This document shows, one piece after another, positions 1 to 47,597 of a stretch of 47,597 nucleotides of DNA. The DNA lies in NCBI GenBank assembly GCA_027859235.1, contig JAQIBE010000250.1:1-47597 (forward strand), read 5' to 3'. Below the pieces are notes generated by a model. The model worked only from the letters and a program-made list of their open reading frames with translations, was not told the origin of the DNA and made no database searches. Position 1 is the first letter of the stretch. Each line of letters starts with the position of its first letter. The translations under genes were made by a program, and so were the position numbers. Origin of the DNA: Desulfobulbaceae bacterium (GTDB lineage: Bacteria > Desulfobacterota > Desulfobulbia > Desulfobulbales > SURF-16).

Positions 1-266
1 CTGATATTACAGAATACCTCGGTCATGGAGAACTTCGCCTTCTCTATAAGCTTGATCAGCATACCTTTGCCATTATGAGTCGCAATAACCTGGAGTCTGG
101 TTTTCGTCGCGGAGCTGTCGAGGCCAGTTGGAGTTTTCCTATCTGGAATTACCCCTATGTAAAAGGGTATGTGCAATATTTCACAGGTTATGGTGAGAGT
201 TTGGCTGATTATGATAAGTACAACAATCGTATAGGGGTAGGGCTCTGTCTGTCGGACTGGCTTTAA
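1..266 (+). CDS. pldA: outer-membrane phospholipase A, C-terminal fragment (5' end outside window)
   Basis: Frame 3 is open from the window edge (DITEYLGHGELRLLYKLDQHTFAIMSRNN...) to TAA 264-266. The C-terminus ...YFTGYGESLADYDKYNNRIGVGLCLSDWL resembles the conserved PldA C-terminal strands. Confidence 0.7.
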   Translation, partial: DITEYLGHGELRLLYKLDQHTFAIMSRNNLESGFRRGAVEASWSFPIWNYPYVKGYVQYFTGYGESLADYDKYNNRIGVGLCLSDWL

Positions 267-339
267 GGTGCAACTTCTGTTAGTGGTTTCATGGGGTCGA
301 TTCCTCTGAGATCTTGTTTTATTTTCAACTTATGATGGA

Positions 340-663
340 GTGAAAGGTATGGTTACCTATCTGGAACAGGTCGTTTTTGTCCGGGATTATGTTGCCCTGC
401 AGATGGTAATTCTTTTTGTTTTATATGGCGGTATAGCAGTTCTTATATCTTTATTGCTGGGTAAAATTGTTACACGATTCGCTCATTTTACCAGTTCTGA
501 TCTTGATGATAAGATCATCGACCCCCTCCAGTCTCCTGTCAGCTGGACGATTATCGGCGTTGCCTTTATTCTGTCTTTGGCAGATCTTGATATTCAGGAT
601 TATTCCGCCCAGCTTTTTAACAGGGTTTGTTTGAGTGTTATTCAGTTGGGTTGTCGGCCTTAA
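340..663 (+). CDS. membrane segment (2-3 TM helices), probably the N-terminal part of a frameshifted MscS-family channel
   Basis: 107-aa hydrophobic ORF with no soluble domain. It ends at TAA 661-663 and overlaps the start of the MscS-domain ORF, which lies in the +1 frame. Confidence 0.45.
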   Translation: MKGMVTYLEQVVFVRDYVALQMVILFVLYGGIAVLISLLLGKIVTRFAHFTSSDLDDKIIDPLQSPVSWTIIGVAFILSLADLDIQDYSAQLFNRVCLSVIQLGCRP

Positions 664-1381
664 CAAAGTGGCCCATGTCTGTATCGATCATTTTACCAGG
701 GCGAGTAAGGGGGTAGGGCAGGACTTACTTTTTCTGCTGCATAAGTTGTCTGTTCTCGTTGTGGTTATTGCCGGTGCCTTTTTACTCCTGGATATTTGGC
801 ATATTAGCCTCACGCCGCTTCTTGCCTCTGCCGGTGTCGCAGGTATCGCCATTGCCCTTGCGGCCAAAGATACGCTGGCAAATTTCTTTGGTGGAATTTC
901 GTTATTCCTCGATAAGATATACAAGGTTGGTGATTATATCATTATTGATGATGTGGGTCGTGGTGAGGTGGTAAGTTTAGGGATTCGTTCCACCCGGATA
1001 CTGACCCGTGATGATGTGCTGGTGACCGTACCCAATAGTATTATGGCTAATTCGCGTATTGTTAACGAAACCGCACCATCTCCCCGGTATCGATTAAAAA
1101 TTCCAGTGGGCGTGGCCTATGGTACAGATCTCGACAAGGTAGAGGATATTTTACTGGGTATTGCCGGTAAGAGTGATGATATCTTGGCAGAGCCAGCTCC
1201 CCGTGCCAGGGTGCGCGCCCTGGCAGACTCTTCGGTGAACTTTGAACTCATGGTTTGGGTTTCTGACCCCCGTGATAGGGGCATGCAAATCCATCAATTT
1301 CTTAAAGCCATTCATCGTGAATTTAAGAATGAGGGCATTGGTATTCCATTCCCGCAGCTTGATGTGCATATCGATAAATAA
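635..1381 (+). CDS. mechanosensitive ion channel, MscS family (pore helix plus beta/C-terminal domains)
   Basis: Pore-lining TM3-like segment LLASAGVAGIAIALAAKDTLANFFGG followed by KVGDYIII...GEVVSLGIRSTRILTRDDVLVTVPNS, typical of MscS. The GTG at 635 is only the first possible start, because TGA at 632-634 closes this frame upstream. Confidence 0.85.
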   Translation: MLFSWVVGLNKVAHVCIDHFTRASKGVGQDLLFLLHKLSVLVVVIAGAFLLLDIWHISLTPLLASAGVAGIAIALAAKDTLANFFGGISLFLDKIYKVGDYIIIDDVGRGEVVSLGIRSTRILTRDDVLVTVPNSIMANSRIVNETAPSPRYRLKIPVGVAYGTDLDKVEDILLGIAGKSDDILAEPAPRARVRALADSSVNFELMVWVSDPRDRGMQIHQFLKAIHREFKNEGIGIPFPQLDVHIDK

Positions 1382-1486
1382 GTTTCCCTTCAGTTCAGGT
1401 TTATTGGCTGGGTCCAATGTTGTGCTATGCCTAGAATATTTTATCTCAGGCAGCTTCAGACTAAAACTTTTCCACTTATCAAGATA

Positions 1487-3292
1487 ATGTCTGAACATAC
1501 CGTACTCACTGATAGTTTTCTCAAAGATCTCACCACAAGCCCTGGCGTTTATCTCATGTATGATAAGCACAGGGTTGTGATATATGTTGGTAAGGCACGG
1601 AATCTCAAGCAAAGAGTAACGGCATACGCCCGGTTGACAGGTTCATCCCATAATAAGACCAGGGCAATGGTGGCGAAGATTAACGCCATCGAAACCATTC
1701 TCACCCGTACTGAAAAAGAGGCCCTCATTCTTGAAGCCTCCCTCATCAAAAGGCATAAACCAAAGTACAATGTTATCCTGAGGGATGATAAAAATTATCC
1801 ATATATCCGTGTGTCTGTTCAGGACGAATGGCCAAGGGTTATGATGAGCCGGCGAAAGAATCGAGATAAGGCACTCTATTTTGGCCCATATTCATCAATA
1901 TCCTCCATGTGGGATACCCTGAAACTCCTGTGGAAATTGTTTCCTCTGCACCGTTGTAAAACTGTTCGTCCCCGTAGGCGACCATGTTTAAACGGTCAGA
2001 TGGGCCAGTGTCTGGCCCCGTGTATGGGGGATGCTAACCGTGACAGGTATCTTGAAAATCTCAGAAATGTTATTCTCATCCTTGAGGGGAAGAGTAAAGA
2101 ACTCATTGCTGACCTTAAAGGTCGTATGATTGCAGCTTCACAGGGGATGCAGTTTGAACAGGCGGGGATTTATCGCGATCATATTAACGCCCTCCGTAAA
2201 ACTCTTGAAAAACAGATTGTTGCAGGGAGAAGTGATGACGAAATTGATATCTTTGGCTGCAAGCGCTTAAGGGGAAGTCTGGCTGTTTCTGTCTTGTCCA
2301 TCAGGGGGGGGCTCCTGATCGGCAACCGTAGTTTCCATTTCCCGAATGTCATTGGTGACGATGGCGAAGTCATGGGTGAGGTGCTGGAACGATATTATTT
2401 AGAACGATATATCCCTAAGTTGGTGCTCATACCTTGGGCGTTGCATGAGGGGGTCCTGGTGGATTATCTTGGTGAACTCAAACAGTCCAGGGTTGAGGTT
2501 CGTATGCCCAAACGTGGTGATGGCCGGAAGCTGACAGATATGGCTGAAATGAATGCGCAGCAGGTTTTCATTGATCGAGATAAGCGCAAGAGATCGTGGC
2601 AGTCTTTGGCAGCACAGTTACAGGAGACGTTGCAGCTTATGCATAAACCTGACCGTATCGAGTGCCTTGATATTTCAAATACAAGCGGCAAGCAGCCGGT
2701 TGGTTCCCTTGTCTGTTTTTTAGAAGGTGAAAAGGCGGGTTCAGAGTATCGCCATTATAGGATCAGATCAAAAGATACGCCTGATGATTATCAGATGATG
2801 TACGAGGTGCTTAAACGGCGGTTTGATCCTGAAAAAACTCATATCCTGCCGGAGTTACTGCTTCTCGACGGTGGTAAGGGGCAGCTGGGTATTGGTGTAC
2901 AGGTTTTGGCGGAGTTTGGTTTATCAGACCAGATAGATCTGGTTGGTATTGCCAAGCAGAAGGATGAAGAGGGTGAGAAGCTCTTCCTGCCCGGTCGCAA
3001 GGATCCTGTTATTCTCCCTGGTCATTCACCCCTGTTGCTTCTGCTCATGCAAATTCGTGATGAGTCCCATCGTTTTGGGGTTACCCTGCACCGAAAACTT
3101 CGCCAGAAAAAGACTATTTCGTCGATTCTTGAGAGCATCCCTGGAATTGGCGAGGTGAAACAACAGGCATTACTGGAGTATTTCGGCAGTGTGAAAAGGG
3201 TAAGATCCGCCACAAAAAATGAACTTGCCCGGGTTAATGGCTTTGGCAAACGAACAGCTGAAGTTGTTTACTCATTTTTGCATGATAAGTAA
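1487..3292 (+). CDS. uvrC: excinuclease ABC subunit C
   Basis: GIY-YIG motif GVYLMYDKHRVVIYVGKARNLKQRV, a UvrBC-interaction region and a C-terminal HhH (IPGIGEVKQQALLEYFGS). ATG 1487 (MSEHTV...) is preferred over the upstream start at 1427. Confidence 0.95.
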   Translation: MSEHTVLTDSFLKDLTTSPGVYLMYDKHRVVIYVGKARNLKQRVTAYARLTGSSHNKTRAMVAKINAIETILTRTEKEALILEASLIKRHKPKYNVILRDDKNYPYIRVSVQDEWPRVMMSRRKNRDKALYFGPYSSISSMWDTLKLLWKLFPLHRCKTVRPRRRPCLNGQMGQCLAPCMGDANRDRYLENLRNVILILEGKSKELIADLKGRMIAASQGMQFEQAGIYRDHINALRKTLEKQIVAGRSDDEIDIFGCKRLRGSLAVSVLSIRGGLLIGNRSFHFPNVIGDDGEVMGEVLERYYLERYIPKLVLIPWALHEGVLVDYLGELKQSRVEVRMPKRGDGRKLTDMAEMNAQQVFIDRDKRKRSWQSLAAQLQETLQLMHKPDRIECLDISNTSGKQPVGSLVCFLEGEKAGSEYRHYRIRSKDTPDDYQMMYEVLKRRFDPEKTHILPELLLLDGGKGQLGIGVQVLAEFGLSDQIDLVGIAKQKDEEGEKLFLPGRKDPVILPGHSPLLLLLMQIRDESHRFGVTLHRKLRQKKTISSILESIPGIGEVKQQALLEYFGSVKRVRSATKNELARVNGFGKRTAEVVYSFLHDK

Positions 3293-3393
3293 TTGACACC
3301 TCGCCATGGCGTTGTTACTAGTTCAGGTTCTGTTAAATAATATACAAAACTTTTTATAATTGCATTCATAACAGCAGTTCTGTGGGGATAACT

Positions 3394-4218
3394 ATGTGGG
3401 ATTATACTGAAATTGTGCAGGATCATTTCCTGAACCCGAGAAATGTCGGCGTTATTGAAGATGCCGATGGGGTGGGGGATGTTGGCTCCCTGTCCTGTGG
3501 TGATGCCTTGAAATTTTATTTTAAGCTTGGTGATGATGGTCGTATTGCTGATGCCAAATTTATGACCTTTGGGTGTGCCAGTGCCATTGCCTCTTCTTCT
3601 GCCTTAACCCTTATGGTTATGGGTAAAACCCTTGAAGAGGCGGAGAAGATTACCAATGAAGATATTGCTGATTTTCTAGGAGGTCTTCCCAAGGAAAAAA
3701 TGCATTGCTCGGTGATGGGGCGCGAAGCACTTGAGGCTTCCATTGCCAATTACCGTGGTGTGGAGTTGCCAAAGTCCGAAGGTGAGGTGGTTTGTGAATG
3801 TTTTGGTGTGACGGATGTTGATATTAAGCGCGCCATTGCTGAATCGAATTTGAAAACCCTTGACGAGGTGACGAACTTCACCAAGGCTGGTGGCGGGTGC
3901 GGAAAATGTGAAGAGCGTATTCAGGAAATCATTGATGAGACCCGTTCCTCTGCCAAGATCATTCCTTTGAAAGTTCCCCGTATGACCAATATGCAGAAAA
4001 TCAAGAAAATTGAAGATCTGTTTGAACGTGAAATTCGCCCGAATCTGAAACGGGATAGCGGCGATATTGAACTTGTGGATGTAGATGGCAATGATGTCTA
4101 TGTCTCCCTGCGTGGGGCGTGCGGCAGCTGTGCCAAATCCCAGATAACCTTGAAAGACTATGTTGAGAAGAAGCTGCGTGAAGAGGTTCTTGATTCCCTT
4201 GTTGTGAAGGAGGCTTAG
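3394..4218 (+). CDS. nifU: NifU-type Fe-S cluster scaffold (IscU-like N domain, BFD-like 2Fe-2S centre, NifU C domain)
   Basis: Scaffold cysteines in GSLSCGDALKF, FGCASAIASS and KMHCSVMG. Central CECFGVTD...GGGCGKCEERI and C-terminal GDIELVDVDGNDVYVSLRGACGSCAKS. ATG 3394 is preferred over GTG 3382. Confidence 0.9.
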   Translation: MWDYTEIVQDHFLNPRNVGVIEDADGVGDVGSLSCGDALKFYFKLGDDGRIADAKFMTFGCASAIASSSALTLMVMGKTLEEAEKITNEDIADFLGGLPKEKMHCSVMGREALEASIANYRGVELPKSEGEVVCECFGVTDVDIKRAIAESNLKTLDEVTNFTKAGGGCGKCEERIQEIIDETRSSAKIIPLKVPRMTNMQKIKKIEDLFEREIRPNLKRDSGDIELVDVDGNDVYVSLRGACGSCAKSQITLKDYVEKKLREEVLDSLVVKEA

Positions 4219-4219
4219 T

Positions 4220-5446
4220 ATGAGTGATCCGAAAACTATTTATATGGACAACAATGCCACCACCCGTGTTGCTCCAGAAGTCCTTGAGGTCATGATGCCG
4301 TATTTTTCAGAGTTGTACGGCAACCCATCCTCCATGCATCGTTTTGGTGATCAGGTTGGCAAGGCCATTGAGGTTGCACGGGGGCAGGTTGCTGATCTTC
4401 TTGGCGCAAAGCCGAGCGAGATTGTCTTTACCAGTTGCGGGACAGAGAGTGATTCCACGGCAATTTTGTCTGCTCTGCAGGCATGTCCTGATAAACGTCA
4501 TATTGTAACGTCTCGGGTTGAGCATCCAGCAGTGAAGAATCTCTGTGAGTCCCTGGATCGTTTAACAGGTCATAAACATACGATTACCTCACTCCACGTT
4601 GAGTCTGATGGCACCATTGATCTCGATAAATTTGAGAAGTCCCTTACAGAAGAAACGGCCATTATCAGTATGATGTGGGCTAATAACGAAACCGGGGTGA
4701 TTTTTCCCATCAAGAAGATGGCAGCCATAGCCAAAGCGCGAGGGATTTTATTCCATACGGATGCGGTTCAGGCTGTTGGCAAGGTCCCCATTGATCTGCA
4801 GGATGTCCCCGTGGACTTCCTGTCCCTGTCAGGCCATAAACTTCATGGCCCTAAGGGGGTTGGAGTTTTATATGTGCGCAAAGGTACACCCTATATGCCG
4901 TTTCTCATTGGTGGGCATCAAGAGGGTGGTAGGCGGGGCGGTACTGAAAATGTTACAGGTATTATCGGTCTAGGCAAGGCCTGTGAACTGGCTGGACACA
5001 TGCTGCAGACTGAAAACACGGTTGTGCGTTCCCTGCGTGATAAACTTGAAAACGGTCTGCTTGAAAAGGTTACCCACACCATATTAAATGGTCACAAGGA
5101 ATATCGCTTACCCAATACAACCAATGTGAGCTTTGAGTATATTGAGGGCGAGGCTATCCTGCTCCACCTTGATCAATTTGGTATTTGCGCCTCGTCCGGT
5201 TCTGCCTGTACATCCGGTTCGTTGGAGCCGTCCCATGTCCTGCGTGCCATGGGTGTTCCATTTACCGCAGCCCACGGTTCTATTCGCTTTAGCTTGAGTG
5301 TTTATAATACGGAAGAGGAGGTTGATTTTATCCTTGAGAAGCTCCCACCGATTATTGCTAATCTGCGGGCCATGTCCCCGTTTTGGGAAGATCGTGACAA
5401 GATTGCCGGCGGTGGATCTTGTTCAAGTTGTGGTTTCGGGAAGTAG
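4220..5446 (+). CDS. nifS: cysteine desulfurase, NifS type
   Basis: PLP-lysine motif SLSGHKLHGPKG and active-site loop SSGSACTSG. The start lies 1 nt after the nifU stop. Confidence 0.92.
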   Translation: MSDPKTIYMDNNATTRVAPEVLEVMMPYFSELYGNPSSMHRFGDQVGKAIEVARGQVADLLGAKPSEIVFTSCGTESDSTAILSALQACPDKRHIVTSRVEHPAVKNLCESLDRLTGHKHTITSLHVESDGTIDLDKFEKSLTEETAIISMMWANNETGVIFPIKKMAAIAKARGILFHTDAVQAVGKVPIDLQDVPVDFLSLSGHKLHGPKGVGVLYVRKGTPYMPFLIGGHQEGGRRGGTENVTGIIGLGKACELAGHMLQTENTVVRSLRDKLENGLLEKVTHTILNGHKEYRLPNTTNVSFEYIEGEAILLHLDQFGICASSGSACTSGSLEPSHVLRAMGVPFTAAHGSIRFSLSVYNTEEEVDFILEKLPPIIANLRAMSPFWEDRDKIAGGGSCSSCGFGK

Positions 5447-5579
5447 CATTCCAGGTATGTAGCTGTTTAGTCTTTTAGGTGTTTAGGGTGATGGTCTGGA
5501 CCTGTCTTTCATCTAATAGATTAAAGAGTGAGCTTGTAATAAAACCTATAGACTAAATAACCTAACCAAGGGTTCTAAT

Positions 5580-6536
5580 ATGATTGTTGTTCCTCCTTCC
5601 TATGAAATTATGCATGATTTAGATGAGCAGTCCCTTCCTGTGCGTATCGAGGGATGCGGTCGTCTCTGTTACAAGAGTGAAGATAAAATTACTGCAGAAT
5701 CAGCTCCCCGTTTTATTAAAACGATTCTGAAGCATGGTCATAACTCGGTCACTGAAATGGCCGTGCTCACCCTGGAGGTGATGGTTGATAAGGAGAATAT
5801 TGCCGCAAAGCTGTATAATGTTCTGCCGAAATATCTGACGATTGATACCCTTGATAAAAACATTCTGCTTGTCACGAGCTCTGTCCGTGGTTTTAGAGAA
5901 TTATATCTTGATCACGGTAATCTGAAAATTGTTAAAGCCATAACAGCGTATCTGCTCCAGCACCATCCCCTGTTTTATGAGGACATTACGCCTGAACGAG
6001 GTATTGTCAACCAGGCGGGAGTCATGGTGAAAAAGCTGTATCTCTCGGAAGTTGGTGAGCTTCCTCCGCATTTGTACGGGAGACATCGCTGGGTTGCGGT
6101 AAAATTTACCGTGAACCGGGCCGTAACCCATGAAATGGTGCGTCATCGGCCATGCAGCTTTCTGCAGGAGAGCCAGCGCTATTGTCGGTATGGAGCCGAT
6201 AAATTTGGTAATCAGGTGACATTTATTAAGCCCCTTTTTTACGCTGAGGATTCAGAAGAGTATAAACTATGGACTCAGGCCATGGAAGATACGGAGAGGT
6301 TGTATCTCAAGCTGCTTGAGACATCATCGCCCCAGGCCGCGAGAACAGTGCTGCCTAATTCCTGCAAGACCGAGTTGATTGTTTTTGCCAATCTCTTTCA
6401 ATGGGCTCATATGTTCAAATTACGGGCGACAAAGGGCGCGGATCCGTCCATGCGGGAAGTGATGATTCCTTTGTTTAAAGAGTTTAAGGAATTATTTCCT
6501 GATGTGTATGGTTCGTTTGATCTTGATTTGACCTGA
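5580..6536 (+). CDS. thyX: FAD-dependent thymidylate synthase
   Basis: ThyX signature RHRPCSFLQESQRY, plus N-terminal HGHNSVTEM. Confidence 0.9.
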   Translation: MIVVPPSYEIMHDLDEQSLPVRIEGCGRLCYKSEDKITAESAPRFIKTILKHGHNSVTEMAVLTLEVMVDKENIAAKLYNVLPKYLTIDTLDKNILLVTSSVRGFRELYLDHGNLKIVKAITAYLLQHHPLFYEDITPERGIVNQAGVMVKKLYLSEVGELPPHLYGRHRWVAVKFTVNRAVTHEMVRHRPCSFLQESQRYCRYGADKFGNQVTFIKPLFYAEDSEEYKLWTQAMEDTERLYLKLLETSSPQAARTVLPNSCKTELIVFANLFQWAHMFKLRATKGADPSMREVMIPLFKEFKELFPDVYGSFDLDLT

Positions 6537-6555
6537 TTATTTTTTTTATTTGCTG

Positions 6556-6586
6556 GCCTATCCCGTTTGGGATGGGCTTTTTTTTT
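6556..6586 (+). terminator. rho-independent terminator after thyX
   Basis: GCCTATCCC (6556-6564) pairs with GGGATGGGC (6569-6577), 9 bp including one G-U, with loop GTTT, followed by T9 (6578-6586). Confidence 0.75.
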
Positions 6587-6723
6587 ATGGGCGTGGCACG
6601 ATCTCATAGGAAAAATACGTATTTATGCGGATTGATCTCAATCTGAAAGTGGTGTAAGAACACAGGGCTGTTTTTATAGAAGAAATTAATAGTGTTATCA
6701 CAATAACCATGAGGAGTAAGAAT

Positions 6724-8490
6724 ATGGCGTTAGACCCAACTAAACATGCGGACTGGGAAATAGCAGAAGATGCAGAAAAGAACATGAAGACCATTTACGA
6801 AGTTGCTGAGCAACTTGGTATCGAGGACAAGGAGCTCCTTCCTCACGGTCATTACTTCGGCAAACTAGATTACCGTAAGATTCTTGAACGTACTAAAGAT
6901 CGTCCGGATGGAAAATATGTTGATGTAACTGCTATTTCTCCAACACCGCTTGGTGAAGGGAAGTCCACCTGTGTTATGGGTCTTGTTCAGGGTCTTGGTA
7001 AGCGTGGCAAGTCTGTTGTTGGTGCGGTTCGCCAGCCATCAGGCGGCCCAACCATGAATATCAAGGGCTCTGCTGCCGGTGGTGGTCTTGCCCAGTGTAT
7101 CCCGCTTACACCTTTTTCTCTCGGTTTTACCGGTGATATCAACGCGATCATGAACTCCCATAACCTGGGTATGGTAGCACTCACTTCAAGAATGCAACAT
7201 GAGGCCAATAAGACCGATGCTCAATTAAAAGAGATTGGCCTGAAAAGACTTGATATTCACCCAAAACGAGTTGAATTTGGCTGGATTATTGATTTCTGTG
7301 CCCAAGCCTTGAGAGATATTACCATTGGTCAAGGACCTGGTAAGCTTGATGGCTTTACCATGAAGTCCAAATTTGCCATTGCGGTAAGTTCTGAGATTAT
7401 GGCAATCCTTTCCATCACCCGCGATCTCAAAGACATGCGTGAGCGTATTGGTAAGATTGTTGTGGCCTATGATCGTCAAGATCGCCCAGTCACCACCGAA
7501 GATCTTGACGTTGCCGGCGCCATGACCGCCTGGATGGTTGAAGCACTCAACCCAAATATGATGCAAACCCTTGAAGGTCAGCCTGTTCTGGTTCATGCCG
7601 GACCTTTTGCAAATATCGCCATCGGTCAGTCCTCTGTTATTGCTGACCGTGTTGGTCTTAAAATTGCCGATTACAATGTTACCGAGTCCGGCTTTGGTGC
7701 TGATATCGGTTTTGAGAAGTTCTGGAACCTCAAATGCCGTTACTCCGGCCTCAAGCCGAACTGTGCCGTTGTTGTTGCCACGATCCGTGCCCTTAAATGT
7801 CACGGTGGTGCACCAATTCCTGTACCGGGTCGGCCAATGCCTAAAGAGTATGATGGCGAGAACGTTGGTTGGGTTGAAAAGGGTTGTAAGAACCTTGTTC
7901 ATCACATCGAGACGGTCAAAAAAGCGGGTATCAACCCTGTTGTTTGTATCAACGCCTTCTACACCGATACCGATGCTGAGATTGCTGCGGTTCGTCGCAT
8001 CGGTGAGGCAGCTGGTGCCCGTGTTGCCCTTTCCCGTCACTGGGAGCTGGGTGGTGCCGGAGCCCTCGAATTCGCTGACGCCGTTGTTGATGCCTGTGAA
8101 GAGCCTAATGAGTTTAAATTCCTCTATGATCTGAGTATGCCTCTTGATGATCGTATCGATATTATTGCTAAAGAAGTATATGGCGCTGATGGCGTTTCCT
8201 ATACCCCAGAAGCTAAGGTTAAGCTTGAGCGCTTGAAGGCCGATCCAGAGATCAGTGAGCTTTCCACCTGTATGGTTAAGACTCACCTGTCTCTTTCTCA
8301 TGATCCTAAGCTCAAAGGTGTGCCTAAGGGGTGGACATTACCAATCAGTGATATCCTCACCTACAAGGGCGCGGGTTTTGTTGTACCTGTTGCCGGCGCC
8401 ATCAGCCTCATGCCTGGTACTGGTTCTAATCCAGCGTATCGTCGCGTTGATGTTGACGTTGAGACCGGTAAGATTAAAGGTGTATTTTAG
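6724..8490 (+). CDS. fhs: formate-tetrahydrofolate ligase
   Basis: FTHFS nucleotide loop [11 protein letters not shown] and full-length collinearity with FTHFS. AGGAG lies upstream of ATG 6724 (MALDPTKH...). Confidence 0.96.
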
Positions 8491-8595
8491 TTCATTAGAA
8501 ATTGTTTTTTAAAACAATTTCGTGAATGTAGTTATCCCCATCTAATTTATGTGGGGCTAGATTGTAAGAATTACATCCTGAAGTTTATTTGCAAA

Positions 8596-8631
8596 GGGCC
8601 ATGTGGAGAAAATCCACAGGGCCCTTTTTTT
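8596..8631 (+). terminator. rho-independent terminator downstream of fhs
   Basis: GGGCCATGTGGA / TCCACAGGGCCC stem (one mismatch) with loop GAAAA, then T7. A separate AT-rich hairpin (8498-8521) with no T-run lies directly after the stop codon. Confidence 0.7.
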
Positions 8632-8727
8632 GTTTGAGGCTAGGTGAAAAAAGTTGTTATGATAATAAATGCTTAAATTGTCCGTGCCCTTAATACCTCA
8701 AAAGATACTCGAGCCCCTTTCCTCCCT

Positions 8728-10947
8728 ATGACTTCTGCGAATCCAAACAAACAAAAATCCTCCCTGTCGGCCTCTGTTAAGGATCAATCTGGTGCAGGTA
8801 AATTAAAGATTGGTGAAATTCTTCGTAAAGAGGGGCAGATCAACTCCACCATGTTGGCCCAAGCCGTGAAGATTCAAAAGAAAAATGGGAGGAGATTGTC
8901 AAGTATCTTGCTGTCGCTTGGTCATATTGAAGAGGATACGGTGAGTAAAATTCTCAGCAGGGTGATGAATTTTACAAGTGTCGTTATTGAAGATCAGCAT
9001 CCCAGTGAAGATGTTCGACAGCTTGTCAGCGCTGAACTCGCCATGAAGTATCTCATTTTTCCAATACGTAAAACCAACAATACCATCATGATCGCCATGA
9101 GTGAGCCTACGGATACGCAGGCCATTGATGAGATTCAGTTTGAGTTGAAGGCAGGCCTTGATGTAAATGTCGCCACTGAGCGGGATATTGCTGATGCGAT
9201 CCTCAAGTATTATGGAATATCTGCAGAGGAGCATCGCGAGTTACTTGGTTTAAGTGCACAGGCCGATGAGGAGGAGGAAGAGGAGGTTGCAAATATTGCT
9301 GATTTTGGCTCCCTTGCCTCTGAAGTTGCCGATAATATGGCCATTGAGACCACAGATATGGATGAAGGGCCTGAAGAATTTTCAGCCTCGGATGCCCCCA
9401 TCATCAAATTGGTTAATGGTATTTTAATTAAGGCAGTGCAGGATGGTGTTTCCGATGTTCACATTGAGCCCTATGAGAAAAATTTACAGATACGCTATCG
9501 TCTTGACGGTTCCCTGTATAAATCCATGAACCTGCCTGTGGGTATTAAAAATGCACTCACCTCTCGAGTTAAAATTTTAGCTACGCTGGATATTACGGAA
9601 AGAAGGGTCCCGCAGGATGGTCGTATCAAGATGCGTATTGGTCGTAATAAGGTGGTGGACTTTCGTGTTTCAACCCTGCCGACCCTGTGGGGTGAATCCA
9701 TTGTCTTGCGGATCTTGGATAAGTCTTCCTTGAATGTTGATTTAACCAAACTAGGTTTTGAAGTTGAGACCTTTGAGGCCTTAAAACGAAGTCTTGAAAA
9801 GCCGCAAGGGCTTCTTCTGGTTACTGGCCCCACGGGTTCTGGGAAGACGGTAACCCTGTACTCGGCCTTAAATTCTTTGAATAAAGAAGATACCAAGATT
9901 CTGACGGCTGAAGATCCTGTGGAGTTTAACTTTAAAGGTATCAATCAGGTTAATATTCACCAGGAGGTGGGGATGACCTTCCCTAAGGCCCTTAAGGCCT
10001 TCCTGCGTCAAGACCCTGATATTATCATGGTTGGTGAAATTCGTGATATGGAAACGGCAGAGATTGCTATAAAGGCTGCCATGACGGGTCACCTTGTGTT
10101 TTCAACCCTGCATACAAACGATGCTGCTGCAACTATTGGTCGTTTGGTTGATATTGGTATTCCTCCCTTCATGTTGTCGTCTTCTCTTTCCATGGTGCTC
10201 GCTCAACGACTAGGTCGCCGCTTATGTAAAAATTGTAAATCTCCAATTGATCGTCCAGCCGATGATGTTTTATTGGGTTATGGTTTTACTGAGGCGCTTC
10301 TTGCAAAAGAGTTTCAACTCTTTGAGCCTAAGGGGTGCGGGGTATGTAATGGCGGTGGGTATAAGGGGCGGGTTGGGTTTTTTGAGCTCATGGAGGTGAC
10401 CGATGATGTGGCCACTGCAATTAATGCCGAGGTTCCCGAGGATCAGCTTCGAAAAGTTGCTATTCAGTCAGGGATGCACCCCTTACGCTATGCGGCACTT
10501 TTGAAGGCGAGTCGGGGGGTGACTGCTATCCGGGAAGTGCTTAAGACAACGGTTATCAATGAAGAAAGTCTTCCAGCTTATCTGGTCAATCCTGAGGTGG
10601 AAGTCTACCTGGATGGCGAAGATATAATCTATCAGGGCAATAAGGATATTGATTTCTTCAAACTCCTGCAAGGCACTGTTATGGTGGTAAAAGATGGTAA
10701 ACGTATTGCTGATATTAAAGAGCCTGGTGAGTATTTTGGTGAGATGTCAGCAATTTCAGGTGAACCACGAACAGCATCCATTGTTGCTAGGGGTAAAGCG
10801 AAGGTGAAACGTTTTCCTGGTGATAAAATGATGGAGATTATTGAAAAGCATCCTAATGTTGCCAAGCATCTCTTCAGGACACTCGTAATGCGTCTTGGCC
10901 AAACCAGTGATATTATTGTAAAGCTTGCTGAAAATGCCAGACGGTAA
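8728..10947 (+). CDS. PilB/GspE/MshE-family secretion ATPase with N-terminal MshEN-like domain and C-terminal cyclic-nucleotide-binding domain
   Basis: Walker A GPTGSGKT, Walker B DPDIIMVGEIRD, His box TGHLVFSTLHTN and tetracysteine CKNCKSP...GCGVCNGGGYKGR. The N-terminus has tandem 24-residue MshEN-like motifs. The C-terminus has the CAP-family cNMP motif GEYFGEMSAISGEPRTASIVA. Confidence 0.85.
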   Translation: MTSANPNKQKSSLSASVKDQSGAGKLKIGEILRKEGQINSTMLAQAVKIQKKNGRRLSSILLSLGHIEEDTVSKILSRVMNFTSVVIEDQHPSEDVRQLVSAELAMKYLIFPIRKTNNTIMIAMSEPTDTQAIDEIQFELKAGLDVNVATERDIADAILKYYGISAEEHRELLGLSAQADEEEEEEVANIADFGSLASEVADNMAIETTDMDEGPEEFSASDAPIIKLVNGILIKAVQDGVSDVHIEPYEKNLQIRYRLDGSLYKSMNLPVGIKNALTSRVKILATLDITERRVPQDGRIKMRIGRNKVVDFRVSTLPTLWGESIVLRILDKSSLNVDLTKLGFEVETFEALKRSLEKPQGLLLVTGPTGSGKTVTLYSALNSLNKEDTKILTAEDPVEFNFKGINQVNIHQEVGMTFPKALKAFLRQDPDIIMVGEIRDMETAEIAIKAAMTGHLVFSTLHTNDAAATIGRLVDIGIPPFMLSSSLSMVLAQRLGRRLCKNCKSPIDRPADDVLLGYGFTEALLAKEFQLFEPKGCGVCNGGGYKGRVGFFELMEVTDDVATAINAEVPEDQLRKVAIQSGMHPLRYAALLKASRGVTAIREVLKTTVINEESLPAYLVNPEVEVYLDGEDIIYQGNKDIDFFKLLQGTVMVVKDGKRIADIKEPGEYFGEMSAISGEPRTASIVARGKAKVKRFPGDKMMEIIEKHPNVAKHLFRTLVMRLGQTSDIIVKLAENARR

Positions 10948-11371
10948 ATAATTTCATATTTTCCGCAACTTCTGTTTTTAATTTCAAATAAGTCCTGTTG
11001 AATTTTCCTGTTAAGCGTGCTTATGTATTACTGTCGGTTCGCGATAGGTATAACTACTTGTACCTTAAAAAGAAAGCAGTTATGCGAAGTTAAAGCTCTG
11101 CTAAATTACAATTGGCTGTGCTAAAAATTGTTGCAAAAAAGGCGCAACTTTACTAGTCTTGGTTGGTTTATTTTTTAGATTATACCCAACTGGTGTCCCG
11201 TTTTGTTCTGAGCCTGTTAATGTTTGCTAAACATGGTAGGGTACACTCGCTTGGGCTTCGTCTTGTTTGGGGTGGTTGTTTTTTGCGCCAGCCAACTGTT
11301 TTAGACTTCATTTAGGTTGGTTGTTTTAAGGCCAATCTATCGTAAATATTTATGTGATTTAAGGAGATTCA

Positions 11372-12256
11372 ATGAGCGCCAAGATTATCAGCGGGACCGA
11401 AACAGCCAAAGCGATTAGGGAAGAGTTAAAGCTAGAAGTTGCAGAACTTACAGAGAAACATAATATTGTTCCTGGTCTTGTGACTATTCTGGTGGGTGAA
11501 GATCCTGCATCACAATCTTATGTTTCAGCAAAAAATAAGACGGCTCATGCCCTGGGTATTCATTCTGAGCAGGTTACCCTGGATGCTGCTACCCCGGAAG
11601 AAGCTCTTCTGACCCTTGTTGACAAGTATAATAAGGACGATAAAATTAACGGTATTCTTGTTCAGCTCCCCCTGCCGAAGCATATTAATGAGGCAAAGGT
11701 GCTGTATGCCATTGATCCGGATAAGGATGTCGATGGTTTTCACCCTGTAAACATCGGCAAGATGGTTCTCGGTGAAGAATGTTTCCTTCCCTGTACTCCA
11801 CACGGTATCCTGGAGCTTCTCATTCGTTCCGGTGTTGAGACGTCTGGTGCCGAGGTTGTTATTGTCGGCCGTTCCAATATCGTTGGCAAGCCAATGGCCA
11901 ATCTCATGCTGCAAAAACGTGCGGGTGGCAATGCCACTGTTACTCTTTGCCATACCAGGACAAAAGATATTGATTTTCACCTCAAACGTGCTGATATTAT
12001 CATTGCCGCCGTTGGTGTTGCGAACATGATCAGCGCGGATCAAGTTAAAGAGGGTGTTGTGGTTATTGATGTCGGTGTGAATCGTATTGGTCAGGCAGCG
12101 AACGGCAAGGCTCTTCTGGCGGGTGATGTTGACTTTGTTTCCGTGAAGGAAAAGGCCGCAGCAATTACCCCTGTTCCAGGTGGTGTCGGCCCTATGACCA
12201 TTACGATGCTGATGAAAAACACCGTTCAGGCTGCACGTATGGCCAATGGCCTTTAA
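11372..12256 (+). CDS. folD: bifunctional methylene-THF dehydrogenase / methenyl-THF cyclohydrolase
   Basis: VGRSNIVGKPMANLM and TPVPGGVGPMT motifs. AAGGAG RBS lies upstream. Confidence 0.96.
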   Translation: MSAKIISGTETAKAIREELKLEVAELTEKHNIVPGLVTILVGEDPASQSYVSAKNKTAHALGIHSEQVTLDAATPEEALLTLVDKYNKDDKINGILVQLPLPKHINEAKVLYAIDPDKDVDGFHPVNIGKMVLGEECFLPCTPHGILELLIRSGVETSGAEVVIVGRSNIVGKPMANLMLQKRAGGNATVTLCHTRTKDIDFHLKRADIIIAAVGVANMISADQVKEGVVVIDVGVNRIGQAANGKALLAGDVDFVSVKEKAAAITPVPGGVGPMTITMLMKNTVQAARMANGL

Positions 12257-12322
12257 GTACGCGCATTTAGTTTAATCTGAAATTTTCATTTTCTCAAAAA
12301 TACAATGTTGAGGGTAATATAG

Positions 12323-14308
12323 ATGGCTTCTTCAAGAAATGAATGTGAAGGATGTGCAGATATGACCTGTGCTTCTTCTAAATTGGTTCTTGCTCAGGAC
12401 ATAGCAAAGGACACCAAGACTGCCTATGACCGTGTCAAGGCCCGTGGCATGGCAGCATGTCTTTTTGGGCAAAAAGGTACCTGCTGCAAGAATTGCAACA
12501 TGGGACCTTGTCAGATTATTGATGGCGTTGAGTCCATGGTCGGTGTCTGTGGTGCTACTGCGGATACGGTTACGGCCCGCAACTTTGCCCGTACCGTTGC
12601 TGCGGGTTCAGCAGCCCACGGCGATCATGCCCGTGAGATGGTTAAGGGTTTTATTGAAACTGCAAAGGGAAATACGCCCCACGAGATTAAGGACGAGGTC
12701 AAACTGCATAGTCTGGCTGCGGTTTACGGCGTTGACGTTGAAGGCCGCGACAAGAACGACATTGCCCTTGAACTTGGCGAAAAGGCCCTTGCTGATTTCG
12801 GCAGTCAAAATGATGAACCTCTGGCCATGCTGAAGCGTGCCCCTGCGGAACGTCAAAAAATCTGGAAGAAACTTGGTGTTGAGCCCCGCGGTATAGACCG
12901 CGAGGTCGTTGAGCTTATGCATCGTACCCATATGGGTGTTGATCAGCAGTATGAGAACATCACCAATCAGGCTTCACGCTGTGCTTTATCTGATGGTTGG
13001 GGCTCCTCCATGCTCTCCACTGAACTGACTGATATCATGTTCGGCACCCCGGTTCCACGGCGGTCCGTTGTTGATCTTGGTGTGCTTCAAAAAGATCAGG
13101 TTAATGTGGCTGTCCATGGTCATGAGCCGCTCCTGGCGGAATCGCTCTGTATTGCAGCCCAGGATCAGGAGATGCTCGACCTTGCCAAGGCGCAGGGTGC
13201 CAAGGGTATCAACCTTGTCGGTGTCTGTTGTACGGGAAATGAAATTCTCATGCGCCGCGGAATTCCGGTTGCGGCGGGTTTTATCCAGCAGGAAATTACC
13301 ATTGCAACCGGCGCCATTGAAGCCATGGTGGTTGACGTGCAATGTGTGATGCAATCACTCGGTGAGATGACACGGAATCTGCATACCGATATCATCACCA
13401 CCAACTATCGTGCGAAGATGCCGTTTGCTATTCATATCCCCTTTGATGAGCATGCTGCCATGGCCTCTGCCAAGGAAATTCTCACCAAAGCCATTATGAA
13501 TTACAAGAAACGCGGGAAGTTCTATATTCCTGAAGAGAAAAAGCTGGATGTTGTTGTCGGTTTCTCCCATGAAACCATTAACCGGATGCTCGGCGGTCGT
13601 TTCCGTGCCAGTTATCGTCCTTTGAATGATAACATTATTAATGGCCGTATCCGTGGTGTCGGTATCATTGTTGGTTGTGATAACTTCAAACTCAATGACG
13701 ATGCCCATGAGATTATTGCCAAAGAACTCATTAAGAATAATATTCTTGTTCTTGCCACTGGCTGTGCTGCCACAGCGCTTGGCCGTGCTGATCTTATGAA
13801 TCCTGAGGCCGCCAAATATTGCGGTCCGGGACTTGCCGAGGTTTGTGAAACCGTTGGTATGCCGCCTGTACTGCACATGGGTTCCTGTGTTGACAACAGC
13901 CGTCTCCTTATTGCCGCTACAGCAATGGTTAATGAAGGTGGCCTTGGTGATGATATCAGTGATCTGCCGGCTGTTGGTACCGCACCGTTATGGATGAGTG
14001 AAAAGGCGGTTGCCATTGGTCAATATTTTGTTGCCAGTGGTGCCCAGGTTATCTTCCAGTCTCTTCCGACAGATGGTTCCAAGGTCTTTGATAAGTATCT
14101 CAAAGAAGATATGATGGAGACCTATGGTGCCGTGTGGAATGTTGAGGCCGATCCACTGAAAATTGCAAAATCCATTATTGCTAAAATTGAAGAAAAACGT
14201 GAAGCCTTAGGCATCAACAAAAAGCAGGACCGTGTTTTGTTTGATATGGAAATGCGTCGCGACCAGGAAGGTGGCGAACTTAAGGGTGTCGGCTGTAGTG
14301 TAACTTAA
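12323..14308 (+). CDS. cooS: anaerobic Ni-dependent carbon monoxide dehydrogenase catalytic subunit
   Basis: N-terminal D/B-cluster cysteines GQKGTCCKNCNMGPCQI, then VHGHEP, CCTGNE and GSCVDNSR. Sits next to acsB/acsC. Confidence 0.93.
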   Translation: MASSRNECEGCADMTCASSKLVLAQDIAKDTKTAYDRVKARGMAACLFGQKGTCCKNCNMGPCQIIDGVESMVGVCGATADTVTARNFARTVAAGSAAHGDHAREMVKGFIETAKGNTPHEIKDEVKLHSLAAVYGVDVEGRDKNDIALELGEKALADFGSQNDEPLAMLKRAPAERQKIWKKLGVEPRGIDREVVELMHRTHMGVDQQYENITNQASRCALSDGWGSSMLSTELTDIMFGTPVPRRSVVDLGVLQKDQVNVAVHGHEPLLAESLCIAAQDQEMLDLAKAQGAKGINLVGVCCTGNEILMRRGIPVAAGFIQQEITIATGAIEAMVVDVQCVMQSLGEMTRNLHTDIITTNYRAKMPFAIHIPFDEHAAMASAKEILTKAIMNYKKRGKFYIPEEKKLDVVVGFSHETINRMLGGRFRASYRPLNDNIINGRIRGVGIIVGCDNFKLNDDAHEIIAKELIKNNILVLATGCAATALGRADLMNPEAAKYCGPGLAEVCETVGMPPVLHMGSCVDNSRLLIAATAMVNEGGLGDDISDLPAVGTAPLWMSEKAVAIGQYFVASGAQVIFQSLPTDGSKVFDKYLKEDMMETYGAVWNVEADPLKIAKSIIAKIEEKREALGINKKQDRVLFDMEMRRDQEGGELKGVGCSVT

Positions 14309-14376
14309 TTGCTGCGGATTGATGGAAAGGGTGTTTACGCACCCCTTATTAATAAATGAACTAAGGTAAATCGCCG

Positions 14377-17097
14377 ATGAAATCGGGTAGTCGTTTAGAA
14401 CGTATATTAAAAGCGGGTCATTTTGCTGTGACAGGTGAGCTTGGACCGCCTAAATCCAGTGATCCAGAGGTGGTTCGCCAGAAGGCTCGGATACTCAAAG
14501 GGCATGTTGATGCGGTAAATATTACTGATTGTCAGACAGCCATTGTCCGCATGTCTTCTATCTCTGCGGGTCTCATAACCCAACAGGAAGGTCTTGAGCC
14601 TGTAATCCAGATGACTTGCCGTGATCGTAACCGTATTGGTATGCAGTCCGATATTCTCGGTGCCTCAGCCCTCGGTCTAAAGAACCTTCTCTGTCTCACT
14701 GGTGATCATCAGAAGTTTGGTAATCACCCCGGTTCAAAAGGCGTCTTTGATATGGACTCTATTCAAATGCTCGGTATGGTCAAGACCATGCGGGATGAGA
14801 AGGAGTTCCAATGTGGTGAGGCCATTAAGGGTGACGCTCCTAAATTGTTCCTGGGCTGTGCTGCGAATCCCTTTGCCTATCCCTTTGAGTTCAGGGCCAA
14901 ACGTCTTGCCAAAAAAGTGGCTCAGGGTGCTGACTTTGTGCAGACCCAGATTATCTATAATGTAGATAAATTTGCGAAATTCATGGAAATGGTTCGCGAT
15001 CTTGGTCTTCACGAGAAATGTCATATCCTGGCCGGTGTTACCCCGCCTAAATCATTAGGTATGGCTCGGTACATGCAGAAGTTTGTGCCCGGTATGGACG
15101 TTACAGATGAAGTGATTCAGAGGTTGCAGGACGCGAAGGACAAGCAGGAAGAAGGGATTCAGATCTGTGTTGATATCATCAATCAGATCAAGGAAATTGA
15201 AGGTGTTGCCGGTGCCCATGTCATGGCTATTGGCTGGGAAGAGGCTGTGCCTGAAATTATCAGCCGCGCCGGTCTTTCCAGCCGCCCCGTGCTTGACGAT
15301 GATCTTCCTGCTGTTGAGAAGGCTAGAGAGTCCATTGTTGTGACCACGGCCCCGCTTGATACAGCCAAGGCTGATGCGATTCTTGCGGAAGCCAAAGCGC
15401 ACGCAAAACGAATTGTTGCTGAGGCACAGGCTGAAGCGGATAAGTTTGATCAGGCCAAAGCCCATGCGGTACAACTGCTTGCAGATGCTAAAGCTTCTTC
15501 AACCCCAAATATTGAAAATACAGTTAATCAAGATATAGAAGCAGGAGAACATGAGATGAATGAACAAGAACGGTTACTTGCGCTTGAATCTGTGACCAAT
15601 GGATTAAATGCATTGAAAGCTGCCTTTAATCTGACAGATGAGCAATTTGAAGCATTATCAAGCTTTGCCGGGGCTCAAAACATCCTTGGGAAGGTTCCCA
15701 ATGCAGCTTCCCCAGTTGCACCCGCTTCAACATCGGCTGCGGTTGCCGCTCCTGTTGAAACTGTAAGTGCACCAGCTGCAACAGCCGCTCCTGCAGCCGC
15801 CTCCATTGAAAAGACACCGCGAACACCACAAACGGCTGAGGATCTTCCTCTAGAGGTTGTGAAACGTTATGAAGCCTTAATGGAAAGGGCAGGGGGTGTT
15901 TTGCCCAGTGCGTTTACTGTTGATGATTCAGCTGAGCAAGAAACTGCCGCTGCACCTGCGCAAGCAGCAGAAGTTGAGGCTGCACCAGTAGAAACAGCGA
16001 AACCTGCCGCCCCAGCAGTGAAAAAAACTAAAGCAAAATCTGCCGCACCAGCAGTGAAAAAAGCGAAAGCAAAACCGGCGGCTTCTAAGGCCCCTGTCGC
16101 CGGTGATGCCGGTTCCTTTGCTATAGAGACAACGCCGCTTGCTGAACGTGCTTCAAAGGTTCCTGTCACGGCCTACACGGCTAAATACACGGGTGCTATT
16201 CGTGAAACCACCCTTGGTAACGGCGACAATACCATCACCATCGGTGGTGAGTCGACAATGCCTTTCCAACTCTTTGAAGGGAGTATGGCCAATAAGCCAC
16301 GTATCGCCATGGAAGTTGTTGATTCCGGCACGGATGGATGGCCTGAAACCATTACCCGTCATTTTGCAGACGTTCTGGATAACCCCGTAGCCTGGGCCCA
16401 AAAATGTGTTGCTGAGTATGGTGCCGATGCGATTTGTGTCTCCCTGACCTCAACGGATCCAAACGGCATGAACAATGGGGCTGATGCCGCTGCCAAAACA
16501 GCTGCCGCAGTTATTGATGCCGTTGACGTGCCTGTCATTGTCTGGGGTTGTGAAAACGCTGAAAAAGATACTGATACCCTGCGTGAATTGACCTCACTCA
16601 TCGGTGATAAGAAGGTTTGTCTGGCGCCGCTTTCTGAGGCAAACTACCGCTCCCTGGGTGCCACCGCAATGGCGTTTCAGCATCCGATTGTTTCGGCTTC
16701 CCCCATTGATGTAAACCTTGCCAAGCAGCTTAACATCCTCATGGAAAATCTGGGTGTGAGTTTGAACAATGTTATGATCGATCCGTCTGTCGGCGCACTT
16801 GGCTATGGTATTGAGTACACCTATTCTGTTATGGAGCGTATTCGGCAAGCGGCCTTAATGCAGCAGGACGAGAAGTTACAGGTACCTATTATTTGTAATC
16901 TTGGTCGCGAGGTTTGGAAGGCTAAGGAATGTCGACTGCCTTCTGATGCAATCATCGGTGATCAGGAAACACGCTCCCTCATGATGGAAGCCATTACTGC
17001 AAGTTGTATGCTCATGGCGGGCGGTGAGCTGATGATCATGCGTCATCCTAAGGCTGTTAGTCTTACCCGCGCTATGATCGATGGTTTAATGGCGTAA
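14377..17097 (+). CDS. fusion protein: MetF-type methylenetetrahydrofolate reductase domain, Ala/Pro/Lys-rich linker, then corrinoid Fe-S protein small subunit (AcsD/CdhD)
   Basis: Uninterrupted 906-codon ORF. Residues ~1-300 carry MTHFR-family features (GELGPPKS, VNITDCQ, QMTCRDRNR...LLCLTGDH). Residues ~590-906 are collinear with AcsD (AWAQKCVAEYGADAICVSL, IDPSVGALGYGIEYTYSVMERIR). The region in between is low-complexity. Confidence 0.85.
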   Translation: MKSGSRLERILKAGHFAVTGELGPPKSSDPEVVRQKARILKGHVDAVNITDCQTAIVRMSSISAGLITQQEGLEPVIQMTCRDRNRIGMQSDILGASALGLKNLLCLTGDHQKFGNHPGSKGVFDMDSIQMLGMVKTMRDEKEFQCGEAIKGDAPKLFLGCAANPFAYPFEFRAKRLAKKVAQGADFVQTQIIYNVDKFAKFMEMVRDLGLHEKCHILAGVTPPKSLGMARYMQKFVPGMDVTDEVIQRLQDAKDKQEEGIQICVDIINQIKEIEGVAGAHVMAIGWEEAVPEIISRAGLSSRPVLDDDLPAVEKARESIVVTTAPLDTAKADAILAEAKAHAKRIVAEAQAEADKFDQAKAHAVQLLADAKASSTPNIENTVNQDIEAGEHEMNEQERLLALESVTNGLNALKAAFNLTDEQFEALSSFAGAQNILGKVPNAASPVAPASTSAAVAAPVETVSAPAATAAPAAASIEKTPRTPQTAEDLPLEVVKRYEALMERAGGVLPSAFTVDDSAEQETAAAPAQAAEVEAAPVETAKPAAPAVKKTKAKSAAPAVKKAKAKPAASKAPVAGDAGSFAIETTPLAERASKVPVTAYTAKYTGAIRETTLGNGDNTITIGGESTMPFQLFEGSMANKPRIAMEVVDSGTDGWPETITRHFADVLDNPVAWAQKCVAEYGADAICVSLTSTDPNGMNNGADAAAKTAAAVIDAVDVPVIVWGCENAEKDTDTLRELTSLIGDKKVCLAPLSEANYRSLGATAMAFQHPIVSASPIDVNLAKQLNILMENLGVSLNNVMIDPSVGALGYGIEYTYSVMERIRQAALMQQDEKLQVPIICNLGREVWKAKECRLPSDAIIGDQETRSLMMEAITASCMLMAGGELMIMRHPKAVSLTRAMIDGLMA
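16004..16075 (+). repeat. 36-nt tandem duplication inside the MetF~AcsD linker
   Basis: ctgccgccccagcagtgaaaaaaactaaagcaaaat (16004-16039) is followed directly by ctgccgcaccagcagtgaaaaaagcgaaagcaaaac (16040-16075). They encode AAPAVKKTKAK / AAPAVKKAKAK. Confidence 0.9.
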
Positions 17098-17135
17098 TGG
17101 ATAGTTTGTCTAAGTAATTATTAAAGAGGAATATA

Positions 17136-19343
17136 ATGTCTAAAATAATCTGTTCAGCAGCTATCCGCGGTGCTCAAAAAATCGTTGATATGTCTGAAGA
17201 AAAATATGAGTGGGCTCTGCAGAAATACGGAGCGGATCAGGAAGTTAAGTTCCCTAATACGGCCTATTACCTGCCCATCATCTATTCAATACTTGGTGCA
17301 AAGGTTGAAAAGCTCGGCGACATGAAAGATATCTTTCAGGAATGCCGCACCCTGTTGCCAGGATCTGTTTCCGACAACACGTGGCTCCCCTATCTGGGTC
17401 AAGCCCTTGATGCTGGTATGGCGACATATTTTGCAGAAGAGATGTTTGAGGCCATTCGCAATGTCGAGACGCCTGATTTCTTTACAGGAACGGAAGAGCC
17501 AACGGACGCCAATCTGTTTTTAGGCGCTGCTGATGATGTTATTTTCAGAAAGCGCGGTGTTGAATTTGTTGACGGCTCTGCCCCTGGCTTTGCTGCCATT
17601 GTCGGTGCTCCGGATGATCCTGCGGTGGCTGAAAAGATTGCCCTCGAGTTACAGGAAAAAAATCTTTACATCTTCATGCATGACTCTTCGGTCAACGGCA
17701 AGAATATGAGTCGGCAGCTGGTGGATCAAGGTGTTCAGGTTGGCTGGAATACCCGTCTCGTACCCTTTGCTGATTCCTACACCTCGGTTGTCTTCTCCAT
17801 CGGTTTTGCCTGTCGTGTGGCCATGGCCTTTGGTGGGATTAAGCCGGGTGATGCCACGGCCAACCTTCTCTATAATAAAAACCGGACCTTTGCCTTTGTT
17901 ATGGCCTTTGGTGATGTTTCTGATGAATGGTATGCCAATGCCGCCGGTGCCATTAACTGGGGATTCCCAACTATCTCTGACTTTGATATTCCAGAGATTC
18001 TGCCCACAGGTGTCTGTACCTATGAGCATGTTGTCGCCAATGTTCCCCATGAGGAGTTTGTCCAGAAGGCCATTGAAGTGCGCGGCCTGAAGGTCAATAT
18101 TGCTAAGATCGACATCCCCATGTCCTTTGGCCCTGCCTTTGAGGGTGAGCGTATCCGTAAGGATGACCTGTACATGGAATGTGGTGGTGGACGTACCACA
18201 GGTGTTGAGGTGCTTATCTCCAAGGAGATGGATGAAATCGAAGATGGTCTTGTCACCCTTGAAGGAATGGATATCTGTGATATTGAGCAGGGACAAAACT
18301 TGCCGATCAGTATTCTGGTTGAGGTTGCCGGTCGTGAGATGCAATCTGATTTTGAGCCCATTCTGGAGCGGCAATTCCATCATCTGATGAACTATATTCA
18401 AGGCATCATGCATATTGGTCAACGTGACATCATGTGGATTCGTATCGGCCATGGTGCCGTTGAAAAAGGATTCTCTTTCAAGCACTTGGGTAAAGTACTT
18501 CATGGTAAGCTTCATCAGGAGTTCGGTGCCATTCTGGATAAGGTTCAGGTCAAGATTTCCACTGTTCAAGAAACTGTTGAGCAGGTTATGGAACTTGCAA
18601 AAACTGTGTATCACGAACGTGATCTTCGTCTGGGATCCATGACTGATGAAACAGAGGATGTGTTCTACTCCTGCACCCTGTGTCAATCGTTTGCACCTTC
18701 CCATGTCTGTGTTATTACCCCTGAGCGAGTCGGCATGTGCGGTGCCTATAACTGGCTTGACGGTAAGGCCTCCTACCAAATAAATCCAACCGGTCCCAAT
18801 CAGCCCATTGAAAAGGGAACCTGCTCCAGTGAATCTTTTGGCGATTTTGAAGGTATCAACACATTCGTTAACCAAACTTCCCGTGGAGCCGTTCCAGAGG
18901 TGAGCCTCTACTCCCTGATGAATAACCCTATGACCGCCTGTGGTTGTTTTGAGGCCATTGCGGCCATGCTTCCCCAATGTAATGGTATTATGATCGTTGG
19001 TCGTGATTATCGCGGCATGACTCCTGCTGGTATGAAGTTTACCTCCCTCGCCGGTATGGCAGGCGGTGGTGCCCAGACTCCAGGGTTCATGGGCGTATCC
19101 AAGCATTTCCTCACCAGTAAAAAGGTGTTCTTTGCTGAGGGTGGACTTAAACGTATCGTCTGGCTGCCGAAGATGCTGAAGGAAGAGATTTCCGAGAAGC
19201 TTAAAGAGCGCTGTGCTGAAATGGACATGCCTGAATTCTACGACATGATTGCCACTGAGGAGAATGGAACCACTGAAGAAGAGATCATGGTATTCCTCAA
19301 GGAAAAAGGCCATCCTGCCCTTGAAATGGAAGCAGCGGTTTAA
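17136..19343 (+). CDS. acsB: CO-methylating acetyl-CoA synthase (A-cluster subunit)
   Basis: N-terminal FPNTAYYLPIIY, A-cluster ligands CTLCQSFAPSHVCVITPER and the Cys-Gly-Cys motif MTACGCFEAI. The 735-aa length is typical of bacterial AcsB. Confidence 0.96.
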   Translation: MSKIICSAAIRGAQKIVDMSEEKYEWALQKYGADQEVKFPNTAYYLPIIYSILGAKVEKLGDMKDIFQECRTLLPGSVSDNTWLPYLGQALDAGMATYFAEEMFEAIRNVETPDFFTGTEEPTDANLFLGAADDVIFRKRGVEFVDGSAPGFAAIVGAPDDPAVAEKIALELQEKNLYIFMHDSSVNGKNMSRQLVDQGVQVGWNTRLVPFADSYTSVVFSIGFACRVAMAFGGIKPGDATANLLYNKNRTFAFVMAFGDVSDEWYANAAGAINWGFPTISDFDIPEILPTGVCTYEHVVANVPHEEFVQKAIEVRGLKVNIAKIDIPMSFGPAFEGERIRKDDLYMECGGGRTTGVEVLISKEMDEIEDGLVTLEGMDICDIEQGQNLPISILVEVAGREMQSDFEPILERQFHHLMNYIQGIMHIGQRDIMWIRIGHGAVEKGFSFKHLGKVLHGKLHQEFGAILDKVQVKISTVQETVEQVMELAKTVYHERDLRLGSMTDETEDVFYSCTLCQSFAPSHVCVITPERVGMCGAYNWLDGKASYQINPTGPNQPIEKGTCSSESFGDFEGINTFVNQTSRGAVPEVSLYSLMNNPMTACGCFEAIAAMLPQCNGIMIVGRDYRGMTPAGMKFTSLAGMAGGGAQTPGFMGVSKHFLTSKKVFFAEGGLKRIVWLPKMLKEEISEKLKERCAEMDMPEFYDMIATEENGTTEEEIMVFLKEKGHPALEMEAAV

Positions 19344-19371
19344 ATAATAGAGTTTACAGTTGCCAGTTTAT

Positions 19372-19450
19372 GGTTAACGGTTTGAGGATCGTATCTTGAT
19401 AAGATATTTTCTTGAGCCGGCAATCGTAAACCTTAAACCGTAAACCTTAA
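19372..19450 (+). repeat. acsB-acsC spacer structure: 14-nt tandem repeat complementary to an upstream arm
   Basis: cgtaaaccttaa occurs at 19425-19436 and 19439-19450. GGTTAACGGTTTGAGG (19372-19387) can pair with 19431-19446: 14 of 16 Watson-Crick, one G-U, one mismatch. An inner 6-bp hairpin TATCTT-GAT-AAGATA lies at 19392-19406. Confidence 0.6.
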
Positions 19451-19491
19451 TATAATTAATTAGAAATTAAATTTATATAGAGGCTAAAAAA

Positions 19492-20847
19492 ATGGCTTTA
19501 ACTGGTATTCAGATCCTCAAAATGCTCCCCAAGAAGAATTGCGGTGAGTGTAATATTCCAACCTGTCTCGCCTTTGCGATGAAGGTTGCTGCAGGTCAGC
19601 TAGAAATTGGTGAATGTCCCTACGTCAGTGACGAAGTGAAAGAAACCATTGGTGAGGCTTCTGCACCGCCAATTCGTACTGTAAATATCGGTACAGGCGA
19701 TAACTCTTTCACCGTTGGTGGTGAAACCTGTTTGTATCGGCATGAGAAACGTTTTGACAACCAGACCGGTATTGCTGTTCGGGTTACAACCGATATGTCT
19801 GACGCCGATGTTGCTGGCCGGGTTGAGCGTTTCAAGTCCCTGCATTATGATCGCGTTGGGGTAAACCTTAAGGCAGAGCTCATCGCCATCGCTGATACTG
19901 CTGGTGATCAGGGTAAGTTCACCGCATTAACTGAAAAGGTTCTGGCTGATGCACCGGATGCTTCCATCATCCTCATGACCGAAGATGTTGATGCCATGTC
20001 GGCTGCGGTTAAGCTTTGCGGTGACCGCAAGCCTCTGCTCTTTGGCGCTACTGATGAAAACGTTGATGCCATGGCATCTGTGGCCATTGATGCAACTTGT
20101 GCCCTGGGCTGTAAGGGGACTAACCTTGACAATCTCGTTGATGTCTCTGAAAAGGCCATGGAAGCAGGCGTTAAAGATCTTGTTATCGATACCGGCGCTC
20201 GTACCTTACGCGCGGCCTTTGAGGATAACGTGGTTGCCCGTCGTGCTGCAGTGAATGCCAAATATAAGCCCCTTGGTTTCCCCACCATTGTCTTTCCTTG
20301 TGAAATGACCGATGATCCGATGATGGAGGCTATGATTGCCTCTGTTGTTATGGCAAAATATGCTGGAATCATCGTCCTTGATGATCTCCAGGGGGATCTC
20401 CTGTTTCCCCTCCTGCTGGAGCAGCTTAATATCTTTACAGATCCACAACGGCCAATGGTTGTTGCTGAAGATATTTATCCGATTAATGGTCCGGATGCAG
20501 ACTCACCCGTGCTCATCACCTGCAATTTCTCTCTCACCTACTTTATTGTCTCCGGTGAAATTGAAGGTTCTGGTGTGCCATCCCATCTCCTCATTAAAGA
20601 CACAGAAGGTCTCTCCGTGCTGACAGCCTGGGCTGCAGGTAAATTTGGTGCGGATGTCATTGCCGCCTTTATGAAGAAAGCGGGTATTGCGGATAAGGTT
20701 AATCATTCTGAGTTAATTATCCCAGGTTACCTTGCCTCCATGAAGGGTGAGCTTGAAGAAGAGCTCCCCGACTGGACAATTACAATCGGTCCACGGGAGG
20801 CAGGACATCTGCCTGCATTCTTGAAGGCATGGAAACCTGCAGCTTGA
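19492..20847 (+). CDS. acsC: corrinoid iron-sulfur protein large subunit
   Basis: N-terminal 4Fe-4S motif KKNCGECNIPTCLAFAMKVAAGQ..GECPY, followed by TIM-barrel and corrinoid-binding regions collinear with AcsC/CdhE. Confidence 0.93.
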   Translation: MALTGIQILKMLPKKNCGECNIPTCLAFAMKVAAGQLEIGECPYVSDEVKETIGEASAPPIRTVNIGTGDNSFTVGGETCLYRHEKRFDNQTGIAVRVTTDMSDADVAGRVERFKSLHYDRVGVNLKAELIAIADTAGDQGKFTALTEKVLADAPDASIILMTEDVDAMSAAVKLCGDRKPLLFGATDENVDAMASVAIDATCALGCKGTNLDNLVDVSEKAMEAGVKDLVIDTGARTLRAAFEDNVVARRAAVNAKYKPLGFPTIVFPCEMTDDPMMEAMIASVVMAKYAGIIVLDDLQGDLLFPLLLEQLNIFTDPQRPMVVAEDIYPINGPDADSPVLITCNFSLTYFIVSGEIEGSGVPSHLLIKDTEGLSVLTAWAAGKFGADVIAAFMKKAGIADKVNHSELIIPGYLASMKGELEEELPDWTITIGPREAGHLPAFLKAWKPAA

Positions 20848-20856
20848 TTAAGATCA

Positions 20857-20931
20857 GAAGGCAGAGAATATAGAGAAGGTAAAGAATGTAGAGAAATCTC
20901 TTAAGCCATTCTTTACCTTCCCCTTGCCTTC
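20857..20931 (+). terminator. large composite stem-loop between acsC and fdhA (terminator or processing/stability element)
   Basis: GAAGGTAAAGAATG (20875-20888) pairs perfectly with CATTCTTTACCTTC (20907-20920). Outer pair GAAGGCA (20857-20863) / TGCCTTC (20925-20931). Apical AGAG-AAAT-CTCT. A T-rich tract follows (tttatattttttta). Confidence 0.55.
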
Positions 20932-20963
20932 TATACATTCTTTATATTTTTTTATAAAAAACT

Positions 20964-23900
20964 ATGCCCATAACATTAGAAATAAACGGTTCTGAGATTG
21001 TTGCCGAAGCTGGTCTCACCATCCTCGATGTCGCACAGAGATCCGGAATTCATATCCCGACCCTCTGTCATGTTAATGGTAAGAACAGTGATGTGCCTTG
21101 CGGGCTTTGCGTTGTTGAAGTTGCAGGCCAGGAAAAGTTTAGCCGTTCCTGCATGACTGTGGCCATTGACGGCATGCAGATTACTACGGATTCCAAGGAA
21201 CTCACGCAGCACCGTCAAGATCGACTGGCTGTTATTTCCTCCACTCATTTTGGTGACTGTAAGGCCCCGTGTAACTTGACCTGTCCAGGTCAGCTCAATG
21301 TCCAAGGTTATATTGCCCATGTTGCCAAAGGGGAATATGCAGAGGCAGTGCGTCTCATTATGGAACGCAATCCCTTTCCATTTTCCGTAGGGCGTGTGTG
21401 CCCACGTTTTTGTGAGACACGCTGTCGGCGTCTTCTTGTGGATGAGCCTGTTTCCATTAACCATTTAAAACGGTTTGTGGCTGACTGGTGTATGGCCAAT
21501 CATGTTGATCTGAAGATTAAGCGGGAAAAACTCACAGGTAAACGAATTGCTGTCATTGGCGGTGGTCCTGGCGGTCTGACAGGGGCCTATTACCTGGCGC
21601 AAAAAGGCCATAATGTGACGATCTTTGAGGCCAACCCTAAATTGGGCGGCATGCTCAGATACGGTATTCCTGATTATAAGATTCCCCGCCATGTTCTTGA
21701 TTACGAAACCAACCTCATCATGAGGATGGGTATTTCTGTGCGTCTGAATCAGAAATGGGGTGTTGATTTCAACCTGCAGGACCTCAAAGATCAAGGTTAT
21801 GACGCGACCTTGCTGGCAACGGGTGCCGGTGTTGATCAGAAACTTGATGTGCCGGGCTGTCACTTACCCCGGGTACACCATGCTGCTCAGTATCTGCGTG
21901 ATATTGCTGTGGGCACTAAGCATGAGTTTGGCCAGACGGCGGCTGTGGTGGGTGGTAATAATATTGCCATGGAATGTGCCCGATCATTATTACGCCAAGG
22001 TGTTGCGAATGTAACTGTTATCTTCCACCGCGCCCAGGAGGAAATGCCTGCAAATCAGCGGGTTATCCGCGAAGCCACGAAGGAGGGCATTCAGTTTATT
22101 CTCATGGCGTCCCCTGTGCAGGTTTCTGATGATAATGGCAAGATGAAACTTGACTTGGTGCGTATGCGTCTTGGTGAGCCTAATGAGCGGGGAACCCGTC
22201 ATCCAGAAGCCATTCCCAACTCATCCACCTCAATAACCGTTGATACGGTTGTATCTTCCCTGGGCCAGATGGCCTGTGATGGAAGTTTCCAGGGTGGCGA
22301 GCTTGAAAATGGGTTGGCAATTTCGCCGAAGAATACCATCAAGGCATCCCCCCGTGACTTTTTAACCTCTGTCAATGGGGTTTATGCTGTTGGTGACTGT
22401 GTTTCAGGAACGCGTACTGTTATTCAGACCGTTGTCTCTGCCCGTAAGGCTGCCAATAACATTCACTCTTTTGTAACGGGTGAAGCCAAGGATCCTGCTG
22501 ACGATCGTTTCAATTTTACCCGTGGTAAGTCCTTTGAGAAGGTTTCCATGTCTAATTTTGATGGTATTGCGATCAAACTGCGGGAGAAGATGCCGACCCG
22601 GCCGCCAGAGATCGCAGTACAGGATTTTGACGAGGTGAAGTTGGGCTTTTCTGAGCAGATGGCCAAGAATGAGGCGGATCGTTGTTTGTCCTGCGGCTGT
22701 ACAGCCTTTGATCGCTGTGACCTGAAAAAACTCGATATTGATCTCAAGGTTAATATCAATAAGACAGGTATGGGATTGAAGCCTGTTTATGTCAAAGACG
22801 AAAGTCATCCTGTTATCAGCGTTGATCTCAATAAATGTGTGTACTGCATGCGTTGTGTTCACTCCTGTGATTATGACGCCCTGGAGCTGACCCAGAAGGG
22901 AATTGACAAAAATTTCATGGCCACAGGCATTAGCCTCAAGTTTAAGGATAATTGTGTAAATTGCGGGAACTGCGTTGATCATTGCTCAACAGGAGCATTG
23001 AATAAGAAGACATCCATTGTTCCTCTTAACTATGAAAAAATGCAAGAAATCCGTTCAACCTGCCCCTATTGTGGTGCCGGTTGTCAGCTTCTGCTCAAAG
23101 TTAAGGGTGATACCTTAATGGAGGTTTCTTCGGAAGATCATTTAGCGCCAAATTATGGCGCCCTTTGTGTTAAAGGTCGTTTTGCCCATAATTTCGTCCA
23201 ATCCAAAGAACGGCTGACCAAACCGTTGGTTCGCCGCCATGGTCAGCTTGTGGAGACCACCTGGGAAAATGCCTTTAATGTGATTGCCAAGAACTTCTTT
23301 GATATAAAGTCCATGTACGGTGCCGATGCCATTGCTGGCTTCAGCTGTGCCCGGGCCAGTAATGAAGAGAACTACCTCATGCAGAAGTTCATGCGCACAG
23401 CGATCGGGACTAATAATATCGATCACTGTGCCCGACTCTGACACGCTCCAACGGTGGCCAGTTTGGCCCTCACATTTGGAAGCGGCGCAATGACGAACTC
23501 TATTGCGGATACCAAGTTCACAGATCTCTTTTTGATGATTGGCTCAAACCCAGACACCAGTCACCCAACCATCGGTCTCCGTATCCATCAGGCGGTTGAG
23601 CGTGGGGCAAAGCTCATCGTTGTTGATCCCCGGAAGACAAGACTTGCCACTGATGCCGATGAATGGGTGCGGATTCAGCCGGGCACGGATGTTGCCTTTT
23701 TGAATGGACTGATGCATATCATCATTAAAGAAGAGTTGTGGGATAAGAAGTTTGTTGCAGAGCGTACTGAAGACTTTGATGATGTTGTTAAACTGGTTGA
23801 AAAGTATACTCCTGAGTATGTTGAAGAGATCACCACTATTCCGGCAGAGCAACTCTATACGGTGGCCCGGATGTATGCGGCGGAGGGGCGTCATGCCATC

Positions 23901-25067
23901 TTCCACGGCATGGGTATTACCCATTATGTAACAGGTACAGACCGCGTGAAGTCCATTGCGAATCTGGCCATGCTCTGTGGTAAGATGGGTGTCGAGGGTG
24001 GTGGTTGTAATCCTCTCCGGGGCCAGAATAATGTTCAGGGCGCCTGTGATATGGGTGCGCTGTTCAACACCCTGCCAGGTTATGCCGGTCTTGAGGGCTC
24101 TGATATGTTTGAGCGTTACGAAAAGGCATGGAAGACCAAATTGCCGCGTCGTCCTGGAAAACCTGCAACTGAGGTGTGGGAGAATATCTTCAACGGCTCC
24201 ATTCGCGGTCTGTATATCTTTGGTGAAGATCCTGCTGTTGCTGATCCGAATATTGCCCATGTTCAGTCAGGTCTTGAAAAATGCGACTTTGTTGTGGTGC
24301 AGGATCTCTTTCTCACTGAAACAGCTAAGTATGCTGATGTGGTTCTGCCGGGTGCCAGTTTTGCTGAAAAGGATGGTACCTTCACAAACACGGAGCGCCG
24401 TGTTCAGCGTATTCGTAAGGCTGTTAATCCTCCAGGGGAGGCCCGGCCTGACTGGCAGATATTCCGCGATCTCTCCAATAAGATGGGGTACGAATTGCGC
24501 TATGAATCTGCCGAAGATGTCTTTGAGGAGATTCGCTCCTTACTGCCCCAGTATAAGGGCATAAGTTATGCACGTCTTGAAGAGGTCGGACTGCAATGGC
24601 CTGTACCCACTGAAGATCATCCTGGAACCTCTGTACTCCATACAGAATCCTTTACCCGTGGTAAGGGACTCTTTATTCCTGAAGAGTATATACCGCCGGT
24701 TGAACCCACTGATGCAGAGTACCCCATGTACTTTACCACCGGTCGTGACCTTGCCCGCTATAATTTCAGTTCCATGACCGGTAAAACCGCTGAGATTGCT
24801 GAAATAAGTCCTGAGGCCTTTGCTGAGGTGAATCCTGTGGATGCTGAACGGCTGGGAATTAAGGAATTGGACTGGTTGAAGCTCACTTCACGCCGGGGAA
24901 CGGTTAAATTACGGGCGAATATTACCGATCGCTCTCAGGTCGGTACTATTTTTACCACATATAATCATCTTGATGCCTTGGTTAACTTTTTAACTCTGGA
25001 TGCCCTGGATCGTTTATCCCGGTCTCCTGAGTATAAGCTTTGCGCAATCAAGGTTGAAGTAGTTTAG
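20964..25067 (+). CDS. fdhA: selenocysteine-containing formate dehydrogenase alpha subunit fused to N-terminal 2Fe-2S ferredoxin and a GltD-like NAD(P)H:FAD oxidoreductase module (1367 aa, Sec at TGA 23439-23441)
   Basis: ORFs 20964-23441 and 23454-25067 are in the same frame. The read-through gives [30 protein letters not shown], the conserved FDH Sec motif. Also present: GltD-like RIAVIGGGPGGLTGAYYLAQKGH...GGMLRYGIPDYKIP, Fe-S motifs, and the molybdopterin 4Fe-4S motif STCPYCGAGCQ. Confidence 0.9.
23439..23479 (+). promoter_or_regulatory. UGA(Sec) plus SECIS candidate of fdhA
   Basis: Upper stem GGCCA (23456-60) / TGGCC (23464-68) with apical loop GTT. T23455 is unpaired below the stem. 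Lower stem CCAA (23448-51) / TTGG (23476-79). Counting from the U of UGA, the unpaired U is +17 and the loop G,U are +23,+24. Confidence 0.7.
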
Positions 25068-25085
25068 TTAAATTTAGAAAATTTG

Positions 25086-25176
25086 TTAGAACCACGGATG
25101 GACACTGATATCCGTGTTTAGCTGTGGTTCTAAATATAAAACTTAACAATATAGCTAGGCTATTTATCTTGTTAAG
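25086..25176 (+). other. two consecutive strong hairpins in the fdhA-hdrA spacer
   Basis: H1: TTAGAACCAC (25086-95) / GTGGTTCTAA (25125-34), 10 bp perfect, with an alternative inner CACGGAT (25093-99) / ATCCGTG (25110-16). H2: CTTAACAA (25142-49) / TTGTTAAG (25169-76) with inner ATAGC-TAG-GCTAT. Neither has a T-run. Confidence 0.6.
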
Positions 25177-25201
25177 ATACCTATAAAATACGGAGTTTGT
25201 T

Positions 25202-28200
25202 ATGGGAAAAGCACAGAATGCATGTGCGGGCAGTAAATCATCCGAGGAGAACAGAGCTGGTTCTGTCATGGTGGTCGGTGGTGGTGTTGCCGGCATCCAG
25301 ACAGCCATGGATCTGACTGATCTTGGGTTTTATGTCTATCTTGTAGAAAAAGGACCCGCCATTGGCGGTGCCATGGCCCAGTTGGATAAGACATTTCCAA
25401 CTAATGATTGTTCCCTTTGAATTCTGGCACCTAAGCTAGTTGAGGCCGGTCGGTCTCCAAATATCGAAATCATTAGTAATGCTGACTTTCTCGCACTTGA
25501 TGGTGAAGCGGGTAATTTTCAGGCTAGGGTTCGTCTTCGTCCCCGTTATATTGACGCGGATAAATGTACTGCCTGTGGTCTATGTACCCAATATTGCCCT
25601 CGTCATGTAACCGATGAATATAATGAAGGGTTGGACATTACCCGTCCCATTCATATTGATTATGCCCAGGCCGTGCCTGCAACATATTATATTGATCCCG
25701 ATGCCTGTCTATTTCTCAAACATGAGACATGTCAAATCTGTGTGCCGGTTTGTCAATCCAAGGCCATTGACTTCTCTCAGAAAGCCGAAGAGAAAATCTA
25801 TAATGTCGGGGCAGTTATTGTCTCACCCGGCTTTGGCAAGATCTCGGAAGAGGTGCTGAAACAATATGGTTATGGACAACATCCAGATGTGGTCACCTCC
25901 ATTGAGTTTGAGCGTATGACCAATGCCTCTGGACCGTTCCAGGGTGAGCTCAAATGTTTCAATGATGGCCGCCATCCTAAGAATCTGGCCTTTATTCAAT
26001 GTGTCGGCTCCCGGGATATCGGCTGTGACAACGGATATTGTTCCGGTGTGTGCTGTATGTACGCCATTAAGGAAGCCATTGTTGCCAAAGAGCATGATCC
26101 TGAATGTGAGATCACTATCTTTTACATGGATATCCGTACCCAGGGTAAGGATTTTGATCAGGCGAAGATCAAGGCGGAGAACATGGGCATTAAGTTTGTC
26201 CGGGCCAAGGTTGCCGATGTGATGAACTGGGGGAAACAGATTAAGTTGACCTACTCGACCATGGACGGAACCCACTCCTTTGAACCCTTTGACATGGTGG
26301 TTCTAGCCGTTGGTTTAGAGTCTCCCAAGGACGCAAAGACCATTGCTGATATAGCCGGTTTTGAGCTTAATCAGTATGATTTCTGCAGGACTGAAGAGTT
26401 TGATCCGCTGCAAACCAGTAAGGAAGGTGTTTTTGTAGTCGGAGCCTTCCAGGGGCCAAAGGATATTCCAGAGTCGGTCACCCAGTCTTCTGCTGCGGCC
26501 TCTCTTGTCTCATCCCTTATGAAGTCCAAGCGGGGAGAAGGGGTTATTCTCAAGGAATACCCCACCGAGATCCCTGTGGGCGATGATGATGAGGTTCGTA
26601 TCGGTGTCTTTGTCTGTCATTGCGGGATTAATATTTCCTCGGTTGTTGATGTGGCCTCGGTTGCTAAGGAAGCGGGAAAACTCGGCAATGTTGTCTATGC
26701 CACTGAAAGTTTATACTCCTGCTCCCAGGACGCCCAAGAGGTTCTGAAGGAGCGCATCAAGGAACATAGACTGAACAGAATTGTTATGACGGCCTGTTCT
26801 CCACGCACCCATGAGCCCCTCTTTCAGGAGACATTGAAGGATGCCGGCCTAAACCGCTCTCTGTTTGAAATGGTTAATATCCGTGATCATTGTTCCTGGG
26901 TTCATGCCCAGGAACCTGAAGCGGCTACAGCAAAATCCATTGACCTGGTGCGTATGGGTGTCGCCAAGTCCAGACATAACAAGCCGCTCCTGGAACAAAC
27001 GGTTCCTGTGACCAAAACAGCCCTTGTTCTTGGTGGTGGTCTTGCCGGTATGACGACGGCCCTTAGTATTGCTGATCAAGGTTATCCGGTTCATCTCATT
27101 GAACGGGGTGCAACCCTTGGTGGCAATCTTGCCAATATTAAAACAACATTGCGTGGTGAGTCTCCAGCAAAATTACTCAAGACCTTGACGGCGCAGATTA
27201 AGAAACAGAAACTGGTTTCAGTCTATCTTAATTCAGAGCTTGAAACGGTTTCCGGATTTGTCGGTAATTTCACCTCAGTGATTGCTTCAGGCAAGACGAA
27301 GAAGAAAAAAGAAGTGACCATTGATCACGGTGTTATTGTTCTCGCCACTGGCGGCAAGGAACATCGCACCAAGAAATTCAAACTGGGAACGGTGAAGAAG
27401 GTGATCACCCAGCTTGAGCTTGAAGCAAAGCTTGCCGGTACAGGTAAGAATCGTGCACCTGACTCAGTTGTGATGATACAATGTGCCGGCAGCCGTGGTG
27501 CTGATCTTGGTTATTGCTCAAAGGTCTGTTGTAACCAGGCCGTTAAAAATGCCCTGAAAATCAAAGAGATCAACCCTGAATCCCAGGTTATTGTTCTCTA
27601 TCGTGATATCCGCACCTATGGTTTTGCAGAGGATCAATACAAAGAGGCCCGTGAAAAAGGGGTTATCTTTGTGCCGTATAAATTTGCAAAAAAACCAAAG
27701 GTCCTCAGCGGTAAGACCGATGTGGTGGAATATTTTGACCCAATCCTTCAGGAACAGGTGACGATTAATCCAAAACTCATTGTTCTCAGTGTTGGTATTG
27801 TTCCTGAGGGAACAGAGACATTGTCAAAACTATTAAAGGCACCTGTTACGGCTGATGAATTCTTCCTTGAGGCCCATGTTAAGCTTCGTCCGGTTGAACT
27901 TGCTGTGGAAGGGGTGTATGTCTGTGGACTTGCCCATGGTCCAAAACCAATTGATGAAACCATTGTTCAGGCCCAGGCTGCTGCGGCAAAGGCCTCCATG
28001 CCCCTTGTTAAAGGTTCGGCTAAGGTCGCCCCAACCGTTTCAGTCATAGATAAGGAAACATGTATCGGTTGTGGTATTTGTGTATCCATGTGTCCTTATA
28101 ATGCAATTAAGATGCTTAAAATTGATAAGAAACGTAAAGCCGAGACCGTTCCTGCTTCCTGTAAGGGGTGTGGTATCTGTGCTTCTCGTTGTCCAACCTT

Positions 28201-28282
28201 TGCCATAGATATGGGTGGTTTTACCCAAGACCAGGTGATGGCTCAGATCAAAGCCTTTGGCAATATTGAAGAGGTAGTATAA
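25202..28282 (+). CDS. hdrA: selenocysteine-containing heterodisulfide reductase subunit A-like flavoprotein, extended form (1026 aa, Sec at TGA 25418-25420)
   Basis: ORFs 25202-25420 and 25631-28282 share a frame, and 25421-25630 has no stop. The read-through gives [21 protein letters not shown], the HdrA motif where Cys or Sec is found. There are two dinucleotide folds ([12 protein letters not shown] and [12 protein letters not shown]), plus [19 protein letters not shown] and several CxxCxxCxxxCP ferredoxin motifs. Confidence 0.88.
25418..25457 (+). promoter_or_regulatory. UGA(Sec) plus SECIS candidates of hdrA (fold uncertain)
   Basis: Fold a: ACC (25429-31) / GGT (25448-50) and GCT (25435-37) / GGC (25444-46, one G-U), with loop AGTTGA placing G,U at +22,+23. 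Fold b: GAGGCC (25442-47) / GGTCTC (25452-57) with loop GGTC. Both are weaker than the fdhA and mvhD hairpins. Confidence 0.4.
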
Positions 28283-28878
28283 TGAGTGAAGCTAATCCTA
28301 AAATACTCGGATTTCTTTGTAACTGGTGTTGTTACGCCGCTGCCGATGCAGCAGGTGTATCCCGTTACCAATATCCACCCAATATCCGTACCATACGCGT
28401 GATGTGTACAGGACGTATTGACCCCGCCTTTATCCTGCGCGGTTTCAGCGAAGGTGCTGCGGGCATCTTCGCCGGCGGCTGACAACTCGGCGAATGCCAT
28501 TACCAGTTTGGTAATTATGATGCAATCGGCGTAGATGCACTTGTTAAGAAAATTTTAACAGATGTCGGCATTGATGAAAGACGGTACAATTTGAAATGGG
28601 CCTCTGCTGCTGAAGCGCCGCGTTTTGTAAAACTTATTACTGAGTTTACTCGGACCATCCAGGAACTCGGCCCCCTCGGCCAGGCTGAAGGTATTGCCCC
28701 TGAAGAGTTGCAAGATCGTATTGCTAAGGCCCTTGCTGCGGTTGAATCTCAAAAGGTTCGTATGGCCTTTGGTACTGCCAGCAAAGCCTTACGCAAGGAT
28801 AATGTGCTTGATCCGGATACTATTATAAAAACAGTGCAGACTAAGATGGAAAAGAGTTTGGGATCAGCACTGACTTAG
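28282..28878 (+). CDS. mvhD: selenocysteine-containing MvhD-like (methyl-viologen-reducing hydrogenase delta subunit family) 2Fe-2S protein (198 aa, Sec at TGA 28480-28482)
   Basis: ORFs 28282-28482 and 28591-28878 share a frame, and the 108 nt between them has no stop. The read-through gives GAAGIFAGG-U-QLGECHYQFGNYDA, the MvhD GGCxxGxCHYxxGN motif with Sec replacing the first Cys. The ATG overlaps the hdrA TAA (taATG). Confidence 0.88.
28480..28515 (+). promoter_or_regulatory. UGA(Sec) plus SECIS candidate of mvhD
   Basis: Perfect 7-bp stem ATTACCA (28499-505) / TGGTAAT (28509-515) with apical loop GTT (G,U at +27,+28). It shares the 9-nt core CCAGTTTGG with the fdhA hairpin. Confidence 0.65.
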
Positions 28879-28903
28879 TGCAATTTTTGTAATACGTTGA
28901 CTT

Positions 28904-28946
28904 AAAAAAGGGGAGGGTGACTTAATTGTCATTCTCCCCTTTTTTT
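28904..28946. terminator. bidirectional rho-independent terminator between convergent mvhD and the SH3-domain gene
   Basis: A6 (28904-09), GGGGAG (28910-15), inner TGAC/GTCA pair, CTCCCC (28934-39), T7 (28940-46). Confidence 0.78.
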
Positions 28947-29044
28947 ACGTGGTATCTTCGTTATCAGTAAAGGAAAAACAGTAACGCTGGTTTAAATGAA
29001 GATAGGGACGTGATAGGACAAAATTGATGGGCAAGAGTAATACT

Positions 29045-29752
29045 CTACAGGGTAAGTGAGTTTCTTCTATTTTTTCTTGCAGAACGGCCAAGCAACCAAC
29101 CAAGAAGCAGAACACCTGAACCTGCCAGAAACCAAAAGATATTTTTCATTTTCTTAAGTTCTTGGTTGTCTCTTTTAAGTACAGTCACTTCTTGAGTTAA
29201 GGCCTCTTTGTCCTGCAATAATGTATCACGCTCTCCATATATTGCTTCGACCTCCTGGGATTGATCTTTCAACGTGATGTATTTACCTTCGGCTTCGGCA
29301 ACCCGTTTTTCCAAATCGCCAATACGAGATTGTAATATCGCTTCACTGGTTGTCGCCGTAGCTGTCGATGTCTGTAAAGAAAGAACCTGCGCGGCCAGCG
29401 CAGCATTTTTCATCTTCTGACTTTTGCTGTTCTTTTCAAGATTCAGGAGATCTTTTTTAAGATCCTCAATGAGACTATTCTTTGATTTGCCAGTGGCAGT
29501 ATATGACTTTTGCAGCCACCCCTCAAGACCTGAACTGGTGCGAACGCGAATATCCCCACTGTCTAACTCCTCTAAAACAGTCATATAGTCACCGGACCTC
29601 AAATAACCAATGGGCGTACTCGTGGCGGAAGGAGAATCACGCAGCGTCACAACAAGGATATCAGAAACATATCTTTCAGCAGCAACTAATCCTGAAGGGA
29701 AAAATACGATAACACAGAGTACACAGCAGAATCGTTGAAAGAACGTTGACAT
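29045..29752 (-). CDS. SH3-domain / coiled-coil / C-terminal TM anchor protein (YgiM-like)
   Basis: Signal/TM segment FCCVLCVIVFFPSGLVAA, then a bacterial SH3-like region (YVSDILVVTLRDSPS...GYLRSGDYMTVLEE...GWLQKSY), a long coiled coil and a C-terminal TM (FWFLAGSGVLLLGWLLG). ATG 29752 is chosen because the longer ORF would overlap trmL. Confidence 0.72.
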   Translation of the reverse strand: MSTFFQRFCCVLCVIVFFPSGLVAAERYVSDILVVTLRDSPSATSTPIGYLRSGDYMTVLEELDSGDIRVRTSSGLEGWLQKSYTATGKSKNSLIEDLKKDLLNLEKNSKSQKMKNAALAAQVLSLQTSTATATTSEAILQSRIGDLEKRVAEAEGKYITLKDQSQEVEAIYGERDTLLQDKEALTQEVTVLKRDNQELKKMKNIFWFLAGSGVLLLGWLLGRSARKNRRNSLTL

Positions 29753-29756
29753 CGTA

Positions 29757-30215
29757 TCAAACTCCAGATTGTTGGCGAATAGCTTCATATAGAACAATTC
29801 CTGCAGTCATCGCTAGGTTGAGACTGCGAATATTGTCGTTCGCCATGGGTAAGGTCAGACATTGCTGCTGATATTTTTCTATAATATCAGCAGGAAGTCC
29901 CTTTGTTTCTTTGCCAAATATCAAAAAATCTCCAGGCATGAACTCAGCCTTGAAATAAGGGGTATCAACCTTTGTCGTGAAAAAAAACAAACGGCTTTGG
30001 GACTGTGCCTTAAGGAAATTATCGAAATTATCCCAGTATGTTATGTTAACTTGCGGCCAATAGTCAAGCCCTGCTCGGCGAAGATGTTTGTCAGAGGTGG
30101 AGAACCCTAAAGGATGAACAAGGTGTAATGTAGTATTTGTTGCGCCACATAACCTGGCGATGGAACCGGTGTTTGGCGGTATTTCAGGCTCAACCAAAAC
30201 AATATTAAATGACAT
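29757..30215 (-). CDS. trmL: tRNA (cytidine/uridine-34 2'-O)-methyltransferase, SpoU/TrmL family
   Basis: MSFNIVLVEPEIPPNTGSIARLCGATNTTLHLVHPLGF plus a C-terminal SAM-binding knot (LIFGKETKGLP...IRSLNLAMTAGIVLYEA). The 152-aa length fits the family. Confidence 0.88.
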   Translation of the reverse strand: MSFNIVLVEPEIPPNTGSIARLCGATNTTLHLVHPLGFSTSDKHLRRAGLDYWPQVNITYWDNFDNFLKAQSQSRLFFFTTKVDTPYFKAEFMPGDFLIFGKETKGLPADIIEKYQQQCLTLPMANDNIRSLNLAMTAGIVLYEAIRQQSGV

Positions 30216-30257
30216 AACAACGCAACCAGTGAAAAAAAGCTAAGTTAGAAAAGAGTC

Positions 30258-31595
30258 CTAGAGAAAAGTCAGGGAATCCTGAGGTGTCAGGATAAAAGAG
30301 CGGACATAGAGAACACGCTTTTTTGCCGTGGAGAGCATGGCCATCAGATCGGTATTTCCAGTGGTGAAATGCAGCAGATCATCACCGGCAAGAACCGATT
30401 TTGGCGTAAATCTCATGCCAAAGGGATTCGTGTAGGTGCCATTTTGTGAGATACGATAATCAAGATGCGGCCCTGTTGACATGCCTGTCGAGCCAACATA
30501 GCCAATCACATCTTTCTGTGAAACCCGTGAGCCATTGTGTAAACCTTTCTTGAAGCCGGATAAATGACCATAGTAGGTCTTATAACTATTGCCATGTTTT
30601 AAAATAATCTGTTTGCCGAATCCGCCTCGAACCCCCTTGAAAAAAACTTTTCCATCAGCAGATGCCATAACGGGTGTACCCCTTGGCGCTGCCAGATCAA
30701 TGCCGAGGTGAGGGCGGACAACACCAAGAATAGGGTGCTTCCTCTTATATGAAAATTTTGAGGTTAAACGGCCCATGGGCAGAGGTGAACGAATAAAGGT
30801 TGAACCGATATCCTGACCATCGTTGGTGTAGTGGGCTGAATACCCCTTGCTGTCTTTAAAATAAAAGGCTTCGTAGTTTGCCTTTACAGAGGGCTGACCA
30901 TATTTTGCATATAAGATATTACCATAACCTACAATCTTTGAGTCCTGGCTATACTCTTCAAAAACAATAGTAAAGATATCCCCAGGTTGTGATTCAGTGT
31001 TAAAATCTATACGTGAGGCGAAAATGTCGGCAAAAGAGTAGGTCAGTCGCGGAGAGACATTAAGTTTAGCAAAGGCACTGAAAAGAGCCTGATCAATAGA
31101 ACCTGAAAGGCTGACCGTTTTTATCTCAAGGGGAATATCATCCTGAGAGGTAACATAAACATCGTCGTGCCTGACAATAGTGTAGCGATGGAGGGGATCG
31201 GTCTCAAAGGAGCAGCGAATCATTTCATTATCTGTATTTAAATCTATGGTGAAATGATCATTGGGCCGTAACCGTTTAAAATCTAAGCAGGATGTTAAAT
31301 TAGCGATGATCTGCTGACGAACTGTAGGCGATACATCAACACGCTTCAGTGCTTTTTCCAAAGAATCTCCAGCCTGTAGTTCCCCGTGGATGGTAGCGCT
31401 TATCTGTTCTGCAATAGGTGGTACATCTGCACGAAGTGGTTCAATATTAAGTGGCGCATTCTTCTCTGGTAAAATAGCCTTATAATGGTCCTGTTGAACA
31501 GGGTGGGTATTTTGATACCGCACTCCGATAACAGCCAATATGATGGAGATACTTGCATAGGTAAAAAGGGGTATTTTCTTCAAGATCTGTCCCAA
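30258..31595 (-). CDS. M23-family metallopeptidase (murein endopeptidase-like) with N-terminal TM anchor
   Basis: Zinc and catalytic motifs HLGIDLAAPRGTPV, YGHLS and GSTGMSTGPHLDY. The listed start is TTG, so the true start is uncertain. Confidence 0.88.
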   Translation of the reverse strand: MGQILKKIPLFTYASISIILAVIGVRYQNTHPVQQDHYKAILPEKNAPLNIEPLRADVPPIAEQISATIHGELQAGDSLEKALKRVDVSPTVRQQIIANLTSCLDFKRLRPNDHFTIDLNTDNEMIRCSFETDPLHRYTIVRHDDVYVTSQDDIPLEIKTVSLSGSIDQALFSAFAKLNVSPRLTYSFADIFASRIDFNTESQPGDIFTIVFEEYSQDSKIVGYGNILYAKYGQPSVKANYEAFYFKDSKGYSAHYTNDGQDIGSTFIRSPLPMGRLTSKFSYKRKHPILGVVRPHLGIDLAAPRGTPVMASADGKVFFKGVRGGFGKQIILKHGNSYKTYYGHLSGFKKGLHNGSRVSQKDVIGYVGSTGMSTGPHLDYRISQNGTYTNPFGMRFTPKSVLAGDDLLHFTTGNTDLMAMLSTAKKRVLYVRSFILTPQDSLTFL

Positions 31596-31907
31596 ACTGT
31601 TAATAATGAATCTTATCTGCTGAAAACTTCATACTTTGTTTACAATAAACTGGTTGTGTAAACAAGGTCCTAAAGCAGGGTAAATACCACCAATCCGTTG
31701 CTATGACAAGGTTTAACCGGTGGCACACTGTATATGGTACACCCGCACCGCACCACCACATTTAATTAAAAAATCAACTTAAGGCAAATAAAAGCGATGT
31801 CTCCTTGGTTGTTTACGTATCTTTTGGTATACAGCAAAATTGGTTTTTTTTTGATAAACCTCTAACCTACATTAATTATAGAGAATTATTTGGAGTCTAC
31901 TAAGCAA

Positions 31908-33143
31908 ATGGCTGTTATTGTCCAAAAATTCGGCGGAACCTCAGTGGGGAACCCCGATAAAATCAAAGCGGTTGCCCAGCGGGTGATGAATGTTGCCAAA
32001 GAGGGCAACAGCATGGTGGTGGTACTATCTGCCATGAGCGGTGAGACCAATAAATTTGTTGAACTTGCCCATGCCATGCAGGAGCAACCTGACCCCCGTG
32101 AGTTTGACATGTTGCTTTCCACTGGAGAGCAGGTGACCATTGCCCTCTTTGCCATGGCAGTCAAGGCCGCAGGCATGGATGTGATCTCCCTTCTGGGTGA
32201 TCAGGTCAAAATCATTACAGACGCTTCCCACACCAAGGCACGAATCAAGTCAATTGATACTGAACTTATTGAGAAATATCATAAAGAAGGTAAGATTGTT
32301 GTTGTGGCAGGTTTTCAAGGCGTTACCCCTGACCAGCATATCACAACATTAGGAAGGGGTGGCTCAGACACTACTGCCGTTGCCCTGGCGGCTGCCTTAA
32401 AGGCAGATGTCTGTGAAATTTTTACCGATGTGGACGGGGTATACACCACTGATCCAAACATGTGTAAGAGTGCCCGAAAAATTGATAAAATAAGCTATGA
32501 CGAAATGCTTGAGCTGGCAAGCCTCGGTGCTAAGGTTCTTGATATCCGTTCCGTCAGTTTTGCTAAAAGATATAAAGTACCCATCCATGTGCGTTCCACT
32601 TTCACAGATACTGAAGGAACCCGGGTGGTAGAAGAGGATGAACTCATGGAATCACTTCCCGTATCCGGTGTAACATATAATAAGAATGAAGCCCGTATTA
32701 CCATTTCCAAGGTGCCTGACACCCCAGGCATCGCAGCAAAGATATTCACGCCCATTTCCGCGGCCGATATTGTTGTGGATGTCATTATTCAAAACACCCG
32801 GGAGGGCGGGTGGACCGATATGACCTTTACCGTCCCCCTGACCGATTATGATCAGGCCATGGGCATCGTTGAAAAAGTCTGTGCTGATATTGGCGCGGAA
32901 AGTTTTGTCGGTGATCCTGACATTGCCAAGATATCCATTGTTGGTGTCGGTATGCGCAATCATTCCGCCATTGCCTCCACCATGTTTCAGGTCCTGGCGA
33001 AGGAGGGTATTAATATTTCCCTTATCTCCACCTCTGAAATCAAGGTCTCCTGTGTCATTGCCGAAAAATACACAGAGCTTGCGGTACGGGCCTTACATGA
33101 TGCTTTTGAGCTTGATAAGGCAACCCCCACGGAAGAACATTAG
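31908..33143 (+). CDS. lysC: aspartate kinase (with C-terminal ACT domains)
   Basis: VQKFGGTSVG, LGRGGSDTTAVALAAAL and FTDVDGVYTTDP, plus two ACT-like repeats. ATG 31908 (MAVIVQKFGG) is preferred over TTG 31890. Confidence 0.94.
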   Translation: MAVIVQKFGGTSVGNPDKIKAVAQRVMNVAKEGNSMVVVLSAMSGETNKFVELAHAMQEQPDPREFDMLLSTGEQVTIALFAMAVKAAGMDVISLLGDQVKIITDASHTKARIKSIDTELIEKYHKEGKIVVVAGFQGVTPDQHITTLGRGGSDTTAVALAAALKADVCEIFTDVDGVYTTDPNMCKSARKIDKISYDEMLELASLGAKVLDIRSVSFAKRYKVPIHVRSTFTDTEGTRVVEEDELMESLPVSGVTYNKNEARITISKVPDTPGIAAKIFTPISAADIVVDVIIQNTREGGWTDMTFTVPLTDYDQAMGIVEKVCADIGAESFVGDPDIAKISIVGVGMRNHSAIASTMFQVLAKEGINISLISTSEIKVSCVIAEKYTELAVRALHDAFELDKATPTEEH

Positions 33144-33178
33144 AACCTGGCCCTGACGCCAAGTAAAGAGATGGTCCC

Positions 33179-34765
33179 ATGACAAAAATAACAATATACG
33201 ACACAACCTTACGTGACGGTACCCAGGCTGAAAATTTCAATCTTACGGTTGAAGATAAGATCCGGGTTACCCTAAAACTAGATGAACTTGGTGTTGATTA
33301 TATTGAAGGCGGGTGGCCAGGTGCCAATGTCACCTCCACAAAATATTTTGAGGAAATCAAAAACTACGACCTGAAACATGCAAAGGTTGCAGCCTTTGGT
33401 TCCACCCGAAATTTCAAGAATAGGGCTGAGGACGATACCAACCTGAATGGTTTGCTTGCTGCAGGTGCCCCGGTCATTACCATCTTTGGTAAATCCTGGG
33501 GCATCCATATCCTGCAGGCCCTGCATATTAATCTTGCAGATAATCTTCTGATTATTGAAGACTCTCTACGCTATCTCAGACCCCATGTGGAAAAATTATT
33601 CTATGATGCGGAACATTTTTTCGACGGCTATAAGGATAATGCGGAATACGCCCTTAAAACTCTCGATTGCGCTGTGGCAGGTGGTGCTGATGCCCTTATC
33701 CTCTGTGATACAAACGGTGGAACACTTCCCCATGAACTGCCGGACATTATGCATGGTGTGAAAGATTATTTTGCCCGGAAGAATATTGACATCGAAATTG
33801 GTATCCATGCCCATAATGATTCTGAAACCGCTGTGGCGAATTCTCTCATGGGTGTTGCCCATGGGGCAACACAGATTCAGGGTACCATTAATGGCTATGG
33901 TGAACGGTGCGGTAATGGCAATCTCACCTCCATTATTCCAGCCCTCGCCCTTAAGATGGGTTGTCAGTTTAAGGTTTGTGAAAACTTAACGTCCCTGAGT
34001 GAAACCTCGCGCTATATCAATGAGCTTGCCAATCTTGCCCCTAATCGCTACCAGCCCTATGTCGGGGCCTCAGCCTTTGCCCATAAAGGCGGGATCCATG
34101 TCAGTGCGGTGCAGAAGAACCCTCTGACCTATGAGCATATCGAACCTGAAAAAGTTGGAAATGAGCGGCGTATTCTTATCTCCGATCAATCGGGTCGTTC
34201 AAATGTCCTGCACAAGGCAAAACAATATGGCATCGACCTCAAATCTAAAGATCCTGTGGTCACGACGATTTTAAAGGATTTGAAATCCTTGGAAAACCAG
34301 GGGTTTCAATTTGAAGGCGCCGATGCCTCCTTTGAACTCTTGATGCGTAAGGCTTTGGGGACTACAAAACGTTATTTTGATTTGAAAGGCTTTCGGGTTA
34401 TTAATCAAAAAACCGATTCTGATTCAGATCTGCAGGCGGAGGCGACCATTCGGCTTGAGGTTGGTGGCGAAATGGTGCACACCGCATCCCTCGGTGACGG
34501 TCCGGTCAATGCGTTAGACAAGGCCCTGCGCAAGGCCCTGATCCGCTTTTATCCAAACCTGACGGATGTCTGGCTGAACGATTACCGGGTTCGTGTCCTG
34601 GCATCAGAACATGGAACCGGGGCGCGGGTCCGGGTTCTCATTGAATCAAGTGACAACAAGAATCAATGGGGGACGGTGGGTGTTTCAACGGATATTCTTG
34701 AGGCCAGCTGGCAGGCCCTGGTGGACTCGGTGAACTACAAGTTAATGAAAGACGAAGAGGAGTAA
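33179..34765 (+). CDS. cimA: (R)-citramalate synthase (LeuA-family, 528 aa)
   Basis: IYDTTLRDGTQ, IHAHNDSETAVANS and a C-terminal LeuA dimerisation/regulatory domain. Length and N-terminus fit the long CimA type. It cannot be fully separated from 2-isopropylmalate synthase by eye. Confidence 0.8.
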   Translation: MTKITIYDTTLRDGTQAENFNLTVEDKIRVTLKLDELGVDYIEGGWPGANVTSTKYFEEIKNYDLKHAKVAAFGSTRNFKNRAEDDTNLNGLLAAGAPVITIFGKSWGIHILQALHINLADNLLIIEDSLRYLRPHVEKLFYDAEHFFDGYKDNAEYALKTLDCAVAGGADALILCDTNGGTLPHELPDIMHGVKDYFARKNIDIEIGIHAHNDSETAVANSLMGVAHGATQIQGTINGYGERCGNGNLTSIIPALALKMGCQFKVCENLTSLSETSRYINELANLAPNRYQPYVGASAFAHKGGIHVSAVQKNPLTYEHIEPEKVGNERRILISDQSGRSNVLHKAKQYGIDLKSKDPVVTTILKDLKSLENQGFQFEGADASFELLMRKALGTTKRYFDLKGFRVINQKTDSDSDLQAEATIRLEVGGEMVHTASLGDGPVNALDKALRKALIRFYPNLTDVWLNDYRVRVLASEHGTGARVRVLIESSDNKNQWGTVGVSTDILEASWQALVDSVNYKLMKDEEE

Positions 34766-34793
34766 GACCTCCCTTACCGCCAAAACAAAAAAA

Positions 34794-34827
34794 GCGTATC
34801 CAGCCACAGGCCGGATACGCTTTTTTT
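34794..34827 (+). terminator. rho-independent terminator after cimA
   Basis: GCGTATCC (34794-801) / GGATACGC (34813-820) with extra GC pairs in between. Preceded by A7 and followed by T7. Confidence 0.82.
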
Positions 34828-34853
34828 GTTGCAATTAAAAATATCGAGTTATA

Positions 34854-35216
34854 ATGACAGACCATCAGCAACGAGCCATTATCATCATCGTCATTCTCGG
34901 GTTTATCATTCTTGCGGCCCAAGAGAAGCCAATATCCTGGCACCACTCCCCAGTGCCAATTCAGACCGCTGAGCTCCGGCAGAACATCGCGGATCACCCA
35001 CTTCTTTATCTGCAAACCATTAATATAAACACGGCAACCGCCCAGGAGCTTACAGGTATTCCAAGGATCGGCCCTGTTTTAGCGCAGAAGATTACAGCTT
35101 ACCGTACTCAACATGGCCCGTTTCAGAAACTGGCAGACCTCGGACAGGTCTGGGGGATAGGGGCGAAAACCGTGGAACATCTGCGGCAATACTGCCATAT
35201 AGACGATACAGAGTGA
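34854..35216 (+). CDS. ComEA-like helix-hairpin-helix DNA-binding protein with N-terminal TM
   Basis: N-terminal TM AIIIIVILGFIILAA. C-terminal tandem HhH: NINTATAQELTGIPRIGPVLAQKITAYRTQHGPFQKLADLGQVWGIGAKT. Confidence 0.75.
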   Translation: MTDHQQRAIIIIVILGFIILAAQEKPISWHHSPVPIQTAELRQNIADHPLLYLQTININTATAQELTGIPRIGPVLAQKITAYRTQHGPFQKLADLGQVWGIGAKTVEHLRQYCHIDDTE

Positions 35217-35224
35217 AGAGATCT

Positions 35225-35875
35225 CTATTTAATTCCCAGGACAAAGGCTTTCATGTCAGCGCGAATCTGCTTGTACTGCTCACCGCTCAAGCCGGCACCG
35301 CGCGCCACAATCTCAGCCATATTCCGTGATAAAAAGTCTGAGGGGCTATGGGCATCGGCATTCACCGCCAGTTTTGCACCATACTGCAGGGCAAGTGTGG
35401 CAATATGTCCGTTGGTCAAGCTATGCCCTTTGCGCCCTGAAAGTTCAAGAAAAATCCCTTTACGGGCCGCAATCTTCACCTCTTCCGGGGTGATAAAGCC
35501 GGGGTGAGCGAGGACATCCACCTCGTCACAGGCAAGGGCTGCCATATTGGTGCCCGGGGCAACCGGTTCCATCACTGTCTCTCCATGTACCACGATAACC
35601 TCAGCACCAAGTTTCCGTGCTTCCACAGTCAACTCATTGATGAGAGGAGGAGGCACATGGGTCAGCTCAATTCCCACAAGCAGTCTGGTTTGGGAATGAC
35701 GGTTCAAATCCCGCGCAGCCCTGGCAATACGGGGAATGATGAAATCAAGATTTGAGGAATCCGCATGGTCGGTAATGGCGATGGCCTCATACCCGAGCAC
35801 CTCAACGCGGCGCAGATGCTCGGCAGGTACAAGTTCTCCGTCTGAAAATAAACTATGGGTGTGTAAATCGATCAT
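35225..35875 (-). CDS. PHP-domain metal-dependent phosphoesterase (histidinol-phosphatase-like)
   Basis: N-terminal MIDLHTHSLFSDG metal motif, plus ITDHAD, VVHGE and NADAHSP motifs spaced as in PHP domains. Confidence 0.75.
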   Translation of the reverse strand: MIDLHTHSLFSDGELVPAEHLRRVEVLGYEAIAITDHADSSNLDFIIPRIARAARDLNRHSQTRLLVGIELTHVPPPLINELTVEARKLGAEVIVVHGETVMEPVAPGTNMAALACDEVDVLAHPGFITPEEVKIAARKGIFLELSGRKGHSLTNGHIATLALQYGAKLAVNADAHSPSDFLSRNMAEIVARGAGLSGEQYKQIRADMKAFVLGIK

Positions 35876-35945
35876 AATTGCAACCTTCTGATTACCCTAT
35901 GGGGTTAAGTAATAAAAAAACACTCGACCTTCTTGAGCATGGATA

Positions 35946-37274
35946 TTACGATTCTATTAATTCAGCCCGGAGGGAATTCATCAAGCCTTCCGTGACGACG
36001 ACCCGCACCATATCACCGGGTTTGTACTGGACACCAGAGTGGAAATTAACAATGATATTATGGGTAGAGCGGCCGCTCCATTGACCATGCCCCATCTTTG
36101 ACTCACCTTCAATCATTAAATCAAACTCCCGGCCGATAAAACGTTGATGCTGCTCAACGGTAATCTCTCTTTGCCGCTTCTGAAAGAGGGCCAGCCGGCG
36201 TGATTTTTCCTCTTTGCTGATATCATCGGCAAAATCACAGGACAGGGCAGGGGGGCGATTGGAATAAATGAATGAAAAGGCGGAGTCGTAGCGGACCTGC
36301 TCCATAAGGGCCATGGTGCCCATGAAGTCGGCATCGGTTTCATTGGGGAAACCGACAATGACATCGGTGGTGATTGAGATATCAGGGGCCACAGTCCGGA
36401 GACCATCCACAAGAACAAGATAATCAGCCACAGTATATTTACGATTCATGCGCTCCAATATCTCATTGGAACCTGATTGCATGGGGAGATGGAAATGCAG
36501 GCAGAGGTTGTCAAGATCCCGGAAACAGTCCATCAGCTCAGGGGAGAGATCCTTGGCATTTGAGGTGGTGAAACGTAATCGCATCAATCCTTCAATGGCC
36601 GCAACCTCGCGCAATAACTGGGGGAAAGAGGTGCGGGAATCAGCAGGTTGATCAAGACCGTAGGAGTTCACATTCTGGCCGAGCAGGGTTATCTCCTTAA
36701 CTCCCAGACTGATTAAATGCTGCACCTCGGCAATAATATCCGCAGGGCTCCGGCTGACCTCACGCCCCCGGGTAAAGGGGACAATGCAATAGGTGCAGAA
36801 ATTATTGCACCCCTGCATGATTGTCACAAAGCGTTTATGGGGGGTGGAGTGGTGGATATCCGGTAAAAATGGCGGGATTGCAAATTTCTTGGATTGATCC
36901 GTCAAGATTAGGGACTCACCGGTTCCCTTCACCGTTTCAAGATGGTCGATGAGGCCATAAATGGCCTGGGGACCGAGGACCATATCCACGTGTCCCATGC
37001 GCGACACCATGGCCGCCCCTTCCTGCTGGGCCACACAACCCGTGACAATGAGGATGGTAGCGGGATTGGCGAGTTTATGTTTGCGCAGGGAGCCGATCAG
37101 GCTGTACGCCTTCTGCTCAGCCTTGCCACGAATGGAACAGGTGTTAATCACAATGACATCCGCATCCAGTATCCCAGCCCCCTGGCCATACCCCGCCTGT
37201 TCAAGGATTTGGGTCATGATCAGAGAATCGCGATCATTCATCTGACAGCCAAAGGTTTCAATATAGAATTTCAT
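35946..37274 (-). CDS. miaB: tRNA-i6A37 methylthiotransferase
   Basis: MKFYIETFGCQMNDRDS (UPF0004 domain), radical SAM motif MQGCNNFCTYCIVP and a C-terminal TRAM domain. Confidence 0.93.
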   Translation of the reverse strand: MKFYIETFGCQMNDRDSLIMTQILEQAGYGQGAGILDADVIVINTCSIRGKAEQKAYSLIGSLRKHKLANPATILIVTGCVAQQEGAAMVSRMGHVDMVLGPQAIYGLIDHLETVKGTGESLILTDQSKKFAIPPFLPDIHHSTPHKRFVTIMQGCNNFCTYCIVPFTRGREVSRSPADIIAEVQHLISLGVKEITLLGQNVNSYGLDQPADSRTSFPQLLREVAAIEGLMRLRFTTSNAKDLSPELMDCFRDLDNLCLHFHLPMQSGSNEILERMNRKYTVADYLVLVDGLRTVAPDISITTDVIVGFPNETDADFMGTMALMEQVRYDSAFSFIYSNRPPALSCDFADDISKEEKSRRLALFQKRQREITVEQHQRFIGREFDLMIEGESKMGHGQWSGRSTHNIIVNFHSGVQYKPGDMVRVVVTEGLMNSLRAELIES

Positions 37275-37284
37275 AAGGTGGATC

Positions 37285-37494
37285 TTATAATTGTGAGGAT
37301 TGACAGAGGGAATCGAGAAGGGCGATCACTTCTTGACTGTTGTTTGGATCAAAACGAATATAGATAATGCCTTCCTTGGGACGATCCACCGACAGAACAG
37401 CCAGCCCATCATACGCCTCAAGGATAAACTTGAGGAAATGAATACGGTTGGGACGAATGCGCAGATACAGGGACAGGAGATTTAGCTCTTTCAT
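37285..37494 (-). CDS. small conserved protein, DUF4911-like
   Basis: 69-aa ORF sitting tightly between purB and miaB. The sequence LYLRIRPNRIHFLKFILEAYDGLAVLS recalls DUF4911. This is from memory only. Confidence 0.5.
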   Translation of the reverse strand: MKELNLLSLYLRIRPNRIHFLKFILEAYDGLAVLSVDRPKEGIIYIRFDPNNSQEVIALLDSLCQSSQL

Positions 37495-37521
37495 GATAAC
37501 AACTCATATCTTTACCTGGAG

Positions 37522-37553
37522 CCACGGATGAACATGACTCTGCGCATCCGTGG
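37522..37553. repeat. palindromic hairpin sharing the CCACGGATG core with the 25093 hairpin
   Basis: CCACGGATG (37522-30) / CATCCGTGG (37545-53), 9 bp perfect with a 14-nt loop. On the transcribed (-) strand the T-run comes before the hairpin, not after, so it is not a canonical terminator. Confidence 0.6.
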
Positions 37554-37566
37554 TAAAAAAAGAACA

Positions 37567-39012
37567 CTACACATTCAGGGATGAATCCATGTCGGTGAGA
37601 AGGTTGCTATACCTGTCAAGCACAGGCTGCACCTCTTCCGCCAGATATTCAAGGGTTTGCTCGGGGGCACGGCCTGTAAACTCTGAACCGTCACCCACCA
37701 TGGCTTCCAGTTCATCTTGGGAGAAGGGGATACGCGCATCATTGCCCAACCGGACGAGGAGGTCATTAGGGGAACCGTTATTCTTCACCTCAAGACCTGC
37801 TGCAACGGAATGAACCTTAACTATCTCATGCATAACGTTACGGCTTTCACCTTTTTCCACACATTTCATGAGAATCTTCTCGGTGGACATGAAGGGCAGT
37901 TCCTGCTGGAGATGACGCTGAATCTGGGCAGGGTAGACCACCATGTCAGAGGTGATATTCATGAATAATTTAAGAATAGCATCGGTGAGCAAAAAGGCCT
38001 GGGGGATATCCATGCGCCGAATGGCTGAGTCATCAAGGGTACGTTCAAACCATTGGTTGGCGTAGGTTCCGCCAAAATCTGCAGGAAGGCCCATGAGTTT
38101 GCGGGAAAGTCCTGTCATCCGCTCGGAACGCATGGGGTTTCGCTTATAGGCCATGGCAGAGCTGCCAACCTGACCCTTGGCAAAGGGTTCCTCCTGGACC
38201 TTGAGATTGGACAGCAAACGCATATCAACGGCAAATTTATGGGCAGTGCTGCCCACACCGGCAAGGGTTTCAGCTGTTTTCATGTCAAGCTTACGGGTAT
38301 AAGTCTGACCGGTAACACCAAAAACATCGGTAAAACCGAGCTTTGCCGATACTAACTGATCTAGTTCACGAACTTTGTCATGGTCACCCTTGAACAACTC
38401 AAGAAAGGTGGCCTGGGTGCCGACCGTGCCTTTAGCGCCACGCGCCTTGACCTGGGTCTCCAACTCCTCAATATACTCCAGATCCATAATCAGATCTTGT
38501 AGATACAAGGTATTACGCTTACCAACCGTTGTCGGCTGGGCAGGCTGATAATGGGTATAGCCCAGGGTGGCTAATGCCTTGTGCTTTTTACAAAACACAG
38601 AGAGATTGGCAATAACATGAATCAAGCCCTTTTTAACCAGGGCCAGGGCCTCCCGCTGCATCATGAGGTCAGCATTACAACCGACAAACTGACTGGTGGC
38701 GCCGAGATGAATGATCGGTTCAGCAGTAGGGCATTTCAACCCATAGGCGTACACATGGGCCATAACATCATGACGGATCTCTTTTTCCTTGGCTGCAGCA
38801 ACATCAAAATCAATGTCATTTTTGTGGGCCTTAAGCTCATCCACCATCTCCTTGGTAACAATATCAGTTAGTCCAAGCTCATATTGAGATTCTGCCAGGG
38901 CAATCCAACACTCACGCCATTTTTGAAATTTATTCTCTTCGGAGAAGATCCATTGCATCTCAGGACTGGTATAGCGTGACACAAGGGGTTCTTGGTAGAC
39001 ATTACGTTTCAT
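37567..39012 (-). CDS. purB: adenylosuccinate lyase
   Basis: Fumarate-lyase signature GSSAMAYKRNP and full-length collinearity with the long-form PurB (481 aa). Confidence 0.93.
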   Translation of the reverse strand: MKRNVYQEPLVSRYTSPEMQWIFSEENKFQKWRECWIALAESQYELGLTDIVTKEMVDELKAHKNDIDFDVAAAKEKEIRHDVMAHVYAYGLKCPTAEPIIHLGATSQFVGCNADLMMQREALALVKKGLIHVIANLSVFCKKHKALATLGYTHYQPAQPTTVGKRNTLYLQDLIMDLEYIEELETQVKARGAKGTVGTQATFLELFKGDHDKVRELDQLVSAKLGFTDVFGVTGQTYTRKLDMKTAETLAGVGSTAHKFAVDMRLLSNLKVQEEPFAKGQVGSSAMAYKRNPMRSERMTGLSRKLMGLPADFGGTYANQWFERTLDDSAIRRMDIPQAFLLTDAILKLFMNITSDMVVYPAQIQRHLQQELPFMSTEKILMKCVEKGESRNVMHEIVKVHSVAAGLEVKNNGSPNDLLVRLGNDARIPFSQDELEAMVGDGSEFTGRAPEQTLEYLAEEVQPVLDRYSNLLTDMDSSLNV

Positions 39013-39360
39013 AGGTAACTCGCTGTATTTATGTATTTATAAAGAAATTCTTTCAAGAAGTAATATGCAATTCAAACGAATAGGATTCGTCCTCAATTCG
39101 GTGGGATTATATATACTCTATTTTAACACTCTTTTCATGACCTTAATTCATTGGTCACAGCGCATAACACTTTAACTATTCCTCAACACAGCACAAACAC
39201 AGCACATAAAAACGTTCAGACGAGGGCGCCCGCAGCAAGGGGATCAACTTTAACAATATGCACAATGTCGCATAATGTATATTATGTAAAACTATAGACA
39301 AGTATGGGTATACAGGAAGATAGCGAGCGTTGCAATGTGTCCATATTGTATCCTTGCAAA

Positions 39361-41106
39361 TCAGTCGGCCAGACACACCACCTGGATCTGAAAACTCCGT
39401 CTGCCCCTGAACACGTTATCTGCAAGTTGATAGACAATGGAAATATCCATCCCCCGGGTTACATCCATCGATTCACCTGGATCAACACCATTAAACCAGA
39501 TACCATCCACCGTGCGATTGGCTATCCCAAGTTTCAGCTTAAAATGACTGCCGTCGCCCACAGGCTTGATGTCAATCACCTGGAAACAGCCGGTGAACAT
39601 TGGTTTTGGAAAATCCTTTCCCCACGGGTCAAAACCGGCAAGATCATCGATGGTCTGTAAACAGAGGTTTTCTGCGGGAAGCTCACCATCGACAAAGATT
39701 TCAGGCACCAGTTTTTGAGAACCCAGTTGGCGTACCACCGCCTCTTCATAGGCCACCTGAAAACGGGCAAAACCCTCGAGCCAAACGGATGCTCCAGCCG
39801 CACCGGGATGCCCGCCAAACGAGCGCAAAATCCCAGGATAGGTATCATCTACATACTGCAGACCCTTGCGGACATTAAAACCAGGGATGCCCCTGAAGGA
39901 TCCCGTAGCCACCCTTCTGCCGTCAGCACCTTCTTTTTCAGTGAATAACGCTGTGGGTTTACCAAACCTCTCAACCACCCTTGATGCCGTAATACCATGC
40001 ACCCCGCTATGGCCATCCTCAATGAAAAGAACCAATGACTGACTGTGCATGGCCGAAGCCAAGGAAAAGGCCTTGCCACGCAGACTCTTTTCAATGGTCT
40101 TACGTTCTTCATTTTGCTTGGTGAGAATGTCCCATTGTTTCTGGGCCTCGGACGTTGACCCTGCCGTGAGAAATAAAAAACCCGCATCTGCCCAATCAAG
40201 CCTCCCTGCTGACGCCACTGCAGGCGCCAACTGAAAGCCAATTGTTGAAGAGTCAACCACCCCACTCTTTATATGGTCAAGAAATACCTGCCAACAGGGT
40301 CGAGACCTAACATTTATATACTCAAGTCCTTTTTTGACAAAGAGACGATTAATAAAACTACGGTCAGGACGCAGGGCAACACAATCGGCCACCGTGGCCA
40401 CCGCGACATAATCAATGAGGGGTAACACCGAAGGACATTCACTAAAATATCCCTGGGCCAGCAACGCTGTCCGCGTCTTGGCCATGACCAGAAAGGCCAC
40501 CCCGGCCCCGCAAATAAAAGGGTCATACCTGCTGGGATCAATGGTGGGGTTAATGCAGGCATAGGCAGAACCGGGAGGCCCTTCCGCAGGTATTTCATGG
40601 TGATCCGTCACCACCACATCTATCCCGGCCCCGGCAATGCGTTTTATCTGCGTCTCATCGCTGGAACCCTTATCCGCTGAAATGACCAATGTGGCACCCG
40701 ATGCTATAATACGATCGGCCACCGGCATTGTAATACCATAGCCCTCAGTCAGACGATGACTGGTCACCACCTGGAGGAGTTCAGGATCCACCTGAAAATG
40801 GTCGACAAAGGCGGTCCATAAAACAGCCGCCGCCCCTTGGCCGTCCATGTCATGATCCACAGCTAAAACAATTTTCTCTTCGTTAACGATGGCCTGAACA
40901 ATGCGGGCAACGCCTCTATGTAGATCAGGGATGGCATCAGGGTCCGGCAGATTTGCCATAGATGGCTTAAAAACGTCATCAATGTCAATAGGTGTTGCGA
41001 TTCTACCTGCCAGGAGACGGGCAAGCCACGGAGCCATGGACTGGTCAATGAGGTTATCGACGATGATTGGGTCTGGCTGACGATGCGTGATACGGGGAGA
41101 TGGCAT
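39361..41106 (-). CDS. recJ: single-stranded-DNA-specific exonuclease RecJ
   Basis: DHH-family motifs VDHDMDGQ, DKGSSD and VVTDHH, followed by the DHHA1 region (GGHPGAAG). Confidence 0.92.
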   Translation of the reverse strand: MPSPRITHRQPDPIIVDNLIDQSMAPWLARLLAGRIATPIDIDDVFKPSMANLPDPDAIPDLHRGVARIVQAIVNEEKIVLAVDHDMDGQGAAAVLWTAFVDHFQVDPELLQVVTSHRLTEGYGITMPVADRIIASGATLVISADKGSSDETQIKRIAGAGIDVVVTDHHEIPAEGPPGSAYACINPTIDPSRYDPFICGAGVAFLVMAKTRTALLAQGYFSECPSVLPLIDYVAVATVADCVALRPDRSFINRLFVKKGLEYINVRSRPCWQVFLDHIKSGVVDSSTIGFQLAPAVASAGRLDWADAGFLFLTAGSTSEAQKQWDILTKQNEERKTIEKSLRGKAFSLASAMHSQSLVLFIEDGHSGVHGITASRVVERFGKPTALFTEKEGADGRRVATGSFRGIPGFNVRKGLQYVDDTYPGILRSFGGHPGAAGASVWLEGFARFQVAYEEAVVRQLGSQKLVPEIFVDGELPAENLCLQTIDDLAGFDPWGKDFPKPMFTGCFQVIDIKPVGDGSHFKLKLGIANRTVDGIWFNGVDPGESMDVTRGMDISIVYQLADNVFRGRRSFQIQVVCLAD

Positions 41107-41179
41107 ATTTATTTCAAGGATTGTTGAGATCTGAGCAGACGCGAACGGCCTGCCTTAAACACTATAATAGGAATATAGT

Positions 41180-42121
41180 TCACTTTAAATGGGCAATGGC
41201 CGCCTTGACAAATCCTTCCACTCCAGAGCGGTCATCAGGGTGAAACCAGGTGATACCCTTATCACGAAACCAGGTCATCTGGCGCTTGGCATAGCGTCTG
41301 GTGTCACGCTTCAAAAGACGGACGGCCTCATCCCATGACCAGTGGCCCAGACAAAATTCCACCATATGTCTGTAGCCGATGGACTGCATGGAACCAAGTT
41401 CCGGACCATAGCCCCGGGCCAACAGACCCTTAACCTCACCAAGCAGCCCTTCGTCAAGCATCTGTTCAACGCGGCGATTAATCCGTTCATACAGCTCGTC
41501 ACGTTCACGGCGTAAACCAATGAGGATGGGATTAAAAGCAGAGTCCGGCGGCTGCTGGCTCTGTAAAAAGGCGGACCATGTGATCCCGGTTGCTGCATGA
41601 ATTTCAAGGCCGCGAATAAGGCGCTGGGTATCATTAATATGGACACGCAGAGCCGATTCAGGATCTATAGCGGCTAATTCTTCATGGAGAACCGCATTTC
41701 CCTCAACATCTATACGGTGTTGAATATTCTCACGAATGGCAGCGGGTATTTCAGGGATATCAATGAGTCCAAAGAGAAGGGCTTGCAGGTACAACCCCGT
41801 GCCGCCGACAAGCATGGGAATGTTGCCCCGGTCGGCTATGTCCTGTGCCACCCTCTGCGTATCAATGACAAAGGTATTGGTGTTGTAGTCACTGCGGGGA
41901 TCAACAAAATCAACAAGGTGATGGGGAACAATTGCCCGTTCTTCTGCTGAGGCCTTTGCCGTGCCAATATCCATGTACTTATAAATCTGCATGGAATCCA
42001 TGGATATGATCTCAGCAGAAAACTGCTGTCCAATCCCAAGGGAGAGAGCTGTTTTGCCAACCCCGGTGGGGCCAACCAGGACAATTAAAGGCTGCTTTTG
42101 GGGATTTTGAGATTTTAACAT
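41180..42121 (-). CDS. miaA: tRNA dimethylallyltransferase
   Basis: P-loop LVGPTGVGKTALS, SMDSMQIYKYMDIGTAK and VGGTGLYLQAL. ATG 42121 (MLKSQNP...) is preferred over GTG 42202. Confidence 0.9.
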   Translation of the reverse strand: MLKSQNPQKQPLIVLVGPTGVGKTALSLGIGQQFSAEIISMDSMQIYKYMDIGTAKASAEERAIVPHHLVDFVDPRSDYNTNTFVIDTQRVAQDIADRGNIPMLVGGTGLYLQALLFGLIDIPEIPAAIRENIQHRIDVEGNAVLHEELAAIDPESALRVHINDTQRLIRGLEIHAATGITWSAFLQSQQPPDSAFNPILIGLRRERDELYERINRRVEQMLDEGLLGEVKGLLARGYGPELGSMQSIGYRHMVEFCLGHWSWDEAVRLLKRDTRRYAKRQMTWFRDKGITWFHPDDRSGVEGFVKAAIAHLK

Positions 42122-42263
42122 AGGATTCGGCGACGCAGCACCAACAACAAAGAAATTTAAGTGACAGTCGTTTCTATTTACACTATATTTCCAACTTTTC
42201 ACACAGACAGATTTTACACCCGTCTTTTTTAAAATTTAAGTCTCTTCATTATAAGGAACCGTC

Positions 42264-43346
42264 ATGCCCGAAAGAATTTACAATTTCAGCCCCGGCCCAG
42301 GAACATTACCCCAGGAAGTTTTAACACAAGCTGCCAAAGACATTGTTAATTTCAACGACAAGGGTATTGGTCTCATTGAACTCTCCCATCGCTCGAAAGA
42401 GTTTATGGCGGTGTACGCCGAGGCTGAAGCAGGTGTTCGTGAACTTTTAGAGGTGCCTGATAATTTCAAAATCCTCTTCCTGCAGGGCGGCGCCTCCACC
42501 CAATTTGCCATGGTTCCCATGAACCTGCTCGGAAAAAACCAGAAGGGAACCTATCTCAACACCGGCACCTGGGCGAAAAAGGCGATCAAGGAGGCCAATA
42601 TCATTGCCTCTGCTGAGGTTGCCTATTCAGCGGAAGATTCCATGTTCAACCATGTGCCCCGTGATAGCGATTACACGGTGGCTGCGGACAGTGAATATCT
42701 CTACTTTGTTTCCAATAACACCATTTACGGCACCCAGTTTAAGGAATTACCCAAATCAGACAAGATGCTGATCAGCGACATGTCATCCGACATCATGTCC
42801 CGTGCCATTGATTTTTCTAAATTTGGCTTAATTTTTGCCGGGGCCCAAAAGAATATGGGTCCGGCAGGGGTTACCCTTGTTATTGTCCGTGAAGACCTGC
42901 TCGATCGGGTTGCTGATACCGTGCCCACCATGCTGCGCTACAAGACCCATGCGGCCAAAGATTCCATGTTCAACACCCCGCCCTGCTTTGCCATGTACTG
43001 TGTCGGACTGGTGTGCAAATGGCTGAAGGCCAATGGCGGTGTTGCCGGCATGGCCAAGAAAAATGCTGAAAAGGCCGCGATCCTCTATGACATGATTGAT
43101 TCCACGCCATTTTATAAGGGGCATGCCCAGAAAGACTCACGCTCTTTAATGAACGTCACCTTTAATCTGCCGACCCCTGAACTTGAGGTTGAATTTATTA
43201 AACAAGGCACGGAAAGAGGTCTTGATGGTCTAAAGGGTCATCGTTCCATTGGCGGTTGTCGCGCTTCAATATACAACGCCTTCCCGCAACAGGGTGTCCT
43301 TGACCTTGTGGCCTTTATGCAGGAATTTGCAAAAGCCAACAGCTGA
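42264..43346 (+). CDS. serC: phosphoserine aminotransferase
   Basis: YNFSPGPGTLP N-terminus and PLP-lysine region FAGAQKNMGPAGVTLVIVR. 360 aa. Confidence 0.94.
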   Translation: MPERIYNFSPGPGTLPQEVLTQAAKDIVNFNDKGIGLIELSHRSKEFMAVYAEAEAGVRELLEVPDNFKILFLQGGASTQFAMVPMNLLGKNQKGTYLNTGTWAKKAIKEANIIASAEVAYSAEDSMFNHVPRDSDYTVAADSEYLYFVSNNTIYGTQFKELPKSDKMLISDMSSDIMSRAIDFSKFGLIFAGAQKNMGPAGVTLVIVREDLLDRVADTVPTMLRYKTHAAKDSMFNTPPCFAMYCVGLVCKWLKANGGVAGMAKKNAEKAAILYDMIDSTPFYKGHAQKDSRSLMNVTFNLPTPELEVEFIKQGTERGLDGLKGHRSIGGCRASIYNAFPQQGVLDLVAFMQEFAKANS

Positions 43347-43371
43347 TTTCCCATAGTTTTAAGACAGTATT

Positions 43372-43405
43372 ACGCCCTTCCCTTTCCCAGGGCAGGGCGT
43401 TTTTA
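43372..43405 (+). terminator. rho-independent terminator after serC
   Basis: ACGCCCT (43372-78) / AGGGCGT (43394-400) with inner CCCT/AGGG pairing, then T5. Confidence 0.8.
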
Positions 43406-43426
43406 TTGAACCACAGAGAAATTGCC

Positions 43427-44296
43427 ATGCATTACGAAGGAAACGTAATTCGTCCGCCATCTGAATGGAACTCCATCATCCTGCAGGTCACCGTGGGCTG
43501 CTCCCATAACAAATGCACCTTCTGCGGGGCCTATAAGGATGTGGATTTTCGCATAAAGGATGAGGAAACCGTGTCTGCGGATATTGGCTTTGCCGCAGCC
43601 CATTGTCAGCGACAAAAAAGGGTGTTCCTGGCGGATGGTGACGTCCTTATTCTTTCCCAGCAACGCTTGATCCAAATTCTGCAGGGCATACGCCAGCATC
43701 TGCCGTGGGTCACACAAGTCACCCTGTACGGAAATGCCAAGGCGATCTTGTCCAAAACAACAGCACAGCTTCAGGAACTGAAACATTTTGGTTTGTCACG
43801 TGTATATATGGGGCTCGAGTCAGGGAATGATCACGTCTTAGACACTATCCGCAAAGGGGCTGATTCTGCGAAAATGATCAGAGCCGCAGCCCATGTGCGG
43901 GGTGCCGGCTTATTTTTATCCGTCACCGTTCTGCTCGGCATTGGCGGGACAGAGGGATCAGCAGACCATGCCAGGGATACCGGTCTTGTTATCTCCCGGA
44001 TGCAGCCAAACCAGATAGCAGCACTCACCCTCATGGTTATGGAAAATACACCCCTCTGGCATGCCATCCGCAACGGATCATTTACCCTTCCAGACCCAGC
44101 GGGTATGCTGGCTGAGCTGCAGACAATGGTGGAACACATCAATGTGGAGCGATCGCAATTTCACGCCAACCATGCCTCTAATTATCTGGAGATAAGCTGT
44201 AGACTGCCGCGGGACAAGGACAGAATATTGAGGGAGATTAACGTGGCACAGCAGGGAGGAAAACAGCTTCGCCCTGAACATATGCGAAGATTATAA
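43427..44296 (+). CDS. radical SAM protein of unassigned function
   Basis: Cluster motif VTVGCSHNKCTFCGAY, read directly as ggc tgc tcc cat aac aaa tgc acc ttc tgc. GGE-like YMGLESGND and a TIM-barrel-length body. ATG 43427 is preferred because TTG 43406 abuts the serC terminator. Confidence 0.78.
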   Translation: MHYEGNVIRPPSEWNSIILQVTVGCSHNKCTFCGAYKDVDFRIKDEETVSADIGFAAAHCQRQKRVFLADGDVLILSQQRLIQILQGIRQHLPWVTQVTLYGNAKAILSKTTAQLQELKHFGLSRVYMGLESGNDHVLDTIRKGADSAKMIRAAAHVRGAGLFLSVTVLLGIGGTEGSADHARDTGLVISRMQPNQIAALTLMVMENTPLWHAIRNGSFTLPDPAGMLAELQTMVEHINVERSQFHANHASNYLEISCRLPRDKDRILREINVAQQGGKQLRPEHMRRL

Positions 44297-44304
44297 TACC
44301 GGTG

Positions 44305-44652
44305 TCACCTGATCTTTTCACCGGTGAGAATGTCAATAATGGAATCATCGTATTCATCATCGGTCAAATCAACCAGATCATTTATTGGTCCGCTTTGCCC
44401 AGGCTTTGGACCGGCGGTTTCAACCACCTTTTCCACCTCCACAACCTTTTCAACAACCTGTACCAGATCACCCATTTCAATGGTAATGGAAAGGGCACCT
44501 AAGGCCTCGGTTACTTTTTCAAGACCAGCGGCAATTTCCGGTTCAGTCATTTCCAGAGCGGCCTGGGCCATGGCTGTTATCTCAAGGCAGGCGAAGACAT
44601 CCTCAACCCGGGTTAAGTCATAAATTTTATTTTCTTCATCTTCTGCTGACAT
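44305..44652 (-). CDS. acidic hypothetical protein (115 aa)
   Basis: Long ORF with an ATG start. Strongly acidic, with an internal VVEKVVEVEKVVE repeat and a DLVDLTDDEYDD tail. No family recognised. Confidence 0.45.
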   Translation of the reverse strand: MSAEDEENKIYDLTRVEDVFACLEITAMAQAALEMTEPEIAAGLEKVTEALGALSITIEMGDLVQVVEKVVEVEKVVETAGPKPGQSGPINDLVDLTDDEYDDSIIDILTGEKIR

Positions 44653-44711
44653 GGAACAGGCTCATTTTGAGAGTTAAGGGGTTTAGGGGCCGTTAAGAAT
44701 GTTGACTAGGT

Positions 44712-44819
44712 AAGCGTAGACTCCGGGTAAGCGCAGACTCCGTTATAGCAATTTCTTTATACCCCCTCAGGCAGCTGTGGACATCTCGTTGGGTATGTTA
44801 CTTTTTCACAACTGCTTAG
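44712..44819 (+). repeat. left copy of a 91-nt repeat (44729-44819), preceded by a 17-nt tandem duplication of its first segment (44712-44728)
   Basis: 44729-44819 aligns without gaps to the reverse complement of 47405-47495 with 75 of 91 matches by hand count. aagcgtagactccgggt / aagcgcagactccgtta form the tandem unit. Confidence 0.85.
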
Positions 44820-44872
44820 TTGAAATTATATCGCAGTTTACAGGGAACACACCACTTTTTTTATGACCAGCA

Positions 44873-45766
44873 CTACTCGTCCAATTGAATCGTAAATCCT
44901 TGAAGATAATTATCCTGCATCATTGGCACAACAATGATCTCCCAATCCTCTGGCAGAACACAGAGGTCAGCAGCACCAGTTCTGAGCCTTATTTCTTGTA
45001 AAATATTTCCTCCTTGATCAACAAGCAAGAGTTTGCCGGCCATATAATCCGTGACGATTAAAAAATCAGCATAATGGGCCACCCCGTCGAGATTCCCGAG
45101 TTGCTCAGCAACTATGGATATGTCGCGGGTCTTGAGATCAACAGAGAGCAGATCCCCAGCCCTGTCACTCTGAGACCCGCCCCAGCATGCAACGTATAAC
45201 TGACCATTCTTAACGTGTAAACCGTTGGGATATTTGAGCTGCTCATCCTTTAACCATATAGAAACAGCACCATCATGATAAATATGAATCGTATGGGTGA
45301 CCATGTCGGAAATAAAGACCCTGCCCGCTTCATCATGGGTGACATCATTGAGAAAAACCGCGTTGGCAACAGGGATAATAGTCTTATTATTATTGGTAAT
45401 ATCAATAATGACCAGCTGATCAATATCAGCAACATAGAGAAGATCACCCATGAGTGTCATCCCCTTAGGCCCATTCAACCCCGTGATCCAGTGGAGATCG
45501 CGAATGTCACCGTTAATCGCCACCTTAGAGATAAAACCATTGCCGTCGTGAGCCAGCGGATCCCCATTAACATTTGTTACAAAGAGTTGCCGGGTAACAG
45601 GATCAAACAAAATCGATTCTGGATTTTTAAAGACCGCTTCTGTAGTAAATGATTCCACGATGACAGGGGACGGCGGCTTGTGAAGAGATGACACACCACC
45701 ACAACCAACAAGTAATAGTAAGATTACAACGTTCAGAGCTATCATCTTCTCCATATCTAATTCCAC
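44873..45766 (-). CDS. lipoprotein with SMP-30/gluconolactonase/NHL-like beta-propeller
   Basis: Lipobox LLLLVGCGG after a hydrophobic leader. Repeated strand patterns (LFVTNVNGD, LYVADIDQ, VFISDMVTH, LYVACWGG, LIVTDYMAG) are typical of six-bladed propellers. The start may be one of the internal Met codons (MEKM/MIAL). Confidence 0.68.
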   Translation of the reverse strand: MELDMEKMIALNVVILLLLVGCGGVSSLHKPPSPVIVESFTTEAVFKNPESILFDPVTRQLFVTNVNGDPLAHDGNGFISKVAINGDIRDLHWITGLNGPKGMTLMGDLLYVADIDQLVIIDITNNNKTIIPVANAVFLNDVTHDEAGRVFISDMVTHTIHIYHDGAVSIWLKDEQLKYPNGLHVKNGQLYVACWGGSQSDRAGDLLSVDLKTRDISIVAEQLGNLDGVAHYADFLIVTDYMAGKLLLVDQGGNILQEIRLRTGAADLCVLPEDWEIIVVPMMQDNYLQGFTIQLDE

Positions 45767-45895
45767 AAGACTACATGATGTATGTTGACTCCAAAGGGCA
45801 AGAGGGGTAAAAGGCCATTCCTATTGCAACTTCAGCTAGATAACAACAAATTAAAACTCCTCATCAGGAGTGTCAACGCCGATCTAAAAAAAATA

Positions 45896-46927
45896 ATGAT
45901 TGATTTCAAAACATTAAGCCGCAAACAACTTATCGAATGGATCACCTCAAGGGGCCATTCAACCTATCGAGGCCGACAGATCTTTGCCTGGCTGTATCGC
46001 CCGGGAATCACTGAATTTAGTCAAATGACTGATATATCAAAGAAATTCAGAGAGGAACTTGAGACCATTGCCACCATATCCACCCTGCCCTACACCATCA
46101 AAGAAACTTCTGCAGATGGCACAATGAAGTATGGCTTTACCTTAAGTGATGACCATATCATTGAAAGTGTGTTGATCCCAGAGGAGGATCGAAACACCCT
46201 CTGTGTGTCATCCCAGGTAGGTTGCGCCATGGGCTGTAAGTTTTGTCTGACAGGCACCATGGGATTCACCAGAAACCTGAATCCTGCTGAGATTGTTGGC
46301 CAGATCTGTGCCGTTCAGGAGGATCTTCAGTCCATGAATATGGGCACTGTAAACAATTTGGTGTTCATGGGCATGGGAGAACCGCTGGCAAATTTTGAGA
46401 ATCTTATTACCAGCCTTGAAATACTCATGGATGATTTAGGGCTCAGCGTCTCAAGACGAAGAACAACCGTATCCACCTGTGGTCTTGTGCCAAAAATCAT
46501 AGAGTTGGGTCAGAGAATTGAAGTGAATCTTGCCATATCACTCCATGCCGCCGATGACGAAACCCGCTCACAGTTAATGCCGATTAATGAGAAATACTCC
46601 ATTAGCGACGTGATCAACGCCTGCAAACAGTTCCCCCTGCAGAAACGCAAACGAATTATGTTCGAGTACATTCTTCTTAAAGGCATTAATGACTCGGATG
46701 AAGATGCCAGGAAGCTTGGCAGATTGCTTCGGCCAATCCCCTGTAAAATCAACCTGTTGCCATGCAATGAGGCGCCGGAATTACCCTATAAAAAGCCGGC
46801 AAATAATCGCGTTCTTGCCTTTCAGAAAATTCTCCGGGACATGGAGTATACCGTGTTTATCCGAACCAGTCGTGGTGATGATATTTCTGCCGCCTGCGGC
46901 CAACTTGCCAACAAACACACAGGGTAA
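45896..46927 (+). CDS. rlmN: 23S rRNA/tRNA adenine-C2 methyltransferase (radical SAM)
   Basis: YRGRQIFAWLY N-terminal domain, SSQVGCAMGCKFCLTG (CX3CX2C) and C-terminal catalytic Cys ISAACGQL. ATG 45896 gives a typical 343-aa product. Confidence 0.93.
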   Translation: MIDFKTLSRKQLIEWITSRGHSTYRGRQIFAWLYRPGITEFSQMTDISKKFREELETIATISTLPYTIKETSADGTMKYGFTLSDDHIIESVLIPEEDRNTLCVSSQVGCAMGCKFCLTGTMGFTRNLNPAEIVGQICAVQEDLQSMNMGTVNNLVFMGMGEPLANFENLITSLEILMDDLGLSVSRRRTTVSTCGLVPKIIELGQRIEVNLAISLHAADDETRSQLMPINEKYSISDVINACKQFPLQKRKRIMFEYILLKGINDSDEDARKLGRLLRPIPCKINLLPCNEAPELPYKKPANNRVLAFQKILRDMEYTVFIRTSRGDDISAACGQLANKHTG

Positions 46928-46992
46928 AGGCCGCCTCTTCAGTGAACGACAATGTCCATTGCCCTTACATCACCCTTTCCGTGAGATAAGAC

Positions 46993-47334
46993 ATGAAGTT
47001 TCTGCAAGTATTTCCTTTTATAATAAGCAGCCTCCTCCTTGGGGCTCATTTTTACAGGGCAGGAATATTACCCCTTGTTTTCATCTCCCTGCTCCTGCCC
47101 CTACTCTTACTCATCCGCACCAACGCAGCTCTTCGTCTAGCCCAGGCCTGTCTTGTGCTCGGTTCACTGGAGTGGCTGAGAACAATCTATGTCTTAGCCA
47201 TTGAACGGCAGCAGCTCGGCCAATCCTGGACACGACTGGCAATCATTCTTGGCGGCGTCGCCCTTTTTACCGCATTATCCAGCCTCCCCCTGTCGCGGGT
47301 CATGAAAGAGATAAAGGACACAGGGCAACGATGA
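46993..47334 (+). CDS. small integral membrane protein (3 predicted TM helices)
   Basis: 113-aa ORF with an ATG start and three hydrophobic stretches. No family recognised. Confidence 0.5.
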   Translation: MKFLQVFPFIISSLLLGAHFYRAGILPLVFISLLLPLLLLIRTNAALRLAQACLVLGSLEWLRTIYVLAIERQQLGQSWTRLAIILGGVALFTALSSLPLSRVMKEIKDTGQR

Positions 47335-47404
47335 ACAACTCAATTCACATCATCTCTCTTGCCAGATCAGTTTTTGCGGAAAGGGATGAGACCTCATAAA
47401 AAGT

Positions 47405-47495
47405 CTAAGCAGTTGTAAAAAAATAACATGACCAACGAGATGCCCATAGCTGCATAAGGGGCCCTGCATAAATTGCTACAACGGAGTCTACGCTT
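47405..47495 (-). repeat. right copy of the 91-nt repeat, inverted relative to 44729-44819
   Basis: The reverse complement reads aagcgtagactccgttgtagcaattt...catctcgttggtcatgttatttttttacaactgcttag, matching the left copy outside a divergent 16-nt centre. Confidence 0.85.
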
Positions 47496-47597
47496 CCATG
47501 AGAAGGTATGTCAAGATGTTCGACGTGGCGAACCACATTTCCTTTAAATTCCATAACGTTAGGCTTCCATTCGCACTCAGTTATGAGCCCTGCCGGG

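Follow-up and report, generated by a model that had tools for sequence, protein, structure and literature searches.

A PilB-type ATPase of Desulfobulbia with a fused C-terminal cyclic-nucleotide-binding domain, encoded between fhs and folD

A 47.6-kb stretch of DNA from a Desulfobulbaceae bacterium (the whole of which is called the window below) carries, between fhs and folD, a gene for a secretion-type ATPase whose two ends resemble receptors for different nucleotide messengers. The locus raises the questions of which machine such an ATPase serves, whether the nucleotide-binding domains look functional, and whether the position among carbon-fixation genes has any meaning. The protein, called PilB-CNB here, is probably the Desulfobacterota version of PilB, the hexameric extension ATPase of type IVa pili, with a cyclic-nucleotide-binding (CNB) domain permanently fused to its C-terminus and putative control by cyclic nucleotides. 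The features of the locus are collected in Table 1.

Table 1. Features of the pilB-CNB locus, in window coordinates
Feature	Position	Strand	Details
Intrinsic fhs terminator, hairpin + U7	8593..8631	+	hairpin 8593-8627, -23.7 kcal/mol
Promoter-like candidate TTGAGG-18-TATGAT, TG extension	8634..8663	+	9/12 consensus matches; count in region not above chance
pilB-CNB gene	8728..10947	+	739 aa, span includes stop codon; ORF listing and translation
MshEN_N four-helix bundle, two c-di-GMP motifs	8806..8964	+	aa 27-50 and 56-79, spacer KKNGR
MshEN_C / T2SSE_N subdomain	8986..9222	+	aa 87-165, Pfam PF05157 E 4.6e-15
Acidic linker, poorly conserved, low-confidence	9223..9384	+	aa 166-219
Secretion-superfamily ATPase core, N2D + CTD	9385..10542	+	aa 220-605, Pfam T2SSE E 1.8e-134
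Walker A GPTGSGKT	9826-9849	+	aa 367-374, read from sequence
Tetracysteine Zn motif C500/C503/C537/C540	10225-10347	+	in CTD, read from sequence
Connector T608-x4-E613-S-L-P616-A-Y618-L619-V-N-P-[DE]	10543..10602	+	aa 606-625
Cyclic-nucleotide-binding beta-roll	10603..10851	+	aa 626-708, Pfam cNMP_binding
Phosphate-binding cassette FGEMSAISGEPRTASI	10735-10782	+	inside CNB beta-roll
Long C-terminal helix	10852..10944	+	aa 709-738, helix in model
Spacer pilB to folD, 424 bp	10948..11371	.	without recognised RNA element or strong terminator

The NCBIfam PilB equivalog model TIGR02538 matches residues 27-609 of the protein over profile positions 1-563 of 564 with 741.1 bits (cutoff 675.65). It alone clears its trusted cutoff, as the GspE model TIGR02533 reaches 552 bits and has a cutoff of 630. 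The best sequence matches in the PDB are Myxococcus xanthus PilB (3jc8; E 2.9e-157, residues 27-608) and then Geobacter PilB, and the matches to GspE/EpsE are weaker and begin only at residue 166 or 219. Foldseek superimposed the AlphaFold model on Geobacter PilB (5tsh/5tsg) with target TM-scores of 0.87-0.91 and an rmsd of about 3 Å; the ATPase core shares 52% identity with that of Geobacter PilB, and homologues are already named PilB by NCBI's pipeline. At the level of sequence, the ATPase core and the N-terminal domains were shown to be orthologous to Myxococcus and Geobacter PilB, and it is this orthology that points to a type IVa pilus machine as the probable partner.

As in the type IVa PilB proteins of M. 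xanthus, Geobacter metallireducens and G. sulfurreducens (3jc8, 5tsg/5tsh, 5zfr, 6olj), the domains run in the order MshEN_N, MshEN_C, N2D and CTD, with a tetracysteine zinc motif, and the match to the Myxococcus and Geobacter proteins is full-length (residues 26-611). Unlike these proteins, PilB-CNB has about 130 extra C-terminal residues, which form the CNB domain, and its gene is not clustered with pilT, pilC and pilA. The complete secretion-ATPase core described in the initial annotation is indeed present. The Asp box (TAEDPVEF), Walker B (DPDIIMVGEIRD) and His box (TGHLVFSTLHTN) were read from the sequence, and these motifs, Walker A and the four cysteines are invariant in an alignment of 65 fusion proteins from Desulfobulbia and Desulfobacterales. 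The linker ahead of the core (residues 166-219) has a mean family identity of 48%, with pLDDT below 50 at residues 176-191 and 203-220. The full-length monomer AlphaFold model has a pTM of 0.48, so that its placement of the CNB domain relative to the ATPase is unreliable.

The N-terminus is built like that of Vibrio cholerae MshE (5htl; PMC5013675), with two 24-residue motifs and a 5-residue spacer located at the very start of a secretion ATPase; PilB proteins that bind c-di-GMP have also been described (Dye & Yang 2020, PMC6957770). The NCBIfam model NF053729, "c-di-GMP_motif", matches at about residues 27-79 with 42.3 bits (cutoff 38), a small margin when compared with the 56 bits of a Desulfobacterales fusion and the 67 bits of a Nitrospinae PilB. 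The helices of this subdomain lie at residues 28-34, 40-53, 57-63 and 71-79 in the model, and the region matches the MshE N-domain (5htl) with E 4.6e-13, as against 1e-3 for the non-binder XpsE. The Pfam family called MshEN (PF05157) is the former T2SSE_N and represents the MshEN_C subdomain that follows.

Of the MshEN motif pair in the initial annotation, the two 24-residue segments and the KKNGR spacer are as quoted; the fit to the binding pattern is looser, with 9 of 11 constrained positions of the relaxed pattern of Wang et al. (2016) matched in motif 1 and 8 of 11 in motif 2. Motif 1 reads K-I-G...G...L...V...Q, with Arg and Gln at two normally hydrophobic positions, and motif 2 reads R-L-S...G...V...L...V. 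The R/K, L/I, G, turn glycines and Q50 are conserved in the family alignment of MshEN_N. Motif 2 differs from that of MshE receptors in having RLS rather than RLG and in ending on Val, Leu or Ile rather than Gln across the relatives: the equivalent of Gly40 is Ser here and in 74 of 121 sequences, and at the equivalent of Gln61, which is Val here, 102/121 carry a hydrophobic residue (Leu, Val or Ile) and just 5/121 a Gln. The G40I change in V. cholerae MshE leaves poor, if any, c-di-GMP binding, and XpsE carries changes at both the Gly40 and Gln61 positions, including Q61V (Wang et al. 2016, PMC5013675). Because motif 2 of PilB-CNB has G→S and Q→V at these two key positions, binding of c-di-GMP is plausible but uncertain, and gating by two messengers, as first annotated, is something that we infer.

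The evidence for the CNB domain comes from profile and fold searches. Pfam cNMP_binding (PF00027) matches with E 1e-13 and 51.5 bits (gathering threshold 27.5) over profile positions 3-89 of 89, and NCBIfam adds weak matches to CRP and Pat models. A profile search with the CNB region matched PKG, PKA-R, HCN and CRP and aligned the cassette with those of PKG and PKA, while Foldseek with a model of the domain returned SthK, CRP, Vfr and PKA-R as best matches, all of them CNB proteins. The isolated-domain AlphaFold model (pLDDT 62, from a 14-sequence alignment) served for the fold search only. Secondary structure was taken from the full-length model, where the CNB region has pLDDT 82-89, strands between residues 623 and 696, and helices at 698-707 and 709-738. 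The domain as modelled was thus shown to have the canonical CNB fold.

In CNB cassettes, Gly-Glu contacts the ribose 2'-OH and Arg-[Ser/Thr]-Ala contacts the cyclic phosphate. The cassette of PilB-CNB is F670-G671-E672-M-S-A-I-S-G-E-P-R681-T682-A683, in which G671, E672, R681 and A683 are invariant both in 121 close homologues and in the 65-sequence set, down to 51% overall identity. The domain looks ligand-competent, given that the residues predicted to contact ribose and phosphate do not vary. The C-terminal extension of about 120 residues had been annotated as bearing the CAP/CRP signature, and the profile score and the cassette agree with this. With MshEN, T2SSE and cNMP_binding each matched by Pfam or NCBIfam above cutoff, the proposed three-part architecture stands as well.

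Few segments of the protein are as well conserved as the short connector that joins the last ATPase helix to the CNB beta-roll. It is nearly invariant in the 121 sequences, and T608, E613, P616, Y618 and L619 are invariant in the fusions of Desulfobulbia and Desulfobacterales; the model has low confidence at residues 612-616. This segment is likely to be a minimal N3A/alpha-A element of the CNB domain. At the other end of the domain, the helix at residues 709-738, in which P709, R722 and L723 are invariant in the 65-sequence alignment, is by its place in the model the equivalent of the alpha-C hinge/lid helix of CNB domains.

The initial annotation treated the gene as an oddity inserted at this site, and here it was mistaken. 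The C-terminal profile finds at least 547 matching loci among the GTDB species genomes, and the best 80 of these are all from Desulfobulbia. The 120 best database homologues all share the architecture, and all but one of 84 loci have the ATPase immediately upstream of the CNB domain, the exception (L008) ending at a contig edge. Judged from these homologues, PilB-CNB is what this gene normally encodes throughout Desulfobulbia. Related CNB fusions occur in Desulfobacterales, and were turned up by a search with the nearest non-fusion PilB (P0122), which is from Nitrospinae. In a neighbor-joining tree of ATPase cores, built without support values and with some fusions mislabelled, most fusions fall into two adjacent clades with a few non-fusions among them, and a GspE-type fusion found elsewhere (P0146; N1E+T2SSE+cNMP) sits apart. 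Fusions thus appear to cluster in a single part of the PilB tree, a pattern from which no conclusion is drawn as to single or multiple fusion events.

The domain combination had been put forward as uncharacterised, and a PilB/GspE ATPase with a cNMP-binding domain was not found in the literature; it is absent from both a 2024 review of PilB regulation (PMC11656802) and a 2007 census of CNB domains (PMC2246266). The literature on pili of Desulfurivibrio and cable bacteria yielded no domain-level description of PilB. As far as could be found, the architecture is new to the literature, and its PilB, MshEN and CNB modules are each already known.

As first annotated, no pilin, platform or secretin gene lies near. 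The 47.6-kb window contains no T2SSF/PilC, secretin, PilM/N/O or pilin among its ORFs of at least 150 aa, and no pilC, pilT, pilM-Q or pilin gene was seen within 10 kb on either side in six loci with Pfam-labelled gene tables. The window also lacks a cyclase gene. The term "orphan" is apt only locally; the related cable bacteria are described as having type IVa pilus genes at scattered sites (PMC10580974). The function of PilA filaments in this group is uncertain, with secretion as one candidate (PMC10580974), and PilA has been reported to be more abundant than any other protein in the cable-bacteria family.

The suggestion that the gene is its own transcription unit has support at the 5' end but not at the 3' end. 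The fhs terminator that had been predicted at 8596-8631 is well supported by direct folding (z = -4.55; none of 200 shuffles as stable), and a comparable hairpin with T-run occurs between fhs and pilB in 55 of 57 related loci, compared to 5 of 57 shuffled controls. A simple terminator scan had missed it, owing to one mismatch in the stem, and was replaced by direct folding and a hairpin/T-run scan. Between pilB and folD, the best hairpin with T-run has only -7.4 kcal/mol and is not convincing as a terminator, so that some read-through into the Wood-Ljungdahl genes is possible; a strong terminator was found at this place in 21 of 65 relatives. The spacer has a median length of 326 bp across related loci, its DNA is conserved here in the two closest relatives only, and it contains no ORF of 60 aa or more. 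A riboswitch or other RNA in the spacers, such as a ZTP/THF riboswitch before folD, was considered and rejected, as an Rfam search of the whole window at gathering thresholds gave no matches.

How might the CNB domain act on the motor? A 3',5'-cyclic mononucleotide, either cAMP or cGMP, would bind the phosphate-binding cassette and, as in other CNB proteins, shift the position of the hinge and of the long C-helix. This change would be relayed by the rigid connector to the C-terminal domain of the ATPase, with a switch in ATP turnover, in hexamer conformation or in engagement of the PilC/PilM platform as the consequence. The N-terminal MshEN module is probably a second input, for c-di-GMP, on the model of MshE and other PilB proteins, and PilB-CNB would thereby integrate two second messengers after translation. 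The fusion suggests direct control of pilus extension by cAMP or cGMP. More tentatively, PilB-CNB may be the first motor of the secretion superfamily (PilT/VirB11 class) to be gated in cis by a cyclic mononucleotide and, through MshEN, an integrator of c-di-GMP and cAMP/cGMP that sets the assembly of the pilus (PilA filament) post-translationally across Desulfobulbia and Desulfobacterales, lineages of sulfur-disproportionating and sulfide-oxidising organisms to which the cable-bacteria family belongs.

The ATPase might instead drive another type-IV-filament machine, for instance a T2SS-like secretion pseudopilus, with the CNB domain tuning secretion. The gene is solitary and has no local tie to a type IVa pilus system, its GspE score is high even if under the cutoff, secretion is one of the roles considered for cable-bacteria PilA, and a GspE-type fusion does exist in P0146. 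We nonetheless regard this as unlikely, since the PilB equivalog alone passes its trusted cutoff, the full-length best matches are type IVa PilB proteins and include the MshEN N-terminus, and the GspE/EpsE matches leave out everything before residue 166 or 219. Still less credence is given to a CNB fold that has ceased to sense cyclic nucleotides and serves oligomerisation, partner binding or another ligand, as in CooA, FNR, CprK or trypanosome PKA. The superfamily has many members with ligands other than cyclic nucleotides (PMC2246266; PMC10959531), the long C-helix of the model resembles the CRP dimerisation helix, and a cyclase gene is missing from the window. However, across two classes G671-E672 and R681-[S/T]682-A683 show either no variation or conservative substitutions only, and the cassette positions kept here are those typically lost in non-cNMP members; in the census table of Kannan et al., the NtcA cassette is divergent and the cassette arginine is variable in the AAA_Atpase group (PMC2246266).

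A third possibility ties the ATPase to the Wood-Ljungdahl/C1 pathway, perhaps through co-expression with folD-cooS-acs, so that its output would track autotrophic metabolism. The order fhs-pilB-folD is kept in 49/56 and 62/70 assessable Desulfobulbia loci (counts that include loci as distant as about 63% identity over the C-terminal region with which the scan was made), and the weak or missing terminators before folD would permit such coupling. This reading is nevertheless very improbable. The syntenic block runs uvrC-nifU-nifS-thyX-fhs-pilB-folD-cooS-... and includes genes without any C1 link, which points to conserved gene order in general. A strong terminator insulates fhs from pilB in nearly all of the loci, and the spacer before folD is long. 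Where the order is broken, the neighbors look like housekeeping genes of no related function (hypD/hypE, pfk, lpxC, a glycosyltransferase; assigned by eye rather than by HMM scan), and three Desulfobacterales-type fusion loci (L085-L087) adjoin queH/maf or proS instead of Wood-Ljungdahl genes. Because these Desulfobacterales orthologues sit elsewhere, a functional link to carbon fixation is judged unlikely. The carbon-fixation cluster of the initial annotation is thus real as a conserved arrangement within this one class; the position of pilB between fhs and folD is an inherited Desulfobulbia gene order and not a sign of a role in carbon fixation.

The pilus extension motor is known to be controlled by c-di-GMP (through MshEN or FimX/PilZ partners), by protein cofactors, and at the level of transcription (cAMP-Vfr). 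If PilB-CNB is gated as proposed, its CNB domain would be a direct and fast cAMP/cGMP switch on extension and, together with MshEN, would let a single protein integrate two nucleotide messengers, which is rare. The nearest parallel is the Pil-Chp-CyaB-Vfr system of Pseudomonas (PMC11656802), in which a cyclic mononucleotide likewise regulates type IV pili via a CNB domain, and the modelled C-terminal domain has Vfr and CRP among its best structural matches. In that system cAMP acts on transcription via a separate DNA-binding protein, whereas in PilB-CNB the CNB domain is built into the motor, implying that control is direct and post-translational, a mode not described for PilB in the review (PMC11656802). 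PilB-CNB appears to be the normal PilB of a large and environmentally important group that includes sulfur disproportionators, sulfide oxidisers and relatives of cable bacteria, and understanding it bears on the regulation of attachment, motility or PilA-dependent secretion in these organisms.

Fusion of a CNB domain to an effector is in itself familiar. PKG/PKA-R, SthK, HCN and the mycobacterial acetyltransferase Pat all combine a beta-roll, phosphate-binding cassette and C-helix with an effector, and the cassette of PilB-CNB aligns residue for residue with those of PKG and PKA. What differs is the effector, here a PilT/VirB11-class hexameric secretion ATPase, a partner not listed in the CNB census (Kannan et al. 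2007, PMC2246266).

Sensor fusions to PilB-like ATPases also occur within the same phylum, in the GAF-MshEN-T2SSE "GspE/PulE family" proteins of Desulfobacterales (for example P0388), which carry an N-terminal GAF sensor where PilB-CNB has a C-terminal CNB sensor. The GAF protein is 37% identical to PilB-CNB. A search with this GAF-PilB for a second PilB in Desulfobulbia gave none from that class among the named matches in the top 120, which were Desulfobacterales-type or unclassified. In one Desulfobacterales-type locus (L086) a GAF-MshEN-T2SSE gene directly adjoins the CNB-PilB gene; at 734 bits the CNB fusion clears the PilB equivalog cutoff, and its GAF-containing neighbor, at 512 bits, falls short of it.

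The protein encoded by pilB-CNB, the gene between fhs and folD, is a PilB orthologue that carries a conserved, canonical cNMP-binding (CNB) domain at its C-terminus and a conserved connector. The initial annotation had proposed a three-part protein made up of an MshEN module, a secretion-ATPase core and a cNMP domain, and this architecture was borne out by Pfam and NCBIfam matches, by the catalytic and zinc motifs, and by PilB structures. The curated NCBIfam equivalog TIGR02538 (type IV-A pilus assembly ATPase PilB) matches aa 27-609 with 741 bits (cutoff 675.65). The Walker A and B motifs, the Asp box, the His box and the zinc-site cysteines (C500, C503, C537 and C540) are all present, and all are invariant among relatives. 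Among solved structures, the best matches to aa 26-611 come from type IVa PilB of Myxococcus xanthus and of Geobacter (E about 1e-157). An AlphaFold model based on a 65-sequence alignment has a mean pLDDT of 77, and its core matches Geobacter PilB with a target TM-score of about 0.9 at 52% identity; the placement of domains relative to one another in this monomer model is unreliable (pTM 0.48).

Coordinates of features in the window (nucleotides) and in the pilB-CNB protein (aa)
Feature	Location	Strand	Description
Gene order of the window			mscS, uvrC, nifU, nifS, thyX, fhs, pilB-CNB, folD, CODH (cooS type), MetF-CdhD fusion, acsB, acsC/cdhD, selenocysteine formate dehydrogenase, then housekeeping
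Conserved block	1427-20847		about 12 genes, uvrC-nifU-nifS-thyX-fhs-pilB-folD-cooS-metF/cdhD-acsB-acsC
Promoter-like site	8634-8663		after the fhs terminator; weak, consensus-only match
pilB-CNB	8728-10947	+	739 aa
PF05157	aa 87-165		Pfam, current name 'MshEN', formerly T2SSE_N; corresponds to the MshEN_C subdomain
T2SSE	aa 220-605		Pfam, E 1.8e-134
cNMP_binding	aa 626-708		Pfam, 51.5 bits (gathering score 27.5)
Spacer after pilB-CNB	10948-11371		424 bp
MTHFR fusion	14377-17097	+	906 aa; MTHFR aa 6-299, CdhD/AcsD-like domain aa 611-851
Interrupted frame	20964-25067	+	ORFs of 825 aa and 537 aa in one frame, split by an in-frame TGA (23439-23441)
ORF	44873-45766	-	296 aa
ORF	46689-47204	+	171 aa

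The CNB domain was analyzed in two alignments, one of the pilB-CNB protein with its 120 best homologues and a broader one of 65 sequences that reaches down to 51% identity and includes Desulfobacterales proteins. In both, the phosphate-binding cassette (F-G-E-M-S-A-I-S-G-E-P-R-[S/T]-A-S) keeps G671, E672, R681 and A683 without exception, and position 682 is nearly always Ser or Thr; in CNB domains these residues are established contacts of the cyclic phosphate and of the ribose 2'-OH. The domain profile matches PKG, PKA-R, HCN, CRP and a PycTIR CNB domain, with the cassettes aligned. The predicted fold consists of a beta-roll followed by a short B-helix and a 30-residue C-helix, and the top matches in a Foldseek search with a model of the isolated domain (pLDDT 62) were all CNB proteins, namely SthK, CRP, Vfr, PKA-R, HCN and PKG. 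Judged from its sequence and predicted fold, the domain looks like a canonical CNB domain that is ligand-competent in appearance. The last ATPase helix is joined to the beta-roll by a connector of 20 residues (T608...EESLPAYLVNP[D/E]) that hardly varies between sequences, arguing that it is not a passive tether, and T608, E613, P616, Y618 and L619 are invariant in the fusions of both Desulfobulbia and Desulfobacterales. We infer that the connector is a minimal N3A/alpha-A element, which could couple ligand-driven movement to the C-terminal domain of the ATPase.

At the other end of the protein, the two motifs are spaced 24 + 5 + 24 residues, as required of MshEN, and four helices are predicted. 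The 53-residue model NF053729 ('c-di-GMP_motif') is passed narrowly, at 42.3 bits over aa 27-78 against a cutoff of 38; in rounded bits, this 42 compares with 56 for a Desulfobacterales fusion and 67 for a Nitrospinae PilB. The N-terminal region matches the N-domain of Vibrio cholerae MshE with an E-value of 4.6e-13, versus 1e-3 for the non-binder XpsE, and the majority of key c-di-GMP positions are conserved among 121 sequences of the family. Motif 2 reads RLS in the window protein; Ser is found here in 74 of the 121 sequences, and the other 47 have RLG. The equivalent of Gln61, at the end of this motif, is hydrophobic in the window protein and is Gln in just 5 of the 121. In MshE, the substitutions G40I and G11L leave poor, if any, c-di-GMP binding, and G40L and Q61V are among the changes listed for the non-binding XpsE (Wang et al. 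2016, PMC5013675). Binding may survive the change in motif 2, because replacement of Gly by Ser is mild and the contact is made via the backbone. It is probable, without being certain, that the MshEN module binds c-di-GMP.

The fusion is widespread. The three-domain architecture occurs in all 120 best matches from a collection of 5.8 billion proteins (716-746 aa, 66-98% identity), whose named sources are Desulfobulbaceae, Desulfurivibrionaceae, Thiovibrio, Desulfobia, or broader labels such as Deltaproteobacteria and Thermodesulfobacteriota; the NCBI pipeline names these homologues 'type IV-A pilus assembly ATPase PilB'. When a C-terminal profile was run against GTDB species genomes, at least 547 loci were confirmed; the best 80 of these all come from Desulfobulbia-type organisms, and the closest among the matches listed are MAGs of Desulfurivibrionaceae, the probable source family of the window. 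Organisms with complete or near-complete genomes that have the fusion include Thiovibrio frasassiensis (GCA_029607905.1), Thiovibrio sp. JS02, Desulfurivibrio alkaliphilus AHT2 and Hydrosulfovibrio ferrireducens. In 83 of 84 loci the CNB domain directly follows the ATPase core, the exception ending at a contig edge (L008). With the nearest PilB that lacks the fusion as query (P0122, from Nitrospinae, 50% identical), many Desulfobacterales proteins with the same fusion were recovered, e.g. from Desulfobacula and Desulfobacteraceae, and a 50%-cluster search added fusions at 42-45% identity, P0146 among them. In a rough neighbour-joining tree without support values, most fusions occupy one region of the PilB tree. 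Apart from them lies P0146, a GspE-type protein of 645 aa with GSPE_N1E, T2SSE and C-terminal cNMP_binding domains, which hints at an independent CNB fusion to a secretion ATPase. Many proteins of about 1000 aa (P0124, P0125, P0127, P0134 and others) contain two complete T2SSE domains in tandem, accompanied in one case by T2SSF (PilC-type) domains; these may be either true PilB-PilT/PilC fusions or separate genes merged in annotation.

The initial annotation saw no pilin, platform or secretin gene nearby, and the window contains no pilus genes. Its carbon-fixation setting, to which the initial annotation had also drawn attention, recurs among Desulfobulbia: fhs is immediately upstream of pilB-CNB in 49 of 56 assessable loci, folD is downstream in 62 of 70, and the flanking uvrC-nifUS-thyX and cooS-acs genes are usually present too, in the same order. 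Where the order is broken, the neighbours resemble, by eye, hypD/hypE, phosphofructokinase, lpxC and a glycosyltransferase. In the three Desulfobacterales-type fusion loci examined (L085-L087) the orthologue is sited elsewhere, in two of them adjoining queH, an Ala_racemase_N-domain gene and maf; the carbon-fixation address is therefore gene order inherited within one class. The conserved block itself, kept in order and strand in most Desulfobulbia sampled (L001-L084), combines a pilus-motor gene with genes for DNA repair, Fe-S assembly, thymidylate synthesis and the Wood-Ljungdahl pathway. In one of the two queH loci, from a Desulfobacterales MAG, the CNB-PilB orthologue is immediately preceded by a GAF-MshEN-T2SSE paralogue (L086:7550-9859, 769 aa). 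The paralogue is 37% identical to the window protein and scores 512 bits with TIGR02538, below the cutoff, compared with 734 bits for the CNB form there. It is one of a large family with the annotation 'GspE/PulE family protein', and gives the phylum a second type of PilB-like ATPase fused to a sensor domain.

The suggestion that pilB-CNB forms its own transcription unit held at one end of the gene. The terminator of fhs is genuine, with a folding energy of -23.7 kcal/mol (z = -4.55) and a U7 run after the hairpin, and a hairpin with a T-run separates fhs from pilB in 55 of 57 related loci, versus 5 of 57 shuffled controls, so the 5' boundary is well supported. In the window, pilB is not followed by a convincing terminator (the best is -7.4 kcal/mol), and one is present before folD in only 21 of 65 relatives; the 3' boundary is therefore not well supported. 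No Rfam element was found in the spacer after pilB-CNB, nor any ORF reaching 60 aa. The corresponding Thiovibrio spacer (L001 12234-12569) carries a 111-aa minus-strand gene without a Pfam match, which is absent from the window.

It is proposed that a 3',5'-cyclic mononucleotide regulates the hexameric extension motor in cis. A ligand bound in the cassette would shift the hinge together with the C-helix, as happens in PKA-R, Epac, HCN, SthK and CRP, and the connector would pass this movement on to the C-terminal domain of the ATPase, altering ATP turnover, hexamer conformation, or docking on PilC/PilM. The MshEN module would likely provide a second input, c-di-GMP, as in MshE and in the PilB of Chloracidobacterium (Dye and Yang, PMC6957770). 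Other readings are each less well supported: that the protein is the motor of another filament system (the gene stands alone in all loci examined; its product scores as a type IV-A PilB), that the CNB domain has a non-nucleotide role despite its invariant cassette, or that the motor is coupled to the Wood-Ljungdahl pathway, whose genes flank it in Desulfobulbia and not in the Desulfobacterales-type loci.

Regulation in cis by a cyclic nucleotide would extend known themes, and pilB-CNB is not a new kind of system. PilB/MshE proteins that bind c-di-GMP are known, as is cAMP control of pili via Vfr, whereas pilB-CNB has the CNB domain built in. A full-text literature search combining PilB, T2SSE or GspE with cNMP-binding found no description of such an ATPase. 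A 2024 review of PilB regulation brings up cAMP solely in connection with Vfr (PMC11656802), and the fusions in the MshEN paper include ATPases, glycosyltransferases and others, with no cNMP domain (PMC5013675). In the CNB census of Kannan et al. 2007 (PMC2246266) there is no mention of a fusion to a secretion or pilus ATPase, and the sole groups linked to ATPases are a histidine-kinase-like ATPase family and an AAA/ABC-type group. The architecture is visible in public annotation, as precomputed Pfam domains on hundreds of entries, and appears to be uncharacterised. It offers a clean, testable hypothesis, namely that a cNMP gates a pilus motor directly, in a lineage that is widespread and of ecological importance.

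Among the other features of the window, the two ORFs near its right end have no Pfam match at E <= 1e-5, and the plus-strand one, which overlaps the end of an rlmN-like gene, is possibly spurious. The MTHFR fusion is conserved in position in loci of Thiovibrio and other Desulfobulbia, where it measures 883-898 aa. The TGA of the interrupted frame lies in the context NNIDHCARL*HAPTVASL, presumably the selenocysteine active-site motif of formate dehydrogenase, and the N-terminal part has 2Fe-2S, 4Fe-4S and GltD-like pyridine-nucleotide oxidoreductase domains. The frame looks like a Sec-containing formate dehydrogenase fused to an NAD(P)H module; its homologue in a related locus (L004) is called as a single gene of 1375 aa.
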